Assembly: GCA_044892505.1 (NCBI GenBank)
Contig: CM097883.1
Span: 293,632,001-293,696,000, forward strand
Direction: 5' to 3'
Origin: Schmidtea nova
Lineage: Eukaryota
Length of the DNA stretch: 64,000 bases
This document shows, one piece after another, positions 1 to 64,000 of this stretch. Made by a program: the position numbers and the translations under genes. How positions within the stretch are numbered: position 1 is the stretch's first letter; the number at the start of each line of letters is the position of its first letter. The notes under the pieces were generated by a model. That model was not told the DNA's origin and searched no databases. It saw only the letters and a program-made list of their open reading frames with translations.

Positions 1-3000
1 GTTTCCACTATGTTTCAAATTCTCGTGATGTTTTATTAGTTTAATTTTATTCCTTTTAAGCTTACAGATTTTCTCTCTTGCTTTTATGATTTTAACTATT
101 CACAGTGTATTTTTTTATTTTACCTATTCTTAGTGCGCACTTTTTATAATTTATATTCGTTATGAGATTTCCCTCACTTCCTGATTCCAGATAAGAGACA
201 ATCGCGCTAGTCCATTCCAGAATCGTGTGGTGATCAGTCACACGCAAGAATTTTCCAGCATCTGCGATGGTACCCAGCCTCTCATCCTTCATCGAGGATG
301 ATCGGTAATTTCCCAATTATTATATCGTACTATCTTGGTGGTAGCTCAAAAATTCGTTTTACTATTACCTAACAAGCTATTCAACATACATTAAATTGAA
401 AATAATTGGTTCTATTCGAATGATTTGGTTCTTAATTTTACCTTTTTAATTTACCCATCCTTTAGTTTGATTTCTCTACCAGCCTATCTTTATTTGGTTA
501 CCTAGTGGTTTACTATCGTCCATCTTTATTTTGTCTCTACCCCGTTATTTCTGGATTCTGTTTTGAGTTTAACTTATTCATTTTAATTGCCTTTTTACTC
601 GATCTTACTTTTGTTTTCGTTCATCTCGTTTAATTTTTACTATTCGTCTCTGTTCGTAATGTTTATTGTTGTTCGTTTCCCCCTATTCCCCGATCCACTT
701 CATTAAACCTGCTGTCCTTCTCGTCGAATTTATCTTTTAAGTAGGCATGTCATCCGTTTTTGATAGTTTTAATTTCCGGTTAGCGTTTTCTTTTAATACT
801 TTCTGTGTTTATCTCTCCGCGGTTTCCATCAAATGTCGTCCTCGACATAATGTTCGTTTTGTATTTGTTGACGTCATATATGTTATTTGCAATTCGTCTT
901 TGATCTTGACTTTTTCTCGTTTAGTAACGTAGTTCTCGTCCGATAAGTTTTCAATTTGTGTATTTTCTCTGGTTATTTACTAAATTTGGTGCTTTTACTT
1001 TTATTTCTGCTTGGTTCGACTTTTGCTGATCATCCTTTCTGTTACTAACTTGGATTATCTTTTAATTACCTCTTGATTCACTACTAACTTCCTTAAAATT
1101 CTCATATCCTTCGCAAACAAACGCCTTTATCCATTTACATTAGTTGTTTTACATCTCCTTTACTTTTGTCTTCATAGCGGTTATTTCTTTCGTTTTATTC
1201 AATTATGCTTCCTTTCCCACCTTTCTCTATTCAAACGTTCCTCTATGCGAATTTTCCAACAGATTCTAAGCGCTTATCCTTTATTCCCTGTCATTTTACT
1301 ATCTGTTCATGATATTTCTCACTAAAGCCAGATCAAAACATAATACTTTGCACTAATTGTATTACATTTGTTGATTTCGACATAGTTTCTGTAAAGACGC
1401 TGTATTTCTTTTTCCCCTATTTGCTCTTGCAACTATTAAATTTGATTTATTCCTTGTTTTTCGTTTCATTATGGCTTTGGACGTTAATCGTTGCCTTTTC
1501 GCTTAAATTTTCTGCGGTGCTATTCATTGTAACAAGTGAGTATTTTCCATTTTCGGGCATTTTTCATTGTTAGTCAATGCATATTTTCACGTTTGACGTT
1601 AATTACTACAATATTTCTTATATTTCCGATTTTGGTATTATTCACTGTACTGCAATACATACTTTTAATTTTGATGTTGTTCACTGAAATATTGAATATA
1701 CTTTCGCCTTTGATGTTATTCACTGATATGTCACATATCTTTTCGATTTCGATGTCATTCATTGACACGCAATACACATTTTCGTCTTTGGTGTTATTTG
1801 TTGAAACTCCTGATTAAATTTCGATGTTTTGGTTGATATACAATCCTTTTCCAACTTTTAATGTTCATCACTGAAATATGTTCGTTCTCATTACTTTCGA
1901 TGCAGTACAATTTAGTTTCGTCAGGTTTGATGTTATTCATTGAAACACAACATATTCTTTTCGATTTTGATGTTATTCATTGAAACACAACATATTCTTT
2001 TCGATTTTAATAATATTCATTGAATTACGACACCTTTCCCCGCTTTTGTATGCATTCACCTATTTGCAATTTATTTCGCCGGTGTTGATGTTATTTACTG
2101 AAATGCAGATTATTTTATCACTATTGTTCTTATTCATTGAAATACAACTTGTTTTTACGCCATTTCTCTTATTCATTGAAATACAACTTATTTTAACACT
2201 ATTGCTCTTATTCAGCGAAATACAACTGTTTTTAACGCTATTGATTTTATCCCTTGATCTATAACTTATTTTCACACTATTGATGCTATTCACTGCAACG
2301 TAACTTATTTTAACGCTGTTGATCTTATTCACTGAAATATGATTTTTTTTCTACGCTATTGATGTGGTTTGTTGAAGTATAACATATTTTTACGTTATTG
2401 GTGTTATTTACTGAAATACCACTTAATTTAACTTAATTGTTATGATTTACTGAAAACTACTTATCTCAACACTATTGATGTTATTGAGTGCAACACAGCT
2501 TATTACATCTGCTTTGATGTTGTTAACTGCCGTTCGACATATTTTACCTATTTTGATGTTATTTATTTTCACATTACACATTTAACCTATTTTTATGTAA
2601 TTTATTGTCATATAACACATTTTATCCATTTTGATGTTATCCACCGTCCTATAACCTATTTTATCTATAGTGATCTTAATCATTGTACAACGACTTATTT
2701 TACAGAATTTTCTGTTCTTCACTGTAATCTAACTCCTACCATCCGTTTTTAGGTGTAATTTAATGTCTGCTTGTTATACTATTAATTTAGGTGCTATTCA
2801 CTGTAATACGAATCATCCTACTAAATTCAACGACATTCATACCATACAGCTCTTAATATTCGTTTTGTACTGTAATTTACTGCTAACTTATTCAACTATC
2901 AATCTGAATGCTATTCATTTTCCTTACAATGTTATCACTTGCCTAGTCACTCCCCATCAACTATTGCTTCACTATCCTTAATACAATCAATTTAATCTCG

Positions 3001-3191
3001 CGGGTGTACGCACTCTTTTTCATTTTATTTTTATTTTTACCCATAAAAATCGCTATCAATTCCGGCTAATTATGCACGACAAAACTCTTTCTTTATGTTT
3101 GTTTTTCACTTTCCCCATAAAACTACTTTCAAATCCCGGCTGAGCTCTCTGTTATTATTGAATTCGCTTTTTCTTACAACAATCAGTTTAT
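1..3191 (-). mobile_element. Degraded 5' internal region of LTR retrotransposon A (runs off the window start)
   Basis: Lies directly downstream (minus strand) of an LTR and a tRNA-Pro-like PBS. Minus-strand frames are coding-like but full of stops; a YDIIIG motif near 315-330 resembles an aspartic-protease C-terminal motif. Confidence 0.6.
1600..2930 (-). repeat. Degenerate 39-bp tandem repeat (13-codon unit, about ISVNNINSVKISC on the minus strand)
   Basis: Unit tgatgttattcactgaaatacaacttattttaacactat recurs roughly 30 times. ORFs 1574-1777 and 2060-2332 show the 13-aa periodicity. Confidence 0.85.
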
Positions 3192-3209
3192 ATCCCGGCT
3201 GAGCCCCCA
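3192..3209 (-). promoter_or_regulatory. Primer binding site, tRNA-Pro-like (TGGGGGCTCAGCCGGGAT)
   Basis: 16/18 match to the classical tRNA-Pro PBS TGGGGGCTCGTCCGGGAT, 6 nt from the LTR end at 3216. Confidence 0.85.
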
Positions 3210-3215
3210 AATTTA

Positions 3216-4629
3216 TGCTGGGTTTATGGGTGGGTTTTAAATAATTAATAATAAATAAATAATAAATAATTAAACAAATAATGATAAATAAGTATACTAG
3301 GGATTCCGCACCCATAACCATACATAAAATGACTACTACACGCGTATGCCCTTGACTATTCCCTACTAGTCAAGTTGGTACTGCATACGGTGGTGGAAAA
3401 ATGATGGGCAGGTGAGCTCCGTTACCGAAACTACTCCCCATTTATTCTCCCCTCGGATTCGCGCTGCCGATAGAAGGTCTTACGCTTGATTCTTTATACC
3501 GGTCGACTTAAATTTCGCTCGATCTCTAGCTCTCAATTTAATAACCATATCCTACGTGACTTGGTGATTGACCACAACTAACTACCTAGATGTATTCGTA
3601 ACTAATACAACATTTGGTGTACATTCGTACTTCGAACATTCCGTGTGCATTCCCCGCCTTTACAAATTATTTACTATTCCAGTTTTATTAAATTAGTCAC
3701 TCACCATGACGTGGAACTACTGAGCTCCACAGCCACGGATTCACCCTCGTGGATTGCACCACAGAGGGACGCCCCTATTTAGATTTTAATCGGGAATCCC
3801 TTAAGCAAAGATTTAGCCTCAAAACTTTATTGTGACCACTGAACAACAATTGACCCAACACATATCACCAAAATAACAAAAATACCCGCTCAAATTTGAT
3901 CCACACGACTGGCGAAATCAAAACCAAAATTTTGCTCTCAGTAAATTAATGCCAAGTAAGTTTAGATTGTGATTTTTCAACATCTATTTATACTAATTTC
4001 ACTGACGCTTACATATTTTGTTGTTTACATAATTTATTAATGATTTAAACTTACTTATTAGTTTTAATAAGTGAGCATTTGTTTATATTTCATAAATTTA
4101 ACTTTATTATTTGATTTATTTATTTTCGAAAATATTTGTTTTTAATTATATTAAATTAGGTGTGTATCTATTGTTTTATCGTGCATTTATTGATTAAAAC
4201 AATTTGATTTTAAATCTATTTACATTCCTATCTCCGTTAATTTTGCGATATTTCAATGGGGATTTATTCTATAATTTTTAATAAATTATTTTCTTTATTC
4301 TGATACCGATTTTATTCTTTGATCATGCTTTTCATAATCACTTTACAAGCACTGATCTTCCCCATTCAATTCTCGTGCGATCCTTCGTGTGTAAATCCGA
4401 CCTGCACTCAAATTGTGTGCTCTCTTTTGAGATGCCTCTTTTTTATCGCTTCAACCCTATCTTGACCGACTTAAAGGATGTGGTTCGTATGACTACTATT
4501 GTAGTTAACTGTTTTTATTTTCCCTTGCGTTATTTTACTGCTTAACGTCTTGTCGTGCGTTTCTCTTTGTATGTATTTAATTTTTAATAAATTTTAATAA
4601 AATTTATTTTTGATTTCACCAGCCCAACA
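3216..4629 (-). mobile_element. 5' LTR of element A (~1.4 kb; TGCTGGG...CCCAACA on +)
   Basis: TG...CA ends with a short inverted repeat and an adjacent PBS. Homologous along most of its length to the solo LTR at 57485-58813. Confidence 0.85.
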
Positions 4630-4638
4630 TTATATATA

Positions 4639-5505
4639 CACCTAATCCTTTTTTTACGCGATTGTTGGTTCCGCCACTGAACGCGTAAAAACAACCTTTA
4701 CTCTCATACAAATTAATTAATTGATTCCAATTACAAGAAAAATCGCGTACAAGAAAATATGCGCGTAAAAAAAATAAAAAACAATACATAGTTTTAAAAT
4801 TCAAATTTATTACTTATTTATATAACAAAAAACATGCATAAAATACATAAAAAAACAAAAATAAAACAATACGAAAAAAATACGAAACCAAAAATAGACA
4901 AATTATTGAATCCCGTGTTTGTTGGTTAATCACTGCTACTATCTGAAGTGGAAATTATTCTTAGCCGTTTATTGTAATGGTTTATTGATATCGCTAGAAT
5001 TTGAATAAAAATCAATAACAAGTTCAAATTGAGGCATTGATTGAGTCGGCACCTGTTCCTGAGTTTTAACCATATATTCAGTTAATGTCGTTTGCATATT
5101 TCTTTTTTTTTAAATTATAGCTTATAAAATTCCCTATATCCTATAGAAGAACAAACATTTGATTTACTTAAATAACGGTAAAATAATTACTACAAGTGGT
5201 CAGGCAAAAAATATTTAATAGTCAGATGACGTCACATTGTGTGAAAGAGATAAAACATACATGCCAATATATTACCTTAATATATGTTTATCATGGCTAA
5301 ACTTATTGTAAAAGTATGCTTGCCGGAAAATACGCATTTCAATGCCTACTATGCAAATAAATTTTGAAACGATTTTTTCAAAAATAAATTTAAAAAAATC
5401 GTCTTAAAGTGAGTAAATTCGCGTAAAAAAATAACTCGTGCGGCAAAAAAACGCGTTAAACTGAATTCGCGTAAAAAGAGATCGCGTAAAAAAAAGGATT
5501 AGGTG
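4639..5505. mobile_element. Tc1/mariner-type MITE (867 bp)
   Basis: ~24-bp TIR CACCTAATCCTTTTTTTACGCGAT with one homopolymer indel, TA on both sides (4637-38, 5506-07), subterminal CGCGTAAAA repeats, no coding capacity. Confidence 0.85.
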
Positions 5506-5507
5506 TA

Positions 5508-6165
5508 TTGAGAGCTTGTCAGAGATATCAGGAGTACAGAAAAAAAGAAGTCGGAATAACAAAAAATGAAAAGCAAGGCATATCTCGACAGCTGTCAGAG
5601 ATAAGGCAGGAACTGTGAAAGAATGCGAAAAGCAAAAATAGAAAAACAAAATTATCTCAAATACCACAAAATTTGAAGAACTTTGAAAGCGGAAGACACA
5701 CTAGTGAAAGAAATAATTTTATTAGAGAAGTTTATTAGGAGAGTTCGGCAGACGTTTATGAGAGAAGTCTATATGGGAAGTATGGTAGACGTTTATGAGA
5801 GAAGTTTATTTGGGAATTACGGCAGAAGTTTATGAGAAAAATTTATTGAAAAAGTTTTTGAGCCATATTTAAAGTTAGAGCATGAAAACAATTAGTTGTT
5901 TATTCATTGTTGAATCTAAATTGGTAACTTGGTGATTGTTAGACGAGATATTGTACACGAGAGCTATTCTTCACAGTGTCGTAATAAGCACTGTATAGTT
6001 ATCTTATTTTTGTGATTGGTTGTACCAGTGTAATTATGAAACCAGCTGTGATATTAATAAAGATTCATGTTGTTAATCGTTATTTTATTGATCAATAAAG
6101 CACGCTTTGGAGTCAAAGAATTAATTCGTAAAATTCAATTTCACCAACAACCCAATAACAGAACA
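5508..6165 (+). mobile_element. Partial/solo LTR related to the LTR of the 16.4-kb element
   Basis: 5950-6165 aligns with the reverse complement of 36587-36800 (gctattcttcac..agtgtcgtaataagcactgta, gcacg.tttggagtca, tcaccaac.acccaataac..aaca) and ends in ...AACA. The 5' end is not clear. Confidence 0.75.
5724..5850. repeat. ~37-bp tandem repeat (~3.5 copies) inside the partial LTR
   Basis: Unit gagagaagtttattaggagagttcggcagacgtttat with variants. Confidence 0.8.
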
Positions 6166-6189
6166 TTTTTATTTGTTATTTAAATAAAA

Positions 6190-6320
6190 TTATTTCTTTT
6201 TAATATCAATTATTTCCAAAAGATATTACTATAGATGATTTTTTTTGGTTTTTAAGTACATAATATTTGGGCACAGCCTTTATCAAGTGTAAAATGCACA
6301 CATGATAAAGGCTGGGCCAT
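6190..6320. repeat. Dispersed repeat fragment ending in a 15-bp-stem hairpin (related copies ~27430-27480 and ~30100-30200)
   Basis: gcacagcctttatca...tgataaaggctgggc forms an inverted repeat; the flanking motifs atatcaat..tt and actatagat recur at the other loci. Confidence 0.5.
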
Positions 6321-6790
6321 TATGGAAATTATTGAGATCAAAGGTGAAACAAAAAGATAATTATGATATTTTAAAATAAATTATTTTTCTATTATTGCTG
6401 TAAATATTTATAAATTGCACACAAGACCTTAATTACACACATACACACAAATTTAGCAATCACTCCAGCTGTCTTGATACAAGATTTTAAGAGATTGATA
6501 AGCTCAACAATTTCCTTTTATACGCTTACTATAAAAAATAATTTTCCAATTATTCTATCTTTCATTCTAATAAATATGTAATAATTAAATAAATAATTAT
6601 ATCTACTGACTTAAAATAAGTAAAATAAATACAAAATTATTAGTTGACAAAGAAACTGCTATTGAATATTGAGAAAACAATTTTATTTCAATTAATGGGA
6701 TTTCCTTAATGGGTGCTTGCTATCGCATAGGGCAATGAAATTAATAAATTTATTACTATAGTTTTGGGATCTGTTATGAATATAAGTTTT

Positions 6791-7463
6791 GGCGACGCTC
6801 TGATATGGGTCACCCGATTTTCAAAAAAATAATTAATTAAATTTAAATTAAAATCTAATTATGTGTATAATTATGTGTATAATTATATTTGTAATAATTA
6901 TATTTGTATAATTATATTTGTATAATTATATAATTATATTTATAATTATATTTGTATAATTATATTTGTATAATTATATAATTAATTATTTAAATAATTA
7001 TTTAATTAATTATTTAAATAATTATTTAAATAATTATTTAATTAATTATTTAATTATTATTTAATTATTTTTTATTTAATTATTTAATTATTTAATTATT
7101 ATTTAATTATTTAATTATTTTTTTTTAATTATTTAATTATTTTTTTTTATTTTTTAATTTAATTATCTAATTATCTAATTATTTATTTAATTATTTATTT
7201 AATTATTTATTTAATTTAATTTAATTAATTATTTAATTAATTAATTAATTATTTAATTATTATTTTTTTTATTTAATTAATTTTTTATTTAATTTTTTTT
7301 TATTTAATTATTTAATTATTAATTAATTAATAATTATATTTGTATAATTATATTTGTATAATTATATTTGTAATTTGGTTATGTTTTAATTTTGGTTTCA
7401 TTTTAATTTAAATTTAATTAATTATTTTTTTGAAAATTGGGTGACCCATATCAGAGCGTCGCC
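6791..7463. mobile_element. MITE with 64-bp TIRs and 8-bp TSD, Merlin-like; interior is an AT satellite
   Basis: TIR GGCGACGCTCTGATATGGGTCACCC... (1 mismatch in 64 bp), TSD TAAGTTTT at 6783-6790 and 7464-7471. GG termini with an 8-bp TSD fit Merlin/IS1016; hAT or P is not excluded. Confidence 0.8.
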
Positions 7464-7643
7464 TAAGTTTTTATCCTCGATTGCTTGTGCAAATATAAAA
7501 TGAAATGTATTTATCAGTGAATTATTGAAGTTATAATTGTAGTTTGAATAAGTTAGTGTAAAATATTTATTACTTATTTGTCATGCACAAACATTTTTCA
7601 TGTACCTAGTACTTAGTAAATTCAATATAATGTGACGGTTATT

Positions 7644-7658
7644 GGGCGGGCTTTATAA
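7644..7658 (+). promoter_or_regulatory. GC box (GGGCGG) plus TATA-like TTTATAA upstream of the 178-aa ORF
   Basis: gggcgggctttataa in otherwise very AT-rich DNA, ~115 bp before the ATG. Confidence 0.4.
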
Positions 7659-7773
7659 CTGGCAAGTTATAATTGTCTCAAAAAATTATATTTATTAATA
7701 ATTAATTCTTAATTGTAAAATTAATATTTGATTATTTGATAATTATATTAAAAAATCCATTTTCAAATTATCA

Positions 7774-8310
7774 ATGGCAATGCAATCAAGTTCAGTTCAA
7801 CAAACAACGAGTCAAGTATTAATGTTTATCAAACAAGTCGTCGTGGGCATGAATAATGGAGAGTCAAATGCGACAGATGCAATTGAGCAGCTTCTTCAAT
7901 CATGCCTTAAACTATTAGGTTTCTGGAAAACAAATCTATCTTCGTCATTTTCGATCAAGGAAGCCGATAATCTAGCCTCTGCTTTAATAGGTTTGGAAAC
8001 CATGGACTCTTTGACAATGTTCTATGTCTCAGTAATCATAGATCAATTAAGACTAATTTTACAAGGGTTTCAAGACTTAGAAAATACAAAGAGGTTTTTT
8101 GAAGAATTGGTTTTAACACCTCAATATCAAACAGACGATTGGGGGTTAATCGCATTTCATGTTGACTCAATGAGAAAGACGTCAAAAGACTCTGAAAAAT
8201 CATCTGCGGTAAATTCAAGATCAACTGTAAACGCTAAAAAGAAAAGTAAATCCGAGAACAATGATACATCACAAACAGCAGCAAAAGTTTCCAAGCGTGG
8301 AAGTGAGTAA
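7774..8310 (+). CDS. Orphan 178-aa protein (helical N-terminal part, basic Ser/Lys-rich C-tail); may be a first exon
   Basis: Uninterrupted ORF with an ATGG start, higher GC than its flanks, AATAAA at 8435-8440, and a GTGAGT donor-like site at 8303-8308. No family recognised. Confidence 0.55.
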   Translation: MAMQSSSVQQTTSQVLMFIKQVVVGMNNGESNATDAIEQLLQSCLKLLGFWKTNLSSSFSIKEADNLASALIGLETMDSLTMFYVSVIIDQLRLILQGFQDLENTKRFFEELVLTPQYQTDDWGLIAFHVDSMRKTSKDSEKSSAVNSRSTVNAKKKSKSENNDTSQTAAKVSKRGSE

Positions 8311-8506
8311 TTGCATCATTCCGTAGGATTTTAGCAAATGGAAAAAGTTGAAAAGAAAATAAATTAATATTAATTGGAATTATTTTGATAATTTTATGTA
8401 ATAATTTTATTTATTTAGATTTTAATCTGTTAAGAATAAAATTTGTAATTTAATTGTTAATAAATTACTTTTTATTTTTTATATTATTATTTTTTATAAA
8501 TTACTT

Positions 8507-8512
<6 letters not shown>

Positions 8513-8554
<42 letters not shown>
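8513..8554. repeat. (TA)n microsatellite
   Basis: Pure TA run. Confidence 0.95.
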
Positions 8555-8559
<5 letters not shown>

Positions 8560-9073
8560 TTATTTAATTTCAATTATTATTTTTAATCCAAATAAATTTT
8601 TATCATGTATTAAATGTGTTTGACTAGATCAATTATAACAATAAAACACGTAATTTTAATTCTATTTTTCAAGTAATTCAAGCAAATTTAACTTTACGAA
8701 TTATTTATAAATTTAAATTATAATTTATACTAGAGAATTAATATACAATTTTAATAATTTCTATTAAAAATGATAACAAATTAAGAAATCAGGATTTAAA
8801 TGTTCACTAATGTTTTCGAAACTAGGTATTAACGCATTACTCCTCGTGCTCTTTATTTAAAATTAATCAAATTTTAAATTAATCAAATTAATCAAAATTT
8901 ACACTTGTCGATAACACTTCGTTTGCTCTCTCGTTGCGCTAGGGTGGAAATCCCAATGGAAAATGTCCATTTTTTTAGATTAAAATTAATGATGGTACTA
9001 CACTTTTTTCGGTTCCTAACCTTTGTTCACTTCGAACATTTTTTAATATTCTTCAACTAATTGACGATAATAA

Positions 9074-9240
9074 TGTTGGTGTTCGTGGAATTTTTATTTT
9101 TAGCTTCGACTGCATCCATGGGAATTTTCCTAACTTCACGATGGAACTGTGCACATCAACTTAGATCGAACAGGTGAACTGCTCTGATTGCGACTACTCC
9201 CTGTTCATACCTACTCGGGTTCTGACCGTTAGAAGGTCTT
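9074..9240 (-). mobile_element. Diverged LTR fragment carrying the conserved CAGGTGA...ACTACTCC...TAGAAGG motif
   Basis: Starts TGTTGG; motif at 9171-9236 matches copies at 3409, 34971 and 57637. Confidence 0.5.
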
Positions 9241-9603
9241 TATTCTCCTTGTACTGCATCTCGGTCAGTTCTTATACATATGTATACACCTAGGTCGCAT
9301 CTTTCTCTTTTTCAAAACTTCTGTCAAAACAACACAACTTCATTTTAATACATATATTAAAACTACAAATTTTCTTTTGGTTTATAGCGGAATACTCTCC
9401 GCAATCAGGTCCAGTTCTGTCAGTCCACTCAAATGATTTATTTGGGCAGCAAATAGTTGCGCGAGCGCTTTATTTGCCGTTTTCTCTAGAATCCGATTTG
9501 CTTTCTTTTGAAGATTGAGACTGGGATATCCTTACTCTTTGCTTGACAAATCGGAACGAAAACGGTTCTCATCGGTAATTCTGACTAATCAGTTCCTACA
9601 GAA

Positions 9604-9990
9604 TGTTGGGTGGTTGCTCTATCAGTTCAATATTGATAGGTGAAGGGCAGGATACATGATCGTAGCTCGGTTTTAATGAATGATTGTGCCACCTTGCTGA
9701 GACAGTTCTTTAATTCGGTCTTAAGAGTATTTAATTCTAGCTGGACCTTCGCCGTCACACACTTACCTAGTCAAATTACCAAGTCAAAGCAAGAGAACAG
9801 CCAGATTGATTTGGCAATTGTTGAATCCAAGTCAGAAGTCAGTGATCGTTAAATTTTAAGTATTATAAACTAGTGTAATACTTCATGAAGTGTCGCAATA
9901 AGCACTGTATAAGAACTGAAAGCACCTGTGGTGATATTAAATTGATCGTGTCGTTGCAATCTGTAAAGCCATTTGTGATAATCAATATAC
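9604..9990 (+). mobile_element. LTR fragment related to the U5 part of the 16.4-kb element LTR
   Basis: Starts TGTTGGGTGG; contains agtgtcgcaataagcactgta and an exact atttgtgataatcaata shared with that LTR. Confidence 0.55.
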
Positions 9991-10149
9991 TAATAATAAT
10001 ATACTTCAAAATTTAGATTAATTTTATTTTTTTGGTAAAATTTTGCATTTTTTTTACAAAAAATATCTTACATATTGTTGGGAAAAAACTAAGCCCCATT
10101 AATTTGAAAGCGAGCGTGGACATAGCACGTAGAGACTGCAAGAGAAGTG

Positions 10150-11932
10150 TAATCAAATTTTTAAGCAAACACCAAATAAACAAAAATAATCAGAAACAAA
10201 TAAGAAAAAAATTAATTAAAACAAAATTAAAATCTAAATTGAACAAGTGCAAAATTAACCACGAAAAAACACAAACATAACTAATTAACAAAATTTTCAT
10301 TAAAAAATTAGGTAAATATAAAAAATTAGAAAATTTTATAATTAATTATCTTATTTTTGACAGTATAAATATAAAAATGTAATAGTAAATTGTGAAAATT
10401 AAAGTAGTTAACATTTATGTAAAAATATAAAATTTTGATAAAAATAAAATTTATTAACCCTATCCTATCTTCTTTACTTTATGTGTCCCGCCCGTTCCAA
10501 TCCTAATAAAATTTCAAAAAAATTCAAAAAAATTTTTTTTTCTGTCGTCATCGTCTTCTTCTTCACTAGAATTATCGTCATAATCGACAGTGCATTGGAA
10601 ATAAATATAAACTTATTTTAAAATATTTCTTTTTTAAATTAAATTTAATTAAACAGAAAGAACATTCTAAAAAACTTTGTTTTAGTGCATCAATTTAGAT
10701 AAATGCTCTGAAAATGGTATAAATGGTATTTGAAAAACTTTCATGAAAAATTGAGGTTCTTTCTGGAAATTTTGAGAATACCTTATTTCAGAAGAAAGAA
10801 AACTCTTCACAGTTAGAAATCAGAATATTTGAGGCGCATCAATTCCCAAATCTTTGGAGAGACAGTATCATTCCACGCATAGAAAGTATGTCTGTTTGAT
10901 ACTTTGCTCGTCCTGTTTAATTCTATTAGACATCGCTCCATGTCCGGGTTGCCTTTTTTAATTTTCTTGACTTTCTGAGTCGCTAACTCGATGTGGTATC
11001 CCAGCTTGTTGTCATGCAGTCTACAGTGTGTACTCATGAATTCGCAAAAGATTCTCCCGAACTATCTAATCCCATGCTGTTAATGCGACTTCGAAGTCTA
11101 GCCTTATACTCAAGTAAAATAGAGAGAATGACTGGAGGTTCATCTGCAATGTTTTTATATTAAAGATTTTGTTTTCCTTAAAGAATTATATTCTTTGTTT
11201 AAAATATATGCTCCTTTAAATATCCAAAACAGGCATGAAATATTAGTTATCCACGATGAAAAGATGAAATGGGAGTTTTGTGATATAACGAAGAATGCAC
11301 AATAAGTGAAATCTAAGATCTGAAATCACAAAAATTTTGATATTTCTTTGTGAATATTTTGTTTGGTAAAATTACTAAGAATCCAACGATTCAACCTTCA
11401 CATTAGTAAAGAAACGAAACTTAAAGAGATGAAATTTCGTTTTATTTAATTTAATAAATCAAAAATGTCATAATAAATAAGACAAAAAACCAAGTTCAAT
11501 ACATGTTTTTGAAATGAAGTTTATAAATGTAGCATGATATAGAAATCCTTCAACAATGAAAAATCCAACGATCTGTGAGAGAGGCTGGAAAAGATATAAA
11601 TCCAAACATACGATCATTATGTTCCCGATATAACAATAATCTTCTATTCAGATAATGAAATTATGAATCTGTAGACATAATGTAGTTTGGTTTCTCGGAA
11701 AAAAACAATAGTGTAATGATTAGAAAGTTTAAGCAAGATTTAAGAAGTGTTAAAGCGTTAATGTGAAAGAGGCCGAAACATCGAAGTGAGCACATATCTT
11801 CTATCAATAGCACTTGAACCCATAGAAATTACTCGATCAATTATAGTTCTGGTAACAATGCTCACATTTTGTGAGCATTTTGCCCAATAGTTACATTACC
11901 AACGTTGCTTGCAGTGGGTAACTACTGGTTAA
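10150..11932. repeat. Unclassified dispersed repeat, copy A (continues at 15128-15190 after the Gypsy insertion)
   Basis: Homologous to 33240-34811 and 54705-54990; includes a decayed minus-strand coding segment (10813-11110). Confidence 0.65.
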
Positions 11933-12012
11933 TGTCATAATATTATGTTGTTTAAATATTCACAATATTAAATATAATATTTTAGAAACACGCTTTTCGA
12001 CTTTACAACAAT

Positions 12013-15000
12013 GGTGTCACGGACAATAATAAACTTGGATCTCAATAATGCAGACCAATCTCGCATCAAGAGCTACTTAAGACCTAAATCAAGATTAATC
12101 ATTGCTGAACAAGCACAATTTCATTCTATGCTCCAATTACCGGAAGAAAAGGTTAGGGATTTTCAAATTCGATTGAGAAAAGCAGTATAATTCTGTCAAT
12201 TTGAAAAACTGAAAGAATCATTAGATCCGACCGAATACATGATTCGAATGGCATTTATATCCGGTCTATTTGAGCCAACATTCAAGGAACGGGTACTGGA
12301 ACCATTCTCAATAAGTAATGATCTTAGCGTCGAACAAATATTAGACTTGTTGTAAAATTTGGAATAAGTCAAAGGTTTGTGTCATATAACTGACATTTAT
12401 AACTGCATATATAACTGCATTTCCAATCGGCAGTATTGCCAATCCAGGAAATCTTTCCTGTGACATTGTAGACCGTAGATAAATTTCAATTAATTTTAGT
12501 TTTAAAAACGATCGTTCACAATGAGCAAATGTAAAATGGGTACTGCTAAAATTATTCGATATATGATACATACATTTGGATCTAATTCTTCCAAACTTCT
12601 TTCTAAAATGTATTCCAAATTCTCCATAATAGTATAATTATCTTCTAAAATATATTTTTACTAATGGAGAAGTTTTTCCAATGTATTTAATATTTGGGGG
12701 CCCCTCAAAAATAGGGTCCCAGTGTCATTGCACTTGTTGCACATGTCATAGTACGGCGCTGAGTGCACATCAATGAAAAGATAAAATCTGAAGCCTATCC
12801 GATACCCAACATTGAAGTTATATTTGCCAAATTAAAAAATGTAAAGAAATTCGTCAAAATAGATCTTCAGTCCGCATATTGGCAAATCGAGCTGGACGAT
12901 ACAACAAAGGCCCTCTCTACGATCAACACATCAAAGGGTATGTAGTACGTCAATCACCTTCAAATGAGGATGAAGAACTAGACAGGGATTTTTCAAAGAA
13001 AAATGGAAGAAGTATTCCCAGAGATCGAATGCATACTGATATATCAAAATGACATTCTTATATTCGGAAAAAAAACAACCTCGCCTTTAAAATGTTTCGA
13101 GGCAGTAAAACATAGGTTCAAGGAAAAACGAATCACGTTAAACCAAGAAAAATCCGTCGAGTACGCAGAAGAAATTGATCTTTTAGGTTTTTTGTTTCCA
13201 GCAGAGGAATCAAACCTGATCAAAAGTTAGTTAAGAAAATTCAAGATATCGAAATTCCGAGGAATAAGAAAGAGGTCGAATGTTTCGTCGGAATAATCAA
13301 TTATTTTGGACGATTTATACCCAATTTCTCTCAAAAGAAATCAGATATCAAAAGCTTAAAAAAACTGACGCACCATTCCTGTGGTATTCAAAGTGTCAGC
13401 AAGCTTTTGATAACTTAAAGAAACAGTTATCAACATCGCCAATCGTCCAGCCATATGACTTGCACAAAAGAAGTCACACTAACCACAGATGCTTCTGGAG
13501 AGGCAATAAAATCGGTGATTACTCAAAACGGCTTTGCCAAAATTTTTCTATCTCGGACTTTAAAGGTAGCCGCAATCGTACGATTAAAACATTTTCTTTT
13601 GGCAAAAAATTCACAATTCACACTGATCATCGTCCTCTACAGTATCTTTACGGAGCCAAAAATCATTAAGTTGGCCACATACCTGATGCAATTTGATTAC
13701 GACATTCGATATGTGCCCGGCTCATCAATATCCCTTGCTGACGCAATGTCTCATCTTCGTTTTAAAAATATCGAATCGTCCAACGAGCAACTCGAAGCTT
13801 CGGATATCTTGAACACCTACCACGTTCAATTCAACTGTGTGCTGGATCCAAAAGAGGTCCTGTCTGTGTTAAGTCACAATACAGTCATACAGAATGTGAT
13901 GTGTAGAGTAACGTCTGGCAACTGGCAAAATTGTTCCCAGAAGGAGAACGCATTCAAATTAGTCTCAGCTTGCTTAACAATTGAAAATAACATTCTCTAT
14001 TATGGATCATGTCTATTTATTCCAGAACGGTTAAGACAAAAGACATTAAAAAATTTCCACGACGACAGTCATAACACCTACAAGCTACATAACGTCGACT
14101 TCAGCCCTTAGCATGGTGGCCGCGAATGTATATCGACGTAGAAACTAAACTAAATTCGTGTGAAATGTGCTCAAACATCAGGCCGAAGCAAAGCCGTACA
14201 GTTCATACAGGGCCTGAACACAAGCCATTCCAACGCATACACATTGACTGGAAATATTCAAACGAAGTCGGCAATATATTATTCGTTGTTGTCTCAGGCT
14301 CAGGGTAGATTGAATCATTCAATATAACTGACCTCTCATGCAAAACAGTCATAAACTGTTAAAAAAAGAAATATTCACTCGTTTTGGCATACCAGAATGC
14401 ATAGTATCTGAATATGCGCAAGAATTTACGTCAAATGAATTTTTAGCATGGATAGAAAACCAGGGCGCCCGGAAAATAGAATCTCCGCCATATTTTTCGA
14501 TGTCCAATGACCGTGCAGAGAGAGCAGTGCAAACAATTAAAAAAGCAGTAAAGTGTTAGAAACTCAGTCAGTGCCATCTAGAATTCAACGCATTCCTGCA
14601 GAAAATACTATTCTATCACCGAAAAGCGTCAGGTCGGAATGGCAAGTCCCCCATAGAAATGGTATTCGGCAGAGTCATCAGAAGACCTATTCTAGCCATA
14701 TTTCAGCAAGGTGACATTGTCGGCTATCAAACAACACCCAGCTGTTCGGTTTCAACGGGCCAGTATTTTATGCCAAGATGCCACAACACTTCATGGATAC
14801 TTATAGACTCAGACTCGGGTCCCTTGATTAAACTCTCCAATAACAATCAACTATCAACAAAACCTCAGTCGCGCCAGGAAGACAGTGATACTACCGGAAT
14901 GTCTAAGAATGAGATGCAATACGAGAACCTGGAATTACACCTCCAGCAAACTCAGACTCTACCGATACGATCATCAATACACGAGAACAACGAACAAGAC

Positions 15001-15040
15001 GAAAGGCCACTCGATTTGACAATTGGCAGTGAGGGAGAGA
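12013..15040 (+). pseudogene. Frameshifted gag-pol (gag fragment, RT, RNase H, integrase; protease deleted)
   Basis: Gag-like VRDFQIRLRK...MAFISGL; RT KIDLQSAYWQI and YQND; RNase H LTTDASG and HTDHRPL; integrase RIHIDW and AERAVQTIK. Many stops and frameshifts. Confidence 0.9.
12340..12761 (-). mobile_element. hAT transposon fragment inserted in the small Gypsy
   Basis: CERSFLKLKLIEIYLRSTMSQERFPGLAIL matches the hAT C-terminal dimerisation motif; one end begins CAGCGCCGTACTATG at 12761; the other end is lost. Confidence 0.75.
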
Positions 15041-17481
15041 TGACATAATATTGAAAATATTATGCTGTTTAAATATTCACAATAATAAATATAATATTTT
15101 AGAAACACGCTTTTCGACTTTACAACAGTTAAAATAACAATTATTTGGTTCTCATAGAATTAGATCCTGCTATGGTACTGTGGAGACTAATAAAATGAGA
15201 AAAAAATATCGAAGAAATATAATCTGATTTCATAACTGAAATAGAAAAACTGGAGCTAATAATAATATAAATTTTATAATTAAGAAATGTATCTGTGCTG
15301 CGATCCTCTTGTGCTGATTGAATTCCATCTTGATTTGCATTTTGTTTTTCGAATTTCTGCCAGTGCGTTTTTTGTTGATTCTAAATTGTGCCAGTAAAAA
15401 TAGTTCTTATATTTAAATTTTGATTAAATAAATGTGTTGAATTTGTGAAATAAGAACTTTGTTTTAATCACACGAAAACTGCTAATAAAACGGTCGCAAA
15501 GATCTAAAAGGTCCAAATATGAACCAATAATACCTAAGTTAATTAATAAAATTAGATGAAACATATATAAAAACAAAAATAAATTAAATTAAGCTATAAT
15601 CTAGACAAAGAAAAGAAAGATAATATACAGTAAAAATTCAAAAAAAAATAAAGTAATAATTCGGACAAGAACGGCCAAAAATAGAAGGAAAATAACTGGA
15701 AACCATTATGCCTCCCAAAATAGTTGCCAAAATAAGATTGTGAAAGATTTTAATTAAATAGAACAAAAATTAATTAACTGGACCAATAAAAATTCCAGAA
15801 ATCAACAAAAAATAAATAAAGGAAAATGATCGGTGATTAAAACAAAGTCTGTTGACGACATGTGTGTTCGGTAACTCGGATTGGTCAGAATGCCCCACGA
15901 TTTGAGAATTCAGATAAACCAGTCCGCTTACGACAGACATAAAACAATAACATTTTTCAGATTTTTCTGTGGAAAGTGAAAATAAACGTTTTCGAAGTTA
16001 TTCCATCAGAAACTACTTCACTGAGACTTTTACACCTTACACATTTGCTCTTGAGAAAAACTGGAATCTATTATAATCATGCAAATAAAAAACCCTCTTG
16101 GAAACCGAATAATTTGCGTTTAACTCTCAAAGAATCGTACAAAGGTCTAGTCCATCAACATCCTAAGATTTGGGATCCCGGCCGATTACAAGCCGATGGA
16201 ATATATGGGATGGATGCCGAGAAAGGTTACCACCGAATCTATTATGGAACCATTGGTAATCCGATCCAAACTGACTTTACGAAAAAGCTGAGAAGGTACG
16301 TCAGAGTGAAGATCTAGCTGCTAGAGGTGTCTGTAAAGAAACATCCCGAGCCCAGCTCAAATATAATGAGAGCGACGTAGTCAATTTGGACAGAAACCAA
16401 CAAACCGAACTAGACACTTGATGTTTTTCTGTGTAATAGATAATATATGTGAATTGTAAGTATTAAATTTTCATTTCATTATTTTATGGGATCCTTGAAA
16501 ACGGTGTGATAGGGTAGTGCTGAAAATCGGCAGTACACGCGTACAACATTAGTTGTGTATCAGGAAATAACCGAGAAGAGTGGTGACGTATAAAACTAGT
16601 ATGGTATCCACTCGAACTCAAATAATTGATATCTAAATATAACCCTGGTGGGCGAGAGCGAAACGGCATTTCAAACATGTACAAATAGGATTCGAGAAAT
16701 ATAGTTTATTTTGTTCAGAAACTATGAATATAAGAAAAATGTTCAAGATATATACTTGCACCCAAGCTTAGATTGCATGTAAGGAGGAAATGTTTCGAAA
16801 AGTGCAGCAGGAACTGGAGAGCGTGAAAGTGACTTGGTTTCAACCACAAAAGGTATACGTCATCCATATCGAAAGGCAAATAGACTGAGGTTACCCTCAA
16901 AGTAGGCCGAAGGAAGTGCCGACTAAACAAAAGAGCTCACTTGAAATGGCGACAACAACAGAAAGGTGCCGTCTCAAAGACGAATGAAGTGGAGAATTGA
17001 CCTAAACTAGTTGTTATGAATTTTCTGTAAGATAAATATTAATTTGTAATATCTTTTAACGACTTTAACTAATTAGCTATTGGAAAATTTCTTGAACCTA
17101 ATTCTCAAAGAATTGTAAGTCGGTAATGATGAATTCAAGCAGCACTAATGGAACAGCTGAAACAATAGAAGGAAATTGAAATGGAAAAGAATACCAATAA
17201 TATAATCGTCATGTCAAGCGACATTCAATACAAATAGTTAATCGCAGAAATGCTCACAAATGACGAGAACGAAAAATAACAAATCGCGAAACCGATTCTA
17301 AGACAAATATTTCTCCGTCAACAAGTTGTCAATTAATTAATTACTAATAACAATTTTAAATAGTTCACAGTTATTAACCACCTGGATAATTATGTAATTA
17401 AACAATTACATTATTTTATGAATATTAATAGTAACCACTTATAACAGGAGTCATAGCTGTATGTCGATCAAGATTAAGTTG

Positions 17482-17485
<4 letters not shown>

Positions 17486-17522
<37 letters not shown>
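17486..17522. repeat. (TA)n microsatellite
   Basis: Pure TA run. Confidence 0.95.
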
Positions 17523-17525
<3 letters not shown>

Positions 17526-18186
17526 TTTTAAGTTGTATTAATTTGTCTGTTAAACATAAAAATGAAAACTTCAGTAAGTATTTTTTATTAAGTTAAGAAA
17601 TTTATTAATATCAAAATATTATTATAATAATATTAAATTTCTGTTTTAAATAGTACAATATAATTCAAGTTTTGTAGATGATAATAGATTTATTTACGTT
17701 TCATTTGGTTTGATATGCAATAAACAGATTGTTGACCGACAATATTACACAGAAACTATCTCATGTCACCAGCTATTATTTCGCAACTAAACTATTTAAA
17801 TAAACTTTTATGTAAATTATTTTGAACATTTTTATTATACAACTTCTAATAATAAAGCTTTCACAATATTCTCTTACTGAGTTTTAAAAATTGATCAGCT
17901 ACTGCAAGTGCAAACACAATCAACTCGTAACCGTTCGAAAATGTTTAAATGTGGTAATTTCGCAGTTTGAAAGTTTTATTTCAATATTTAAAACAAAATT
18001 TCGGTATAGATTTTTAAAAAATATTTATGAAACCAATTTTGAGTTTAGCGTCGGTCTTCGAGCTTCCCAAAAATAAAAGTTTTCATTTTTTCAAATCAAA
18101 AATAATTTAAATAAATTCACAAAAATAGTACTAAAAGTAATAAAAACAAATTTTATACCTCCAAAAATTTAAAATTATCTATTCTT

Positions 18187-18317
18187 NNNNNNNNNNNNNN
18201 NNNNNNNNNNNNNNNNNNNNNNNNNNNNNNNNNNNNNNNNNNNNNNNNNNNNNNNNNNNNNNNNNNNNNNNNNNNNNNNNNNNNNNNNNNNNNNNNNNNN
18301 NNNNNNNNNNNNNNNNN
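18187..18317. other. Assembly gap (N run)
   Basis: N characters. Confidence 1.
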
Positions 18318-21300
18318 CTGTATTCAATATGACGTGGTCTCTGATTGGAATGTTTATTTATTATTTCGGGCTGATGGCTGCTATGCTCTTTTTTATTAGA
18401 TATGTTATTTGATAGTAGAGTAAAATGATAGACTTCGGAAATATTCCAAATATTTATGATATTAAATGGTACAGATCTACACTTCAGAAGTGATCTGTAA
18501 CATGATTAACTTTTTATAAATAAAAAATATTCCAAACAAAAGATTATCAAGTAAGAAACTATTTTTACAAACAAACTAACGGTATACTGGTATTTTTTGA
18601 CACTGTCAATTCAAATATACACGAATTCGTAACTTACCTTGTAAATAATTGGAGTAAACTATGAATATTTTATGACTATCTCAAAATTATTTTTTACAGT
18701 AACATTTTAATGTAAAATTGTTCAATGTAAGCATACTTCTCTATTTTACAAACTTTTATTTAACTTCGCATGTTTTTCAGTTAGGGCAAGATTTTGTAAT
18801 TAAATTTTGACTCAACCGAAAAACGATGGGACAAAGTGCATGCTATTCACACGAATTCTATGATATAAATTAAAGTTCTTTTATTTTTATTTAATGGGTA
18901 TTAATTTTATCAAATTAAAATTTACACAGATTATAATAAAATTTTTTTTATCATTTAATCAAAATCAAAACAATCAATTAAAAATAAAAAATGTATTATT
19001 CAAAATTCTGCTCTACTATCATTGTATGACATATTTTTTATGTCAAATAGTTTTTATCATTTTTAATTCGGATAACAACCTTTCTACTTATTGCTTTTTT
19101 CAACATTCTTCCTTTTAAATTCTGCTTCCGAATTTAATTCATTTGAAAAACTTTTAACATAATTATACAAAAAACTTGTATTTCTTTTATATAAATATAT
19201 TATTAATAATTAATCTGTTAATTAGAATTAATTTAAATCATTTTTCATTATTTTTATCGTTAGTTTCAATCATAATTTACCCTTTAAACTTGTAACTTGA
19301 AATTTTCATTTGAAACTTATTTTCAGGTTATTTACTTAAAATTAAAAAAAAATCATTGTTTATCATTTTAGGCATTTTAATCATGACTTGAATTTCATGT
19401 TTTTTTTGAATTAAAATTTTTAGGCTTTTCTCTTATAAATTTGTTTTTATGCTTCTTTAATGTTGACTTGCTTTTTAAAACTTTTTCAATTTTTCATTTA
19501 TTTAAATTAATTTCTCATTCTCTATGATATTCTTTTTAATTTTAATTTACATTTTGTACTTTAGAGAATTGTGGGAGTGCGCATTTTACATTAGTATTTG
19601 AAGGAAATCTGAGAGCTGGTCATTTATGTTTAATAATTGTCATGTTTGAATCTTTTGTGATTTCAGATAGTCGATTTATTTACTTAATAACTTATAGTTT
19701 TTAGGATTTTCGAGTGTCGACACTTTCACATGCAATTTTGACGGGGGAGAGTAACTTTTACTGATTATTTTGACTTTATTGTTGCTTGTATGTTTGAGAT
19801 TTAACCGGTGATTTTGTTTTCCATTTAGTAATTGCGGGAGTCAAGACTATTTACATTTGTTGGAAGAGAGCAGTTTTTCATGTATTCTTGTTTGTAATTC
19901 AATTTTTAATAGGTTATCCTTGAAAAAATATTTTCGAGTCATTTTGAATTTTTGGAAATTGTGAGAGTCGAAACTTTTTACATGGCAATTTGTCCATGGT
20001 GAACTTACTTTTAAAATACTCCATGTTTTTCTAATTTACTGAAAAACCTTTGAAAAAATTAATAAATTAAAAAGGTTTTGAAAGAACTTTCAAAAATAAA
20101 ATAAATTTAAATAAAATTAAAAAATTTCAGCATAACATCACCAAGTATACAATATAAAGTGTTATATATCCAATTACAAAATCAATTAACAAAGCATAAA
20201 ATATTACCAAAATTTTTTAACACCCTCCTCCCTAAAATATTTTTTTAGTGGTTGGGAGGTAAACTGTATAATTATTACATAATTTATACAATCTAGGTCT
20301 GTGTCAGTACGCTCACTTCCCCTACTGTCAATATTATTTTATTCTGACTTTGGTGATACAGGTACGTGACAGTTTATTTTCAGTTGGTACAATGATCTAA
20401 ATATTCTTTCATTTCGGACCAAATTTTTGAACAAGTTCCGTTTATTCAAAAATTGTTTCCATTTTCCGGTTTGTTTGGAAATTCAAAAAATGTACTCTGA
20501 GTGCTGAATTTTGCTTCGCTTAATCTAATATCCTCTCGGATTTTCATTTTCGGTTGAAAATAATTTCTGACTCCTCGTGTTCTTATTTAAAATTATTCAG
20601 AATTACCCAACACAATAACTTCTATTTAATCTAGAATACATTTTACACTTGTCAATAACAGTTTTTTGTTTGCACTTTTTGTTGCGATAGGGTAAATGTC
20701 TTAATGGGAAATGACCTTTCTGGTGTGTAGATTTGATTTATTCGCTGATAATATCACACTCTACTTTTTATCTTTTCTTATTTTGAAATTTTTGAATATC
20801 TCTTCGACTAACTGGCGAAGTTACTAGTTAATAAACTCCTTTTATAATGTTTTTCTAATTGTATTTTTTTACGAATTAAATTTATTTGTTGGCAGGCGTC
20901 TCTCATGGTCATGTAATTCTGTGCGTTTCATACTTTCAGATACTTTATCTAAATAAATTATTTTATTAAATTTCAGGTTATCCCGACAACTCGGTTTCTC
21001 AACTAATTTACCTGATCCAATTGAATCAATTTATTGACAATTCAGGTTCGCCATGCATTTAGGGCTTTCCTTTTTTCTTGGAGTTTCAACACAAATAATT
21101 TGTTTGGTGTATTTGAATCAATTTATTGATAACCCGTTTTTCTAACACTGTTTAGGTTTTCCATTACGTTATAATTTTATTTTATTTTAATATTAATTTC
21201 TGGGAACCTCCCTTGATTTTAAACTATCATATTTGGATTTGTTTCATCATTTGACATCTGCTCATACTAGTTTCCCCCGCTAAATTATTTTTTAATTTTC

Positions 21301-22355
21301 CGAATCTTTAAATTAATTTTGTATTTAAATTATTACTTTTTGATTTTTTTTGTTTTTATTGATTTGCACTTAGGTTTTGTTTTTTTATCTTTTTTCGTGC
21401 CTGTTTAGACAAATCCCAACAATACGTTAGGTTAGGCGCTTTTCAATAGTAGTATATTGTCATTAAAATCTATTATTTTCATCATTGATTCTTTCGTTTC
21501 TATTTCAAAGATCTTTATTATTTTTAAAAGTCTATAGATTAATATTTTTATGCAGTAATACGAATTCTATTTTATAACAAAGTCAATAGAATAAAATCTT
21601 TAAAAAAATGAAAATTTCTGAAATTGTATTTGGCTTAAATTAATTTTTCATGTTGTATACCGACGGTGTTTTCTAGAATGATACTGTTCACAGTTCTGGA
21701 TAACTTGCACATTATTGATGGTCATAATTTGATAATTTGAATGTTTTATAAACTAAAACTGAAATATATTTAATCATTGGATCTTTTTGAACATAATGAT
21801 GTCAAATGTACAAAATTACTTATATTTTTAACAATAATTTATTTATCTTCCAGTAAAAAAGCATCTTTCATTCTTGGGTCTAGCCATTCGGCAGCGGCGT
21901 AAAAATATTTTACTGAAAAATATTAATTAGTAGATTCTTCTTTTGGAAAACTAATGTTCTTTATTTTAATTATTATTAACAATTTTATTATTTTCCTACA
22001 CTAAATCTTCATCTGTGTGTAAAGATATAAATAAAATATTTAACTGTGTCTTTCTTCAAGAATTTCATCAAAATTTTGCTTTCCACAAATATCTCTTCAT
22101 TTTTCTTTTATGCTTTTGCAAGAACTTAAAATCTGAATTGAACTTAAAATCAGTGGTATGTAACTCTTTATTTATTTGTTTTAACAAAAGATTATTAGTT
22201 TTCATGTAATATTTGATTGTTTTTTTTAAATGAATACTAGTGAAATACACGTAATTATGAATTGAGTATAAACTAAGTAATAATGCTATAACATTAATAA
22301 ATAACGATAACTAGAGAAAAAGTATTCAAAAAAGTAGACAATCCACACGCACACG

Positions 22356-22358
<3 letters not shown>

Positions 22359-22397
<39 letters not shown>
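22359..22397. repeat. (TA)n microsatellite
   Basis: Pure TA run. Confidence 0.95.
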
Positions 22398-22398
<1 letters not shown>

Positions 22399-22572
22399 TA
22401 CACGTGTGTCTACCGCACAATATATAATAAACAATTATAAACAATCTGATGACTCATACATTCAAGATTAATCAAGCAAACAAGCAAGCATTCATATACA
22501 ACAACTATGCTGGATTATGTAATACAAAATACGGCTCATGGCAATCAAATATCCTATTAAAATTACATCACA

Positions 22573-25500
22573 TCTTTCTCGTTTTAAATGCTGTAGCCGT
22601 TCTACATTTCTATTGACAAATTTACCATCAACATTCCTTAACAAATCCTTTTTTTGTGAACCCCTTCCATTATTTCAAAAAGTCTTCAATATTTATCATC
22701 TTAGTTATTTCTGATATTTTCCTTTACAAGTACTGATTACTCAACACTGAACAATTTATGAATTATATTTTTTTATGATTATTATCGATATGATTCATTG
22801 ATTTATTATTAACTATTATTTCACTTTTTCTTGATTCTTTAGTGTAAATCGGTCTTTGCACAATTTTCTTGCGTAAACTACTTCAGCTAGAAAGACTTTC
22901 ATACTTGATTGAATTATTGAATTCAATACAAACTCTATGTAAAGCAGCACTTCTTCACACGTCTTAAATTGTTCCGCTTTCAAACAACAGGAAATCCAGT
23001 TTTTCAGTGTTCGAAATTGTTTTTCAATTTGTCCATTTGATTGATAAGGACTTGAAAAAACTATCTTCATCTGATATTTTAATGAATATTCCTAAAAGTG
23101 TTCGAATCGAAACATTTCCCTTTTTCAAATTGAACTTCTTTCGGTGGCCCAAATCTCAATATCCATGAACTTAGTACATTATCTAGTATTGGTTTTTTAT
23201 CCTGTGCCCTTACAGCTTTTAATCTTATGTATTTTCTAAAATGATCGATTATAGATATTACATATTTTTTCCCAAATGGCGTTATTTTAAATGGACCACA
23301 AAAATCAACAAATATATTTTCAAATTGTTCTCTAGCATTCAACCTTTCAATAAATCCTTTTGTTTAACAAGTGAATATTTTTGACAAATTTTAAAAGTTT
23401 CTTCATGTTTTTAATACATTTTGAACACTCTTTTAAAACACTGAAATAATAATAATATTTGTTATTTTTATCAGTCATAATATCTCGTGTTACTTTTCTC
23501 ACTTTCATCTTTTAATAAAGTTAATTTATTTGAATCACTTTAGAGTTTAAAAGTCTTTTCTTCTGTTGATATTGCTAATATTTTAGTTTTAATTTTCTCT
23601 GCATTATCATTTATATGATTCATTTGACATTGTGTACAATTTTTAGTATTCAGTCGGGATAGAACATCTGCATTATTATGCTTCTCATTTTTGTGATATT
23701 CTAATTTCATATCCAAACTACAAGGTGGTCGCTAGAAAAGCGGAAAATTTGTCAAACAGCTATTTATTTTTACAAAGAATAACTTTTACAAAGTTTTTAA
23801 AGGCATATGTTATATTGCATTCATAGATGATCAAAACGTCCATGGACTTCAGAGTAGCGCCTTAACCTAGAAATCCAAGCTCGTGTAGCGTTTGAAGGGT
23901 AACTTGTGAGATATCGTTCCAAGCTCTTCTCAAGCTCGTTTTCAAATCATCAATAGAGTTTTTATCACTTCGACAATTCGGAAGCTCTGTTAATAACAAG
24001 CTCCAAACGCAGTAATCCATGATAATTTAAGTCTGGACTTTTGGAGGGCCAATCTTCCGGTTCAATGAAATTAGGAGTAGATTGCTGAAGAAATGGAAAT
24101 GATGCAGTTGCTGTGTAAGACCTGGCCCCATCCTGCTGCCATGTTTATATTTGGTCGTCTATTACATTTCATATATCGCTGAACATCTGTGGACACATCT
24201 CTTCACAATAAATTTGTTGGTTTATTGTTTTTTTCTCACTGCCTTCAGGACTTTGATAATATCCTTCAACAAATCGAAGCTCCGTTTTGCCATATCATGA
24301 AACTGCAGCATAACAAAGAACAAATGGCTGCAAATTGTCATATTTTACAAGCAGATCTTCCTCAGGTTTGTCAGTTTTTCACGCACTTCTCGGTAAATGC
24401 GATCATTTTGTGTATTCAAAGGTGGTGACAATGAAAACCATATCTCACAAGTTACCCTTCAAAACGCTATACGAGCTTGGATTTCTAGGTTAAGACGCTG
24501 CTTTGAAGTACACGGACGACATTTTGAGCATCTATGAGTGTAACATAACATATGCCTTTAAAAGACTGTAAAAGTTATTCTTTATTAAAATAAATAGCTG
24601 TTTGACAAAATTTCCGCTTTTCTAGTGATCACCCTGTACTTAACATAGACACATTTTAATGTTAGAAGCTCCTTTCTCTGTTACACATACGATTGGTAAA
24701 TTTCATGGTGATACAAATTTCTCAATTATTTAATTTACTTCAAATTTTAAAGAAGTTTTCTAACTTTTTTTCATAGTGCATTGGTTGTCGCCGAGGTTTA
24801 ATTGGTATTGAGTAACAACTTTTGGCTATTCTGTGTTTTAATATATCTGTTTTGCCTATGCCCCATTTATAACAGACAAAAATATTTAAAATTTCAATAA
24901 CGATTTCATATGCAGGATTATAACTTTCAATTTTTATTGTTCTATCAAAATTTTTATTATCTTTCTTTATATTATTTCTAAGTTTTGCCTGCAAATTGAG
25001 GAAATTATCATTTCTAAACTCAACTAAATTAATATTTAATTCATTTAATAAAACTCTTCCTTTAATTACTACTGGATATATTTCCTTACCAATAAAACAT
25101 TTCCTAATTATTTTTTATGATTAAATTCTATTTGTAAAGAAGTTTTCCCTTAAATTCCTAACGTGCTACCTTTGGCACATGATATTTAATATTTCCTTAA
25201 TCAATTTAGATGAACTTCGTGGCCAAAACTACTCACTGCATGCTCCTTTTGTGTTTATGGCTGCCAATATAAAGTCTTGCTAATATAATTTCTTTTTAAA
25301 ATTCCTACAAAAAGATTCTATAGTTTTATCTTGTTCCCCAGCTTTACTCAATCCGTAAAATTATATTTACTAAACTGTTTAGAATACAAAAACCCGATGC
25401 GTGTAAAATTTCTTATTCAAATCTGCAAAAACACAATTCCGCCTCCTTTTGAGAGAGAAAGACAAAGGCTCTATACAATACCGTAACATGTTAATGACAT

Positions 25501-25800
25501 ATGGACAAAAAATTGGAGTCCATGGCAATAAAGTTATAGAAAAAGAAAATGCCCCTTCACTTTTCAAGCCCCAAATTATTCTGTCCTTAATAAAATATAA
25601 ATGATTTTACATGAATGGGACCATTAAACTTGGCAGATATGTGGATAAAACATGACCTAAGTTTCCACCTAGCTGAACCCAAGAAATTTATCTGACTCGG
25701 AATCATCGGAATCATAGCATTGTAAAAGAAAATAACTTTAAACTATTTATTCCAAAACTAATCTTCCAATTACCATTACACAAAATAAAACAAATACTTG
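22573..25800 (-). pseudogene. Heavily decayed Ty3/Gypsy gag-pol remnant, interrupted by a Tc1/mariner element
   Basis: Integrase FVDFCGPF...KYVISIIDHF and SSPYQSNGQIEKQFRTLK; RT N-terminal GKTDILKHRI...IKPRRQP; degenerate knuckle GNLGHV near 25650; purine tract at 22573-22580. Confidence 0.8.
23721..24636 (-). mobile_element. Non-autonomous Tc1/mariner (maT/DD37D-like) element with ~200-bp inverted arms
   Basis: TA TSD (23719-20, 24637-38), TIR CA(A/G)GGTG.TC.CTAGAAAAGCGGAAA, transposase remnants PPLNTQNDRIY, WQQDGA and WPSKSPDLN.MDY. Confidence 0.9.
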
Positions 25801-26098
25801 ATTTTTCTTTGCAGAGTTCTACATAATATTGGCGGTAGGTTGCAAAATAATATCGCTCTTATTAACAGGATAAGCGACTGACTAACAAATTTCCATGTGT
25901 AAGGCAATTCCGATAGCAGTACAATTATAAAATTGTATTTCATGGTTAAAACACAAAAAGAAATATTGAAAATATAAAAAAAATAATATAATTACATAAT
26001 TTTACACTGAAAGACGTTGAATAAATTTTAAGTGTAATAGTTTAATTAAATTTAATATAGATTATACACTTCCAGTCGAATCAAATGGATACAATAAT

Positions 26099-26493
26099 CA
26101 GTGGCGTACCTACGGTAAATGGGGCCTATGGCAAACACCGATCTTGCGCCCCTCCCCGTCGATAGGTTACTTACGTTTTATTTTCTAAAAATCTACTTTA
26201 GAATTGGGTAAAAAAGAACACAACACACGCTACTATTCTGCATGTCTTTTTTCAAATACAAAATCACATTTGTAGAGAGAAAGAGAGCTAGAGGCATAGA
26301 GAACATGGACAAACAAATGAAAAACGAATGCGTGCTTTTTCTTACGCAGTTTTTTAATACTTATATTTATATATGTATATAAAATATTTTTTTATTTTCA
26401 TTTGCGTATTTATACGTTAGGCGCTTTTTCGCGCTTCCTTCAGTTGGTGCCCATGGCACGTGCCATGCCTGCCATTCCATAGTTACGCCTCTG
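26099..26493. mobile_element. hAT-type MITE (395 bp)
   Basis: TIR CAGTGGCGTACCTACGG / CAGAGGCGTAACTATGG and a perfect 8-bp TSD ACAATAAT (26091-98, 26494-501). Confidence 0.9.
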
Positions 26494-28474
26494 ACAATAA
26501 TATATAAATAAAATTTTATTGGAAAGTACTAGAATGGGACAAATACTTATTTATGTACCCCACGTTTACCTTGCTTTAGTTTTGAATCCAAAAAAAAGAA
26601 AAAGAAATTTATTTTCTCTTTTTTATATATTTATTTAAAAATACATATCATTATCATCACTTTGGATTATTATTATCATTAATTTAAAAGTTATTTGTTT
26701 TTTAAAATCTGTCATTCAAAATAATTTACAGTCTTCATCATCCTACAGTGGCCACTTGATTTAGATAACTTCATTATCTTGAAACACTCATTTTCATTTG
26801 AAAACTTCTAACAAGATAAGTAATGTTTTTGTTATCAATGTAATTTATTGAATTTTGGACCCCTTGAGATGTTTATAGATATTTGTTATATTATACAGTC
26901 TTAGAAATCATATTAAAACTTCAAAATATTGTTTCATAATTATTTTGGTTTTGAAGTACAAATTTAGATTAACTATGTTTTCTGCAGAACAAGGATTCCG
27001 ATAGACCAAAAATTTTGAAATAGAGAATAAAATGCAACAGCGAAAATTTGTAAAAAAGACAGGTAACTTGATATATATATATATATATAGTCAGGCACGT
27101 GATAAATTTTTATGGGGCGGTCATAGATAACACATTCAGGTATAGGCGGAATCTATTGAGATTAGGTTAATCCCAATAAAGTATTACAACCAAGATAATG
27201 GATAAAAAATTGCAAACTAAAATATTAAAATGTAAGGGTTACTTTAGTCATTTCTTTACTTTTTTGGTAAAACAGATCTCTAATAGATTTTTGTTTTAAA
27301 TTGTAAAGTCATTCACATACCGGTAGCTGCTTGTCCGCGTACCCAATGTTGGGAATCCTTGTGAATAAAAATCTTAACTAAAATATTTTATCATAAATAT
27401 TTTTTTTGTTTCACTTTTGATGTTTTTTTATTAATATCAATAATTTCTATAATGGTACGACTATAGATCAAAACAAAATTTGATATATAGTCATACCTTT
27501 AGTAATTAACTTTTCCAAATTGACTGGGGAATAATATTTATGACTTTCCAAATCGTTAGCAAAACATGAAAGCTTTTTACTATGAAAAACAAATGAATTC
27601 CTTTCGATAATTTAAAAACTTGGTTAACAATAAAGCCAAATATATTTTATTTGAAAACTGCCAAAATTTAAACAAAAAACCGATCATTTAAACAATCAAA
27701 AATAAAAGATAATAATCATGAAATATTTAGTTTTATCAAAAGATTTCATGTTTCTATAAGGTATTGAAAGATGGAATTTTTTTCGTCTTATCGCCCAACA
27801 CAATATATGGATCCTCTTTTATTATTCCATTATTTTGCGTTGGTAATGTCTCACCAATTATAATATTGTCTTCAGTTACTTTAACTCGTCTCTTGTGGAT
27901 CATAATTGGTTCGGAAAATTTGTTTTTATTTTTCAAATGTTGGGAATAATAATCTCCTCCTGGCGGAGTCCATTGATAGGCTCTTTTATACTCACTTTTT
28001 ATCATCTTCAAAAGAAGCTAGAGGAATATTTAATAACTTTTCTTTTTCGAAGTTGATACGAAATTATCCATTTTCCGAATTTCCTGGACAAAAGATTTTG
28101 GAATGGCTTGATAAATGATTGTTTGATTACTTTGTAATAGAAATCGCTTTTCATGTCAAAAGTTCTGAAAAAAATATTCCAAATGGAAAATGTAAAAATA
28201 TCTGGTTAACGTTCTTTACATAATGAATTCCTCCCAGAAATTCACACACATTCCGACATGCCCGCCGAACAATAAATACTCCACAACAATTCCATTATGA
28301 AAATTATTGATATTAATAAAATCTTTTAATATAAATAACAAAAACAATATTATTTACCTTAACAAAAATATTTTTAAAATGATTTACAAAGTTTTCATGG
28401 ATAGTAAACACTGAGAATTATTATTTTCATCTATTTATAGTATTTTATTTTGATATTAATATTGTTTTATTTTA

Positions 28475-28479
<5 letters not shown>

Positions 28480-28562
<83 letters not shown>
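28480..28562. repeat. (TA)n microsatellite
   Basis: Pure TA run of ~80 bp. Confidence 0.95.
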
Positions 28563-28568
<6 letters not shown>

Positions 28569-30871
28569 CGTTAATCGTTTCTGAATCTACTACTGATAAT
28601 TATCAATAAATGAATTTTAATAAATGAAAATAAAAGAACTTTCAAATATTACTGAATTTTCGAATTTTATTGTTGTTTCGTGTTAGAAAAGTTATGTACT
28701 ATGTACTATGTGCTATGTATTTAATGATATGTATCTAATATTTAGTAAATTCAATTAATGTCAACCGTCATTTAGTGGACTATTATTATTTTTTAAACAC
28801 TGCTCATTTGAAACCACGTTGTTTCCAATATTAAGTTACTATGTAAGATATTATAACAGTTGTAAAAGAAATTTTTGGTTAGATTGCGTAAATTATTCAT
28901 CGTTTAAAAATCAAAGTCGATTTTAGATATCATTGAAATAAAAATATCAAGTTATCAATTAAAATTAATAGTTAATAAAAAAAATAAAATTTACATGCCG
29001 AATAGTTACATATTAATAAGGAAGCAATGGGACAGGAAAATAAAAAATAAATCGCATTTCACATTACTGAATGTGTAACAAAAAAGTTTTTCATATTGAC
29101 TTTTCAATACAACATTTCCAAATTCAATCTACTATTAACAAAGAAATGTGTATAAGCATAACGGCATGCTAAAAACTTAACCAGAATATAAAAATATCCG
29201 TATACACCGTGTTACAATTTTTAATATTTTCTATAATAAAAATATTAATAATTTATTTATAAATAATACACATAAACTTATTTGCCTTTGAAAATTTCAA
29301 TTCAATAATTTCATTTTTTAATATATGGTAGAGAAATAAGATAAAAAAATAAGTAGAACATGCAATCACAACATATAGTAAAAACACGAACAAACTCACT
29401 AAGATCTTTAGTTTTTAATTTTTACATTTATTGAGTGCATTCTATCTTTTGCGATGTTATTTGAAATTTACTTTAGCGTTCAATGCCTTTTATCTTTATG
29501 TAAAATATCCCACATAACTTTTACGAATTCTACAGTTTTATTAATCTAGTGTCATAATAAACCATTAATGATTATTATATAAATATTTAGAATTTACTTT
29601 TATTTATTGCTCTCGCACTGATTTTTGTGATGACCTTCACCAATTCCGGCGTAGAAGCTTCGTACAAATGGTGCAAAAGGCATTGCAAACATGAACGCAA
29701 TGTATGCAGATATTCATGCGGAATATTCGGGTTCTTGTGCAAATCTAATTGCGATCATCGATACAAATACTGCAAAAGAGTTTGCAAAATTACAAATCCA
29801 TTTTAGAATTAGTTGAACTAATTAGTTTAATGAATTACTTAGGCTTACCGAGTAATTTTTTCGTTTAATCATGTTTAGTTTTAAATATAGTTGAAATGCT
29901 TCATTATTTTAACTTCGTTTACTATTAATTATTTAATTATTTATTATTGTAAACTATTAAAAAATTATTTAATTATTTATTATTGTAAACTATTAAAAAA
30001 CTGCAAAATATACAAAATAACGCGCAAAATATTTTATATATAAATTTGAAGAAAATAACAATGATTTATATTTTTTATTAATTAGATCATTTAACTTATT
30101 TTATTTATATCAATAATTTTGATAATGGTATGACTATAGATTAAAATATTTGTTTAACAAGTACACAATATTTCGGCACAGCCTTTATCAAAAGTGTACA
30201 CTATATTAATTCACCTAATAATAATTTGACAAATTTAGCACTATGATACTGACAAATTATGAGAAAATATTAAATTACATTTGTACGCTTTGTTAAGTTT
30301 TTGAGAATTTATCATTTAGATTATTATATTTTACATAACATATAGTAATAATAAATAATTGTAAGTTCATTAGAAAAGTCCATCTTATGAAAAAGGTTTT
30401 CCATTAATAATATTATAACTGTAAGCATTTAATTAAACGTCTGTTAGTCTAATTCATATGAATTCAATTTATAATGTACAGTTCAAATAGCATGGTTATA
30501 GTGACAGAAAATCATTAATGTTTATAAATTTGTTATACAATATCTTAAATTGATGTAAAAACCGAAGATGACCAATAAAAACTCGCTAATAAGAATAAAA
30601 ATTATTAATGAAATTTGTTAATAATTTGAATCATTCATTAATATGTTAGATTAAAAGGTATTCTTTTTCCGAAATCATTTTCCTCTTTGTCAGAAAATAA
30701 AAATAAATTATATTGAAAATTTCTCTAATCCATGTATATATCATGTAAAAATATTAAAATATATTGTTGGAAATTATTTTTCAAATAAGTAACATATTTC
30801 GGACTTCAAGAACTTTCGAACATGTAGTGCCTCTGCTCTATGCATATTTATAATATCCTGTAAATACTATA

Positions 30872-30874
<3 letters not shown>

Positions 30875-30947
<73 letters not shown>
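30875..30947. repeat. (TA)n microsatellite
   Basis: Pure TA run. Confidence 0.95.
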
Positions 30948-30953
<6 letters not shown>

Positions 30954-32479
30954 TATATATATAATACACTATATATAAAAAAATATAATTTAAATAAAAT
31001 AAGTTTGTTTTAATATGCAAAACAAAAGCAGAAAACCGCACGAGGAGATTGAGTTCAAACAATATAAGAAAATCGCAGCACCAATATATTTTATATTTAA
31101 TAAAATTTTGTTATTATCGATCCTTTAATGTTCAGTCACGATAGAATATTTTTGAAAACCGGCTTTTTAGGTCTGAGAACAAATATTTTAACGAATTTAT
31201 GAAATTCGTTAGTTATTATATTCAAATATAAAAAAATCCTCATCAAAATATCGACAAAATAATAGAAAAAATAATTAAAATTAACAAAAAAAATTAAATC
31301 CAATTGTTTTTATCAGTGGTTTAATGCTTGACAACAACTAAAACGACAGTGTGATAAAAAACACATAGTGTTTATTATTTGTTTGGTTTCTAAAATTAAG
31401 AACATTCATAGTTTCAAAAATATATTTTTTTAAATACAATACAAATTTCAATATTATTCAAACGATTTCATGTTCATATTTGAGGATATTTTTGCAGGTA
31501 TGAATTAGAAATTGAATTGGGAATATTCATATTCAAGCATTCAATAAATATTTTATATTTTTAAGTTCCAATCATTCTTATATATGAAATTTACAGTCAA
31601 GCCAATAAATAAATAATTTATTAAATTAATTTATAATTTTATTATCTAATTTTATTAAAGTTTTTAAATCTATTTAAAATTGAAAATTAATTACTATTTC
31701 TTTTTAATTATTCTCACAGTGTTATCGCGATTAAATATAAAATATTTAAAAATAAATTAAATAAATTAAAAATTCAATTTAAAAAACCCAAGAATTTTTA
31801 AAAACAACAAAAAAACAAGAGTAAGGGCGTGCTGTTAATTCTAAAATTCTGCATAACACACATATAAACCGATAGCAAAATACGTCAGTGACACATAATT
31901 TAGTATAAATACTAAACCAGACAGTTAACTTCATCAGCTATGTTCCCTAATTAAGTCAATTTTTAATTCAAAATAACAAATACTAAATAACAAATACTGA
32001 TTAAAAATTTAAAACTCAAAAAAACAAGAAATCGATGGAGAAATAAATTATTAAACTAGATAAACAAATAAATTTCCTATAGAAATAACGACAGAGTTAC
32101 AAGCATTTAAATAGCTAAAGTAATCAAGTTATTGAAAGTAACTTAAAGAAAACGGATTAAAGAGTCCAAGTTAAAGAAGACAAAATAAAGAAATCAAGTT
32201 AAAGAAGTCAACTTAAAGAAATCAAGTTAAGGAAGACAAATTAAAGAAAACGAATTAAAGTCAAAGTTACGTGAGTACCGGTTGTTTTTATAAGTTATTG
32301 TTATAAGTAAATTATGAACGTTTTAAAAGTTTGATTTGTTTTAGTTTAATGCATTGTGATAACGAATACACACACGCACTCACTCACACACCTAAATAAC
32401 AAGCACCTTAACTGTCCCTAAACAGTGATTTCTACAGGAGAGTCTGTTGGTCACTTCAATTTTCCTGCACTACTACTCA

Positions 32480-34811
32480 CTAAATAACATAACATAACAG
32501 ATATATCAAAACATAACACTAAACTCAACAACTACATACCTGAAATATTCCAATACAAACATAGACCTCTATTGACATATCAACGGTCATCAAGTTATTG
32601 TCGGTCTAATGCAGTAAATTACACACAAAATATCATTAGATACATGAAATATCAACATAAAGTTTTCATTACATACGTGAAATTATCATACACACAAAGG
32701 ATATCATCACATATATAGTCAATTCGATTCATAAAAATATTATCAAACTATAGTTCAACATCAGAAATACATACAAAATATCAAAATTACACAGATTTAT
32801 CACACACAATAATTGTAAACAAGAAATATTAATACACTATTGTGCAATTACATGTAAAATATACAAAATATCAATACATGAAATATCATCATATACACAA
32901 AGGATGTCATTACACTATACTGTAAAAGAATCAACACAAATAATCAAAGATATGTAAATATTCATCACATATATGAAACATCATCATGTTTAGTCGATCA
33001 AATGCATGGAATATCATCATACTATAGTGCAATTACATAAAAATACACACAAATATCAGAAATACATAAAATTTCATCACACACATACAAAATACCATCA
33101 CATATATAAAATATCATTACACAAAATAAAGTCAAATGCATGAAATCTTATTAACTGTTGGGCATAAACTGATTATCAACCACAGTGAATGCGAATACAG
33201 CATGTAGCGATTATGCACAAAGTGTACTCAAATAATTGAGAAAAATATCAAGTAAACAAAAGTAATTAAAAACATATATGTAAAAATTAATTAAAACAAA
33301 TATTAAATTGAACAAATCGCAAGACGTAAGTACGAGAAAAACACAAAGAAAACAATTTAACAAAACAAATCCGTGAAAGAATTAAGAAAATATAAAAATT
33401 CAAAATGTTTTTATAAATAATTTTCTTAATTTTAATAATATAAAGGTAAAAAAATAAAAATTAATTGTAAAAATTAAAATTAAAAATAAAGTACTTAAAA
33501 TTTATGTAAAAAGTAAAGTTTTGGTAAAAATAAAATTTATTAAAATATTAGATAAAATTTTATTCATAAATATAAATTTATTTTAGTAAAAATAATTATT
33601 AAATAATAACTATTAAATATTAAATAACTATTAAATTTAACTATTAAATAAATTAAATTAAACGAAAAGAAAATTATAGAACGATTTGTTTTAATGCATA
33701 AATTTAATTAAATGGCCTGAAAATGGCATATATAGAAATACCATTTTCAGTTCAAAAAAAAATTTCAAAAACAAAATGTTTTGAACACCTAAAAACGGAA
33801 CTTAACACAGCACTTTTACAGAAAAGCACTCCTAGTGGATAAACGAAAATGTAAGGCACCTTGCTGCCAAAGTTTTTATTTTATTATTTCTGTGAGAGAC
33901 GGCTCCATTATCGACATTATATAAATATCAGTCTGGACGCTTTGCTCGACCTACAAGCCTTTTTTCGTACATCGATCATGCCCCGGGAGTCTCTGTATCA
34001 GTTGTTTTAATTGTTTTCTCGATAATTGCATTCGAACAACTAATTTTCTTGTAACCAAAATTTCAAATTCCATGGATTAAAATGAATTTTTTGTTTTATA
34101 TGATTTTTGGTTTCTTGTCCTTCAGAGCTGCAATCTCACTGTGGTATTTCCAACTTGTTACAGTGTAGGTAGTCAGTGTGGACATACGTGTTCGGAGTGA
34201 ATTCTTTTGAATTGTCCGACCCCATGCAGTCAAAGCGACTATCAAGTTCGGCCTCATACTCTGCGCAGATGAGACAGAATTGCTGGAGGAATTTCTACAA
34301 GGCTTTTAAACTATTTTAATTCTCTTAAATAACATTTTTTTTGTTTTTCTGTGGTTATTTTTCAAATTAAAAACATCATGTGTGATATATGAAAGTGAAA
34401 AAGGCTCTTAAAATAGCAATCAATAACAAAAATGTGTGTTCACGAGTACTAATAAGATTTTTGGAGCGAAGATGGTGAATCAATCAAAAAAAAGTAATCG
34501 TTTTGTAAATATTATAAATAAATTGATTCTTTAATGTAACATGATTATTACTACGGTTTATCTTTTCCTTATCCAACAAAAAAATTTAATTAACTAAATT
34601 TTAACATAAAAGAAAGGAGAAACGAATTGAAATACATTAATTTTTTAAATTTGCAAACTTACTCGACAAATTCCTTTTACAAACTTCACATGTATGATAT
34701 AAATATCCAACAGAAGTGATCCAATAATGCAATTTTGAAGATACCTCGGAATCTGAAAAGAACACTAAAATAAAATAAAATATAATAAATAAAATCCAAT
34801 AATCTATAGTA
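32480..34811. repeat. Unclassified dispersed repeat, copy B left part (ACAT-rich degenerate array, then segments shared with 10150-11700)
   Basis: 33240-33560 resembles 10150-10460; 33900-34330 resembles 10810-11130; the array 32480-33240 resembles 54990-55380. Confidence 0.6.
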
Positions 34812-35254
34812 TGCTGGTTTGTTGGTCTGATCTTTCAACAGAGATTCTATTTGATGTTAGTTGTCAAGGTAATCTCACCAACATAAACACGCTTCCCCCC
34901 GCTGATACCCATGATGTGTCCCTAACTACTCATCATGTTGGTAATGTATCAACGTTGTGAAATGATGAGGCAGGTGAGCAACCTTGCGGCTACTATTCCC
35001 TATTTTATTCACGGGTCCACCACTACCGATAGAAGGTTTGTGTGGTTTTGTTCCGGTCCCAATTTACTTACGTCTAGGGATGATTTATTATCTCTCCTAA
35101 GTTCTCCGGTAAAATAAATTGTGCTCATTCAGTTCAATCAGACATTCTTTTACTTTAATATGCATCATTCCACCATTTACACAAACCAAGTCATTTAATG
35201 ATACATTTATTTGAAATTTAGTAATACATTCGAGTTGATCACTTTAATCAACCG

Positions 35255-35746
35255 TCACTCGCTGAGTCCACTAAGAAGATTCACTTTGATCCCTATCCGC
35301 TCAGCAAATGCCCTGCACTCACGCCGTCGTTTCGCACCCAGTCGATTTCTCTTTTTCGTTTCAATGTTTGAGACAAAGGGTCCAGGTTTAACTTCTTCGT
35401 TTCTCTTGGGTGTAGGGTTCAATTGTAGTACGTCATCCGTTTGGGTCTCGGTAGTCGCGTTCCGCGATGGTACCCATCGATCGAAGGTAGTCTTTCGGAC
35501 CTGGTCCTTCAGATGTTCGGTAACGAATTGCGCTGAGACCGTTCTCAAGCATCGGTTTAACTATACTCTAACTGCGGCTAGTTTGGATGTTTTCAGTATA
35601 TCTTTTACGGTAGTTTGGCAAAACCAACTTCGACGAAGTTCGTCGGTCTCTGCTCTCAACTTATTCACCATGCCTTCCAGTATACGATTACGTCTTCGGA
35701 TTTGATCGTACTCCTCGGGATCTACTGATTTGGGTCGTCGTTCCAT
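35255..35746 (-). pseudogene. ~163-codon orphan ORF with one internal stop, inside the older insertion
   Basis: ORFs 35561-35746 and 35255-35548 are in the same frame, separated by one stop; GC-rich and charged. No family recognised. Confidence 0.45.
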
Positions 35747-35966
35747 CTACAACGAAATATAATTTTACTCTCACATTCACCGACACTGGTTCTTGTCGCT
35801 CCCATGTTAGTCTCCTCATTTGTGCGGTTTAGGGTCAGGGTTCACAGTATCTCACCCTAAATCTCAAACAATCTTTCGTCTTTCACATCATTGGTTTTTT
35901 CCCGCGTACCAAACACACTCAATTAATATCGAACCACAAATATTTATTTTTCACCACAATGTCTTA

Positions 35967-36497
35967 TTACACCTCCTGATCTTTGAATTGCAAACTACAT
36001 TCCTGAACGTACGCGCTCTCCTCTTTCCGGATACCATTAGCATGATAATGGGCCGGATTCGGCTGCCAACTTAGCCGCCCATTATTTATGAATACCTCCT
36101 GCCATCGAAGATTTCGCATCCATGGTGAATCCTGACAGTTGAGTTTCGGCACTCCTTTTGGCAGATTTGAATAAGGAATCTGCTCTCCAGTGCGTATGTG
36201 CCTCGGGCTCTCTAATAATGTGTACTCTATGTGGTGGAGAATTTGCAGGGACATCGGCTGGAATTGGAATATCCATCGCGGTGTTCCGTCCATGGCACAT
36301 AATTCTAGAAACCATTCCAATTCGCGACGTTGTGGTATATCGTTGATCCGGATCCAGTGTTCATCTCCTGCCCATCTTATTGAAGACGTCATGGATTCCG
36401 TGCCTACTAATAGTGTTAGGGAGCCCGTCTCCCTTCGCCAGTGACGCAGGTTTCTTTCAATCGTTTGCTTTAATCTTTTAGGCATAGTTCTATCCAT
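35967..36497 (-). CDS. 176-aa hypothetical protein (Trp/Arg-rich) inside the older insertion
   Basis: ATG-initiated open frame with coding-like composition; a decayed coding-like frame also continues across the 36586/52965 junction. Confidence 0.35.
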   Translation of the reverse strand: MDRTMPKRLKQTIERNLRHWRRETGSLTLLVGTESMTSSIRWAGDEHWIRINDIPQRRELEWFLELCAMDGTPRWIFQFQPMSLQILHHIEYTLLESPRHIRTGEQIPYSNLPKGVPKLNCQDSPWMRNLRWQEVFINNGRLSWQPNPAHYHANGIRKEESAYVQECSLQFKDQEV

Positions 36498-36586
36498 AAC
36501 GATTTTAGGCGGGATTATCGGCCATCGCTTTGACTGAGGTTATCTCGAAATTTTCGGCAAAATTTGACTTACCTAAATGATAACAT

Positions 36587-37575
36587 TGTTGGGTTATTGG
36601 GTCGTTGGTGACTTTATGATTAACAAATTATTACCCTGACTCCAAAACGTGCTCTTTATTGACCCACAATAACAACTGACAACAGGAAATTTTATTGATT
36701 ATCACAAATAACTTCGATTTACAATGAACTGACCAAATTCAAACTACAGCTGATTATACAGTGCTTATTACGACACTATAGTGAAGAATAGCACTAGTGT
36801 ATAATCGATGTTCGAAATCACTCACTGCTGGGGAGTATAACAATTGGTAATTTGACTGGTTGTTTTCTTTATTTGACTTGGATTTACTCTCTGAATTTTA
36901 CTAGCTTTATTTTCTCAAACGCTTGAATAAGCTCCTGCTGCTTATCCCTTAGTTTCTGGTTTCAATTATTGGATTCTCCTTTTGACTCTTCTTTAACTTT
37001 CTCTGGACGTTTTTCTGCTTCCTTTTTAATGAATTTTACTAGCTTTATTTTCTCAAACGCTTTCTCTCAAATATTTTCTCTAACCACTTCTGTATACAAT
37101 GTTGTGTCTTTTTTCTGAGATGCTTCCTCCTTTTATACTTCTTCACTTTGTAGCACTTAAAATTATCAGCTGTTGTTACATTTTTCCAACATGATTTTCC
37201 ATTCATTTTCTCAGCAACGGAGTTATCTTTGACAGCTGTCAAGATAACCTCTGTTTTTCTCCTTTTTGCCGCTTCGGCTTGTTTGTTTTTGCCCACATTA
37301 TCTCTGACCGGTTGTCAAGATAAAATTCTTGTTGTTGTTTTTGTTTTTCCCAACTTTAGAATTTCTTCCTATTTGCACTAGTTAATTAGTGCTGACCTCT
37401 ATTTCGTTTTGCTTGTCTGATTTCTTTTCTTTTGTTTCCCCTTCTCATTTCTCATTCCTTTTTACTTCCGTTTTCTTTCCCAGGCTCCAATCAATCGTGT
37501 CATTCCCCATGACAATTTTCCCCCAAGTAATTTTGTTTATTTATTATATTATTTTGAATTTAGGTATCCTCAACA
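36587..37575 (-). repeat. 3' LTR (989 bp)
   Basis: TGTTGGG...CCTCAACA on +; identical by eye to 51971-52960 except for one C indel near 37285/52670. Confidence 0.98.
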
Positions 37576-37577
37576 TA

Positions 37578-37589
37578 TCTCCCCCCTTT
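37578..37589 (-). promoter_or_regulatory. Polypurine tract AAAGGGGGGAGA
   Basis: Purine run 2 nt upstream of the 3' LTR on the minus strand. Confidence 0.9.
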
Positions 37590-37866
37590 AAAAAAATTCG
37601 TCCTCGAATTAAAATCTTAAGTTATCTTTCGTACAATGCCCCCACTATTATTCTCCAATAAACGCTTCTCTATAATATTCTAATTTATTATTTTTACATA
37701 AATACTAGTTTACGATAATAGGGATAACAATTTTCATACTAACTGTAATAACAATAGCACTACCCATTTTAATAATGATAATTATCGTAGTGATAATAAA
37801 TATACTAATATTACAAATTTAAATTAATTCCTATAATTTTATCATCAGTATTGACAATAGTGATAA

Positions 37867-38295
37867 NNNNNNNNNNNNNNNNNNNNNNNNNNNNNNNNNN
37901 NNNNNNNNNNNNNNNNNNNNNNNNNNNNNNNNNNNNNNNNNNNNNNNNNNNNNNNNNNNNNNNNNNNNNNNNNNNNNNNNNNNNNNNNNNNNNNNNNNNN
38001 NNNNNNNNNNNNNNNNNNNNNNNNNNNNNNNNNNNNNNNNNNNNNNNNNNNNNNNNNNNNNNNNNNNNNNNNNNNNNNNNNNNNNNNNNNNNNNNNNNNN
38101 NNNNNNNNNNNNNNNNNNNNNNNNNNNNNNNNNNNNNNNNNNNNNNNNNNNNNNNNNNNNNNNNNNNNNNNNNNNNNNNNNNNNNNNNNNNNNNNNNNNN
38201 NNNNNNNNNNNNNNNNNNNNNNNNNNNNNNNNNNNNNNNNNNNNNNNNNNNNNNNNNNNNNNNNNNNNNNNNNNNNNNNNNNNNNNNNNNNNNNN
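37867..38295. other. Assembly gap (N run) inside the element's 3' non-coding region
   Basis: N characters flanked by (AAT)n-like low-complexity sequence. Confidence 1.
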
Positions 38296-38369
38296 ATAAT
38301 AATAATAATTTTATTAATTAATTTAGTTATCTTTATAATAAAAATTTTTTTTTTTTTTTTTTTAATTCA

Positions 38370-38580
38370 TTTTGCTATCTTGATGGCACTTATGTGCCTT
38401 CCATTTTTGTTTTTACTTCACCGCTATCCTGACTAGTTGTCAAGATAGCGGAATGTTTTTTTTTGTCCTTTCTGTGCCTGTGGCATTTATTGCCAAAAAA
38501 ATTGCCTCGCCGCTATCTGTCCAGATAGCAATTTAAAATTTGGTTTCGTTGGAATGTCGATTTTATAAAATCGACATTCC
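38370..38580. other. Cluster of five hairpins/palindromes, including a perfect 30-bp palindrome at 38551-38580
   Basis: ggcac-ttat-gtgcc; ccgctatcctgac-tagtt-gtcaagatagcgg; tggca-tttat-tgcca; gctatctg-tc-cagatagc; ggaatgtcgattttataaaatcgacattcc. Confidence 0.85.
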
Positions 38581-40275
38581 TTCGGATATTTCGTCATTAT
38601 TTTATGTTAAAAATAAATGTAAGTTTATTTATTATTTTTTTTTTATATGTATTAATAATAATAAAATAATAATGTTTTATCCGTTATAATAATGGCAATA
38701 TTTTCTTTTAAAAACTATAATTTATAATAATCCCTAACAACAATAACAATTTTAATGATAATTATAATGATGATAATAATAATAATTGAAATAATAATAA
38801 TAAAAATTAAGAAATTTGAATCTAAAATTGATGGTTTATCCGTAGTTATGAATGAAAATCTGAAAAAGCAGTACAAAGGTATGATACTATTAAACATTTC
38901 TAGAATTTGTCAGAACATCTATATAACAATGTTATCAATTTTGCAATTTTGAAGAATGGTTGATAAAATCGCCTTTGAATTCAGGCCGTATTATTTTTTT
39001 TTTGAGCATCCACAAAGTCAGGCGACGTTTTTGGTATCAAAATGTTAAGACATCTGTTCTTATTGAACTTGAACTTTCTATCACAATGTCAATTTTAATT
39101 GGTTTTACAATTTGGATTTTTACGAAAAGAATGGCCAACTCAATGATTGTTTTATATTATTTTGCTCCCACGCTTATACGTATGATTTTATTATTATTTT
39201 TTTTTTTTTAATTTAAATTCATCATCCTCACTACTGTCCACAATTGTAACAATATTAATACTAATGATAATAATAATACTATGATGATGATGATAATAAT
39301 AACAACATTAATAATAATAATAAAATAATAATATTCATAATAATAATAATAATAATAAATCGTAATATAATACTAATAATAATAACACTGATAATAATAA
39401 TGATGATATATAATATGATGGTGAAGATTTATTTTATTCTATTTTATTCTTTCAATTCTATCTTACTTCAATTCTATCCTGCTATTTCATTACCATTTAT
39501 TACCATTATTAATCCTATATTGACTCTGGTTTATAATTTTAAATTATTTCATTTTATTTAAACCTGCATTTGTTTATGATACTTTTTAAATATTTAATTT
39601 TTTTAATTTAATTTAATTTTTGTTTTATTTAATAGTTTTAATTATTTACTACTCTGATTTCATTATTTTGTATATATATATACATATATTTTACTTTATT
39701 ACACTTACCTACCTACCCTTATCATAGGTGTTATTAATTATTTTAAATTATCTCACCAGCTGGTTACGCCTGTGCTGCAGGCTGGTAGGGTAATTGGTTT
39801 TGAGAATCCAAATCCCGAAGTTCGAGATCTGCATTCTGAAAACCCTATAATTATTAAATTTTTTTATTTTTATTTTTATACATTTATTATATTAAATATA
39901 TATATTTTTATTTATACTTAAATACATATTTATATTACCTGAGTGACGTCCTATCGAACTTCTACTACAGGCGTATTAGTATCGTAATTTTTACTATACT
40001 CAATTATATATATTGTCATATATTTTATCATTACTATACAATTAATTAATTGATACTTCTAATTTTTTTTTTCACTGAAATTAATTTTACTCTAGGAACT
40101 ATGGGACTATCAATTTAATTTTTCGCAGAAATTAATATTTACTATTTTATTTTATTTTATTATTTTTTTTTGAATTTTTAATATTTAGATAATTTTGGGA
40201 TATTAATCATATTTTTTTTTTTTTTTTTTTTTTTTTGGGAAAATAAATAACAATAAGACTTTCTTTAATAAAATT

Positions 40276-41691
40276 CTATTTATCAATTACAATTTTGATA
40301 GTTTGGTTTCTTCCTCTATACGTGACGACAACCTTTGTTGCTTCCAATTCCTCACCATTGAACGTGATCATCTTATCGACCACTATTCCTTCTTTTGTTT
40401 GATTTCCTTTTTCAACACTATTTTGTTGCATCATTATTTTGTCCATTTCCACAATTGCATATTTAAATAAATCAAGTTTTTTCTCAACCATCATTTTCGC
40501 AGTTTTCTCACGAGCAATATGCATGTGTTCCACCATGTGAATGTCTTGTTCCATTTGCTGAACTTCTGCTTTCCTCTTCTCTTTTGGTTCCTCCATCTGC
40601 TCACTGGTTGTTGGAGCCTTTCTTTTCCTATACTCTTCTAACGAATATTTTCTTTTGCTGGTTGTTTCAGCACACTCTACATCATCCTGCCATTCATTTT
40701 CTATGGCCAAATAAATTCTTCTAATTGCATCAGTGTCTTCTAATGCCGTATGATTCCCTTTTTGCATTCTGATGCCACATATTTCTTCGGCTACTATTGA
40801 CAATTTATACCATTGCCCGTTCCTTGTGACTCTTCTTTTTGTCAATGCTCGAGCTGCCGCCAAATCGCGAATACCCCATAGATCCCTTGTCTGTACTCCA
40901 CTGTACAATAGTTCGCTTTGGAGATCATGTCCAACCAAGATTTTCCTTGCCGTTAATTGCTGAATTTTCCTCTGACTCTTGTATTGATCATCTTGATTTC
41001 TTGACATCTTCTCTGTGATGCCGTGAATTTGGGTAACGTAATTTTTTAGCTTTTCTCTGGGGGTTATTAATGAGTTATACAATATTCTTCCGTCATAGTT
41101 TATTAAACAAATAGACAGCGGAACCATCTTGTTTTGCTCACTTACGCCATATTCCGCGTCCATGAACATAATATTTTTTCTAATTTCTTCTTTTGTCATT
41201 TGTTTTCTCAAAAATGATTTTCGGTGCTTTAACATTTCTTCGGTTATCGGGAGTAACCTATTTTCTTCTTCATTGGTCATAATTTGTTCTAATGCCGGGA
41301 TTGTTGGAGCTGGTCCTCGGCATTCTAAAACAATGCAAGCCGTTCCATTGGCTGCTCGCATCTTCTTATGCCATATTTCTTTTGATATCTTCCATGATGA
41401 ATTAGTTTCCAATGTTTGTAGAACCGTTGCATCATTCTCTAAAATTTCTACTCTTCCTTTAAAAACATGAACCTCCCATGTCTCTTCGTTTCTTCTTATT
41501 AACACTTCTGAAAATTTCGTATTGGATTTCCATTCCAATTCCACCATACATATTCTCATTTCTTCATTCCCTAACCTTACCCAATTAGGAATTTTCAAAT
41601 TTTCTTCTATTACGATAACTTTGTCTGTATAGCTTCTTCTTTCTTGATAATATTTCCCGTATAATCTTGCTGGTTTGTTGATTTTTTCCAT
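40276..41691 (-). CDS. ORF2: 471-aa protein with a possible cupin-like N-terminus, a REX4/ISG20-like DEDDh 3'-5' exonuclease (aa ~174-333) and a charged C-terminus
   Basis: ExoI FMDAEYG (D178, E180), TQIHGIT, ILVGHDLQSE (E260 at the ExoII position), ExoIII HTALEDT (H314, D319). Motif order and spacing match REX4/ISG20. Confidence 0.85.
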   Translation of the reverse strand: MEKINKPARLYGKYYQERRSYTDKVIVIEENLKIPNWVRLGNEEMRICMVELEWKSNTKFSEVLIRRNEETWEVHVFKGRVEILENDATVLQTLETNSSWKISKEIWHKKMRAANGTACIVLECRGPAPTIPALEQIMTNEEENRLLPITEEMLKHRKSFLRKQMTKEEIRKNIMFMDAEYGVSEQNKMVPLSICLINYDGRILYNSLITPREKLKNYVTQIHGITEKMSRNQDDQYKSQRKIQQLTARKILVGHDLQSELLYSGVQTRDLWGIRDLAAARALTKRRVTRNGQWYKLSIVAEEICGIRMQKGNHTALEDTDAIRRIYLAIENEWQDDVECAETTSKRKYSLEEYRKRKAPTTSEQMEEPKEKRKAEVQQMEQDIHMVEHMHIAREKTAKMMVEKKLDLFKYAIVEMDKIMMQQNSVEKGNQTKEGIVVDKMITFNGEELEATKVVVTYRGRNQTIKIVIDK

Positions 41692-41971
41692 TCTTCCTTT
41701 AGATTTAATTTTGATCTTTTTTTTTTTTTTTTTTTTTTTCTTTAAAAATTTTCCAAGTCAAACTCTGAAAACAACCGCCATCTTTATATCCAAAAATTCT
41801 CTCCCCCTACAGTGTGATTATTCGACCAATCAAATTACATCAATACAATTTAAATTTTAACAACATATTTTACAACAAAAGATTATCAATTGACTATTAA
41901 AGAATCATTAACTAAAGAAATATAAGGGAAATAATACTGTATATTGTCATTACATGCAAAATAGTAGCTTA

Positions 41972-44900
41972 CTACACCCTTGATTCCAACCACATTGATA
42001 TCTGCGGCTTAGAATATTGAAAATCACAATTAGAATTGTTTCTTTTGTCAGTTCGTGAAATGAGGATAAAGCAAACGAGCAAGATCACTCTTTGTCTTGC
42101 CCTTATGATACATACAGAGAACATATCAACACAATTGTTAGTGAATGAATTTTCTTTATAGTTTAATGAAAAGTTTTCGATTTTTATACATGAAAGAGTT
42201 AATGGTAGAGTCAGATTGTGATCAAGGGTTTCTTTAGAGGGTTGATCGAGAACGAAATAAATCTGTCTGTCTTTAATGCAAATAGTTTGCCATCGGTCTG
42301 GATTGGTTTTCCCTTTGCAGTATTGGTTTGCTATAAGGAGTTTGCTTGTTTGTGATTCGGTTCCTGAGTTCTGAGTACTGACTCTCGCTCTGTTTCGGTG
42401 TTCTTTTCCCTCGACCTCAGCTTTATATGAAACGATTATTGTAGTATCACAATTTTCAATTTGAACTTGATTCGTTTTATTCCAGTATATCATCTCAATT
42501 TGAACATTTCTTTCAAACAATTGATTGTTTGTATAAATTCCTTTATTACGAAGTGGTTTTTTGTAATTGTTCATTGACAGATTAAGAGTGAGAACTACTT
42601 TCATTAAGTATACGTCTATTTTCTCTAAAGATGGTAATTTATTGACCGCATCTGGTATATCCATTTTTATTCCAACTGTGTTCGTTACCATATTTATTAA
42701 AACTGTCGTTATGAATAAAACTTTATTCATATAACTCAATGGAGTTGGATTTTTCTGGAACTTTTGCCGGATTTCTATTTCATCATTTGTTTTCTTTTGT
42801 TTATTTCGTAGCTGATGTTCCAGTTCAGGCACTTTCTTACATCTATTGGCATGAACTACAATTGTTTCTGCTTTTTTATTATTAATTGGTCGCAATTTTA
42901 GATTTGTTGCAGTCGCATCACAGACTGTATACGGACCTTTGAATGGTCTTTGTAATTTTGTTGAGAGTCCCTTTGTTGGCTCTGGCTTATTTAGATAAAC
43001 TAGGTCGCCAATTTTTATTCCGTGCTCATGCGCTTTTTTATCATAACTTTCTTTATATTGCTCCTGTCGATATTTTATTTTTAATCCGGCTTGAGTCCAA
43101 GCGGATTGTAAACGTTCTTGCAGAGCAACTTTATAATTTGGAATCTCTAAATATTGGGAAGTTGGTGATTGGAACTCTAAATCGATCGGCATATTATTTC
43201 GTCTTAGGTACATAAGATAAAAGGGCGTTTCTCCCGTACTCTCATTTACTGAATTTCGATAGGCATATAAGCATGGTCTAATGAACAGATCCCAGTCTTT
43301 TTGCTTTCGATTCACATAGGATGAGATCATATTAATTAATGTACCATTAAATCTTTCCACTAACCCATCTGTTTGTGGATGATATGGTGATGTGCTCAAT
43401 TTATATATACCAAATAATTCTGTAATAGATTTAAACAGATCACTCTGAAAGTTTGTCCCTTGATCTGTTAGCAATTTCTTTGGAACGCCATATCTAAATA
43501 TGATTTCTTCAACAAATATTTGTGCAACAGTTTCTGCCTTTTGGTTTGGCATAGCAAACGCTTCTGGCCATTTGGTTAAATAATCACAGAATACCAAAAT
43601 GTATTTATTTCCATTCGTTGTCTCGGGTAAAGGCCCGATAATATCCATTGCTGAAAATTCCATTGGCGCTGCTGGTATTGGCATTGGTTTTAGAGGAACC
43701 TTTATTTTCTTTCCAGTATTTCTTCGAGTCAGGCATATTTTGCAAGTGTTGCACCATTGCTTTACATCCTGTTCCATTGTATTCCAGAAATATTTTAGTT
43801 TTATTCGCGACAGCGTTTTTCTTGCTGACAAATGTCCTCCCAATGCCCCGTCATGGTACTGTAACAATAATGTATTTCGATGTATTATTGGAACTACTAT
43901 TAACAATTCATCATTTTTAATATATTTTAATATACCTCTGTGAATAACATATTTGTGTTTTTCCTCGATTAATTGTTTCAATTCTTTATCTTTTCTCATT
44001 ATTACTGTATGTTTTATTATTTGTTTCAGCTCCTCATCCATTTCTTGATCTCTCTGTAGCTCTGCCATATTATTTGCTGCTTTAACTACTGCAAATACAG
44101 TATCTCTTAAATTTATTTCTTCCTGGTTATTATTAATTTCCCCATTTGGAATTCTAGACAAGGTATCAGCATTAGCATTTGATTTTCCTGTTCGATATTT
44201 GATTTCAAAGTCATATTCTTGCAAGGCTAACGACCACCTAATTAATTTACTTGCTGCATCTCGATGCTTCATTAACCATTGTAATGGATTATGGTCTGTA
44301 TAGACAATGAATTTTCGGCCAACTAAGTACTGTCGAAATGTTGTTATGCCATATACTAGAGCAAGAGTTTCTTTTTCGATTGTTGAATAGTTTTTTTCAT
44401 GTGGTTTCAATGATCGACTAGCATATGCGATTACATGATCTTTTTCTCCTTCAACCTTTTGTCCTAATACCGCTCCCAACGCAAAACAGCTTGCGTCCGT
44501 CATTAACATAAATGTCTTTGTGAAATCAGGACCTCGTAATATTGGATTCATCATTAACTTTTGTTTGAGTATTTCGAAAACATCCTGCTGAGCTTTGCCC
44601 CACACGAATTTTGTGGTTTTCTTTAATAGCATCGTTAATGGTTGAGCAAAATGTGCAAAGTTTCTAATAAATTTTCTGTAATAGCTTGCTAACCCGAGAA
44701 ATTGTCTAATATCATCAACATTTTTTGGAGTTGGATAATCTTTAATTTTCTTAACATTTTCTGGATTTGGTTGTAGACCTTTTCGTGAAATGATATGTCC
44801 AATATACACCACCTCTGACTTTCCCCATTCACATTTTGATGGTTTGATTTTAAGATTTGCTTCTCTGAGCCGTTTAAATACTGTTTCCACATCTCTCATG

Positions 44901-47900
44901 TGCTCTTCGAAATTACCTGAGAAGATTATAATATCATCAATATATACCAAGGCGTGTGGAATATCTCGCAGCACAAAATTCATTCCTCTTTGAAATGTCG
45001 CTGGTGCACCTGTTAAACCAAATGGTAAAACATTAAATTCATACAAACCTTTTCCATCTGAAAACGCTGTTTTCCCTTTATCTGTCTCTTTAACTTTGAA
45101 TTGATTGTAGCCTTTGTTTAAATCAATAACAGTAAAATATTGAGCTTCTCCCATTTTGTCAAACATTTCCTGAGGAACCGGAATGGGATACGTATCCTTT
45201 CTTGTCACTTGATTCAGTTTTCGATAGTCAATACAAAATCTCAGTTCACCGTCTTTCTTTTTGACTACAACAATAGAGGAAGAAAATGGTGAAAAACTGT
45301 CTCTAATAATATGGAATTCTTTCATAGCCTTTATTTGTCTATCGCTTTCGTCTTGATGCGCATACGGAATTCTGTATGGTCGTAATTTAATTGGAGTTTC
45401 ATCAATTAATGGAATTTCATGTTCAATTATATGAGTTACTCCCAAATCATACTCATGTTTCGCAAAAATATCTTGATATTTTCTCAACAATTTTGTAAAT
45501 GTTTGTGTTTGCTCTTGCGTCAACTCTGCACTGTCAACTTGGGGTTCTTTGTATATTTTAATATTTTTTGGTAATCTTTTATTATTGATTTTTAGGATTT
45601 TTGTTAGCTTTCCTAATTTCGTTTTTGGTTTAAATGACACTTCTTTGTCGCTATTGTTAGTGATGCGAACAGGAATTAATTGATCTTGAACTTTCACTAC
45701 TTCGTCGCATATTGGAGTATCATATTTGGCAATTAAATTCTCACTTGGTTGAAATATAAATTCATCGTCTGGAACTCCCATTGTATTCACATAACAAATA
45801 ACTTCACTCTGAGGTGGTACTCTTAACGTTTGATTTAGAAACACATCTCCCGTTTCATGAATAACTTTTCCTGTTTTTCCTACAATTAGATTTCCGGTTT
45901 TCAAATCAAGAGAGACTCCTTCCAATTGCTCCAACACATCCATCCCTACCAAACACATTACTGGGCTATCTTTCATTATTAGCGCATTATGAACAATTTC
46001 TTTATTTCCAATATTGAATTTTACTCTGATCTGTCCAATGATATTTAATTTGTTTTTCGTCATTGATCGTACAACTTCTTCTGTGCTTTTCATTCGTGCT
46101 CTTTCCCCTGAATTTAATAATTTATCTGATAATATTGTATTGCTTGAGCCTGAATCTATTAATGCTTCGACTCTATGTTTATTCACTTGTATCCATATTC
46201 TTGGCTGTCTTCCTTTATTTCCAATTGTCATTAATGCATAATTTCCTGGTAATCCCAGCATGTTTCTCCTTTCAATTTCCGCACTAGTTGGTGCGATTTG
46301 CTCATTTGTCAATTCAATGTTTTCAACTGGTCTCATTTCTTTTAACTTCTCTACTGGATATATTGGTGCTGTTGGTAGAAAAGTTTTTGGAATGCATAAT
46401 CGACTGAATGTGTCTGTTTCACTTGTTTGTGGTACCGATTGTAATAAATTCAAAGATTTAGATTTTTCTCGTATATCATTAATTTTAATTTTACTGTTTT
46501 TATAATAATATATTGGAGGTACTTTTACTTTACCCCCATTCCCACTCTCGCTGTCCGAACTCGAATCAATGTCTCTTCCGTCATTATTTAGTCGTGACTT
46601 GACTTTCCCCATCTCTTTATATTGATGCTTTGTAATTACAAATCTTGCCAGACATGGAATACATCCGATAATCAGTTTCCAGGACCATCCCGAAATAACA
46701 TATAGCTGATGAGTAGTTAGTATTTGAGATATTATCACTTTAATCACCACGAACATAACATAAATTCCAATTAATCCTGCACATGCTTGTCCCAAAAACA
46801 TGAATTTCCCCCATATCTTTTTCATCGTATTGTACGTTGCTTTCTTATAATGATCTGGTGTTAGTAAATAATCATAATTTACTTTGCCTTCACCACTTGG
46901 TAATATAGTATCAATCATTTCAGTAATGACTCGTTCTTTCTTTGATGGAAATAGTAGATTTCTTCGGGCTTCTTCAACATCTTCTTGAGAATACAACTCA
47001 GTTTGTGCTAATTTGTCCAATGATGTAAAATTTATTAAATATTCAAGTTTTGTTAATTCTAATTTTTCTGGATTTCTTACTCCTTTATGATCTGGTAATG
47101 ATATCCACGAATCTGATGTTAGTCGATATAATGGTGCGAGCAATCGGTTACATTTTAAAAGTTTAGGTTTCGCGTCTTCTTCCAACAATATTCGAGTTAT
47201 TGGCTCCATGAATCTCAATTTACCATTAACACTTACTGGCAATTCATTGGTACATTGCTCGTACTTTATAATTTGCACGGGAATCTCGTTGCATTTATAG
47301 CTATACAATGCTTCTCCAAATACTCTTGCAAACACACCGTTTTCTGATATTAACATAGGTGCTACCAAGTTTGGATTTGTGACTGCCATCGCCATTCTGT
47401 TCCGTAGTATTTCTTTATTCAACTTACAGTCGTTTAATATCATTTCTCTGTAAATATTTTCCATAATACTTTGACTGTAGTGGAACAAATAGTCTATTTT
47501 GTTATTAAAATAATTTGTCAATTTGATATCCGTACTATGTATTTGGACTTGAGCTTCCTCGACTCTTTTCTTGGATACATAAATTCCTTTATAATTGGTC
47601 TCATACACCGTTTGACCACATTTATTTACCACATTTTTTCGAATAAATCTCATACCGTCATCTAATAAAGTTGACATCAAAACAACTGGAGTTTTTCTGG
47701 TTCTCAATGGGGTAATTCTGATTGTCATGTCCGGTTTTGCCTCCACATTCAAATTTTCCGGTCTTTCTCTCAACTGTTCTCCACTCATTTCATTAAAACT
47801 CATTGTTTTCAAATGTATTAAATTACATAGATTTGTCTTAACTTCGTACACCAAAATTGATTCTCCTGTTTGACAGCTAGCCTGCTTCATATTGCAGAAT

Positions 47901-50900
47901 GGATGCGTTTGTAACTTGCCTGTGTCGTCATCAAAAGCTCCTTGGAATTCTCTCAATTCCGTCAAATACTCTTCCATCACAACAATTTGATCAATAACTT
48001 CTCCATTCATTTTGTACGGTTCTCCTTTACAATCCCCATTAGCCTTTATTGTTCCTTTTTCGATAATTGTTTCTCGTATAGCATGATTTAATTTAGCTTT
48101 CAATTTAACCTCGGGGCTAATTTTCACTTCCCCTGTTTGAAACGCAGCCATGCAATTTTCTGGGTTTACATCAACTGGCCTTGGGATTGAATACATTTTA
48201 ATTAGTGATGTGTGACTCCATTTGCCACAATAAAACACAAAGCTCGTTCTCTTTACAATGCACTCTCTTACTACCGCATGTCTAAAGCCTGATTCTTGGT
48301 ATACATGATACTTTACATCATTTTCAACTGTTAAACTCATTGGGTGTGCATCAGAACATTCTGTCATGTCCACCATGGAATAAATCTTTCCCATTTTGGT
48401 TTGAGAACAATCGTACGCAATTAAAGATGTTGTTTGCGTCGTAATCGCACATAATATTATGATCATAAACATTATAAATGGAAGTTTCATAGGTTTACCT
48501 CTCGGTATTCCTTCGTAACTTTCTCTCTTTTCGACTGATGATTCTGTTTTTTGTTTAACTAATTTCTCCCAGCCTCCAATTTCCTTTATCCATTTGCCCA
48601 CATGCTTATACAATACTTTGCTCGCCTTTTTGATTACTTCATCTCGTTTTTCCATATTTAAATAATCGTGTGTCCCGATTTCTAACAAAATATAACTCGT
48701 AATTGTCAATACTAAATCTCTATCCATTTCTCCTGTCATCATATTGGTTATCACTCCATCATCACAGAATTCCTTGTTGTCTTTTACATATCTCAAGACC
48801 ACATAAAGTCTCTTTTTCAACTTTTTTGCAATTTTTCTCACATATAATTCTACTTGTGTTTTCTCTGCTGCTTCGCCATATAATTCATTTGCCAGCGCAC
48901 GTACAACCTTTTCAGTCTCTTTTAATTCCTTCTGACCTCTCTCACCTTGGAGTCTCTGTATTATTTCACATCTCACCTCGTATAAATCCTTGCGTTGTCT
49001 TTCCTCCGTAATATTATCAATCTCCATTTCTGTCATATACGCTTCATTTTTAACTTCCGTTTTTATTATACTTCCATCAATTCTCTGCTCAGTTTCCTGT
49101 TCCTCTCCATGTTCTGTCATTTCTTGTTCCTCTGATATTTCATCCTCATTATCCATTGTTTCACTGCCGAACTCTGGTAATTCAATTTTATAACCTTTTT
49201 CTACTTCATCTGTATCCACTTGTTTCACTGCAATTATATCATTAATAAAATTTTGATCCGTAAGAAATCTATCTTCGTTACGCTTTCGTGGCATACATCC
49301 ACAATCAAATAAATATTCATCATCGTCTAGCTCAAAACCTTTATACGTTAGCACAATTATTCCATCATTGCCCATGATTTCTGCTGTTCTTCGACGAATT
49401 TTATTCACTTTCGTATACCAATGTTCATCCGTATATTCTACTCCTTGACCATTTATTTTTAACAGTACTACGAATGGCTCATTATAAATCCCTTCTTCCC
49501 TGAATTCTTGACCAAATTTTTGAATAAGAGTTTTTATTGTTTTACCATATTCGTTTTCCGCATTCATATAGGGTCTAACACAGTCTAGAATTTTTAACTT
49601 GTCTTCTACTTTGAGTTCTAAATTCAAAATATTGTTTAATTTATCAATAATGTCACCTGTGTTTCCTTTAAGCAATGCTTCCATTAGTTCAAATCTGATT
49701 TCGTCAGAGTCATTTGTTACTGTTTTTTCCTTGGCGATCATATTCGTCATTTGCATTTCATTTTCACCGCCAGGAATTAATCCATAATCTACCAAGAATT
49801 CGCCATCCTCTAATACTTGATCCATAAATTTAAGTTCCACCGCCCAACTTTCACACTTGTGCATTACTTCTCTTTTTAGCTCGCGTACTTTCTCGTATGC
49901 ATCGATTTTATAGTTGGATTTTGTACCATCTGGAGCATTCATTTGGATAAATATAGGATCTAACCATTTATTTTTCCGTAGATATTGCCCAAATATTCTC
50001 ATAAAATCTTTGAATACATCTCGTTTTTCCACACTTGCTGCATAACATTCTGCACAAAGTTTAATAACAGTTTTAATTTTTGTCAGACTTAAAGGTATTT
50101 TAGTTAGCCTCGTAAATAATTCTGTTATTTTCTGGGAATTTACGTCTGGTTCCGCAACTAATTTTCTGATTTTGGCAATAAATACAGTACTCCTTTCACT
50201 TTGTATGTCGGCTTTAGCTTTATTGATTTGTACTTTATCTGATTCTGACTCGCTTTCGCTCAACTCTTTCCTCGTCATCATGTGGGTATCTGTTTCTTCA
50301 TCCGATTCAAATTTGGCTATCAATTTATTCAGTTTTTGGTTCAATTGTTTAACATCGCTTTCGATCTTTTCTCTAAAACCATCTTGCTGAACATAGGCTA
50401 TATTATCATTCGATGGATTTTCATCTTGAAATCTTATTGTTCGCTTTAATATTGGCCTTTGAAATTTATTCGTATTTCTTGGACAGGATCTTGCAATATG
50501 TCCATAATTTCTACACAAATGGCATTGAATTTGTCCGTTCAAATTTACATTGTCTCTCTGTGGTGAAGGTGAAGTTGAGGGTGATCTTGATCTTGAAAAA
50601 CAATTTCTGGAAACATGTCCTTTTCTACCGCAGCGATAACATTGCACTTCATTAACATTGGATTTTATATCAGGAACTGTTCTCCGAAAATTGGTTCCCC
50701 TATCGTTGGTACGATAATCTTGGGTTATTCTTCTGGGTGTACTATCGGAATTATTTTTGAACCAACACTGGTTTGCATAATGGCCAATCTTCTTGCAATT
50801 TTCACACTGGATCACTCTGGATCTCTCAGCGCCTTGGAAATTACGGCTTGGTCTATTTATATTTAACTCGGTTCTCCATTTGGGTGATGGACTTTTTGAT

Positions 50901-51574
50901 CGCTGGAATCTATTTTCTGGCTCCCAATTGTTTTGGGTTGGTGTAATTGATCTTTCCCTTTGAGCTGGAATAATCGCGAACACATCAGATTTGTTTTTGG
51001 TGCTCTTCAAATTCAATTCGATTTTCATTGCCTTTTTTACTAGTTCATCAAAATTATCATAATCTACACAGCATAATGCGGTTTTTATTTCTTTGTTTAT
51101 TCCTGACAAAAATTGGTCTTGGATTAATTCTTGCATTTGTTGGGCTAGGCCTGGTTGTTTTGAGTCTTCTTCAAATGATTTACTTGCGAGGGTTGACAAA
51201 TGATACGCAAATTCGCTCACTGTTTCATTTGGATTTTGAACTCTACTATAAAACTTTTGACGCATTAATCTTTTGATATCTCCTCCGATAAGTTTTGCAG
51301 CTAACGCATCTTTCAACTTTGCCCAATCATTACCAATTAATTTTTTATCAATCTGTTGCCAAACCTCTCTAGCTGCTCCTTTAAGATATAAAGGTAATCT
51401 CTGAATCATAATCGCTTGAGACCATCCGTACGCCGTTGCATACATGTAGTAATCACTCATAAAATCTACAAAAATAACCGGATCTCCTCCATATTGTTCC
51501 ACAGGTAATCTTTGACAACTTGCAAAATCATTATTTTCTTTAATAACTGATACTGGCAAATCTTCACTACTCAT
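41972..51574 (-). CDS. ~3200-aa Gag-Ubl-Ubl-Bcl2-Env-PR-RT-RH-IN polyprotein (first ATG at 51574; the ORF track starts at GTG 51619)
   Basis: Three CX2CX4HX4C knuckles; ALIDSG protease (46148-56); YIDD RT (44933-44); TDAS...EKETLA...TDH RNase H; HHCC and D,D,E integrase; GPY motif. No stops or frameshifts. Confidence 0.97.
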   Translation of the reverse strand: MSSEDLPVSVIKENNDFASCQRLPVEQYGGDPVIFVDFMSDYYMYATAYGWSQAIMIQRLPLYLKGAAREVWQQIDKKLIGNDWAKLKDALAAKLIGGDIKRLMRQKFYSRVQNPNETVSEFAYHLSTLASKSFEEDSKQPGLAQQMQELIQDQFLSGINKEIKTALCCVDYDNFDELVKKAMKIELNLKSTKNKSDVFAIIPAQRERSITPTQNNWEPENRFQRSKSPSPKWRTELNINRPSRNFQGAERSRVIQCENCKKIGHYANQCWFKNNSDSTPRRITQDYRTNDRGTNFRRTVPDIKSNVNEVQCYRCGRKGHVSRNCFSRSRSPSTSPSPQRDNVNLNGQIQCHLCRNYGHIARSCPRNTNKFQRPILKRTIRFQDENPSNDNIAYVQQDGFREKIESDVKQLNQKLNKLIAKFESDEETDTHMMTRKELSESESESDKVQINKAKADIQSERSTVFIAKIRKLVAEPDVNSQKITELFTRLTKIPLSLTKIKTVIKLCAECYAASVEKRDVFKDFMRIFGQYLRKNKWLDPIFIQMNAPDGTKSNYKIDAYEKVRELKREVMHKCESWAVELKFMDQVLEDGEFLVDYGLIPGGENEMQMTNMIAKEKTVTNDSDEIRFELMEALLKGNTGDIIDKLNNILNLELKVEDKLKILDCVRPYMNAENEYGKTIKTLIQKFGQEFREEGIYNEPFVVLLKINGQGVEYTDEHWYTKVNKIRRRTAEIMGNDGIIVLTYKGFELDDDEYLFDCGCMPRKRNEDRFLTDQNFINDIIAVKQVDTDEVEKGYKIELPEFGSETMDNEDEISEEQEMTEHGEEQETEQRIDGSIIKTEVKNEAYMTEMEIDNITEERQRKDLYEVRCEIIQRLQGERGQKELKETEKVVRALANELYGEAAEKTQVELYVRKIAKKLKKRLYVVLRYVKDNKEFCDDGVITNMMTGEMDRDLVLTITSYILLEIGTHDYLNMEKRDEVIKKASKVLYKHVGKWIKEIGGWEKLVKQKTESSVEKRESYEGIPRGKPMKLPFIMFMIIILCAITTQTTSLIAYDCSQTKMGKIYSMVDMTECSDAHPMSLTVENDVKYHVYQESGFRHAVVRECIVKRTSFVFYCGKWSHTSLIKMYSIPRPVDVNPENCMAAFQTGEVKISPEVKLKAKLNHAIRETIIEKGTIKANGDCKGEPYKMNGEVIDQIVVMEEYLTELREFQGAFDDDTGKLQTHPFCNMKQASCQTGESILVYEVKTNLCNLIHLKTMSFNEMSGEQLRERPENLNVEAKPDMTIRITPLRTRKTPVVLMSTLLDDGMRFIRKNVVNKCGQTVYETNYKGIYVSKKRVEEAQVQIHSTDIKLTNYFNNKIDYLFHYSQSIMENIYREMILNDCKLNKEILRNRMAMAVTNPNLVAPMLISENGVFARVFGEALYSYKCNEIPVQIIKYEQCTNELPVSVNGKLRFMEPITRILLEEDAKPKLLKCNRLLAPLYRLTSDSWISLPDHKGVRNPEKLELTKLEYLINFTSLDKLAQTELYSQEDVEEARRNLLFPSKKERVITEMIDTILPSGEGKVNYDYLLTPDHYKKATYNTMKKIWGKFMFLGQACAGLIGIYVMFVVIKVIISQILTTHQLYVISGWSWKLIIGCIPCLARFVITKHQYKEMGKVKSRLNNDGRDIDSSSDSESGNGGKVKVPPIYYYKNSKIKINDIREKSKSLNLLQSVPQTSETDTFSRLCIPKTFLPTAPIYPVEKLKEMRPVENIELTNEQIAPTSAEIERRNMLGLPGNYALMTIGNKGRQPRIWIQVNKHRVEALIDSGSSNTILSDKLLNSGERARMKSTEEVVRSMTKNKLNIIGQIRVKFNIGNKEIVHNALIMKDSPVMCLVGMDVLEQLEGVSLDLKTGNLIVGKTGKVIHETGDVFLNQTLRVPPQSEVICYVNTMGVPDDEFIFQPSENLIAKYDTPICDEVVKVQDQLIPVRITNNSDKEVSFKPKTKLGKLTKILKINNKRLPKNIKIYKEPQVDSAELTQEQTQTFTKLLRKYQDIFAKHEYDLGVTHIIEHEIPLIDETPIKLRPYRIPYAHQDESDRQIKAMKEFHIIRDSFSPFSSSIVVVKKKDGELRFCIDYRKLNQVTRKDTYPIPVPQEMFDKMGEAQYFTVIDLNKGYNQFKVKETDKGKTAFSDGKGLYEFNVLPFGLTGAPATFQRGMNFVLRDIPHALVYIDDIIIFSGNFEEHMRDVETVFKRLREANLKIKPSKCEWGKSEVVYIGHIISRKGLQPNPENVKKIKDYPTPKNVDDIRQFLGLASYYRKFIRNFAHFAQPLTMLLKKTTKFVWGKAQQDVFEILKQKLMMNPILRGPDFTKTFMLMTDASCFALGAVLGQKVEGEKDHVIAYASRSLKPHEKNYSTIEKETLALVYGITTFRQYLVGRKFIVYTDHNPLQWLMKHRDAASKLIRWSLALQEYDFEIKYRTGKSNANADTLSRIPNGEINNNQEEINLRDTVFAVVKAANNMAELQRDQEMDEELKQIIKHTVIMRKDKELKQLIEEKHKYVIHRGILKYIKNDELLIVVPIIHRNTLLLQYHDGALGGHLSARKTLSRIKLKYFWNTMEQDVKQWCNTCKICLTRRNTGKKIKVPLKPMPIPAAPMEFSAMDIIGPLPETTNGNKYILVFCDYLTKWPEAFAMPNQKAETVAQIFVEEIIFRYGVPKKLLTDQGTNFQSDLFKSITELFGIYKLSTSPYHPQTDGLVERFNGTLINMISSYVNRKQKDWDLFIRPCLYAYRNSVNESTGETPFYLMYLRRNNMPIDLEFQSPTSQYLEIPNYKVALQERLQSAWTQAGLKIKYRQEQYKESYDKKAHEHGIKIGDLVYLNKPEPTKGLSTKLQRPFKGPYTVCDATATNLKLRPINNKKAETIVVHANRCKKVPELEHQLRNKQKKTNDEIEIRQKFQKNPTPLSYMNKVLFITTVLINMVTNTVGIKMDIPDAVNKLPSLEKIDVYLMKVVLTLNLSMNNYKKPLRNKGIYTNNQLFERNVQIEMIYWNKTNQVQIENCDTTIIVSYKAEVEGKEHRNRARVSTQNSGTESQTSKLLIANQYCKGKTNPDRWQTICIKDRQIYFVLDQPSKETLDHNLTLPLTLSCIKIENFSLNYKENSFTNNCVDMFSVCIIRARQRVILLVCFILISRTDKRNNSNCDFQYSKPQISMWLESRV
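46620..48424 (-). other. In-frame glycoprotein domain, chuvirus-like / herpes gB-like class III fusogen
   Basis: Begins LIAYDC after a hydrophobic signal-like segment; EC..KRT...FYCGKWSH matches the chuviral C..R.IYYCGMHSH pattern; C-terminal WGKFMFLG..AGLIGIY...GWSW membrane region. Confidence 0.8.
48551..48997 (-). other. In-frame Bcl-2-like domain
   Basis: BH2-like WIKEIGGWEKLV (compare Bcl-xL WIQENGGWDTFV), BH3-like VVRALANEL, BH1-to-BH2 spacing preserved but NWGR absent. Confidence 0.7.
49280..49957 (-). other. Two in-frame ubiquitin-like domains (aa ~555-625 and ~715-780)
   Basis: ELKFMDQVLEDGEFLVDYGL and VLTYKGFELDDDEYLFDCGC compared with ubiquitin [20 protein letters not shown]. Confidence 0.75.
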
Positions 51575-51947
51575 TATGGGTTCCTTTTTACTTTTGCTTC
51601 GTAAATTATATCGACTCACTTTAATAAATTATTTTCTCAAATTTCGCAAAATCTAAATTCAAATTTATTACCACAATTAATAATTTACCTTTTCACAATT
51701 TCGTTAAATAATCTCTCTTTATCACAATTATTTTCACTCTCTTTTCAATAAATTTTATTTCAATAATTCTTCACCACTTTATTTCGCCGGATATATCCCA
51801 ATTACTTTTTCAATCGCTCCTCACCAACGTTTGATCACGTCGGATTATGGTACAACTGTTTTATTCAATACTATTTTCACCAACCTCTGATCACGTCGTA
51901 TATATATAACAATTACTTTTCTTCAATAATCTTTTCACCAACGTCAG

Positions 51948-51965
51948 ATCACGTCGGGCTCACCA
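51948..51965 (-). promoter_or_regulatory. Primer binding site, tRNA-Trp (TGGTGAGCCCGACGTGAT)
   Basis: 17/18 match to the tRNA-Trp PBS TGGTGACCCCGACGTGAT, 5 nt from the 5' LTR. Confidence 0.92.
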
Positions 51966-51970
51966 AATAA

Positions 51971-52960
51971 TGTTGGGTTATTGGGTCGTTGGTGACTTTA
52001 TGATTAACAAATTATTACCCTGACTCCAAAACGTGCTCTTTATTGACCCACAATAACAACTGACAACAGGAAATTTTATTGATTATCACAAATAACTTCG
52101 ATTTACAATGAACTGACCAAATTCAAACTACAGCTGATTATACAGTGCTTATTACGACACTATAGTGAAGAATAGCACTAGTGTATAATCGATGTTCGAA
52201 ATCACTCACTGCTGGGGAGTATAACAATTGGTAATTTGACTGGTTGTTTTCTTTATTTGACTTGGATTTACTCTCTGAATTTTACTAGCTTTATTTTCTC
52301 AAACGCTTGAATAAGCTCCTGCTGCTTATCCCTTAGTTTCTGGTTTCAATTATTGGATTCTCCTTTTGACTCTTCTTTAACTTTCTCTGGACGTTTTTCT
52401 GCTTCCTTTTTAATGAATTTTACTAGCTTTATTTTCTCAAACGCTTTCTCTCAAATATTTTCTCTAACCACTTCTGTATACAATGTTGTGTCTTTTTTCT
52501 GAGATGCTTCCTCCTTTTATACTTCTTCACTTTGTAGCACTTAAAATTATCAGCTGTTGTTACATTTTTCCAACATGATTTTCCATTCATTTTCTCAGCA
52601 ACGGAGTTATCTTTGACAGCTGTCAAGATAACCTCTGTTTTTCTCCTTTTTGCCGCTTCGGCTTGTTTGCTTTTTGCCCACATTATCTCTGACCGGTTGT
52701 CAAGATAAAATTCTTGTTGTTGTTTTTGTTTTTCCCAACTTTAGAATTTCTTCCTATTTGCACTAGTTAATTAGTGCTGACCTCTATTTCGTTTTGCTTG
52801 TCTGATTTCTTTTCTTTTGTTTCCCCTTCTCATTTCTCATTCCTTTTTACTTCCGTTTTCTTTCCCAGGCTCCAATCAATCGTGTCATTCCCCATGACAA
52901 TTTTCCCCCAAGTAATTTTGTTTATTTATTATATTATTTTGAATTTAGGTATCCTCAACA
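51971..52960 (-). repeat. 5' LTR (990 bp)
   Basis: Near-identical partner of 36587-37575; adjacent to the PBS. Confidence 0.98.
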
Positions 52961-54704
52961 ACATTAAACTTTATTAGGTCTTTCATACGCTCTGACCATC
53001 ATACTGCCGCGTTTATTTGGACAGTCCTTTTGACTCAAACTTCTTATTTCACCATCAATCGCATTCATTACCAGTTCATCATTCATAGATTTTATTAATG
53101 AGTGGATTTATCATCAACCTACTGTCCAATCATTGTTACGGCTTTTGTTGTTGAGCTACGAATTTGTAGTCACTCATCGCTACACATATCGAACGTGGTG
53201 GTTATATCATCGATCAAACTCATTTAATTGTAGCTGCGGGTATGATCATTTACTTATTATCAATCGCCATTCACTACTTATGAAATCAGTCACTCACTCT
53301 CTAAACACATTCATTCGGCAGCACATTAAACAAGCTTCTACATCATCCGACCTCAGAAAATTCTCTGATTGAATCCTCGTCATGGTTATTTGTCAATTTG
53401 ATGCACTGAAACATTCCAATTCATGACGTTCGACTCTCGCCAGCCTCATTTCATAACGACTTTACATTTTCGGGGTGAAATCATGCTATTAAGGCCCTTG
53501 CAGGGTTATGTTGTCCTCTCATCCTTGGTATGGATATATCCCTTCCCGTTCCATTAGCGCTGTAACGCCGCATCAGCCATCACCGCCAGGTGATGCGCTG
53601 AGAGGCCCAGTTTTCGCCCTTCAAATCCTACGACCTCCGGGTTGCGACCTTATAGATTTTAAACATGAGTAATACATGAGGGTTTAACACTGACATGATA
53701 TCAAAAACAAATCACCAACGTACTTTTTATTTCGTTTGATTCTACAGATTTACTTGATACAACACAAGACTTCACTGATAAAAATGACATCACATTCTGA
53801 ATTTGATCACTACTTATGTATTGTTTTGGCCTCGCCTTCTGAACAATCAGAATTCAGTACGGTTGCCTATTTGTCAGTCATTTATTTTTTATTGTTTGTT
53901 TTTCTTTCATTAAACCGGTGAGTTTTGGTGGTTACTCATTTGCTTATGACTTTATGACTTTTTTATTTTAGTTCTCTACATACTATCCGAGCGGTCCACC
54001 CCGGCATTTGCTGCGTTCAGCAATTTCATTTTACTCTGGTAATTCTATTGGCAGATTTTATTATTCATCGCTTTTCTGTTTCAGGCATCAGTGGTTTTCA
54101 ATTACTCAATGGTAATTTATTATATATTGTGCTTTCTTTAGTGCTGACATTTTGACAGCTCTTGTTCTCGCCTGATTGGTTTTGCTCGATCATCACGCGG
54201 CTATCTCATCTCGGTCTAGTGGTAAGTTCTGTATTGTTATTACTGTTTTAGTATTATGTTATTACTTTCAGGTTTCGCCGTGCTTCGATGATTATCTGTC
54301 TATCGCTGATGGTTTGCAATTTATTTTATTTAATTTTATTACTATTTTCCTATTTAATTTGTACTTTCTTTTAGATTATTTACGATTCGCTGGGCCCAAC
54401 AAGTATAACAAACGTACTCACCCATGACGATCCAACTAGGGAATTGATTATCCAAATTGGTGGTGATCAACAATGGCATTTTATTGATTTTCTTTTCTTT
54501 TATATACTCTTACTAGCGGGATTCTCTCAAATTTTCTTTTTAGTTACAGCTTTAGCGAATCTTGGAAAATTCTGAGATTCTCACTATTCTTCACCATAAT
54601 TTTCACTTCATTAGATGCGTAAAATATCATATTCTCGTGCAATATTAATTATATATCTAAATAATAAAATTATTATTTTTTTAAATATAATCTTTAGTTT
54701 TTCA

Positions 54705-55400
54705 AGTAGACTCGACAATGTAATCGTTTGATGTTAGCGAAAGATCTAATAATGGTTAAATTAAACTGTGAATGAAAGGAACCGAACATCGAAATCGAGC
54801 ATGAATATTCTCTTGATAGCTCGTAAACCAAGAGAAAGTACTCGATCAATTATAGTTCTGGTAGCAGCGCTCACTTTTTGCGAGTATTTCTGACCATTAC
54901 TTACAGAACTAACTTTAGTTGCAATTGCTAACTATTGGTTAAAATCAACAATTATTTGGTTACCACAAACTAACATCCTACTATGGTACCAACAATAATA
55001 TAATGCAAAATGCACACATAATATTAACATTACAACACAGGCACAAGTATATCATCACACTATACTGCAAAATATACACAAAGAGTATCAAAAATATATA
55101 AAAATTAGTCATACACATGAGAGGCCATCGCGTTATATTAGGTCAAATGCATGAAAAATCATCATACTATAATGCAATTACATGTAATTACACACAAAAT
55201 AAAGACATATATCACACACAAAACAATAATCATTAAGAGAAATATCTACATACTATAGTGCAATTGCATAAAAAATATACATATACAAAATACAAACAAA
55301 ATGTTAGAAATTCATTATACACACAAAGAATATAATAACATACATAGAAAATCATCACACACAAAATAGCATAATAATAATGACAATAATGATGACGATG
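54705..55400. repeat. Unclassified dispersed repeat, copy B right part (includes the empty site of the small Gypsy)
   Basis: 54720-54990 aligns with 11700-11932 + 15133-15190 and has a single GTTAA at ~54948-52; followed by an ACAT-rich array like 32480-33240. Confidence 0.7.
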
Positions 55401-55414
55401 ATAATAATAATATT

Positions 55415-55613
55415 NNNNNNNNNNNNNNNNNNNNNNNNNNNNNNNNNNNNNNNNNNNNNNNNNNNNNNNNNNNNNNNNNNNNNNNNNNNNNNNNNNNNNN
55501 NNNNNNNNNNNNNNNNNNNNNNNNNNNNNNNNNNNNNNNNNNNNNNNNNNNNNNNNNNNNNNNNNNNNNNNNNNNNNNNNNNNNNNNNNNNNNNNNNNNN
55601 NNNNNNNNNNNNN
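55415..55613. other. Assembly gap (N run)
   Basis: N characters. Confidence 1.
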
Positions 55614-55829
55614 TACAATTGTGGTCCAATCCCGAAAAAATAAATTAAATTAAATAATAATGAAATAATTAACATCAGTGATGACCAATCTTTAAATGAA
55701 ATAATTTATATGAGTGATGATACTCCTATTATTATTCTTTCCGACGACGAACCAACAATAGATCTTCAAAATGGTGGTTTTCCTGTTCCCCATATTTACA
55801 ACGTTAAATTTGACTTGCGTTAATTACTT

Positions 55830-57484
55830 GCCATTGTGAAAATGGTGGTTTTAAATTTAAATTTAAAAACTTTAGTTTTATCCAATATTTTAATTAATAA
55901 ATTAAATGATGCGAATACTGAGATGGCATCTGTCAAATTAGAATTTGGTATTGACGTAGAGTTTGAAAAAGATGTGAATTTCAATCATTTATCAATTAGT
56001 GATACCTTTCTAGATGAGAGTATTGCTCTTTTTAATGAATAATAATCTTAATTAATGATAAAGGTAGTAATTGGATTATTAACAAAGGTAATGAAATCCA
56101 TTTTGTTGAAACTAAATTTGCAAAAATAAGTCCTTTAAGTGGACGTGGTCATAATAAGACCTCTGAATCATCGCAATTAAAACATTGCACAGTAAAGGTC
56201 ATAAATTTCGGATAATTTGTGTTTCATCTATAGCATTTTAGATTTTTTGAGATATTATGAGATAGAAAATAATAGGAATAGGGCAATAATTATAGTATTG
56301 TGGATCTTGACTTTGACCCTTCTTAAATGCTCATGCTACATTGCAATATGCCAAAATTTGAAGTTAAAACCCCCGGTATTGCTATTAATATTATTTGTTA
56401 TGATAAGGATGCTTTACTCGATACCGTGACGAACCCAGAAAATTTTGAACTCGTTTGAGTCGATATAAATCACAGGTTGAAATTTGTTGGGGCAATTACA
56501 ATAAATTTAGAATTGTTTGAAAACGGTGATGCATACCATTATATTGCAGTCACCGATCTTGATAGGCTTTTAAATTATGACAATAAATCTCTTTCTGTTG
56601 CTGGCATACAAAGAATATGGTGTCATCGATGCTTGAACGGATTTCCAAAACTGGAAACATTCGATTGACATCAAGAGTTGTGTGCTAAAAATCAACTCTA
56701 TCTTTGGTTGTATATGCCAATTTTGAGGCATTTCCCAATTTCTGCCAATCTCTTACTTTTAAATAATTTTACTGGGGAAAAAATTTACAAGAATATTTTA
56801 GGTCTTGATTGTGTAAATAATTTTCGTACTGAATTAGTTACTTGTCTGAAATTATTCTTTATCCATTTTATAAAAATAATTTTAAACAATCCCTTTCTAT
56901 GACTAGAAATAATCAACATGCATCTTCTTCGGCATAATCTGTTATCTTTGTAAGAAAACTTTAGTCAGACCTGTAAGAGACCATCTTCATTACAATGGGG
57001 AAATTTTGAGAGCAGCATGTTATTCATATAATAAATATTGTCGATTATGAAAGTTCTTATCTGTTATCTTTCATAATTTAAAGAGCTATGACTTGCAACC
57101 GCTTGGCTAATTTTAAAAAGTGAAAAATTTCAGATTCCCTTTACACGTCAAAAACTCTTGACATTATCTGCAAGGGTAAGTGATTTAACCACTAAATTCA
57201 TCGATTCTTGTCAGTTTGTTAATTTGAGTTTAAATGAAGCAGTTAAATCTCTCACTTATTCGCCTTTTACTCGATTTGAATTCACTGGGACTATAGTTGA
57301 TTGTAAGGGTATCTTTTCATAGAACTTTGCTAGTTATTTATCTATCCTTAATGAAACTTATAAGTTTCCTCCAATCTGGAAGGGTTGGAGTCAAGCTGGA
57401 TATGACAATGCACATGTTAGTTTGAGGGAATCCCAGTGTCAAACTCCTTGTGATTATATGATTTTTTAATTAAAACTTAACCTC
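55830..57484 (+). pseudogene. Decayed Polinton/Maverick (adintovirus-like) protein-primed DNA polymerase B, N-terminal/exonuclease half
   Basis: Across frameshifts: SPLSG...DNLCFIYSIL, HYIAVTDLDRLL...CHRCLNGF, CYLCKK..VRDHLHYNG, VIFHNLKSYD, KFIDSCQF, KGIF. These are motifs typical of this polymerase group. Confidence 0.8.
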
Positions 57485-58813
57485 TGTTGGGTGGTGTTAC
57501 AAAATTTTTTACAGACTTCTAGGGGTTAATATAACCCACAGCGCAACATAAATATTACTCAATCACCCACGTGTACCCTCAGTTCTTCCCCAAATAACTA
57601 GGTTGGTACTGTACACGGTGGCGAGAATCTAGTGAGCAGGTGAGCTCCGTTGCTGAAACTACTCCTCACTAAATTCTCTCTTTCGGATTCTTGCTGCCGA
57701 TAGAAGGACTTACGCATCTACTTTCTTTACGGTCTTATCGTATGATTTTCCTCCTAATGATCTATTACTTTTCGCTATCAACAATATACCTTTATTCCTC
57801 CTCAATTAATTCAACAAAACAATGAATGCTCCTGACAATCCCATTTCCTCTCGTCTAAATTTGGTTCCGGTACGCCTAATCGCCTAACCCTCCGAAGAGA
57901 GTTAGGACGAGAGGTCATTTATCGCCCATCAGGTCGCGATACCATCAGGACATGCCATTAGATATTTTTCCCCGGAGGTTCTGAGGGTTTACCCGCGAAC
58001 AATCATAAAGTTTTAAAAGTCACAACATTTATTGAATACCATTCACATAACATGATTACAGATTACCATACACAAAACAAACCTACTCACCTACGCGACT
58101 GGCTGGCGAAACACGAAATCGACATTTTGCCTTCACTTGCAGAAACTAACTGAGTTAATTCAACTGATTTTTGCGTCTATTTATATTAAAATAGACTGAC
58201 ACCCACGCATGTTTTCATTCAAATGATTCTATTATGATTGAAACTCAATTTATCTGTTTCAATAACCGATTATTTATTTAATTTTTTGTAAATTTAATTT
58301 TACAATTTAATTTATTTATTTCTAAGATATTTGATTTTCATTCCGATAAATGATGTGTGTACCTTGTTTCGGTACATTTATTGATTGATTAAAACAATCA
58401 ACTTTAATTGAATTCTATTTTTATTTCTACCTCTGTTATTTTCCCGATATTTCAATGGGGATTTTTTTTATACTTTTTAATAAATTATTTTCTTTATTCT
58501 GATATCAATTTTATTCTTTGATCATACTTTTCGTTATTTTGTACAGCGATGATCTTCTCCATTCAATTCTCGTGTGGTCCTTTGTGTGTAAATGTGACAT
58601 GCGCTCAAATTGTGGGCTCTCTTTTGAGATGCCTCTTTTCTATCGTTTAAGCCCTATCTTGACCGACTTATCGAATGCGGTTCGTATGATTACTATTGTA
58701 CTTTACTGTTTTATTTTCTTTTGGTAAATTTACTGCGTGTTTTTAAACTTGTTTCTTTTTTAATTTTTGATGAATTCAAACAAAATTCTATTTTTGATTT
58801 CGCCAGTCCAACA
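57485..58813 (-). mobile_element. Solo LTR (1329 bp) of the element-A family inserted in the polymerase pseudogene
   Basis: TGTTGG...CCAACA ends, flanks CCTC/CCTG (3 of 4 TSD match), homologous to 3216-4629. Confidence 0.85.
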
Positions 58814-58880
58814 CCTGTTTCTTTTGGTCGACTTTTTCCAAAAATTTAGAGCTAAATCGATTGTTCAAAATCAACTTGAA
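58814..58880 (+). pseudogene. Continuation of the pPolB remnant after the solo LTR
   Basis: Joined reading LKLNLFLLVDFFQKFRAKS resembles the conserved LKTDVLLLADVFENFR. Confidence 0.7.
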
Positions 58881-61800
58881 AAAAATAATAGTCGTAATTT
58901 TCAAAGAAATTTTATCAAGAAATTATAAATTATTGTTAAAATTTCAAATACTTATTTATATATTAATTTTTGATTAACCAATTTTGATATGATTTTTTTA
59001 ATAAAATTGAAAGTAGATTAACACTTTTTAACCATTTCTAATTACTAAAATAAACAGAAAGAGTAAACGAATTTATTGATATTTATTACCAACAATTATT
59101 TGTTTTTTCACTGTAAACTAAATCAAAAGGTTAATTTGAACCTAAAGTGTAATTTTAAAATAAAATTTTTGTTAAAAATCTCTCTGAAAATAATTCACAG
59201 AAATTGGATTCAATTCTGGAATTAGTCTGACACTTACAATTAAATAAAATAATTTTATTCATTTGTATGAAACCAAAGCTTCATTCTTCCAATTGTCGAT
59301 TATTATTTTATGTATTAATTCTGTTTCTAATCATCATTGGGATTTTGTATTTTTTCGATTATGGACCATTTGGAGTTTATAACAGGCATGTAAGTTTTGT
59401 TATTTATTCCACTTTATATATTATAATATTTCATAATAAGTTATTAATTTTATCAAACAATATTTTCAATTATTGAAACTTATAATTTTTATGTATCAGC
59501 CTGCAAAAAGAAAGAGAAATATATGGAAATTATCTCAATAAAAATACAATACAAATTTCAAAATTCCTATCAATTTTATGTAAAATTAAATATTAAAAGA
59601 AATTCAAACATGCCTCCAATTGAACTATTATTGCGTATTTGATTAAAAGTTAAATTACATATTACAATTAATTAAACCCTGTCTGTTATTTATTTAATAA
59701 ATCACAATTCACTCAACTATACACGTTGTGATTGCTCAAACTGCAGTTAATGCGTAAATGTGTTCCAATACTATTGACTAAATTTGTGCTGATCTATCGG
59801 TGTTTTTAAATTAAATTAACGATAATCTTTGAATTTACAGTAATAAATTGCGTTTAAAAAACAACTTTTGTCTACCGTAAAATAACTCCACGTTTTGGTT
59901 TCTTCCTTCTAAAATTACCATTTTTGTTAAAACAATGTCCGGTTCATTTTTCAATAACTATCTCTTTTAGATTTAGCAAACTTACATTTAAAATTATTTT
60001 TATTTTTAATGCTTTTGTAAATTATTATGTTAATTCCCTTGAAATTAATAGTTATTTAATGATATTTCTCTTTTTCATAGTGAACCAACTAACATGAAAT
60101 TTAATTAAACTTTATAATAACCATTTTTAAATAAATAAACTTTTTTACTCTATTTTTAAAAATATTTTATATTAATTAATTAATTAATATTACTATTAAT
60201 ATTTTATGATTTTATTCATTTTATCTAACTTCGACAATCTTTTCTTCTAACGCCATTGGATGCTTGTAATTGTTTATTTTATTTTTAAATTTAAGGCGAT
60301 TTTGATTCGTTGATGCATTTAGTCGATTCGTTTATTTTAAGTTGTCAATATAAACACGGTGAAACTGAACAATCGTCAATATAAAATTGATTTTTCAATT
60401 AAATTGATTGTGCAATATTTAATTTTACAATTGAATTTGAAACTGTAATCCAATAATTTTTATTTGATTTTCTTATTTTAATTAAGAAATAATTGGGAAA
60501 GAGCAATTATATGAGAAAAATAAGTTTTCAGTGCAACTCTAGGTTGTGTGTTGAAAAAGAAAGTTTTTTGTTAAATACCTCGCAACAAACAAAAATTAAA
60601 TTCAGTCCTTTCTAAGAAATATTTAATTGATTTTATGGCTTATTTATATAGAATTTTGATCTTAATTTAAAAAAATTCATGTATTATTTTATTGACTAGG
60701 TCATCATTTGTTTTACCTTATAAACATAATTAGCTAAGGTTAAAATTATATTAAAATACTTGAGTAAAGGGTTTCCGGTACTTTTTATTTTTCCATAATC
60801 AACATATTGGATAATTATTCCATTTATCATTGACTCTTTTTTGCTACTATTCATAGAACAAATGTTTTTTTCCATTTGGCATCAAAAACTTTAATTTTAA
60901 AAATAAATGGATATACTATTGCTTTTCAAAACGATCTACTTTTAACAATTATGGAGATTTTAAAAATTTAATTTCATACGCTCTAATATAAATTTTCTAT
61001 TAATATAGTTATGCAAGTAAAAACATCTCAAAACTGTAAATATTGACACAAAAATCTCATTTTTAAAATTAGAATTGCTTTTTTTCAAGCAAAATCATAC
61101 AAAATAAGATATTTTGTGATTTTCAATAGATTATCCAATAAAAATAAGTTTCAAGCTTGTTTGACTCTCATCAGTACAATTTAGCATGCTGTCATTACTA
61201 CTGCAGATCACTACTGCAGCGGATGTCCTCATATATGACTAATTTGGCCCAACTAAAATAAATTTTTAGTGATATTCTCTGAAAATTTCTTTTCATCAAA
61301 CTCTTTCTGTCTAAAATCAATAAAGTTTTGTGTCTAAAAAAGATATTAATAATACAACAATGATCATAAATTAAGGGCAAGATAGGCAACAATGAAGGTT
61401 ATCTATAATAACAATTTAAATTATATAGAAAAAAATACACCTACGTCAGATTAAGGCAAAAATTAACAAGTCATAAATTACGGGTTTATACTATACAGTG
61501 GTTCACTCAATAGCATCAGTTATAATGCATGTGAGTGTAACGCATCCAAAGTTATTGCTAATCATTTTCTAAATCCTTTTGTAATATCCATTTTAAAATG
61601 GCTTTAAGGTAATTCAATTTATTAGAATAACTTTTAAGGCTTTTATTTTGATCTCATAATGATATGAGATCACTATAAAAGCTTTAATATATATAATCAG
61701 TTATTTCTAATCACTCTGTAGGAACTTTTGACTTTTTCAAAGAAAACTTTGGATTTATTAACAATCAAAGTAAGTTAAAATTATTTTTAACACTAGAAGC

Positions 61801-62259
61801 ACGGATGTGTCCAAATTGACACATGGCAAACTTAATATCTTATTTTCTTCATAAGTATAAATCATTTCACAATGAATTTGTATGACAATTATTTATTTCA
61901 TGCGCTCATTCAGATGAATATGAAATAGTTCATTTATTCTTATTGATATAAGCAATATAACAATTATACCTATAACTACGGATGATTCAGATTCGACTCA
62001 ACGGTCAAATTGAATTAAATTGAGCGTTTCTATTATCTGAATGCGTGTGTAGTATTGAATTAGACACAGTAAGTATGAAATAATTGTTATTGGCTGTTGT
62101 GAGGAGTTTGCCGAAGACTAATAGTGTGACAAGGTCATAGACATGCTTCACATGACCCTAATGCTCACATTCTTTTTTTAGTTCACTATCTTTATCACTT
62201 TATCGCCTTCGGATTGTTTTTATTATCAGCACGATTACTGTTAGTCCTTTTTTCGTCAC

Positions 62260-62620
62260 ATGTCTTCACCTCCACGACGTCAAGCAGTCAAGCAGAGACT
62301 GAGAATTCTAATGAACATCAACTGCGATGAATCTGGTGAAGAAAATTCCGATGCTGAAGGAATACCGGTGTCTGATGATGCCTTTTCGTCTGCTTCTGAT
62401 GAGAAAATGTCGAATAAATCAAGCGACGATTTTCCACTTCCCTCATTGCTCAACGTATTGGAAACAAGCCATGTAGCTTTACTTCTGTAAAAGTCAGATA
62501 TAAATGATCGCGCAATTGGGAAAGATGGCACAGAATGGCGAACATTTAGGCAACTGCGTTCTGGCGGAAGAAAGACAATTCAAAATGTGCGACTTGTCAA
62601 TGGGGTCCAACTACTATTTC
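62260..62620 (+). pseudogene. piggyBac-like transposase 5' fragment
   Basis: Acidic Ser-rich N-terminus followed in frame, past one stop, by IGKDGTEW...SGGRKTIQNV, typical of PGBD-type N-termini. No clear TTAA-flanked TIR. Confidence 0.55.
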
Positions 62621-63761
62621 TTTTTTCTATGACATAAATGCTTTTAATGAGTAAAACAGAAATGAATAACGTTCAGGTAGGTGTGAATTTTTCTATACTA
62701 TAAGCTTATTGATTATTGTGAGATGTTTAAAAATACTCTTAAGATTTTTATACAATTATTTTAATAAAAAAAAGTATTTTGTAAAGAAAACATCTCGTTT
62801 AAAATAAAAATAATTATCAAGTAAAGATTTTAATAATTAGAATATTTAAAATCAAATTTAAAATTTACAATAAAAAGTTTTATTAAAGTTTTTACTAAAT
62901 ATATAAGTTTATTAAAATATAGCTGAAATTAATTAAATATCGTATGTTGAATATATGAATGAATGTTTAAAAATTCTGTCAAGAAAAATTACATATTTAT
63001 TTAAATCTCCTAACGTTGTTTAAATAATTGTGGTAAAAATTTTTTTTTTGAAAATTTGTTAATTTAATTACTAATTTAATGATCGATGCAATTAGCACTC
63101 GAAGTTCGGGAAAAGAAGATACTAACAATTATTATACATGAGTGAAACACGATGTATAGAAGAATTGAAAAATATATCAGGTAAAAAACACATACACAAC
63201 ACTCAAAAATTATTTAATACAAAATTCACACATAGGGACACATATTAACTGATAATTTTTAATTTAGTGCATTTAAAAATGAAACGATTTATAAAGACAT
63301 TTCAGAAGTTTCGTCGGAATCAATAATACCATTTATAGAAGAGAATCAAAGAGAAATGTAGATTTAAAATTATATTAAAATATTTAATAAAAGATATTGA
63401 AATGTAGAAAATGAAGTTATTATGCCTTAAGCCGCCGAACCTGTAGAAGGAAAACATCAAAAAACGTAAAAAAATTTGAATTTTTAATTTTTAACTTAAC
63501 CTGAAAAAAATTATTAATTGAAGTAATAAAAGGGGTGAAGATTATCAGGAATTTAGGCAGGTAAATAGGTTTTGAACCTAAAAGTATCCGAAACATCGTG
63601 TCAAGGTAGGAAAAATTGATCATATAAAAAAATTCTTCCAAAAGTCTTTTTTCAAAGATGAAATCTTGGGAGATGTCTAATTTTATTGTCAAATAACATT
63701 TATAATGACTTACTTTTTTCCAGTATTTTATAATTAAAAAAAAATAAATAAATATAAATAA

Positions 63762-63765
<4 letters not shown>

Positions 63766-63796
<31 letters not shown>
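63766..63796. repeat. (TA)n microsatellite
   Basis: Pure TA run. Confidence 0.95.
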
Positions 63797-63800
<4 letters not shown>

Positions 63801-64000
63801 ATAAATTGATATTTAACTTGAAATATTAAGTAAATTTAAAATATGCTAAAATAGCTTCAAAATATGGTTAAAATACATAATTACTTAACAACTGCCCGTA
63901 ATATATGTCTTTGTAGTGTAGTAGTAGTAAAAGTTATAGTAATAATAAAAGTCATAATATTCGGAACATTAAAGAATTGCAAAGGTTAGATTATCAATTA

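Follow-up and report, generated by a model that had tools for sequence, protein, structure and literature searches.

A compact Ty3/Gypsy element of the planarian GAG-ENV-POL lineage in Schmidtea nova, with a gB-like fusogen and candidate ubiquitin-like and Bcl-2-like domains in one reading frame

The stretch of DNA analyzed here, 64,000 nucleotides from Schmidtea nova and hereafter called the window, contains a 16.4-kb (16,374 bp) LTR element at 36587-52960 on the minus strand. The element has transposed recently and is under selection in all parts tested. We place it in the planarian GAG-ENV-POL (Burro-type) lineage of Ty3/Gypsy elements and propose that it probably encodes a membrane-threaded polyprotein and spreads from cell to cell within its host in enveloped particles. 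An initial annotation had proposed it as a candidate new system; it is not one, as a paper of 2019 already describes the main architecture.

The element, its reading frames, and its copies

Coordinates are window positions, and residues are those of the ORF concerned.

36583..36586, no strand: left target-site duplication, 4 bp
36587..37575, minus: 3' LTR, 989 bp
37578..37589, minus: polypurine tract, a 12-nt purine run before the 3' LTR
40276..41691, minus: ORF2, 471 aa, with an ISG20/REX4-like DEDDh core at aa 176-323 (D178, E180, E260, H314, D319)
41972..51574, minus: ORF1, a 3200-aa gag-cargo-env-pol polyprotein without internal stop or frameshift
41972..42757, minus: post-integrase tail, a predicted second membrane protein (hydrophobic at aa 2952-2969 and 3154-3173)
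42815..43891, minus: integrase, H2C2 zinc finger and core (Pfam)
44213..45265, minus: reverse transcriptase (YIDD) and RNase H (Pfam)
45545..45907, minus: conserved linker domain where Burro has a dUTPase-like motif, homology unconfirmed
45917..46210, minus: aspartic protease, DSG at aa 1807 (Pfam)
46595..48427, minus: gB-like/chuvirus-type fusion glycoprotein (aa 1050-1660; TM at aa 1591-1622; PF24664, E=9e-89)
48413..48499, minus: internal signal-peptide-like hydrophobic segment (aa 1026-1054; by hydrophobicity)
48548..49030, minus: divergent Bcl-2-fold domain (about aa 849-1009), BH2-like W..GGW kept, BH1 NWGR lost
49208..49708, minus: helical bundle plus ubiquitin-like unit 2 (aa 623-789), without C-terminal Gly-Gly
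49736..50209, minus: helical bundle plus ubiquitin-like unit 1 (aa 456-613)
50375..51574, minus: Gag (aa 1-400) with three CCHC knuckles at 257, 312, and 351 (Pfam)
51948..51965, minus: primer-binding site, 18 nt, tRNA-Trp
51971..52960, minus: 5' LTR, 990 bp, TG...CA ends, one indel relative to the 3' LTR
52961..52964, no strand: right target-site duplication, 4 bp

An LTR pair with TG...CA ends, a target duplication, a primer-binding site, a polypurine tract, the order PR-RT-RH-IN, and a Gypsy-type RT identify the element as Ty3/Gypsy. The LTRs start with TGTTG, end with CAACA, and differ from each other by the single indel. The primer-binding site begins 5 nt past the 5' LTR, and its 18 nt match the 3' end of the genome's tRNA-Trp plus CCA. 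With every one of these signals located, the description of the element as intact in cis is borne out. A 429-bp N run (37867-38295) lies within its 3' noncoding part.

The leader (51776-51965) repeats primer-binding-site-like units, with a 10-nt core present three times at a spacing of about 57 nt. The genome holds about 2000 pattern matches to the primer tRNA-Trp; those listed, at G000:C3 near 128.02-128.07 Mb and further on (L104-L106), repeat in tandem about every 281 bp. Elsewhere, the window carries decayed Gypsy pol remnants unrelated to the main element (12769-14682, plus strand; 23085-23321, minus strand), a diverged 39-bp tandem array (1619-2688), and two copies of a dispersed repeat at 82 to 86% identity (4185-4520 and 58384-58717).

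Along ORF1, Pfam recovered, in order, the three zinc knuckles, Monjiviricetes_fusion (E=9e-89), protease, RT, RNase H, and integrase, with no Pfam match at aa 470-1050. With the other parts placed by profiles and hydrophobicity, this single stop-free frame reads in the order that the initial annotation had given, beginning with a three-knuckle Gag. The class III-type fusogen that it had called is strongly matched and is bracketed by the signal-like and TM segments; comparison of gB with PDB sequences gave no meaningful match. A dUTPase-like domain had also been claimed: the conserved 120-aa domain between PR and RT agrees in position with the published Burro annotation but had no match in Pfam or PDB.

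The family is young and abundant. The 40 LTR matches scored, of 4366 candidates, are all 98 to 100% identical, and the Bcl-2 segment has 42 full-length genome matches at 95% or more, of which 19 (counting the window) sit in frames that run for at least 3200 codons without a stop. All 10 of the other copies examined are colinear over the coding part at 94 to 99.6% identity; ORF1 is stop-free in 3 of them, and ORF2 is full length in 7. Three copies also stand head to tail, about 15.9 kb apart, at G000:C1:547.58-547.63 Mb. A repeat-rich, AT-rich genome and an N run inside the element might suggest an assembly chimera or a chance juxtaposition of nested elements, and a chimeric assembly was one of the outcomes that the initial annotation had itself named as refuting it. 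The 10 colinear copies refute it. Contigs from four of four sequencing runs (one study) cover all 30 bins, with interior depth about ten times that of the flanks, and the unbroken 3200-codon frame, the paired LTRs with their target duplication, several independent families, and metagenomic single-ORF relatives also count against such an origin, which we consider extremely improbable.

In sister families (RT 80 to 86% identical), the two helix+Ubl units are both retained, as are the Bcl segment, gB, and pol; in distant families (RT 47 to 49%), a single helix+Ubl unit is present along with Bcl, gB, and pol, and a DEDD-like ORF lies downstream. Cargo varies among sister families, with one or two Ubl units and with ORF2 present, absent, or decayed. 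Public assemblies contain further single-ORF relatives of 2694 to 4057 aa; among the best 11, the helix+Ubl unit was found in 8 and a Bcl-like match in 2. In an RT tree of 60 rows, a quick version without bootstrap, these families and relatives group in a 20-row clade that has an SH-aLRT of 96 and includes the ankyrin-bearing relative P0042.

Several metagenomic relatives (P0036-P0041, P0043, and P0022) have more than one aspartic-protease domain, either two or three, with one located after the integrase. P0005 joins its zinc knuckles and helix unit to a phosphomevalonate-kinase domain (E=1.5e-34), a further captured cargo.

Cargo domains, the accessory ORF, and the post-integrase tail

Support for the ubiquitin-like and Bcl-2-like folds is modest and comes from profiles and structure models. 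A word-seeded search with the cargo region found no match among 4651 candidates of 1760 to 5600 aa, and a single-sequence PDB search was likewise empty; profiles were needed for these domains. A single-sequence fold was discarded (pLDDT 39.6). Alignment A6 was excluded from folding because long proteins were misaligned in its Bcl part, and its successor, A7, is A6 minus 11 rows, plus one.

The two helix+Ubl units, given in the initial annotation as a unit present twice, are homologous to one another (tblastn E down to 1e-11), and each has a predicted beta-grasp fold. Neither Ubl ends in the Gly-Gly used for conjugation; the Gly-Gly of unit 1 precedes its predicted last strand. The helical bundle ahead of each Ubl was modeled at a pLDDT of about 90. 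It had no match in lists that were filled by the Ubl, and a TFIIS N-terminal fold, one candidate for it, found no support in any search.

For the Bcl-2-like segment, sequence and structure agree, each at modest strength, on a Bcl-2 helical fold with a BH2 motif. The BH1 NWGR signature of the BH3-binding groove is degenerate or absent in 12 of 12 aligned members; it is present in two of three host genes examined. All cargo domains tested are under purifying selection.

The separate exonuclease ORF noted earlier is upheld by its ISG20/REX4-like core and a Pfam match to RNase_T (E=4e-6). D178, E180, H314, and D319 are in place, and the ExoII Asp is replaced by Glu in the window and in the sister families; the equivalent DEEDh variant is active in coronavirus nsp14. 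ORF2 is under purifying selection and is catalytically decayed in distant families. On its coding strand, it is flanked by A-runs of more than 20 nt (about 41717-41738 and 40212-40236), the 3' one about 40 nt past the stop; they may be left over from mRNA capture or simply reflect low complexity. In deleted copies of a sister family, RT is fused in frame to the exonuclease core, in frames of about 2600 aa (L062:473-1462, G000:C1:92179736).

What had been called an extra domain past the integrase is present, and we infer that it is a second membrane protein. A signal-like hydrophobic segment followed by a TM-like one occurs after the integrase in all four sister families and in 10 of 11 relatives; in relative P0046, an Ig domain lies between the two. 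The tail of the window family is shorter and less hydrophobic than other versions, and the frame of the window copy falls 14 codons short of the length usual in the family (3218 versus 3232 codons). No family could be assigned to the tail in the window or sister families; in distant families, it looks FN3-like by eye.

Comparison with published elements

Planarian Burro/GYPSM1 was described as one ORF encoding Gag (three CCHC), Ubi/SUMO-like, BCL2, env, PR, dUTPase-like, RT, RH, and IN (Arkhipova and Yushenova 2019, PMC6431247 section 7). There, env lies between gag and pol in the same frame, which that section presents as a first; it also suggests integrated proviruses that interfere with apoptosis and ubiquitination, the provirus and host-manipulation reading that the initial annotation offered as well. 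The domain combination and order that the initial annotation did not recognize, with the fusogen and apoptosis-regulator fold inside the Gag-Pol frame, are thus already published for Burro/GYPSM1 (PMC6431247); an existing description was one of the findings that the annotation had said would refute it.

As far as section 7 describes them, the two share a single Gag-Ubl-BCL2-env-PR-RT-RH-IN ORF and accessory ORFs, and the Burro env resembles mononegavirus fusion proteins. In contrast, the element spans 16.4 kb rather than >30 kb, its ORF1 has 3200 aa rather than 4873 to 5140, it has two helix+Ubl units, and the MATH, BIR, and ankyrin domains of Burro had no Pfam match in ORF1 or ORF2 at E up to 1. 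It also has a downstream DEDDh ORF and a post-integrase membrane module, both unmentioned in that section. The element therefore falls outside Burro in the strict sense, by size and by MATH, BIR, and ankyrin, yet it is built like Burro.

No autonomous giant Burro was found among 68 scored of 3413 fusogen candidates (frames at most 3401 aa), and six BIR-linked loci had no RT or gB within roughly 20 kb upstream. The 150 BIR candidates scored, of 1295, all lie in one very high-copy element (G000, e.g., L092:3284-8780 and L093:475-1671), mostly in its 399-aa BIR+RING ORF. This element, which also has a protease+ankyrin ORF and a RING-TRAF-MATH ORF, is possibly a nonautonomous, Burro1-like IAP carrier.

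Elements with GAG-ENV-POL order and a gB-type env are reported from flatworms, nematodes, and bryozoans, with six in S. mediterranea (Chary and Hayashi 2026, PMC13524379). As in class C1a errantiviruses, the window element carries a gB-type env that lies between gag and pol and has both a signal and a TM, and it resembles the Platyhelminthes members (HSV/gB-type ENV) in gene order, env type, and multicopy state; Smed_errantivirus_1 and _2 have 45 and 215 copies (PMC13524379). From aa 1084, 51 of 64 residues of the window gB (about 80%, counted by eye) are identical to those in the supplement row for Smed_errantivirus_1, whose cysteines fall at matching positions. The main text of PMC13524379 contains no occurrence of Bcl, exonuclease, dUTPase, ubiquitin, Burro, or immunoglobulin, so the cargo is not annotated there.

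Bdelloid rotifer Juno/Vesta likewise combine a Gypsy-type element with a separate 3' DEDD-superfamily exonuclease ORF (ORF3) and have a dUTPase domain between PR and RT; their exonuclease is RNase D-like DEDDy and takes the place of env, whereas here an ISG20/REX4-like, DEDDh-type ORF stands beside env (PMC5408684). Nematode GAG-ENV-POL metaviruses (Sacco 2022, via PMC13524379) share the gB-like fusogen and the env-before-pol order, and mosquito elements with a chuviral glycoprotein share a gB-like fusogen in an LTR retroelement but are BEL/Pao, not Gypsy (via PMC13524379). Both belong to other host clades, and the passages of PMC13524379 that treat them mention no Ubl or Bcl-2 cargo.

The element is, then, a compact variant of a published kind, and the new-system claim is unsupported. 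Our literature search found no compact form with a duplicated helix+Ubl unit, no ISG20-like ORF2 in such elements, and no post-integrase second membrane protein across the clade; Grohme 2018 or Lee 2026 (Dev Cell), or their supplements, may cover ORF2, the tail, or compact families.

Proposed biology

In the mechanism that we favor, the fusogen would enter the ER lumen by way of the signal at aa 1026-1054, and the TM at aa 1591-1622 would bring PR-RT-IN back to the cytosolic side. A second signal, past the integrase, would lead to the export of one more small membrane protein, so that the tail is luminal. Gag-Ubl-Ubl-Bcl-2 would stay cytosolic and gB luminal, and signal peptidase, together with the protease that the element encodes, would cleave the chain. 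The env signal, if left attached, would occupy the place of a Bcl-2 tail anchor and so tie Gag-Ubl-Ubl-Bcl-2 to the budding membrane. Tethering both Gag and Pol to a fusogen-bearing membrane would favor enveloped particles that fuse into neighboring stem or germ cells. Through its Bcl-2 and Ubl domains, the element would likely prolong the survival of the producing cell or dampen that cell's response. ORF2 likely acts, by trimming or binding, on element RNA or by-products that host sensors would otherwise detect.

The element might instead be an intracellular retrotransposon that copies itself within cells and never infects from outside; its gB-like protein would then act only in budding into the membranes of the ER or vesicles and in fusing out of them. 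The union of Gag, env, and pol in one frame without a frameshift and the lack of a furin-type site (R-x-K/R-R) in the fusogen are consistent with such a life, and the extent to which such proteins mediate infectivity is described as unclear in PMC13524379. However, gB is 69 to 75% identical between sister families, with a dN/dS of 0.07 in the one pair tested, and a predicted second surface protein is kept across the clade; we think a purely intracellular element unlikely.

A separate matter, compatible with spread in enveloped particles, is whether the Bcl-2-fold and Ubl domains, rather than inhibiting apoptosis, serve as structural adaptors in assembly, in tethering to membranes, or in interference with immune signaling. 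There is precedent in poxviruses, which have Bcl-2-fold proteins that act by blocking signaling. The degenerate BH1, the missing terminal Gly-Gly of both Ubls, the Bcl domain's position as the fastest-evolving cargo (32 to 65% identity between families), and the wider spread of the helix+Ubl unit among relatives all point this way. Against it, the closest matches of the Bcl-2 domain are pro-survival Bcl-xL, Mcl-1, and viral Bcl-2 proteins, and the IAP cargo of Burro1 is reported, second-hand, to protect stem cells from apoptosis (PMC13465017). We regard an adaptor role as quite possible, somewhat short of an even chance.

Membrane-threaded expression and spread in enveloped particles remain our preferred account. 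A bolder and doubtful extension is that the Burro-type clade comprises true enveloped flatworm viruses. Their two-protein envelope would pair the gB-like fusogen with a post-integrase, sometimes Ig-bearing, attachment protein; Bcl-2 would be anchored by the env signal; and the ISG20-like nuclease would remove element RNA ahead of host sensors, as arenavirus NP and coronavirus nsp14 do with RNA. The compact young family would then be the minimal working form.

The predicted post-integrase membrane protein and the ISG20-like ORF2 are parts that specialists may not know. With many young copies, cargo-varying sister families, and an RNAi-tractable host type, this 16-kb family offers natural comparisons. 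It thereby bears on the question raised in section 7 of PMC6431247 of whether Burro-type elements are infectious and steer host cell death.

What the first reader, a model, noticed from the sequence alone, without database searches (positions are those of the whole stretch)
40693..41172. REX4/ISG20-like DEDDh exonuclease in the 3' accessory ORF, where env normally sits
Seen: D178-x-E180, GHDLQSE (Glu where the family usually has Asp), H314 and D319. Known: ISG20 is an antiviral RNase of this family; arenavirus NP and coronavirus ExoN use DEDD nucleases to remove dsRNA or proofread. Inference: it could trim element RNA or dsRNA, interfere with small-RNA silencing, restrict competing elements, or aid fidelity of a long genome. 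The D-to-E change may alter activity.
Basis: partly seen in the sequence, partly recalled or inferred. Interest (0 to 1): 0.75.

Follow-up and report, generated by a model that had tools for sequence, protein, structure and literature searches.

The report
Jumping gene carries its own exonuclease
A retrovirus-like jumping gene keeps its envelope gene and also carries a conserved extra gene for a two-part protein with an intact-looking nucleic-acid-trimming site, which likely helps the element get past its host's RNA defences.

Summary
The exonuclease is real. ORF2 (40276-41691, minus strand, 471 aa) lies 3' of pol in a young 16.4-kb Ty3/gypsy LTR element. It does not replace env: a gB-type fusion protein sits inside ORF1 (GAG-ENV-POL), as in catalogued planarian errantiviruses. 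ORF2 joins a cupin/AlkB-shaped domain lacking the usual metal triad to an ISG20/REX4-fold nuclease (Z 18.3). D178, E180, E260, H314 and D319 are kept in 62 of 64 sampled copies. E260 is a family trait (25 Glu, 19 Asp among 44 intact homologues), as in coronavirus DEEDh ExoN. The domain is under purifying selection, follows the RT tree and forms a clade apart from host REXO4. Sister elements keep catalytically dead versions, also under selection. Some copies spread after losing the nuclease, and an RT-less derivative retains it. That fits a trans-acting nucleic-acid binder or trimmer, probably against host RNA surveillance, and not a proofreader. Activity and expression are untested. Rotifer LTR elements with DEDDy exonucleases are a precedent; I found no paper describing this fusion. 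The scan noted a dead version in another genome before.

The parts
51971..52960 (-). 5' LTR (990 bp, TG...CA ends)
   Evidence: 0 substitutions in 989 aligned bases, 1 indel against the 3' LTR
51948..51965 (-). Primer-binding-site-like stretch starting TGG, 5 nt inside the 5' LTR end; matching tRNA not tested
41972..51574 (-). ORF1, 3200 aa, GAG-ENV-POL polyprotein
50420..51574 (-). Gag: Retrotrans_gag and three CCHC knuckles
   Evidence: E 9.7e-8; zf-CCHC E 4.5e-12, 3 stretches
49778..49954 (-). Ubiquitin-like stretch (weak, below cut-off)
   Evidence: E 0.008
48569..48646 (-). Bcl-2-like C-terminal motif (weak, below cut-off)
   Evidence: E 0.047
46598..48499 (-). Env: hydrophobic leader (aa 1026), gB/class III-type fusion glycoprotein, transmembrane segment (aa 1591)
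   Evidence: (PF24664, E 9.4e-89)
43175..46210 (-). Protease, RT, RNase H, integrase
41975..42910 (-). Fast-evolving pol tail with a C-terminal hydrophobic segment; kept with ORF2 in the RT-less derivative
41765..41771 (-). Predicted 3' splice acceptor (TTTTCAG), 74 nt before the ORF2 ATG with no ATG between
   Evidence: sequence; sister families; inferred, no RNA data
40276..41691 (-). ORF2, 471-aa accessory protein, no transmembrane segment
41302..41691 (-). ORF2 N-terminal double-stranded beta-helix domain (cupin/AlkB-shaped), aa 1-130; H75 and E123 conserved, no HxD...H triad
   Evidence: (pLDDT 93)
40687..41178 (-). ISG20/REX4-fold exonuclease domain, aa 172-335; D178 (41158-41160), E180 (41152-41154), E260 (40912-40914), H314 (40750-40752), D319 (40735-40737)
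40279..40686 (-). Low-confidence linker and short C-terminal beta-strand tail, aa 336-471
37576..40275 (-). Long AT-rich 3' non-coding region (holds an N run at 37867-38295)
37578..37589 (-). Polypurine tract
36587..37575 (-). 3' LTR; 4-bp target-site duplication ACAT at 36583-36586 and 52961-52964

Best explanation
ORF2 is a conserved accessory gene of an envelope-carrying Ty3/gypsy element, encoding a cupin/AlkB-shaped domain fused to an ISG20/REX4-fold domain that is predicted to be an active DEEDh 3'-5' exonuclease and likely acts in trans to shield the element from host RNA surveillance. Shown: the ORF, both predicted folds, the conserved catalytic set, purifying selection, co-inheritance with RT, dead sister versions, and both kinds of deletion derivative. 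Inferred: (1) it is made from a spliced subgenomic RNA as a soluble protein outside the Gag-Env-Pol polyprotein; (2) its core, oldest job is to grip single-stranded nucleic-acid 3' ends, with the metal-less beta-helix domain as a binding or targeting module; (3) in this lineage it also trims them, most likely small-RNA guides or their precursors, or stray element RNA and cDNA that would trigger silencing, while dead versions act as sequestering decoys.
For: Catalytic set kept in 62 of 64 sampled domain hits from families 51-100% identical and in 44 of 56 fully aligned element-clade domains. Exonuclease pN/pS 0.19-0.45 between families with pS near saturation. Shared variants 9N:26S against singletons 55N:47S, p 0.0056. 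RT-RH and exonuclease trees agree at their supported nodes for 9 elements. The same ORF follows gypsy pol in metagenome contigs whose pol is 48-49% identical. Dead versions sit after pol in GAG-ENV-POL relatives, keep P211, G273 and R275 (17, 18 and 18 of 18) and are under selection (L150-L149 pN/pS 0.06 at pS 0.21), so the binding fold outlasts catalysis. Trans action: 5 copies share one deletion of the nuclease yet lie at separate places; an RT-less, env-less derivative keeps ORF2 (17 of 20 sampled integrase-less hits plus 2). ORF2 diverges faster than RT and IN (54% against 87-91% identity) and travels with weak Bcl-2-like and ubiquitin-like cargo. Planarian PIWI silences Burro-type elements (PMC8532177, passages).
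Against: No activity, substrate or expression data. Nothing links the protein to small RNAs directly; that step rests on analogy. ISG20's two 2'-OH contacts (M14, R53; PMC9157404, passages) are Y181 and V219 here and are not conserved, so RNA over DNA preference is open. The same Asp-to-Glu change cut Klenow exonuclease activity by over 96% as cited in PMC7654266. One recent pair gave pN/pS 1.36 [0.24-2.30] on few changes, family A alone gave p 0.06, and selection inside the RT-less derivative is not shown (4N:3S shared; 10 of 19 ORFs fully open against 20 of 23 autonomous). The window family has only a weak AG next to its ATG. The 64 hits were top-scoring, so biased to intact copies.
Confidence: 0.45

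Rival explanations
1. Housekeeping for the element's own cycle: the protein trims or protects 3' ends of element RNA, the tRNA primer or cDNA during particle assembly or reverse transcription, with no role against host defence.
For: REX4/ISG20-clan and Pan2 enzymes are its nearest folds; strict co-inheritance with RT; proposed for rotifer DEDDy ORF3s (PMC5408684, passages).
Against: Dead versions in sister elements and nuclease-less copies that spread show catalysis is not needed in cis; most gypsy elements lack such a gene (general knowledge).
Confidence: 0.22
2. ISG20-like restriction factor: it degrades or blocks RNA of competing retroelements or viruses, benefiting the carrier element and perhaps the host.
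For: ISG20 is the top sequence and fold match; many sister families compete in one genome.
Against: The clade is separate from ISG20/REXO4-like cellular proteins; nearly all sister families carry the gene themselves; dead versions are retained.
Confidence: 0.13
3. The window's version is itself a weak or inactive pseudo-nuclease that only binds nucleic acid or a host protein, E260 being a step toward the dead state.
For: Dead relatives exist and are conserved; in the quick tree the dead rows nest among Glu-bearing rows, with weak support of 81; Klenow precedent.
Against: The other four catalytic residues stay invariant across Glu-bearing proteins only about 25-30% identical; nsp14 is active with Glu.
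Confidence: 0.12
4. ExoN-like proofreading for the reverse transcriptase, supporting a long genome.
For: DEEDh signature as in nsp14; long elements.
Against: Separate ORF, not in Pol; kept by an RT-less derivative; dead in sister elements with the same layout; closer to ISG20 (Z 18.3) than to ExoN (Z 10.3).
Confidence: 0.05
5. A recently captured host gene fragment riding along neutrally.
For: Singleton changes in young copies look neutral.
Against: AU test rejects grouping with the host's intron-containing REXO4 (p 1.9e-88); purifying selection; 51 clusters at E up to 1e-30.
Confidence: 0.03

Closest known systems
HSV/gB-type GAG-ENV-POL errantiviruses of Platyhelminthes, e.g. Smed_errantivirus_1-6 (Chary and Hayashi, PMC13524379; passages, outline and term searches of 7 supplements)
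   Same: Ty3/gypsy element with gB-type env between gag and pol; the env row printed for Smed_errantivirus_1 reads near-collinear with ORF1 by eye, identity not computed.
   Different: The paper and its 7 supplements have 0 occurrences of 'exonuclease' or 'DEDD'; the 3' ORF is not described there.
Burro/GYPSM1 giant planarian LTR elements (PMC6431247, section 7 read in full)
   Same: Gag with three CCHC knuckles, ubiquitin-like and BCL2-like stretches, env in frame between gag and pol, accessory ORFs.
   Different: 16.4 kb against over 30 kb; no BIR, MATH or ankyrin hit in ORF1; that section names no exonuclease.
DEDDy-type ORF3 of bdelloid rotifer Juno/Vesta LTR elements and Terminons (PMC5408684, passages)
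   Same: Element-encoded 3'-5' exonuclease downstream of pol, with DEDD changed to DEED; activity also undemonstrated.
   Different: Those are RNase D-like DEDDy and stand in place of env; this is DEDDh of the ISG20/REX4 clan, coexists with env, carries a beta-helix domain, shows purifying selection and has dead paralogues.
Human ISG20, ISG20L2 and REXO4/REX4
   Same: Closest sequence and fold, motif layout DxE, GH..., H...D.
   Different: Glu in motif II, no M14/R53 equivalents, extra domains, separate clade.
Coronavirus nsp14 ExoN (DEEDh)
   Same: Glu in motif II with His in motif III; mobile-genome-encoded nuclease.
   Different: More distant fold match (Z 10.3), no zinc-finger motifs evident, not part of the replicase polyprotein.

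Membership tests
DEDD superfamily, DEDDh group | DnaQ-like fold | tested here: met
   Z 18.3 to ISG20, rmsd 2.5, 159 aligned
DEDD superfamily, DEDDh group | Exo I D-x-E and Exo III H-x4-D | tested here: met
   D178, E180, H314, D319
DEDD superfamily, DEDDh group | Acidic residue in Exo II | tested here: met
   E260, the DEEDh variant; 19 of 44 intact homologues have Asp
DEDD superfamily, DEDDh group | Two-metal 3'-5' exonuclease activity | not testable with these tools
   needs an assay
ISG20 / REXO4 orthologous groups | Falls within the cellular clade | tested here: not met
   22 element rows and 23 cellular rows are the two sides of one branch, 100/99; AU p 1.9e-88 against grouping with host REXO4
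ISG20 / REXO4 orthologous groups | ISG20 2'-OH contacts M14 and R53 | tested here: not met
   Y181 and V219; Arg not among the five commonest residues of 49 intact rows
Rotifer retroelement DEDDy ORF3 | Tyr as fifth residue, RNase D-like | tested here: not met
   H314; PF00929 hit, no PF01612 hit
Rotifer retroelement DEDDy ORF3 | Common origin by phylogeny | not tested
   rotifer sequences not held
HSV/gB-type GAG-ENV-POL errantiviruses | gB-type env between gag and pol in a Ty3/gypsy LTR element | tested here: met
   order Gag, fusion protein, PR, RT, RH, IN
HSV/gB-type GAG-ENV-POL errantiviruses | Infectious particles | not testable with these tools
   none
Burro/GYPSM1 | Ubiquitin-like and BCL2-like domains before env | tested here: inconclusive
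   Pfam E 0.008 and 0.047, both under cut-off
Burro/GYPSM1 | Giant size with BIR/MATH/ankyrin cargo | tested here: not met
   16,374 bp; no such hits in ORF1
AlkB/2OG-Fe(II) oxygenases and metal cupins (N-terminal domain) | Double-stranded beta-helix fold | tested here: met
   pLDDT 93; the listed top rows are cupin, pirin or AlkB-type, best Z 9.5, so no single family stands out
AlkB/2OG-Fe(II) oxygenases and metal cupins (N-terminal domain) | HxD/E...H metal triad | tested here: not met
   only H75 (41 of 44) and E123 (37 of 44) are well conserved; a two-ligand site is not excluded
Nidovirus ExoN | Part of the replicase polyprotein | tested here: not met
   separate ORF after the ORF1 stop

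The most novel reading that the evidence does not exclude
An old, widespread and undescribed family of retroelement accessory proteins suppresses small-RNA silencing: a metal-less AlkB/cupin domain reads the target, the nuclease destroys guides in some lineages and only sequesters them in others, some elements carry a live and a dead copy in tandem, and RT-less parasites spread by carrying the suppressor.
Probability: 0.3. Interest if true: 0.85.

Novelty: new variant of a known kind. Interest (0 to 1): 0.58.

Why it matters
Element-encoded counter-defence against piRNA or siRNA silencing is little known in animals (general knowledge). This gives a concrete, high-copy, selectively maintained candidate in an element family already catalogued in a model planarian, where RNAi and small-RNA sequencing are routine. 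It is also a second, independent capture of a DEDD nuclease by LTR elements, from a different clan than the rotifer case, and offers natural live, dead and deleted versions for comparison.

Tried and rejected
No RNA holder was listed; the four runs laid were contigs of unknown kind and showed presence only, so expression and splicing are untested. No relative in viral contigs (35 pattern matches, 0 confirmed). The protein atlas gave no usable hit for aa 1-170. No copy made from a spliced ORF2 RNA was seen among 20 integrase-less hits; 17 were the RT-less derivative. Searches with an Asp-type homologue returned only known families among the 150 scored. L109 is a cellular-type REX4 protein, not an element member. 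A homodimer prediction was not obtained, so oligomer state is open. The pol tail shows no match to the N-terminal profile. 'Exonuclease replaces env' rejected. 'Recent capture of host REXO4' rejected. 'E260 is a copy-specific lesion' rejected. Grohme 2018 and Malik 2000 were not held; my recollection that some nematode Cer/Tas elements carry an exonuclease domain is unverified (searches found no support). Arenavirus NP was not among the 50 listed fold matches, which excludes nothing.

Full report
Observation. The finding lies in ORF2, 40276-41691 on the minus strand, 471 aa. Pfam RNase_T hits aa 176-323 above cut-off; ISG20 and ISG20L2 are the best solved-structure matches and E260 aligns with ISG20's motif II Asp. 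The AF2 model (8-sequence alignment, mean pLDDT 64) matches ISG20 at Z 18.3, Pan2 at 14.8 and coronavirus ExoN at 10.3.

The element. LTRs at 36587-37575 and 51971-52960 differ by one indel and no substitution, with a 4-bp target duplication, so the insertion is very young. ORF1 (3200 aa) holds Gag with three CCHC knuckles, weak ubiquitin-like and Bcl-2-like stretches, a gB-type fusion protein (E 9.4e-89), then PR, RT, RNase H and IN. Env is therefore present. This GAG-ENV-POL layout is published for flatworm errantiviruses (PMC13524379, passages) and for Burro (PMC6431247, section 7). The env row of Smed_errantivirus_1 printed resembles ORF1 closely by eye; I infer a planarian-type host from this kinship only.

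A second domain. Residues 1-130 fold with pLDDT 93 on a 44-sequence alignment into a double-stranded beta-helix; matches are cupins, pirins and AlkB-type oxygenases at Z up to 9.5, none standing out. Only H75 and E123 are well conserved, so the usual metal triad is missing. ORF2 has no hydrophobic segment.

Conservation in the genome. The domain search scored 150 of 2122 candidates and returned groups near 100%, 74% and 55% identity; a sister family gave 150 of 150 scored at 97% or more. Of 64 domain hits in fetched loci, 62 keep all catalytic residues; one has E260K and one D319A. These were top-scoring hits. Of 51 integrase hits at 98% or more, 44 have the exonuclease 2.4-2.9 kb downstream; 2 are truncated and 5 share one deletion that removes the nuclease domain and keeps the start of ORF2. 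Three of those five have different 3' flanks.

Selection. Between families the exonuclease has pN/pS 0.19-0.45 with pS near saturation; RT and IN are at 0.07-0.11 in the window-L031 pair. One recent pair gave 1.36 with a wide interval. Variants shared between copies are 9N:26S against 55N:47S for singletons, p 0.0056 pooled over three families; family A alone p 0.06.

Wider family and origin. A profile search found 51 clusters at E up to 1e-30. Metagenome contigs L105 and L106/L107 show the ORF downstream of gypsy pol 48-49% identical to ORF1; L108 has no pol on its short contig, and the unnamed proteins have no context, so their element origin is inferred from the tree. In a quick tree of 121 rows (7 dropped as duplicates or partial, cellular rows thinned) the element-type rows split from cellular REX4/ISG20-like rows at SH-aLRT 99. 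A careful tree of 45 rows that I chose after seeing it gave 100/99, and the AU test rejected grouping with the host's intron-containing REXO4. RT-RH and exonuclease trees of 9 elements agree at supported nodes. The capture is old and inherited with pol.

The D-to-E change. Among 62 element-clade rows, 56 align at all sites: 44 intact (25 Glu, 19 Asp) and 12 degenerate. Coronavirus nsp14 is a DEEDh enzyme whose motif II residue alternates between E and D among nidoviruses, and the E191D enzyme stays active; the equivalent change in Klenow cut activity by over 96% (PMC7654266, passages). Rotifer element exonucleases also read DEED. An active site is likely but unproven.

Dead and orphaned versions. 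Sister GAG-ENV-POL elements in the same genome, RT 53-55% identical, carry the same two-domain ORF after pol with the catalytic residues lost, still under selection (pN/pS 0.06 at pS 0.21) and keeping P211, G273 and R275. L106 has a dead and an intact-motif paralogue in tandem. A roughly 11-kb derivative with the same LTRs, its own diverged Gag and no env, PR, RT or IN keeps the pol tail and ORF2; 10 of 19 such copies have ORF2 fully open, and selection within that lineage is not shown.

Expression. A pyrimidine-AG lies 0-9 nt before the ORF2 ATG in four sister families and in L106 and L108, not clearly in L105 or the dead L106 ORF; the window family has TTTTCAG 74 nt upstream. A T-rich YAG precedes 11 of 450 background ATGs. 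The four families are not independent. Splicing is inferred; the lead came partly from earlier scan notes.

Mechanism. Persistence of dead versions points to binding as the core role and catalysis as optional. Spread of nuclease-less copies and retention by an RT-less element point to action in trans. Faster divergence than pol and host-manipulating cargo point to conflict with the host, and planarian PIWI is known to silence such elements. I therefore favour shielding from RNA surveillance (0.45) over self-processing (0.22), restriction of competitors (0.13), a binding-only pseudo-enzyme (0.12), proofreading (0.05) and neutral cargo (0.03). That the gene is a real, selected accessory gene is far surer than any of these roles.

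Novelty. Exonuclease ORFs in LTR elements are known from rotifers (PMC5408684, passages) and called well known in an opinion piece (PMC6338049, passages), but those are DEDDy. Ten searches, of which I saw listings and read passages of eight papers, found no description of an ISG20/REX4-clan enzyme fused to a beta-helix domain in such elements. Grohme 2018, Malik 2000, Ustyantsev 2017 and Repbase were not seen and may bear on this. The scan itself noted a dead member in another genome. Verdict: new variant of a known kind, interest 0.58.

Noticed in passing
L178-L187, e.g. L180:3064-9936: Abundant ~11-kb non-autonomous derivative: family A LTRs, a 488-aa Gag only 47% identical to ORF1's capsid, no env/PR/RT/IN, keeps pol tail and ORF2.
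   Followed up: partly
L091, L092, L094, L095, L097: Subfamily with one shared deletion that removes the exonuclease domain while keeping pol and the start of ORF2.
   Followed up: partly
L106:7268-10371 and 10906-11517: Giant gypsy-type contig with ankyrin repeats and a second protease in pol, tandem dead and intact exonuclease paralogues, then a ubiquitin-like ORF.
   Followed up: partly
window 41975-42910: Pol tail has a signal-peptide-like stretch near aa 2945 (by eye) and a C-terminal hydrophobic segment; it is a separate frame in L151, so possibly a small membrane protein of its own.
   Followed up: partly
window 48500-50370: Between Gag and Env: two apparent helical-plus-ubiquitin-like repeats (second by eye) and a Bcl-2-like domain running straight into the Env leader.
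   Followed up: partly
L034:835-8733: Internally deleted copy in which ORF1 is fused in frame to ORF2 (2633 aa).
   Followed up: no
L146:6316-9999: Dead-type cupin-exonuclease at the start of a 1228+ aa frame flanked by long AAT-type repeats, no pol nearby in the stretches read; possibly domesticated.
   Followed up: no
window 40687-41178 against L037, L046, L047: Synonymous divergence is higher in the exonuclease (pS 0.72-0.74) than in its flanks (0.28-0.50), hinting at recombination around the domain.
   Followed up: partly
L051:1162-2346: Host ERI1-like gene (SAP plus DEDDh) in a single open frame.
   Followed up: no
window 1585-2690: Array of diverged 39-nt repeats, probably coding on the minus strand.
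   Followed up: no

Follow-up and report, generated by a model that had tools for sequence, protein, structure and literature searches.

Layout of the element and its single reading frame

The window, a stretch of 64,000 nucleotides from Schmidtea nova, contains a 16.4-kb element on the minus strand. A single ORF encodes, in this order, Gag, two ubiquitin-like (Ubl-like) units, a Bcl-2-like domain, an envelope glycoprotein (Env), protease (PR), reverse transcriptase (RT), RNase H (RH) and integrase (IN). The Env segment under study corresponds to aa 1049-1670 of this frame.

51971..52960, minus strand: 5' LTR, 990 bp, TG...CA, 99.9% identical to the 3' LTR
51948..51965, minus strand: primer-binding site (PBS), which we take to be tRNA-Trp-like; identical in 6/6 families
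41972..51628, minus strand: single ORF, 3,218 codons stop to stop, first ATG at 51574
50400..51574, minus strand: Gag, with a Retrotrans_gag domain (Pfam E 3.6e-8) and three CCHC knuckles (zf-CCHC E 2e-9)
49778..49954, minus strand: ubiquitin-like unit 1, aa 559-617 (Pfam ubiquitin E 0.008, below cut-off)
49274..49465, minus strand: probable ubiquitin-like unit 2, aa about 722-785 (motif in common; the equivalent part of the relative P0001 matches twice)
48539..49021, minus strand: Bcl-2-like domain, aa 870-1030 (profile against PDB)
45917..46210, minus strand: aspartyl protease (DSG), Pfam
44213..45265, minus strand: RT and RNase H, Pfam
42854..43891, minus strand: integrase, with H2C2 zinc finger, rve core and GPY/F region (Pfam and sequence)
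41975..42733, minus strand: post-integrase extension, with a second signal-like segment and a shortened remnant of a type I membrane protein (sister-family comparison)
40276..41757, minus strand: ORF2, a DEDDh-type 3'-5' exonuclease (PF00929, E 4.6e-6)
36587..37575, minus strand: 3' LTR, with the polypurine tract (PPT) just ahead

The LTRs, PBS and PPT are accompanied by a 4-bp target duplication (ATGT at 52961-52964 and 36583-36586), and the PR-RT-RH-IN order includes YXDD and GPY/F after IN. By these LTR, PBS and PPT features and its domain order, the element is a Ty3/gypsy LTR retrotransposon. The interval between PR and RT is a conserved 215-aa spacer in which Pfam gave no dUTPase match, and a homologue of ORF2 (38-43% identical) is found downstream in 4/5 sister families.

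The two Ubl-like units and the Bcl-2-like domain make up about 640 aa between Gag and the Env signal. Ubiquitin-like unit 2 has no Pfam match of its own. The Bcl-2-like profile searched against PDB gave Bcl-xL on top (E 3.4e-4), the best 60 matches being all Bcl-xL/Bcl-2, and the Pfam match has an E of 0.057 here and 2.9e-5 in a sister family. The BH2 region, with a conserved BH2-like GGW, and the central hydrophobic helix were found, while the BH1 NWGR signature of anti-apoptotic members is not conserved in the aligned region. Stand-alone homologues of this region were not found among proteins of 88-282 aa.

The family has been amplified recently: 40/40 genome matches to the element scored at 98-100%, and the Gag-to-IN frame is intact in 19/39 other copies. 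In the remaining copies (rows L011-L049; rows L050-L061 were dropped as another family and alignment noise) the breaks are scattered and none recurs at the Gag/Env or Env/PR junction, which rules out a programmed stop or frameshift there. The original prediction that Env lies in frame between Gag and protease, with neither stop nor frameshift, thus holds for the ORF and for the intact copies. An Env-less Gag-Pol join was not found among those examined of the 55 integrase matches of this one young family. In contigs from four sequencing runs of unknown type all 30 bins were covered, which is uninformative on splicing, expression and copy number; the only joint listed within the ORF was in one low-depth contig, in Gag.

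Fold and conservation of the Env ectodomain

The ectodomain has the following position:

46808..48424, minus strand: class III (gB/chuvirus-type) fusion ectodomain, aa 1069-1607 (Pfam, AlphaFold model, structure matches)

It contains 14 Cys and the motif FYCGKWSH at aa 1132 (48235). The Env segment matches PF24664 with 298 bits (E 1e-88); together with the 40/40 genome matches and the 19/39 intact frames, this places the Env-in-frame layout beyond chance and shows that it is no assembly artefact. The AlphaFold monomer model (pLDDT 91.5) has a gB-like multi-domain fold with a long central helix, its top PDB matches are all herpes gB (E 3e-15), and a VIA comparison with HSV gB gave Z 10.0 over 427 residues. 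The best viral matches are chuvirus-type glycoproteins (E 5e-40). A single-sequence PDB search gave nothing meaningful, and the Env profile against PDB reached gB only at E 0.056 or weaker. By family and predicted fold, these results support Env as a class III, chuvirus/gB-like fusion protein, as had been predicted. Of the three comparisons suggested with that prediction, gB was recovered; VSV G and GP64 may still be similar, though neither was among the best structure matches listed, and the Bourbon virus glycoprotein scored Z 5.9 against the model.

A single N-glycosylation sequon (N1533) is present in the ectodomain, and sequons in 16 proteins are below chance (33 vs 52 expected), so glycosylation lends no support to a luminal Env. 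A slippery-looking heptamer at aa 1532, found in 5/6 families, falls on a conserved Asn-Phe encoded by AT-rich codons.

Env is under purifying selection. Variants shared among copies are 17 synonymous and 6 non-synonymous vs 179 and 337 for private ones (p 2e-4), with 20 and 7 shared variants in IN, and Env is 74% identical to a sister family although synonymous sites are saturated. Its amino-acid constraint equals that of integrase and greatly exceeds that of the Bcl-2-like (23%) and post-IN (26%) parts of the frame. If the element moved only inside cells, Env could be a passenger tolerated because it is in frame, and stop avoidance is required of any in-frame insert; however, given the constraint, the 14 Cys and the intact fold, this reading is extremely improbable.

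Membrane topology and proposed processing

Four features define the predicted topology:

48425..48490, minus strand: internal signal peptide, aa 1047-1068, predicted cut between TTS and LIAYDC
46721..46807, minus strand: Env transmembrane (TM) helix, about aa 1608-1636, KD19 2.52 with peak at aa 1615
46634..46705, minus strand: second, weakly hydrophobic segment with Lys/Pro/Cys, predicted to lie on the membrane surface and not to span it
46343..46375, minus strand: PTAP and YPx(3)L late-domain-like motifs in the Env-PR linker, aa 1752-1762 (motif match)

The stretch LPFIMFMIIILCAITTQTTS followed by LIAYDC begins at aa 1049 (48484), with LIAYDC at aa 1069 (48424) and the hydropathy peak of the signal at aa 1052 (KD19 2.02). 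The signal was compared in 18 polyproteins, the present one and 17 database proteins, which are non-independent owing to kinship among relatives. Their signal sequences are unalignable, yet each has a hydrophobic core of 10 aa whose end lies 3-11 residues ahead of xxA[YF]DC. Following the (-3,-1) rule, a small residue is found at -3 in 18/18 and at -1 in 17/18 (background 0.27-0.29), and the N-flank of the core is the more positive one in 13/18. In the stand-alone proteins P0022 and P0136 the equivalent junction follows ordinary N-terminal signals. The first strand of the AlphaFold model aligns to gB domain IV (5ys2). Because the post-fusion crown of gB-type proteins is distant from the membrane, refolding would likely be blocked by a tether left uncut five residues ahead of the first Cys. 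The conservation of the junction supports an internal cleavable signal at aa 1047-1068.

The same segment had also been proposed to anchor the Bcl-2-like domain. That domain is real and ends 45-55 aa before the predicted cut, and the dual role is possible in this family, though secondary at best: the signal is also present in relatives without an upstream BH2-like motif (e.g. P0001-P0005), so the signal role comes first.

If the segment were left uncut as a signal-anchor, a covalent link across the membrane would hold Gag-Bcl2 to Env until cleavage by another protease, for which the foamy-virus leader peptide is a comparable case. In several relatives the core has the length needed for a membrane span (score -1.8 to 2.6), and the text of PMC13524379 mentions some gB-type ectodomains between two TM domains. 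Against these points stand the (-3,-1) pattern in 17/18, the junction in P0022 and P0136 and the location of the Env N-terminus in domain IV, and we regard an uncut anchor as quite improbable.

Downstream, the Env TM has the best 19-aa insertion score in 16/16 polyproteins (-0.9 to 3.2 vs 3.7-8.1 for the second segment), the topology and insertion scores being our own sums over a hydrophobicity scale. The second segment has its hydropathy peak at aa 1642 (KD19 1.45) and a median insertion score of 5.0 in 76 stand-alone glycoproteins. All 16 polyproteins have one good TM, and from the second segment to PR, where PR is locatable, there is no hydrophobic stretch. The Gag-Env-PR order had been correctly predicted. 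PR does not, however, follow directly on the hydrophobic region, from which it is separated by some 140 aa of hydrophilic linker (aa 1666-1806).

This linker carries the PTAP and YPx(3)L motifs, putative TSG101/ALIX ligands. YPx(1-3)L, a loose pattern, occurs in 16/21 TM-to-PR linkers vs 1.6 expected (10/15 database proteins), and P[TS]AP in 6/21 vs 0.1 expected, 5 of these 6 being sister families; related linkers are non-independent. In the tails of stand-alone relatives the counts are 28/76 vs 5.6 expected and 14/76 vs 0.7, respectively. A two-span topology, with Pol in the lumen, is rejected on the insertion scores and the tail motifs. The predicted flavivirus-like topology, with an internal signal, a single span and a cytosolic Pol, is thus supported by conservation of the signal site, the one TM and the tail motifs.

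Here it is proposed that the segment is the Env gene of a recently amplified single-frame Gag-Env-Pol Ty3/gypsy element, whose chain is probably threaded through the ER and cut by host signal peptidase, leaving Pol as the cytosolic tail of a singly anchored class III protein. Gag-Ubl-Ubl-Bcl2 would be made in the cytosol, and aa 1049-1068 would insert N-in/C-out and be cut after Ser1068; the N-terminal product would stay tail-anchored until release of the capsid by the protease of the element. Env would fold in the lumen and stop at the TM (aa 1608-1636), the next hydrophobic stretch lying on the membrane surface. The cytosolic tail (PTAP, YPxxxL) with PR-RT-RH-IN would recruit ESCRT for budding and carry Pol into the particle; as Gag and Pol would no longer be one chain, Env would be needed to package Pol. 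The protease would then release the enzymes at putative hydrophobic sites flanking PR. After integrase, a second signal would re-enter the ER to give an Ig/FN3-like membrane protein, which sister families have complete and the present one in shortened form.

A Gag:Env:Pol ratio of 1:1:1 is only the default expectation for one ORF. In general, retroelements require Gag in excess, and in some elements with a single ORF this is regulated at the RNA level. Splicing, early polyadenylation or internal initiation (e.g. at Met1047) could accordingly give several messages, with Gag, Gag-Pol and Env(-Pol) in unequal amounts, a rare full polyprotein and no 1:1:1 ratio. Both the signal and the late-domain motifs could simply be a legacy of the stand-alone glycoprotein, and would suit an Env-Pol message produced by splicing or internal initiation just as well. 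Ahead of the signal there is a Met in the present element and in 4/6 families of its genome; among the 18 polyproteins it lies at most 25 aa upstream of the core in 10 and is missing in 8. A search for an acceptor-like site ahead of env was positive in 1/6 families (a strict motif and a weak test), and no relative with PR has a stop after the Env tail, so that any Env made still carries Pol. We hold such a set of messages to be unlikely and retain the ER-threaded polyprotein.

Five sister families encode a complete type I membrane protein after integrase; in the present family this part is shortened and has neutral-looking variation. In full-length polyproteins a signal-like segment follows IN in 12/13 and a C-terminal TM (score 3 or less) is present in 10/13. 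Post-IN sequons in 11 polyproteins number 68 vs 36.5 expected, with 72 vs 59.5 in the Pol control. The only Pfam Ig match is in P0005 (E 4e-8), and the present clade has no Pfam match for this domain. An FN3 lead has an Atlas value of 0.89 with recognition below threshold; for the part in the present family the value is 0.81 and uninformative. The domain model (pLDDT 39.6, structure matches with Z 6.1 or less) is too poor to classify, the post-IN profile had no match in PDB, and stand-alone homologues were absent among proteins of 179-571 aa.

Relation to known systems and significance

Flavivirus and hepacivirus polyproteins carry capsid, internal signal, envelope and cytosolic enzymes, and are cut by signal peptidase and a viral protease. 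The proposed model has an equivalent order and cutting logic, without homology; the present element is reverse-transcribing, has a class III fusogen, and its enzymes would remain on the Env tail. Chuvirus/Monjiviricetes glycoproteins (PF24664) and herpes gB share with Env the family, the predicted fold, the AYDC start, conserved Cys, the TM with a second weak segment and late-domain-like tail motifs, but each of them is made on its own, as a type I protein whose signal is N-terminal. In a quick tree of 25 rows, the in-polyprotein Envs group together as a separate clade (SH-aLRT 100).

Contrary to what the original prediction had implied, the in-frame placement of Env is not new: env between BCL2 and protease was published in 2019 for the planarian Burro/GYPSM1 (Arkhipova & Yushenova, PMC6431247). 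As described there, Burro has one ORF with Gag (three CCHC), Ubl, BCL2-like, env (with mononegavirus glycoprotein matches), PR, RT, RH and IN, and it is over 30 kb with 4,873 aa vs 16.4 kb and 3,200 aa here. The MATH, BIR and ankyrin cargo of Burro has no Pfam match up to E 1 in the present element, which is a compact relative of Burro and is not filed as Burro1. Between PR and RT, the site of a dUTPase-like domain in Burro, lies the 215-aa spacer described above. Topology, signal cleavage, late domains and a post-integrase membrane protein are not among the subjects of the Burro section of PMC6431247.

HSV/gB-type GAG-ENV-POL errantiviruses, including the multi-copy Smed_errantivirus_1 and _2 (45 and 215 copies), have been catalogued (Chary & Hayashi 2026, PMC13524379). 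A gB-type Env between Gag and Pol, intact ORFs and multiple copies are likewise found here, and Env aa 1102-1352 aligns gap-free with both (176/251, 70%, and 171/251, 68%, counted by eye); they are a distinct family in another genome. PMC13524379 mentions ectodomains flanked by signal peptides or by two TM domains and states the entry mechanism of gB-type errantiviruses as unknown; its main text does not contain 'polyprotein', 'in-frame' or 'splic'. A word search of its supplements gave no fibronectin or Bcl, a weak result as a control term also had no match. Atlas virus, a BEL/Pao element of hookworm, encodes Gag, Pol and Env, in that order, as one stop-free polyprotein (Merchant et al. 2022, PMC9094657), so an envelope made from a polyprotein is already known in LTR elements; its Env is last, class II and phlebovirus-like, and its Pol is still joined to Gag.

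The gene order being already published, what is added here is sequence evidence for a likely ER cut and for enzymes likely carried on the Env tail. Descriptions of ESCRT late-domain-like motifs in an Env tail, or of a second signal/ectodomain/TM protein after integrase, were not found in the literature, covered mostly at abstract level; Grohme et al. 2018 or the Burro1 functional study may have one. We put forward, tentatively, an assembly route new for retroelements, in which signal peptidase would part Gag from Pol, Pol would enter as the tail of a fusion protein, the ESCRT late domains would be on Env and not on Gag, and the second Ig/FN3-like glycoprotein would be a receptor-binding or immune-decoy partner.

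The late-domain-like motifs found in the tails of stand-alone chuvirus-type glycoproteins suggest that those viruses bud by the same logic. The fast-evolving second membrane protein encoded after integrase could be the attachment partner that a lone gB-type fusogen lacks. Should Pol be carried on the Env tail, even movement within one cell would require Env, which could explain the strong selection on it. The proposed processing is a concrete, testable model, and close relatives of the element are abundant in a standard laboratory planarian.

Element structure and position of the envelope

The window carries a Ty3/gypsy element with LTRs of 990 bp each, whose sole difference is one gap, flanked by an ATGT target duplication and having a PBS and a PPT. 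The original prediction placed a fusion glycoprotein (Env) in frame between Gag and protease (PR), and one stop-free ORF of 3,218 codons contains the whole segment, with a match to PF24664 (viral fusion glycoprotein, Pfam, 298 bits) and, downstream in the same frame, protease, reverse transcriptase (RT), RNase H (RH) and integrase (IN). The quoted motifs were found where expected and the order is as proposed, but not the direct adjacency: about 640 residues part Gag from the signal, and some 140 hydrophilic residues intervene between the C-terminal hydrophobic region and PR, which had been described as continuous.

Features of the window
36587-52960, minus strand: LTR element (LTRs, target duplication, PBS, PPT)
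51800-51965, minus strand: CGACGTGATC, a PBS-derived word, three times in the 5' leader within ~70-nt repeats
41972-51628, minus strand: polyprotein ORF
aa 1049 (48484), minus strand: start of hydrophobic segment (sequence)
aa 1069, minus strand: LIAYDC (sequence)
aa 1132, minus strand: FYCGKWSH (sequence)
aa 1615, minus strand: hydropathy peak of the membrane span, TM (sequence)
40276-41757, minus strand: ORF2, DEDDh-type exonuclease (Pfam)
37600-40270: the element's 3' untranslated region, long and rich in AT, containing (AAT)n-type tracts and a run of 429 Ns
1585-2690, minus strand: array of 39-nt (13-aa) repeats, decayed and interrupted by many stops
12769-14742, plus strand, and 23085-23309, minus strand: old relics (RT-RH-IN; IN) of distantly related LTR elements, sharing 22-28% identity with the element's Pol
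3361-4520 and 57589-58717: another dispersed repeat, present twice, the copies sharing 76-86% identity

At least 40 genome matches have 98-100% identity (40 of 1,196 candidates scored), the single Gag-to-IN frame being intact in 19 of 39 other copies and its breaks scattered in the remainder (loci L011-L049). Three copies (L015-L017) lie in tandem at a spacing of ~15.85 kb (G000, the genome searched, C1:547587033-547628743). The layout is common to at least five sister families of the same genome (L062-L083, G000), having ORFs of 3,345-3,442 aa, many copies with an intact frame, and identities to the window's family of 73-76% in Env and 84-86% in RT-RH. The ORF2 exonuclease might help to process RNA or to escape nucleic-acid sensors; homologs of it (38-43% identical) follow the polyprotein in four of five sister families. 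The closeness of these elements to those of Schmidtea mediterranea, together with an AT-rich genome, makes a planarian the likely host. The database polyproteins P0001-P0004, P0007, P0010 and P0017 each contain at least two aspartyl-protease-like domains, some after integrase.

According to Arkhipova and Yushenova 2019 (PMC6431247), a single frame of Burro elements encodes Gag, Ubl, BCL2, env and PR, which they present as the first in-frame env between gag and pol. Chary and Hayashi 2026 (PMC13524379) describe gB-type GAG-ENV-POL elements in nematodes, bryozoans and flatworms, including two Env segments 70% and 68% identical to that of the window, counted by eye; Atlas virus shows that BEL/Pao elements, too, can have an envelope from a single polyprotein. 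The gene order was thus known beforehand, and the element is a compact addition to this described group. Identity with Burro1 itself was ruled out, as the window's element lacks its giant size and its BIR, MATH and ankyrin cargo. No account of the processing model, the tail motifs or the second membrane protein turned up in the literature searched, whose scope left two key Burro papers outside.

Env fold, selection and the Bcl-2-like domain

The proposed class III fold is supported by an AlphaFold model of aa 1069-1644 (112 sequences, pLDDT 91.5). In the PDB the model resembles herpes gB (E 3e-15; Z 10.0 over 427 residues), and a comparison with viral models points to chuvirus-type glycoproteins (E 5e-40). 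Across 38 copies, Env variants shared by at least two copies comprise 17 synonymous and 6 non-synonymous changes; the private variants comprise 179 and 337 (p 2e-4), and shared integrase variants resemble the shared Env ones (20 to 7). Against one sister family, Env retains 74% identity with synonymous sites saturated, and the Bcl-2-like part 23%. That Env is a passenger seems scarcely credible.

A profile of the Bcl-2-like region retrieves Bcl-xL at E 3.4e-4, all 60 matches listed being Bcl-xL or Bcl-2, and the region of one sister family matches Pfam Bcl-2 (E 2.9e-5); the BH1 NWGR is not conserved. Since the domain ends 45-55 residues upstream of the cut in the sister families measured, the cut signal could, judging by position, serve as its tail anchor. 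However, relatives without a BH2-like motif keep the same signal, so this anchor role is secondary at most. The original prediction is supported in part, for the fold and for the signal/one-span pattern.

Predicted signal, membrane span and proposed processing

In 18 polyproteins, the sequence upstream of xxA[YF]DC is unalignable, yet a hydrophobic core always lies 3-11 residues upstream, and small residues occupy -3 in 18/18 and -1 in 17/18, the signal-peptidase rule. An uncut internal anchor is very unlikely. One good span follows the ectodomain in 16/16 polyproteins on a simple hydrophobicity scale rather than a trained predictor; the following segment scores poorly, and no further hydrophobic stretch precedes PR in those of the 16 polyproteins with a locatable PR. 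These patterns suggest that the polyprotein is probably threaded through the ER and cut by signal peptidase, with Pol carried on the Env tail. Cutting during translation would leave Gag and Pol on separate chains, so that Pol would enter particles as the tail of Env. Against ER threading, Env sequons are rarer than chance (33 versus 52 expected, 16 polyproteins), the window's ectodomain having only one.

The TM-to-PR linkers contain YPx(1-3)L in 16/21 (1.6 expected; 10/15 among database proteins); P[TS]AP occurs in 6/21 (0.1 expected; five of the six from sister families), and in the window the two read PTAP-IYPVEKL at aa 1752-1762. These motifs look like ligands for ALIX and TSG101, which work solely on the cytosolic side. 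The tails of stand-alone chuvirus-type glycoproteins (P0026-P0154) are likewise enriched (P[TS]AP 14/76 versus 0.7 expected; YPx(1-3)L 28/76 versus 5.6), which argues that the motifs were inherited with the glycoprotein and hints at glycoprotein-driven ESCRT budding in those proteins.

Among 55 family integrase hits (at least 96% identity), 46 are paired with an Env hit. Of the nine unpaired loci, four have colinear Env, another three break off inside Env, and the last two show no element sequence in the 10 kb upstream; no Gag-Pol join without Env was found among them. This retention is consistent with Pol on the Env tail, and the test is modest because it concerns one young family. Messages at unequal levels, the main rival, are unlikely.

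Putative post-integrase membrane protein

Polyproteins extending past IN have a signal-like segment (12/13) and a C-terminal TM (10/13). Between them, in 11 polyproteins (window's family and P0003 excluded), sequons number 68 versus 36.5 expected (Pol control, 72 versus 59.5), counts drawn from relatives that are not independent. This part has a Pfam Ig domain in the database protein P0005, and an FN3 lead only, with a poor fold model, in other relatives. In the window's family it is ~130 residues shorter than in sister families, has arginines within the TM-like segment and shows neutral-like variation (11 to 22). Its presence across the clade supports repeated ER threading. Tentatively, and with somewhat less than even confidence, signal peptidase may sever Gag from Pol, Pol may be the tail of an Env bearing late domains, and the post-IN glycoprotein may be a receptor-binding or immune-decoy partner.

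What the first reader, a model, noticed from the sequence alone, without database searches (positions are those of the whole stretch)
48551..48997. Bcl-2-like domain inside a retrotransposon polyprotein
Seen: WIKEIGGWEKLV (aa 1010-1021, nt 48557-48592) matches the BH2 signature W(I/L)xxxGGW. A BH3-like VVRALANEL lies upstream, and a helix at BH1 spacing (52 vs 53 residues to the BH2 Trp in Bcl-xL) has DRDL in place of NWGR. A hydrophobic segment follows ~25 aa later, like a Bcl-2 tail anchor. Known: many large DNA viruses carry divergent Bcl-2 homologues, and some have lost BH1 and act on immune signalling instead. Inference: the element may block apoptosis or innate signalling in the cells where it replicates.
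Basis: partly seen in the sequence, partly recalled or inferred. Interest (0 to 1): 0.9.

Follow-up and report, generated by a model that had tools for sequence, protein, structure and literature searches.

The report
Possible Bcl-2-like domain in retroelement
A young, complete virus-like retrotransposon carries, just before its envelope protein, a helical domain with weak but repeated sequence likeness to the Bcl-2 family of cell-death regulators; if real, it would be the first such gene seen in a retroelement.

Summary
Domain order: Gag, two ubiquitin-like repeats, the domain in question (X, aa 866-1043), signal peptide, class III envelope glycoprotein (PF24664), protease, RT, RNase H, integrase. 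This Gag-Env-Pol layout is already published.

Is X Bcl-2-like? The evidence always points the same way and is always weak.
- Pfam Bcl-2 scores E 0.078 in the window and E 0.0015 in relative P0004. Both are below Pfam's cut-off.
- A profile containing P0004 finds Bcl-xL in the PDB at E 0.015.
- GGW is invariant in all three relatives that have X. Relatives without X give no Bcl-2 hit.
- AlphaFold models are poor (pLDDT 47-52), so the fold test is inconclusive, although Bcl-2-family chains dominate the non-significant Foldseek hits.
- BH1 is degenerate and the "BH3" is not conserved.
- The "tail anchor" is the envelope's signal peptide, present in 11 of 11 relatives. After signal-peptidase cleavage it would nonetheless leave X tail-anchored on the cytosolic face.

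Verdict: partly supported. I put Bcl-2 ancestry at about 0.6; an anti-death function is inferred only. No report of Bcl-2 in an LTR retroelement was found.

The parts
36587..52960 (-). Whole LTR retroelement (Ty3/gypsy-type, Gag-Env-Pol order). It contains an assembly gap at 37867-38295, left as it is.
   Evidence: Two 990-bp direct repeats, 99.9% identical, with TG..CA ends, flanked by ACAT on both sides.
51971..52960 (-). 5' LTR
   Evidence: blastn self-comparison of the window; termini read.
36587..37575 (-). 3' LTR
52961..52964 (.). Target-site duplication ACAT; the other copy is at 36583-36586.
51947..51965 (-). Primer-binding-site-like stretch starting TGG, five bases after the 5' LTR.
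   Evidence: Read from the sequence. The tRNA was not identified.
37576..37589 (-). Polypurine-tract-like run abutting the 3' LTR.
41972..51619 (-). Single uninterrupted 3215-codon polyprotein ORF (first ATG at 51574).
50420..51574 (-). Gag: capsid-like region and three CCHC zinc knuckles (aa 16-400).
   Evidence: Pfam Retrotrans_gag 8e-8 and zf-CCHC 6e-12.
49220..50212 (-). Two copies of a helical plus ubiquitin-like module (aa 470-800).
   Evidence: Internal repeat, blastp E 3.7e-5. Weak Pfam ubiquitin hit, E 0.0025. Shared with relatives, E 1e-6 to 1e-14.
48491..49024 (-). Domain X, the candidate Bcl-2-like domain (aa 866-1043). The core conserved with P0004 is aa 943-1024 (nt 48548-48793).
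   Evidence: Pfam PF00452 E 0.078. blastp against the P0004 domain E 3e-7. All-helical AlphaFold models.
48557..48592 (-). BH2-like motif WIKEIGGWEKLV.
   Evidence: I146, G150, G151 and W152 of the piece are invariant in 3 of 3 sequences.
48425..48490 (-). Internal signal peptide of Env (aa 1044-1065). Inferred to remain as the membrane anchor of X after signal-peptidase cleavage.
   Evidence: Kyte-Doolittle peak. The same layout, hydrophobic run then small residues then x-x-AYDC, is seen in 11 of 11 relatives.
46598..48424 (-). Class III envelope glycoprotein with a transmembrane segment at about aa 1606-1634.
   Evidence: Pfam PF24664 Monjiviricetes_fusion 9.6e-89; hydropathy.
45917..46210 (-). 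Aspartic protease
   Evidence: Pfam RVP and gag-asp_proteas.
44789..45265 (-). Reverse transcriptase
   Evidence: Pfam RVT_1 2e-32.
44213..44602 (-). RNase H
   Evidence: Pfam RT_RNaseH 2e-38.
43334..43891 (-). Integrase (zinc-binding domain and catalytic core).
   Evidence: Pfam Integrase_H2C2 1.7e-17 and rve 9e-10.
41975..43333 (-). C-terminal tail of unknown nature (aa 2763-3215). The last 266 aa have no match in the relatives.
40276..41691 (-). Separate 471-codon ORF inside the LTR pair: an ISG20-like DEDDh 3'-5' exonuclease.
   Evidence: Pfam RNase_T 4.3e-6. PDB ISG20 6.4e-7 and ISG20L2 1.5e-6.

Best explanation
Domain X (aa 866-1043) is a strongly diverged Bcl-2-family domain captured by one lineage of envelope-carrying Ty3/gypsy elements and kept as an accessory module of the polyprotein. 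Shown: its place, directly upstream of the Env signal peptide; its presence in three distant relatives with GGW invariant; and its weak but specific profile likeness to the BH1-to-BH2 half of Bcl-2 and Bcl-xL. Inferred: the polyprotein is made in the cytosol as far as X. The internal signal peptide then threads Env into the ER, and signal peptidase cuts before the conserved AYDC start of Env. X is left on the cytosolic face, held by the signal peptide as a C-terminal anchor, which is the topology of a tail-anchored Bcl-2 protein. From there it would bind host death regulators and delay the death of cells stressed by expression of the element. More weakly inferred: it is pro-survival rather than pore-forming. 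BH1 is degenerate, so ligand binding may differ from the canonical groove.
For: Pfam PF00452 is the top hit of the cut-out window domain (E 0.078, profile 75-100). In P0004 it matches the homologous domain (E 0.0015, 19.4 bits, profile 36-100). The two domains are homologous (blastp E 3e-7). The profile of window + P0004 + P0010 hits Bcl-xL chains at E 0.015-0.019 over about 87 residues, the only non-ankyrin hits in the top 60. A profile without P0004 still has Bcl-xL/Bcl-2 chains as most of its 62 PDB hits, at the BH2 site, E 0.37-3. GGW and the Ile before it are invariant in 3 of 3. Controls: no PF00452 hit at E<=10 in four relatives without X, and none at E<=0.01 in five more. Foldseek on both models: 46 and about 41 of the top 50 PDB hits are Bcl-2-family chains. 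X diverges no faster than Gag or protease (24% against 28% and 21% identity to P0004). A signal peptide follows in 11 of 11 relatives. Precedent: integrating adintoviruses carry Bcl2 and IAP homologues (PMC8502044).
Against: No hit reaches Pfam's gathering score (31.4 bits). The whole-ORF scan at E<=1 did not list Bcl-2. phmmer of the window domain finds nothing in the PDB at E<=10 or in 1.84 billion proteins at E<=0.001. AlphaFold models have pLDDT 47.5 and 52, with long N-terminal helices unlike Bcl-2. Foldseek E-values are 0.2-1.6 and TM-scores at most 0.42, and Mcl-1 and Bcl-xL are heavily over-represented in the PDB. In the viral library only 3 of 50 top hits are Bcl-2 homologues. Only the C-terminal ~85 residues show any likeness. 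BH1 is DRDL here and TFAK in P0004, and the BH3-like stretch is not conserved. The strongest numbers all depend on one sequence, P0004. Most relatives lack X, so it is dispensable. No functional data exist.
Confidence: 0.5

Rival explanations
1. X is a lineage-specific helical spacer or matrix-like domain with no Bcl-2 ancestry. It sits next to the membrane, held by the Env signal peptide, and couples Gag to the cytosolic side of Env during assembly. The BH2-like motif is a convergent or chance membrane-proximal helix-turn motif.
For: All Bcl-2 matches are below threshold. No confident fold was obtained. By eye, some relatives without X keep one short helix before the signal peptide that recalls the motif (for example IVQEAGEWVEVI in P0005). 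This hints that the motif may serve the signal peptide or Env context rather than a Bcl-2 fold. The N-terminal half of X is highly charged and predicted as very long helices.
Against: In P0004 the match extends over 65 profile positions, BH1 to BH2, not just the motif. Three different search methods all return the same family. Relatives without X never hit it. The X HMM does not detect the short helix in those relatives.
Confidence: 0.3
2. X is Bcl-2-derived but does not protect the cell. It could act like Bax/Bak or a viroporin on membranes, or it could act on other pathways at the ER (autophagy, calcium, innate signalling), as BH-poor poxvirus Bcl-2-like proteins do.
For: BH1 is degenerate (no NWGR). 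The inferred anchor is at the ER, not the mitochondrion. Foldseek lists include BAX, BAK and BOK as well as pro-survival members.
Against: Nothing discriminates between these roles. A retained BH2 is typical of groove-forming family members (established knowledge, not tested here). Most known virus-borne homologues are pro-survival (for example PMC2572728, PMC9609553).
Confidence: 0.12
3. X is a passenger: a captured host fragment or linker with no present function, intact only because the insertion is very young.
For: The LTRs are 99.9% identical, so the open frame says little about selection. X is absent from most relatives.
Against: X is retained in three lineages whose Env proteins are only about 38-40% identical. 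Its most conserved residues form one motif, and its divergence equals that of Gag and protease.
Confidence: 0.08

Closest known systems
Cellular Bcl-2 family (Pfam PF00452; Bcl-xL as the solved-structure hit)
   Same: A W-I-x3-G-G-W motif (BH2-like) at the C-terminal end of a helical domain. A hydrophobic helix at BH1 spacing. A hydrophobic membrane segment 27-60 residues downstream. Profile matches run over BH1 to BH2.
   Different: Scores are below the family threshold. There is no NWGR and no conserved BH3. The N-terminal half is unrecognisable. The domain is embedded in a polyprotein, and the anchor is a neighbouring protein's signal peptide.
Virus-encoded Bcl-2 homologues of large DNA viruses and adintoviruses (BHRF1, HHV-8 ORF16, ASFV A179L, iridovirus and adintovirus Bcl2)
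   Same: A host death-regulator fold carried by a mobile or viral genome, often with BH motifs much eroded. A few of them appear among the weak Foldseek hits. Adintoviruses are also integrating elements (PMC8502044).
   Different: Those are separate genes of DNA viruses. This one would be a domain of a reverse-transcribing element's polyprotein. I found no such case in the literature.
Gag-Env-Pol 'errantiviruses' with herpes-gB / chuvirus-like class III Env (Nematoda, Bryozoa, Platyhelminthes; PMC13524379)
   Same: Ty3/gypsy Pol, class III Env placed between Gag and Pol, LTRs over 99% identical, multiple near-intact relatives.
   Different: That paper does not mention Bcl-2, ubiquitin or an exonuclease (0 occurrences). 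Here everything from Gag to integrase is one ORF, with extra modules.
Internal signal sequences of flavivirus and pestivirus polyproteins (established knowledge, not tested here)
   Same: An internal signal peptide that, after signal-peptidase cleavage, stays as the C-terminal membrane anchor of the upstream cytosolic protein.
   Different: Analogy of mechanism only. Cleavage here is inferred from the conserved small-residue pattern and the AYDC start of Env.

Membership tests
Bcl-2 family (PF00452) | Profile match at or above Pfam's gathering score (31.4 bits) | tested here: not met
   Window domain 14.0 bits, E 0.078. P0004 19.4 bits, E 0.0015. Not listed for the whole ORF at E<=1.
Bcl-2 family (PF00452) | BH2 motif (W-x4-G-G-W) at the end of the domain | tested here: met
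   WIKEIGGW at aa 1010-1017. GGW is invariant in window, P0004 and P0010. Both Pfam alignments end on it, at profile position 100.
Bcl-2 family (PF00452) | BH1 motif (NWGR) at the start of the central helix | tested here: not met
   At the equivalent spacing the window has DRDL and P0004 has TFAK. Only the hydrophobic helix that follows is kept.
Bcl-2 family (PF00452) | BH3 helix (hydrophobic-x3-L-x2-hydrophobic-[GA]-D) | tested here: not met
   VVRALANEL fits loosely. The aligned P0004 stretch does not fit, and no profile match covers it.
Bcl-2 family (PF00452) | Globular bundle of about 8 helices around a buried hairpin | tested here: inconclusive
   AlphaFold pLDDT 47.5 (single sequence) and 52.0 (3 sequences), all-helical with 6 helices. 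Foldseek top hits are mostly Bcl-2 family, but E is 0.2-1.6 and TM at most 0.42.
Bcl-2 family (PF00452) | C-terminal tail anchor | tested here: inconclusive
   A hydrophobic segment follows at aa 1044-1065, but it is the Env signal peptide, present in 11 of 11 relatives with or without X. A tail-anchor topology after cleavage is inferred.
Bcl-2 family (PF00452) | Binding of BH3 ligands / control of cell death | not testable with these tools
   No functional data.
Ty3/gypsy LTR retroelement with envelope (errantivirus-like, Gag-Env-Pol) | LTR pair with TG..CA ends, target-site duplication, PBS and PPT | tested here: met
Ty3/gypsy LTR retroelement with envelope (errantivirus-like, Gag-Env-Pol) | Gag with CCHC knuckles; PR-RT-RH-IN in gypsy order | tested here: met
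   Pfam hits.
Ty3/gypsy LTR retroelement with envelope (errantivirus-like, Gag-Env-Pol) | Class III fusion glycoprotein with signal peptide and TM, between Gag and Pol | tested here: met
   PF24664 9.6e-89. Signal peptide and TM. Arrangement as described in PMC13524379.

The most novel reading that the evidence does not exclude
A lineage of enveloped LTR retroelements behaves like a small 'large virus'. It has picked up several host-interaction modules: a functional Bcl-2 homologue presented as a tail-anchored protein by borrowing the Env signal peptide, an ISG20-like exonuclease, ubiquitin-like modules, and ankyrin repeats in relatives. That would make this the first reverse-transcribing element known to carry its own cell-death regulator.
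Probability: 0.3. Interest if true: 0.8.

Novelty: new variant of a known kind. Interest (0 to 1): 0.6.

Why it matters
Bcl-2 homologues are a hallmark of large DNA viruses and, more recently, of adintoviruses. None is known from retroviruses or LTR retroelements, which are thought to have too little coding room for host-control genes. A retroelement that carries one, together with an interferon-type exonuclease and ubiquitin-like modules, would show that invertebrate endogenous retrovirus-like elements fight host cell death and innate defence with captured host genes. It would also give a natural example of a signal peptide serving two neighbouring proteins. If the likeness is only convergent, the finding reduces to an unusual accessory linker in an already described kind of element.

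Tried and rejected
- phmmer of X against the PDB found nothing at E<=10.
- HMMER of X against 1.84 billion representatives found nothing at E<=0.001.
- A word-indexed search of aa 460-1045 among long proteins found nothing.
- The first LTR search (seed 12, 38300-55400) missed the LTRs because the 3' one lies beyond the gap. blastn found them.
- AlphaFold as a single sequence and with a 3-row alignment both gave low confidence.
- phmmer of whole P0004 against the PDB: ankyrin hits fill the 60 rows shown, so Bcl-xL could not be seen.
- An HMM of X found no hidden copy in the other relatives or elsewhere in the ORF.
- An Env neighbour-joining tree does not group the three X-bearing elements together, so one gain versus several losses cannot be told apart.
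- Troyka elements were considered and rejected: they have no Env and different termini.

Full report
1. What is there

The finding lies on the minus strand in one uninterrupted ORF of 3215 codons, 41972..51619.

Pfam gives the layout along the ORF:
- Gag with three CCHC knuckles.
- A region with a weak ubiquitin hit (E 0.0025).
- The region in question, here called X (aa 866-1043).
- A hydrophobic segment (aa 1044-1065).
- A viral class III fusion glycoprotein (PF24664, E 9.6e-89) with a transmembrane segment.
- Protease, reverse transcriptase, RNase H and integrase.
- An unassigned tail of about 450 residues.

blastn of the window against itself finds two 990-bp direct repeats, 99.9% identical, at 36587-37575 and 51971-52960. 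They have TG..CA ends, a 4-bp ACAT duplication on both flanks, a TGG-initiated primer-binding-like site and a polypurine run. The thing is therefore a complete and very young LTR element of 16.4 kb. An assembly gap (37867-38295) lies inside it and was left alone.

Between pol and the 3' LTR there is a second ORF (40276..41691). It resembles ISG20-type DEDDh exonucleases (Pfam RNase_T 4.3e-6; PDB ISG20 6.4e-7).

2. Relatives

Searching with the Env part returned 14 proteins. Eleven of them, P0001-P0011, 575 to 4029 residues long, were compared in detail, plus one longer cluster member, P0032.

They share the order Gag, ubiquitin-like repeats, linker, signal peptide, Env, protease (often several copies), RT, RH, IN. 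Some carry ankyrin repeats or C2H2 fingers.

This Gag-Env-Pol order with a gB/chuvirus-like Env has been described for Nematoda, Bryozoa and Platyhelminthes (PMC13524379). The element as such is therefore a known kind. That paper does not mention Bcl-2, ubiquitin or an exonuclease.

In all 11 relatives the hydrophobic segment is followed by small residues and a conserved x-x-AYDC start of Env. It is a signal peptide, not a feature of X.

3. Domain X in the family

X is present only in the window, in P0004 and in P0010. P0010 is cut at its N end and keeps only the last 24 residues of X. The other relatives have low-complexity linkers instead.

The window and P0004 domains align over 82 residues at 24% identity (blastp E 3e-7). 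That is about as diverged as their Gag (28%) and protease (21%).

In the three-way alignment the invariant positions of X include the Ile and the G-G-W of the motif.

By chance the motif is expected 8.6e-5 times per ORF, and GGW occurs once in all six frames of the window.

4. Is it Bcl-2-like?

Sequence evidence:
- Cut out on its own, the window domain has PF00452 as its best Pfam hit, but at E 0.078 and 14 bits, and over the last 26 profile positions only. The whole ORF did not list it at E<=1.
- In P0004 the homologous domain hits PF00452 at E 0.0015 and 19.4 bits, over profile positions 36-100. By my own knowledge of the family, that span runs from BH1 to BH2.
- A profile of window + P0004 + P0010 finds Bcl-xL chains in the PDB at E 0.015-0.019 over about 87 residues. 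These are the only non-ankyrin hits in the top 60.
- A profile without P0004 still returns Bcl-xL/Bcl-2 chains as most of its 62 PDB hits, at the BH2 site, but at E 0.37-3.
- Relatives without X never hit PF00452: none at E<=10 in four of them and none at E<=0.01 in five more.
- Against this, no score reaches Pfam's cut-off of 31.4 bits. X alone finds nothing in the PDB or in 1.84 billion proteins.

Motifs:
- BH1 is not kept. The window has DRDL and P0004 has TFAK where NWGR would lie. Only the hydrophobic helix that follows is shared.
- The BH3-like stretch is not conserved in P0004.
- Only the C-terminal half of X shows any likeness to Bcl-2.

Structure evidence:
- Both AlphaFold jobs gave all-helical but unreliable models (pLDDT 47.5 and 52.0).
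- Foldseek against the PDB put Bcl-2-family chains (Mcl-1, A1, Bcl-xL, BAX, BAK, BOK, BHRF1) in 46 and about 41 of the top 50 places. E-values were 0.2-1.6 and TM-scores at most 0.42, and the family is heavily over-represented in the PDB.
- In the viral library only three of the top 50 were named Bcl-2 homologues: an adintovirus, an iridovirus and HHV-8 ORF16.
- The fold test is therefore inconclusive, neither passed nor failed.

5. Most likely mechanism

- Shown: X sits directly before an internal signal peptide.
- Inferred from how internal signal sequences work in other polyproteins: the ribosome makes Gag, the ubiquitin-like modules and X in the cytosol. The signal peptide then inserts Env into the ER, and signal peptidase cuts before AYDC. 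X is left on the cytosolic face, held by the signal peptide as a C-terminal anchor. This is the topology of tail-anchored Bcl-2 proteins, obtained by a different route.
- Inferred from known viral homologues: it delays the death of cells that express the element.
- Unknown: how X is separated from the upstream modules.

I put Bcl-2 ancestry at about 0.6 and this whole account at about 0.5. The rivals are a lineage-specific membrane-proximal assembly domain (0.3), a Bcl-2-derived domain with another role (0.12), and a functionless passenger (0.08).

6. Novelty

Full-text searches found no report of a Bcl-2 homologue in an LTR retroelement or retrovirus. The nearest precedents are the large DNA viruses and the integrating adintoviruses (PMC8502044). 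I therefore rate it a new variant of a known kind, conditional on the homology being confirmed.
Noticed in passing
window 40276-41691 (-): A 471-codon ORF inside the LTR pair, downstream of pol, resembles interferon-stimulated exonuclease ISG20 and ISG20L2 (PDB E 6.4e-7 and 1.5e-6; Pfam RNase_T 4.3e-6). It has no counterpart in the relatives' polyproteins. It may be a second captured host gene.
   Followed up: partly
window 49220-50212 (-), aa 470-800: Two copies of a helical plus ubiquitin-like module (internal repeat E 3.7e-5; Pfam ubiquitin E 0.0025), shared with most relatives. The first copy ends in ...LIPGG, which recalls a ubiquitin C-terminus and might be a host-protease cleavage site. 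This is speculative.
   Followed up: partly
relatives P0001-P0009, P0032: Relatives carry up to four protease-like domains, some of them after the integrase. Some also have ankyrin repeats (P0004, P0032) or C2H2 zinc fingers (P0003, P0009, P0032) inside the polyprotein.
   Followed up: partly
relatives P0003, P0005, P0006, P0009, just before the signal peptide: By eye, one short helix before the signal peptide recalls the BH2-like motif (for example IVQEAGEWVEVI in P0005), although the rest of X is missing. It could be a remnant of X or a motif tied to the signal peptide. The X HMM does not detect it.
   Followed up: partly
window about 46700-47060 (-), aa ~1519-1635 (Env stem): The window + P0010 profile hits centrin-2 chains (E 0.0025-0.06) over the membrane-proximal part of Env, around an EF-hand-like loop. 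The usual calcium-binding residues do not seem to be kept, so this is probably spurious.
   Followed up: no
window 41975-43333 (-), aa 2763-3215: A long tail after the integrase has no family match. Its last 266 residues have no match in the relatives, and it has a hydrophobic segment near the end.
   Followed up: partly
window 38300-40200: A very AT-rich stretch (GC about 0.19) of degenerate TAA/TGA-type repeats lies inside the element, between the exonuclease ORF and the gap. This is unusual content for an LTR element.
   Followed up: no
window 12769-14706 (+) and 23085-23309 (-): Degraded fragments of other gypsy-type pol genes (21-28% identical to this element's Pol). The first has an interrupted reading frame. 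Other old repeats are shared between 3970-4629 and 58165-58813.
   Followed up: no
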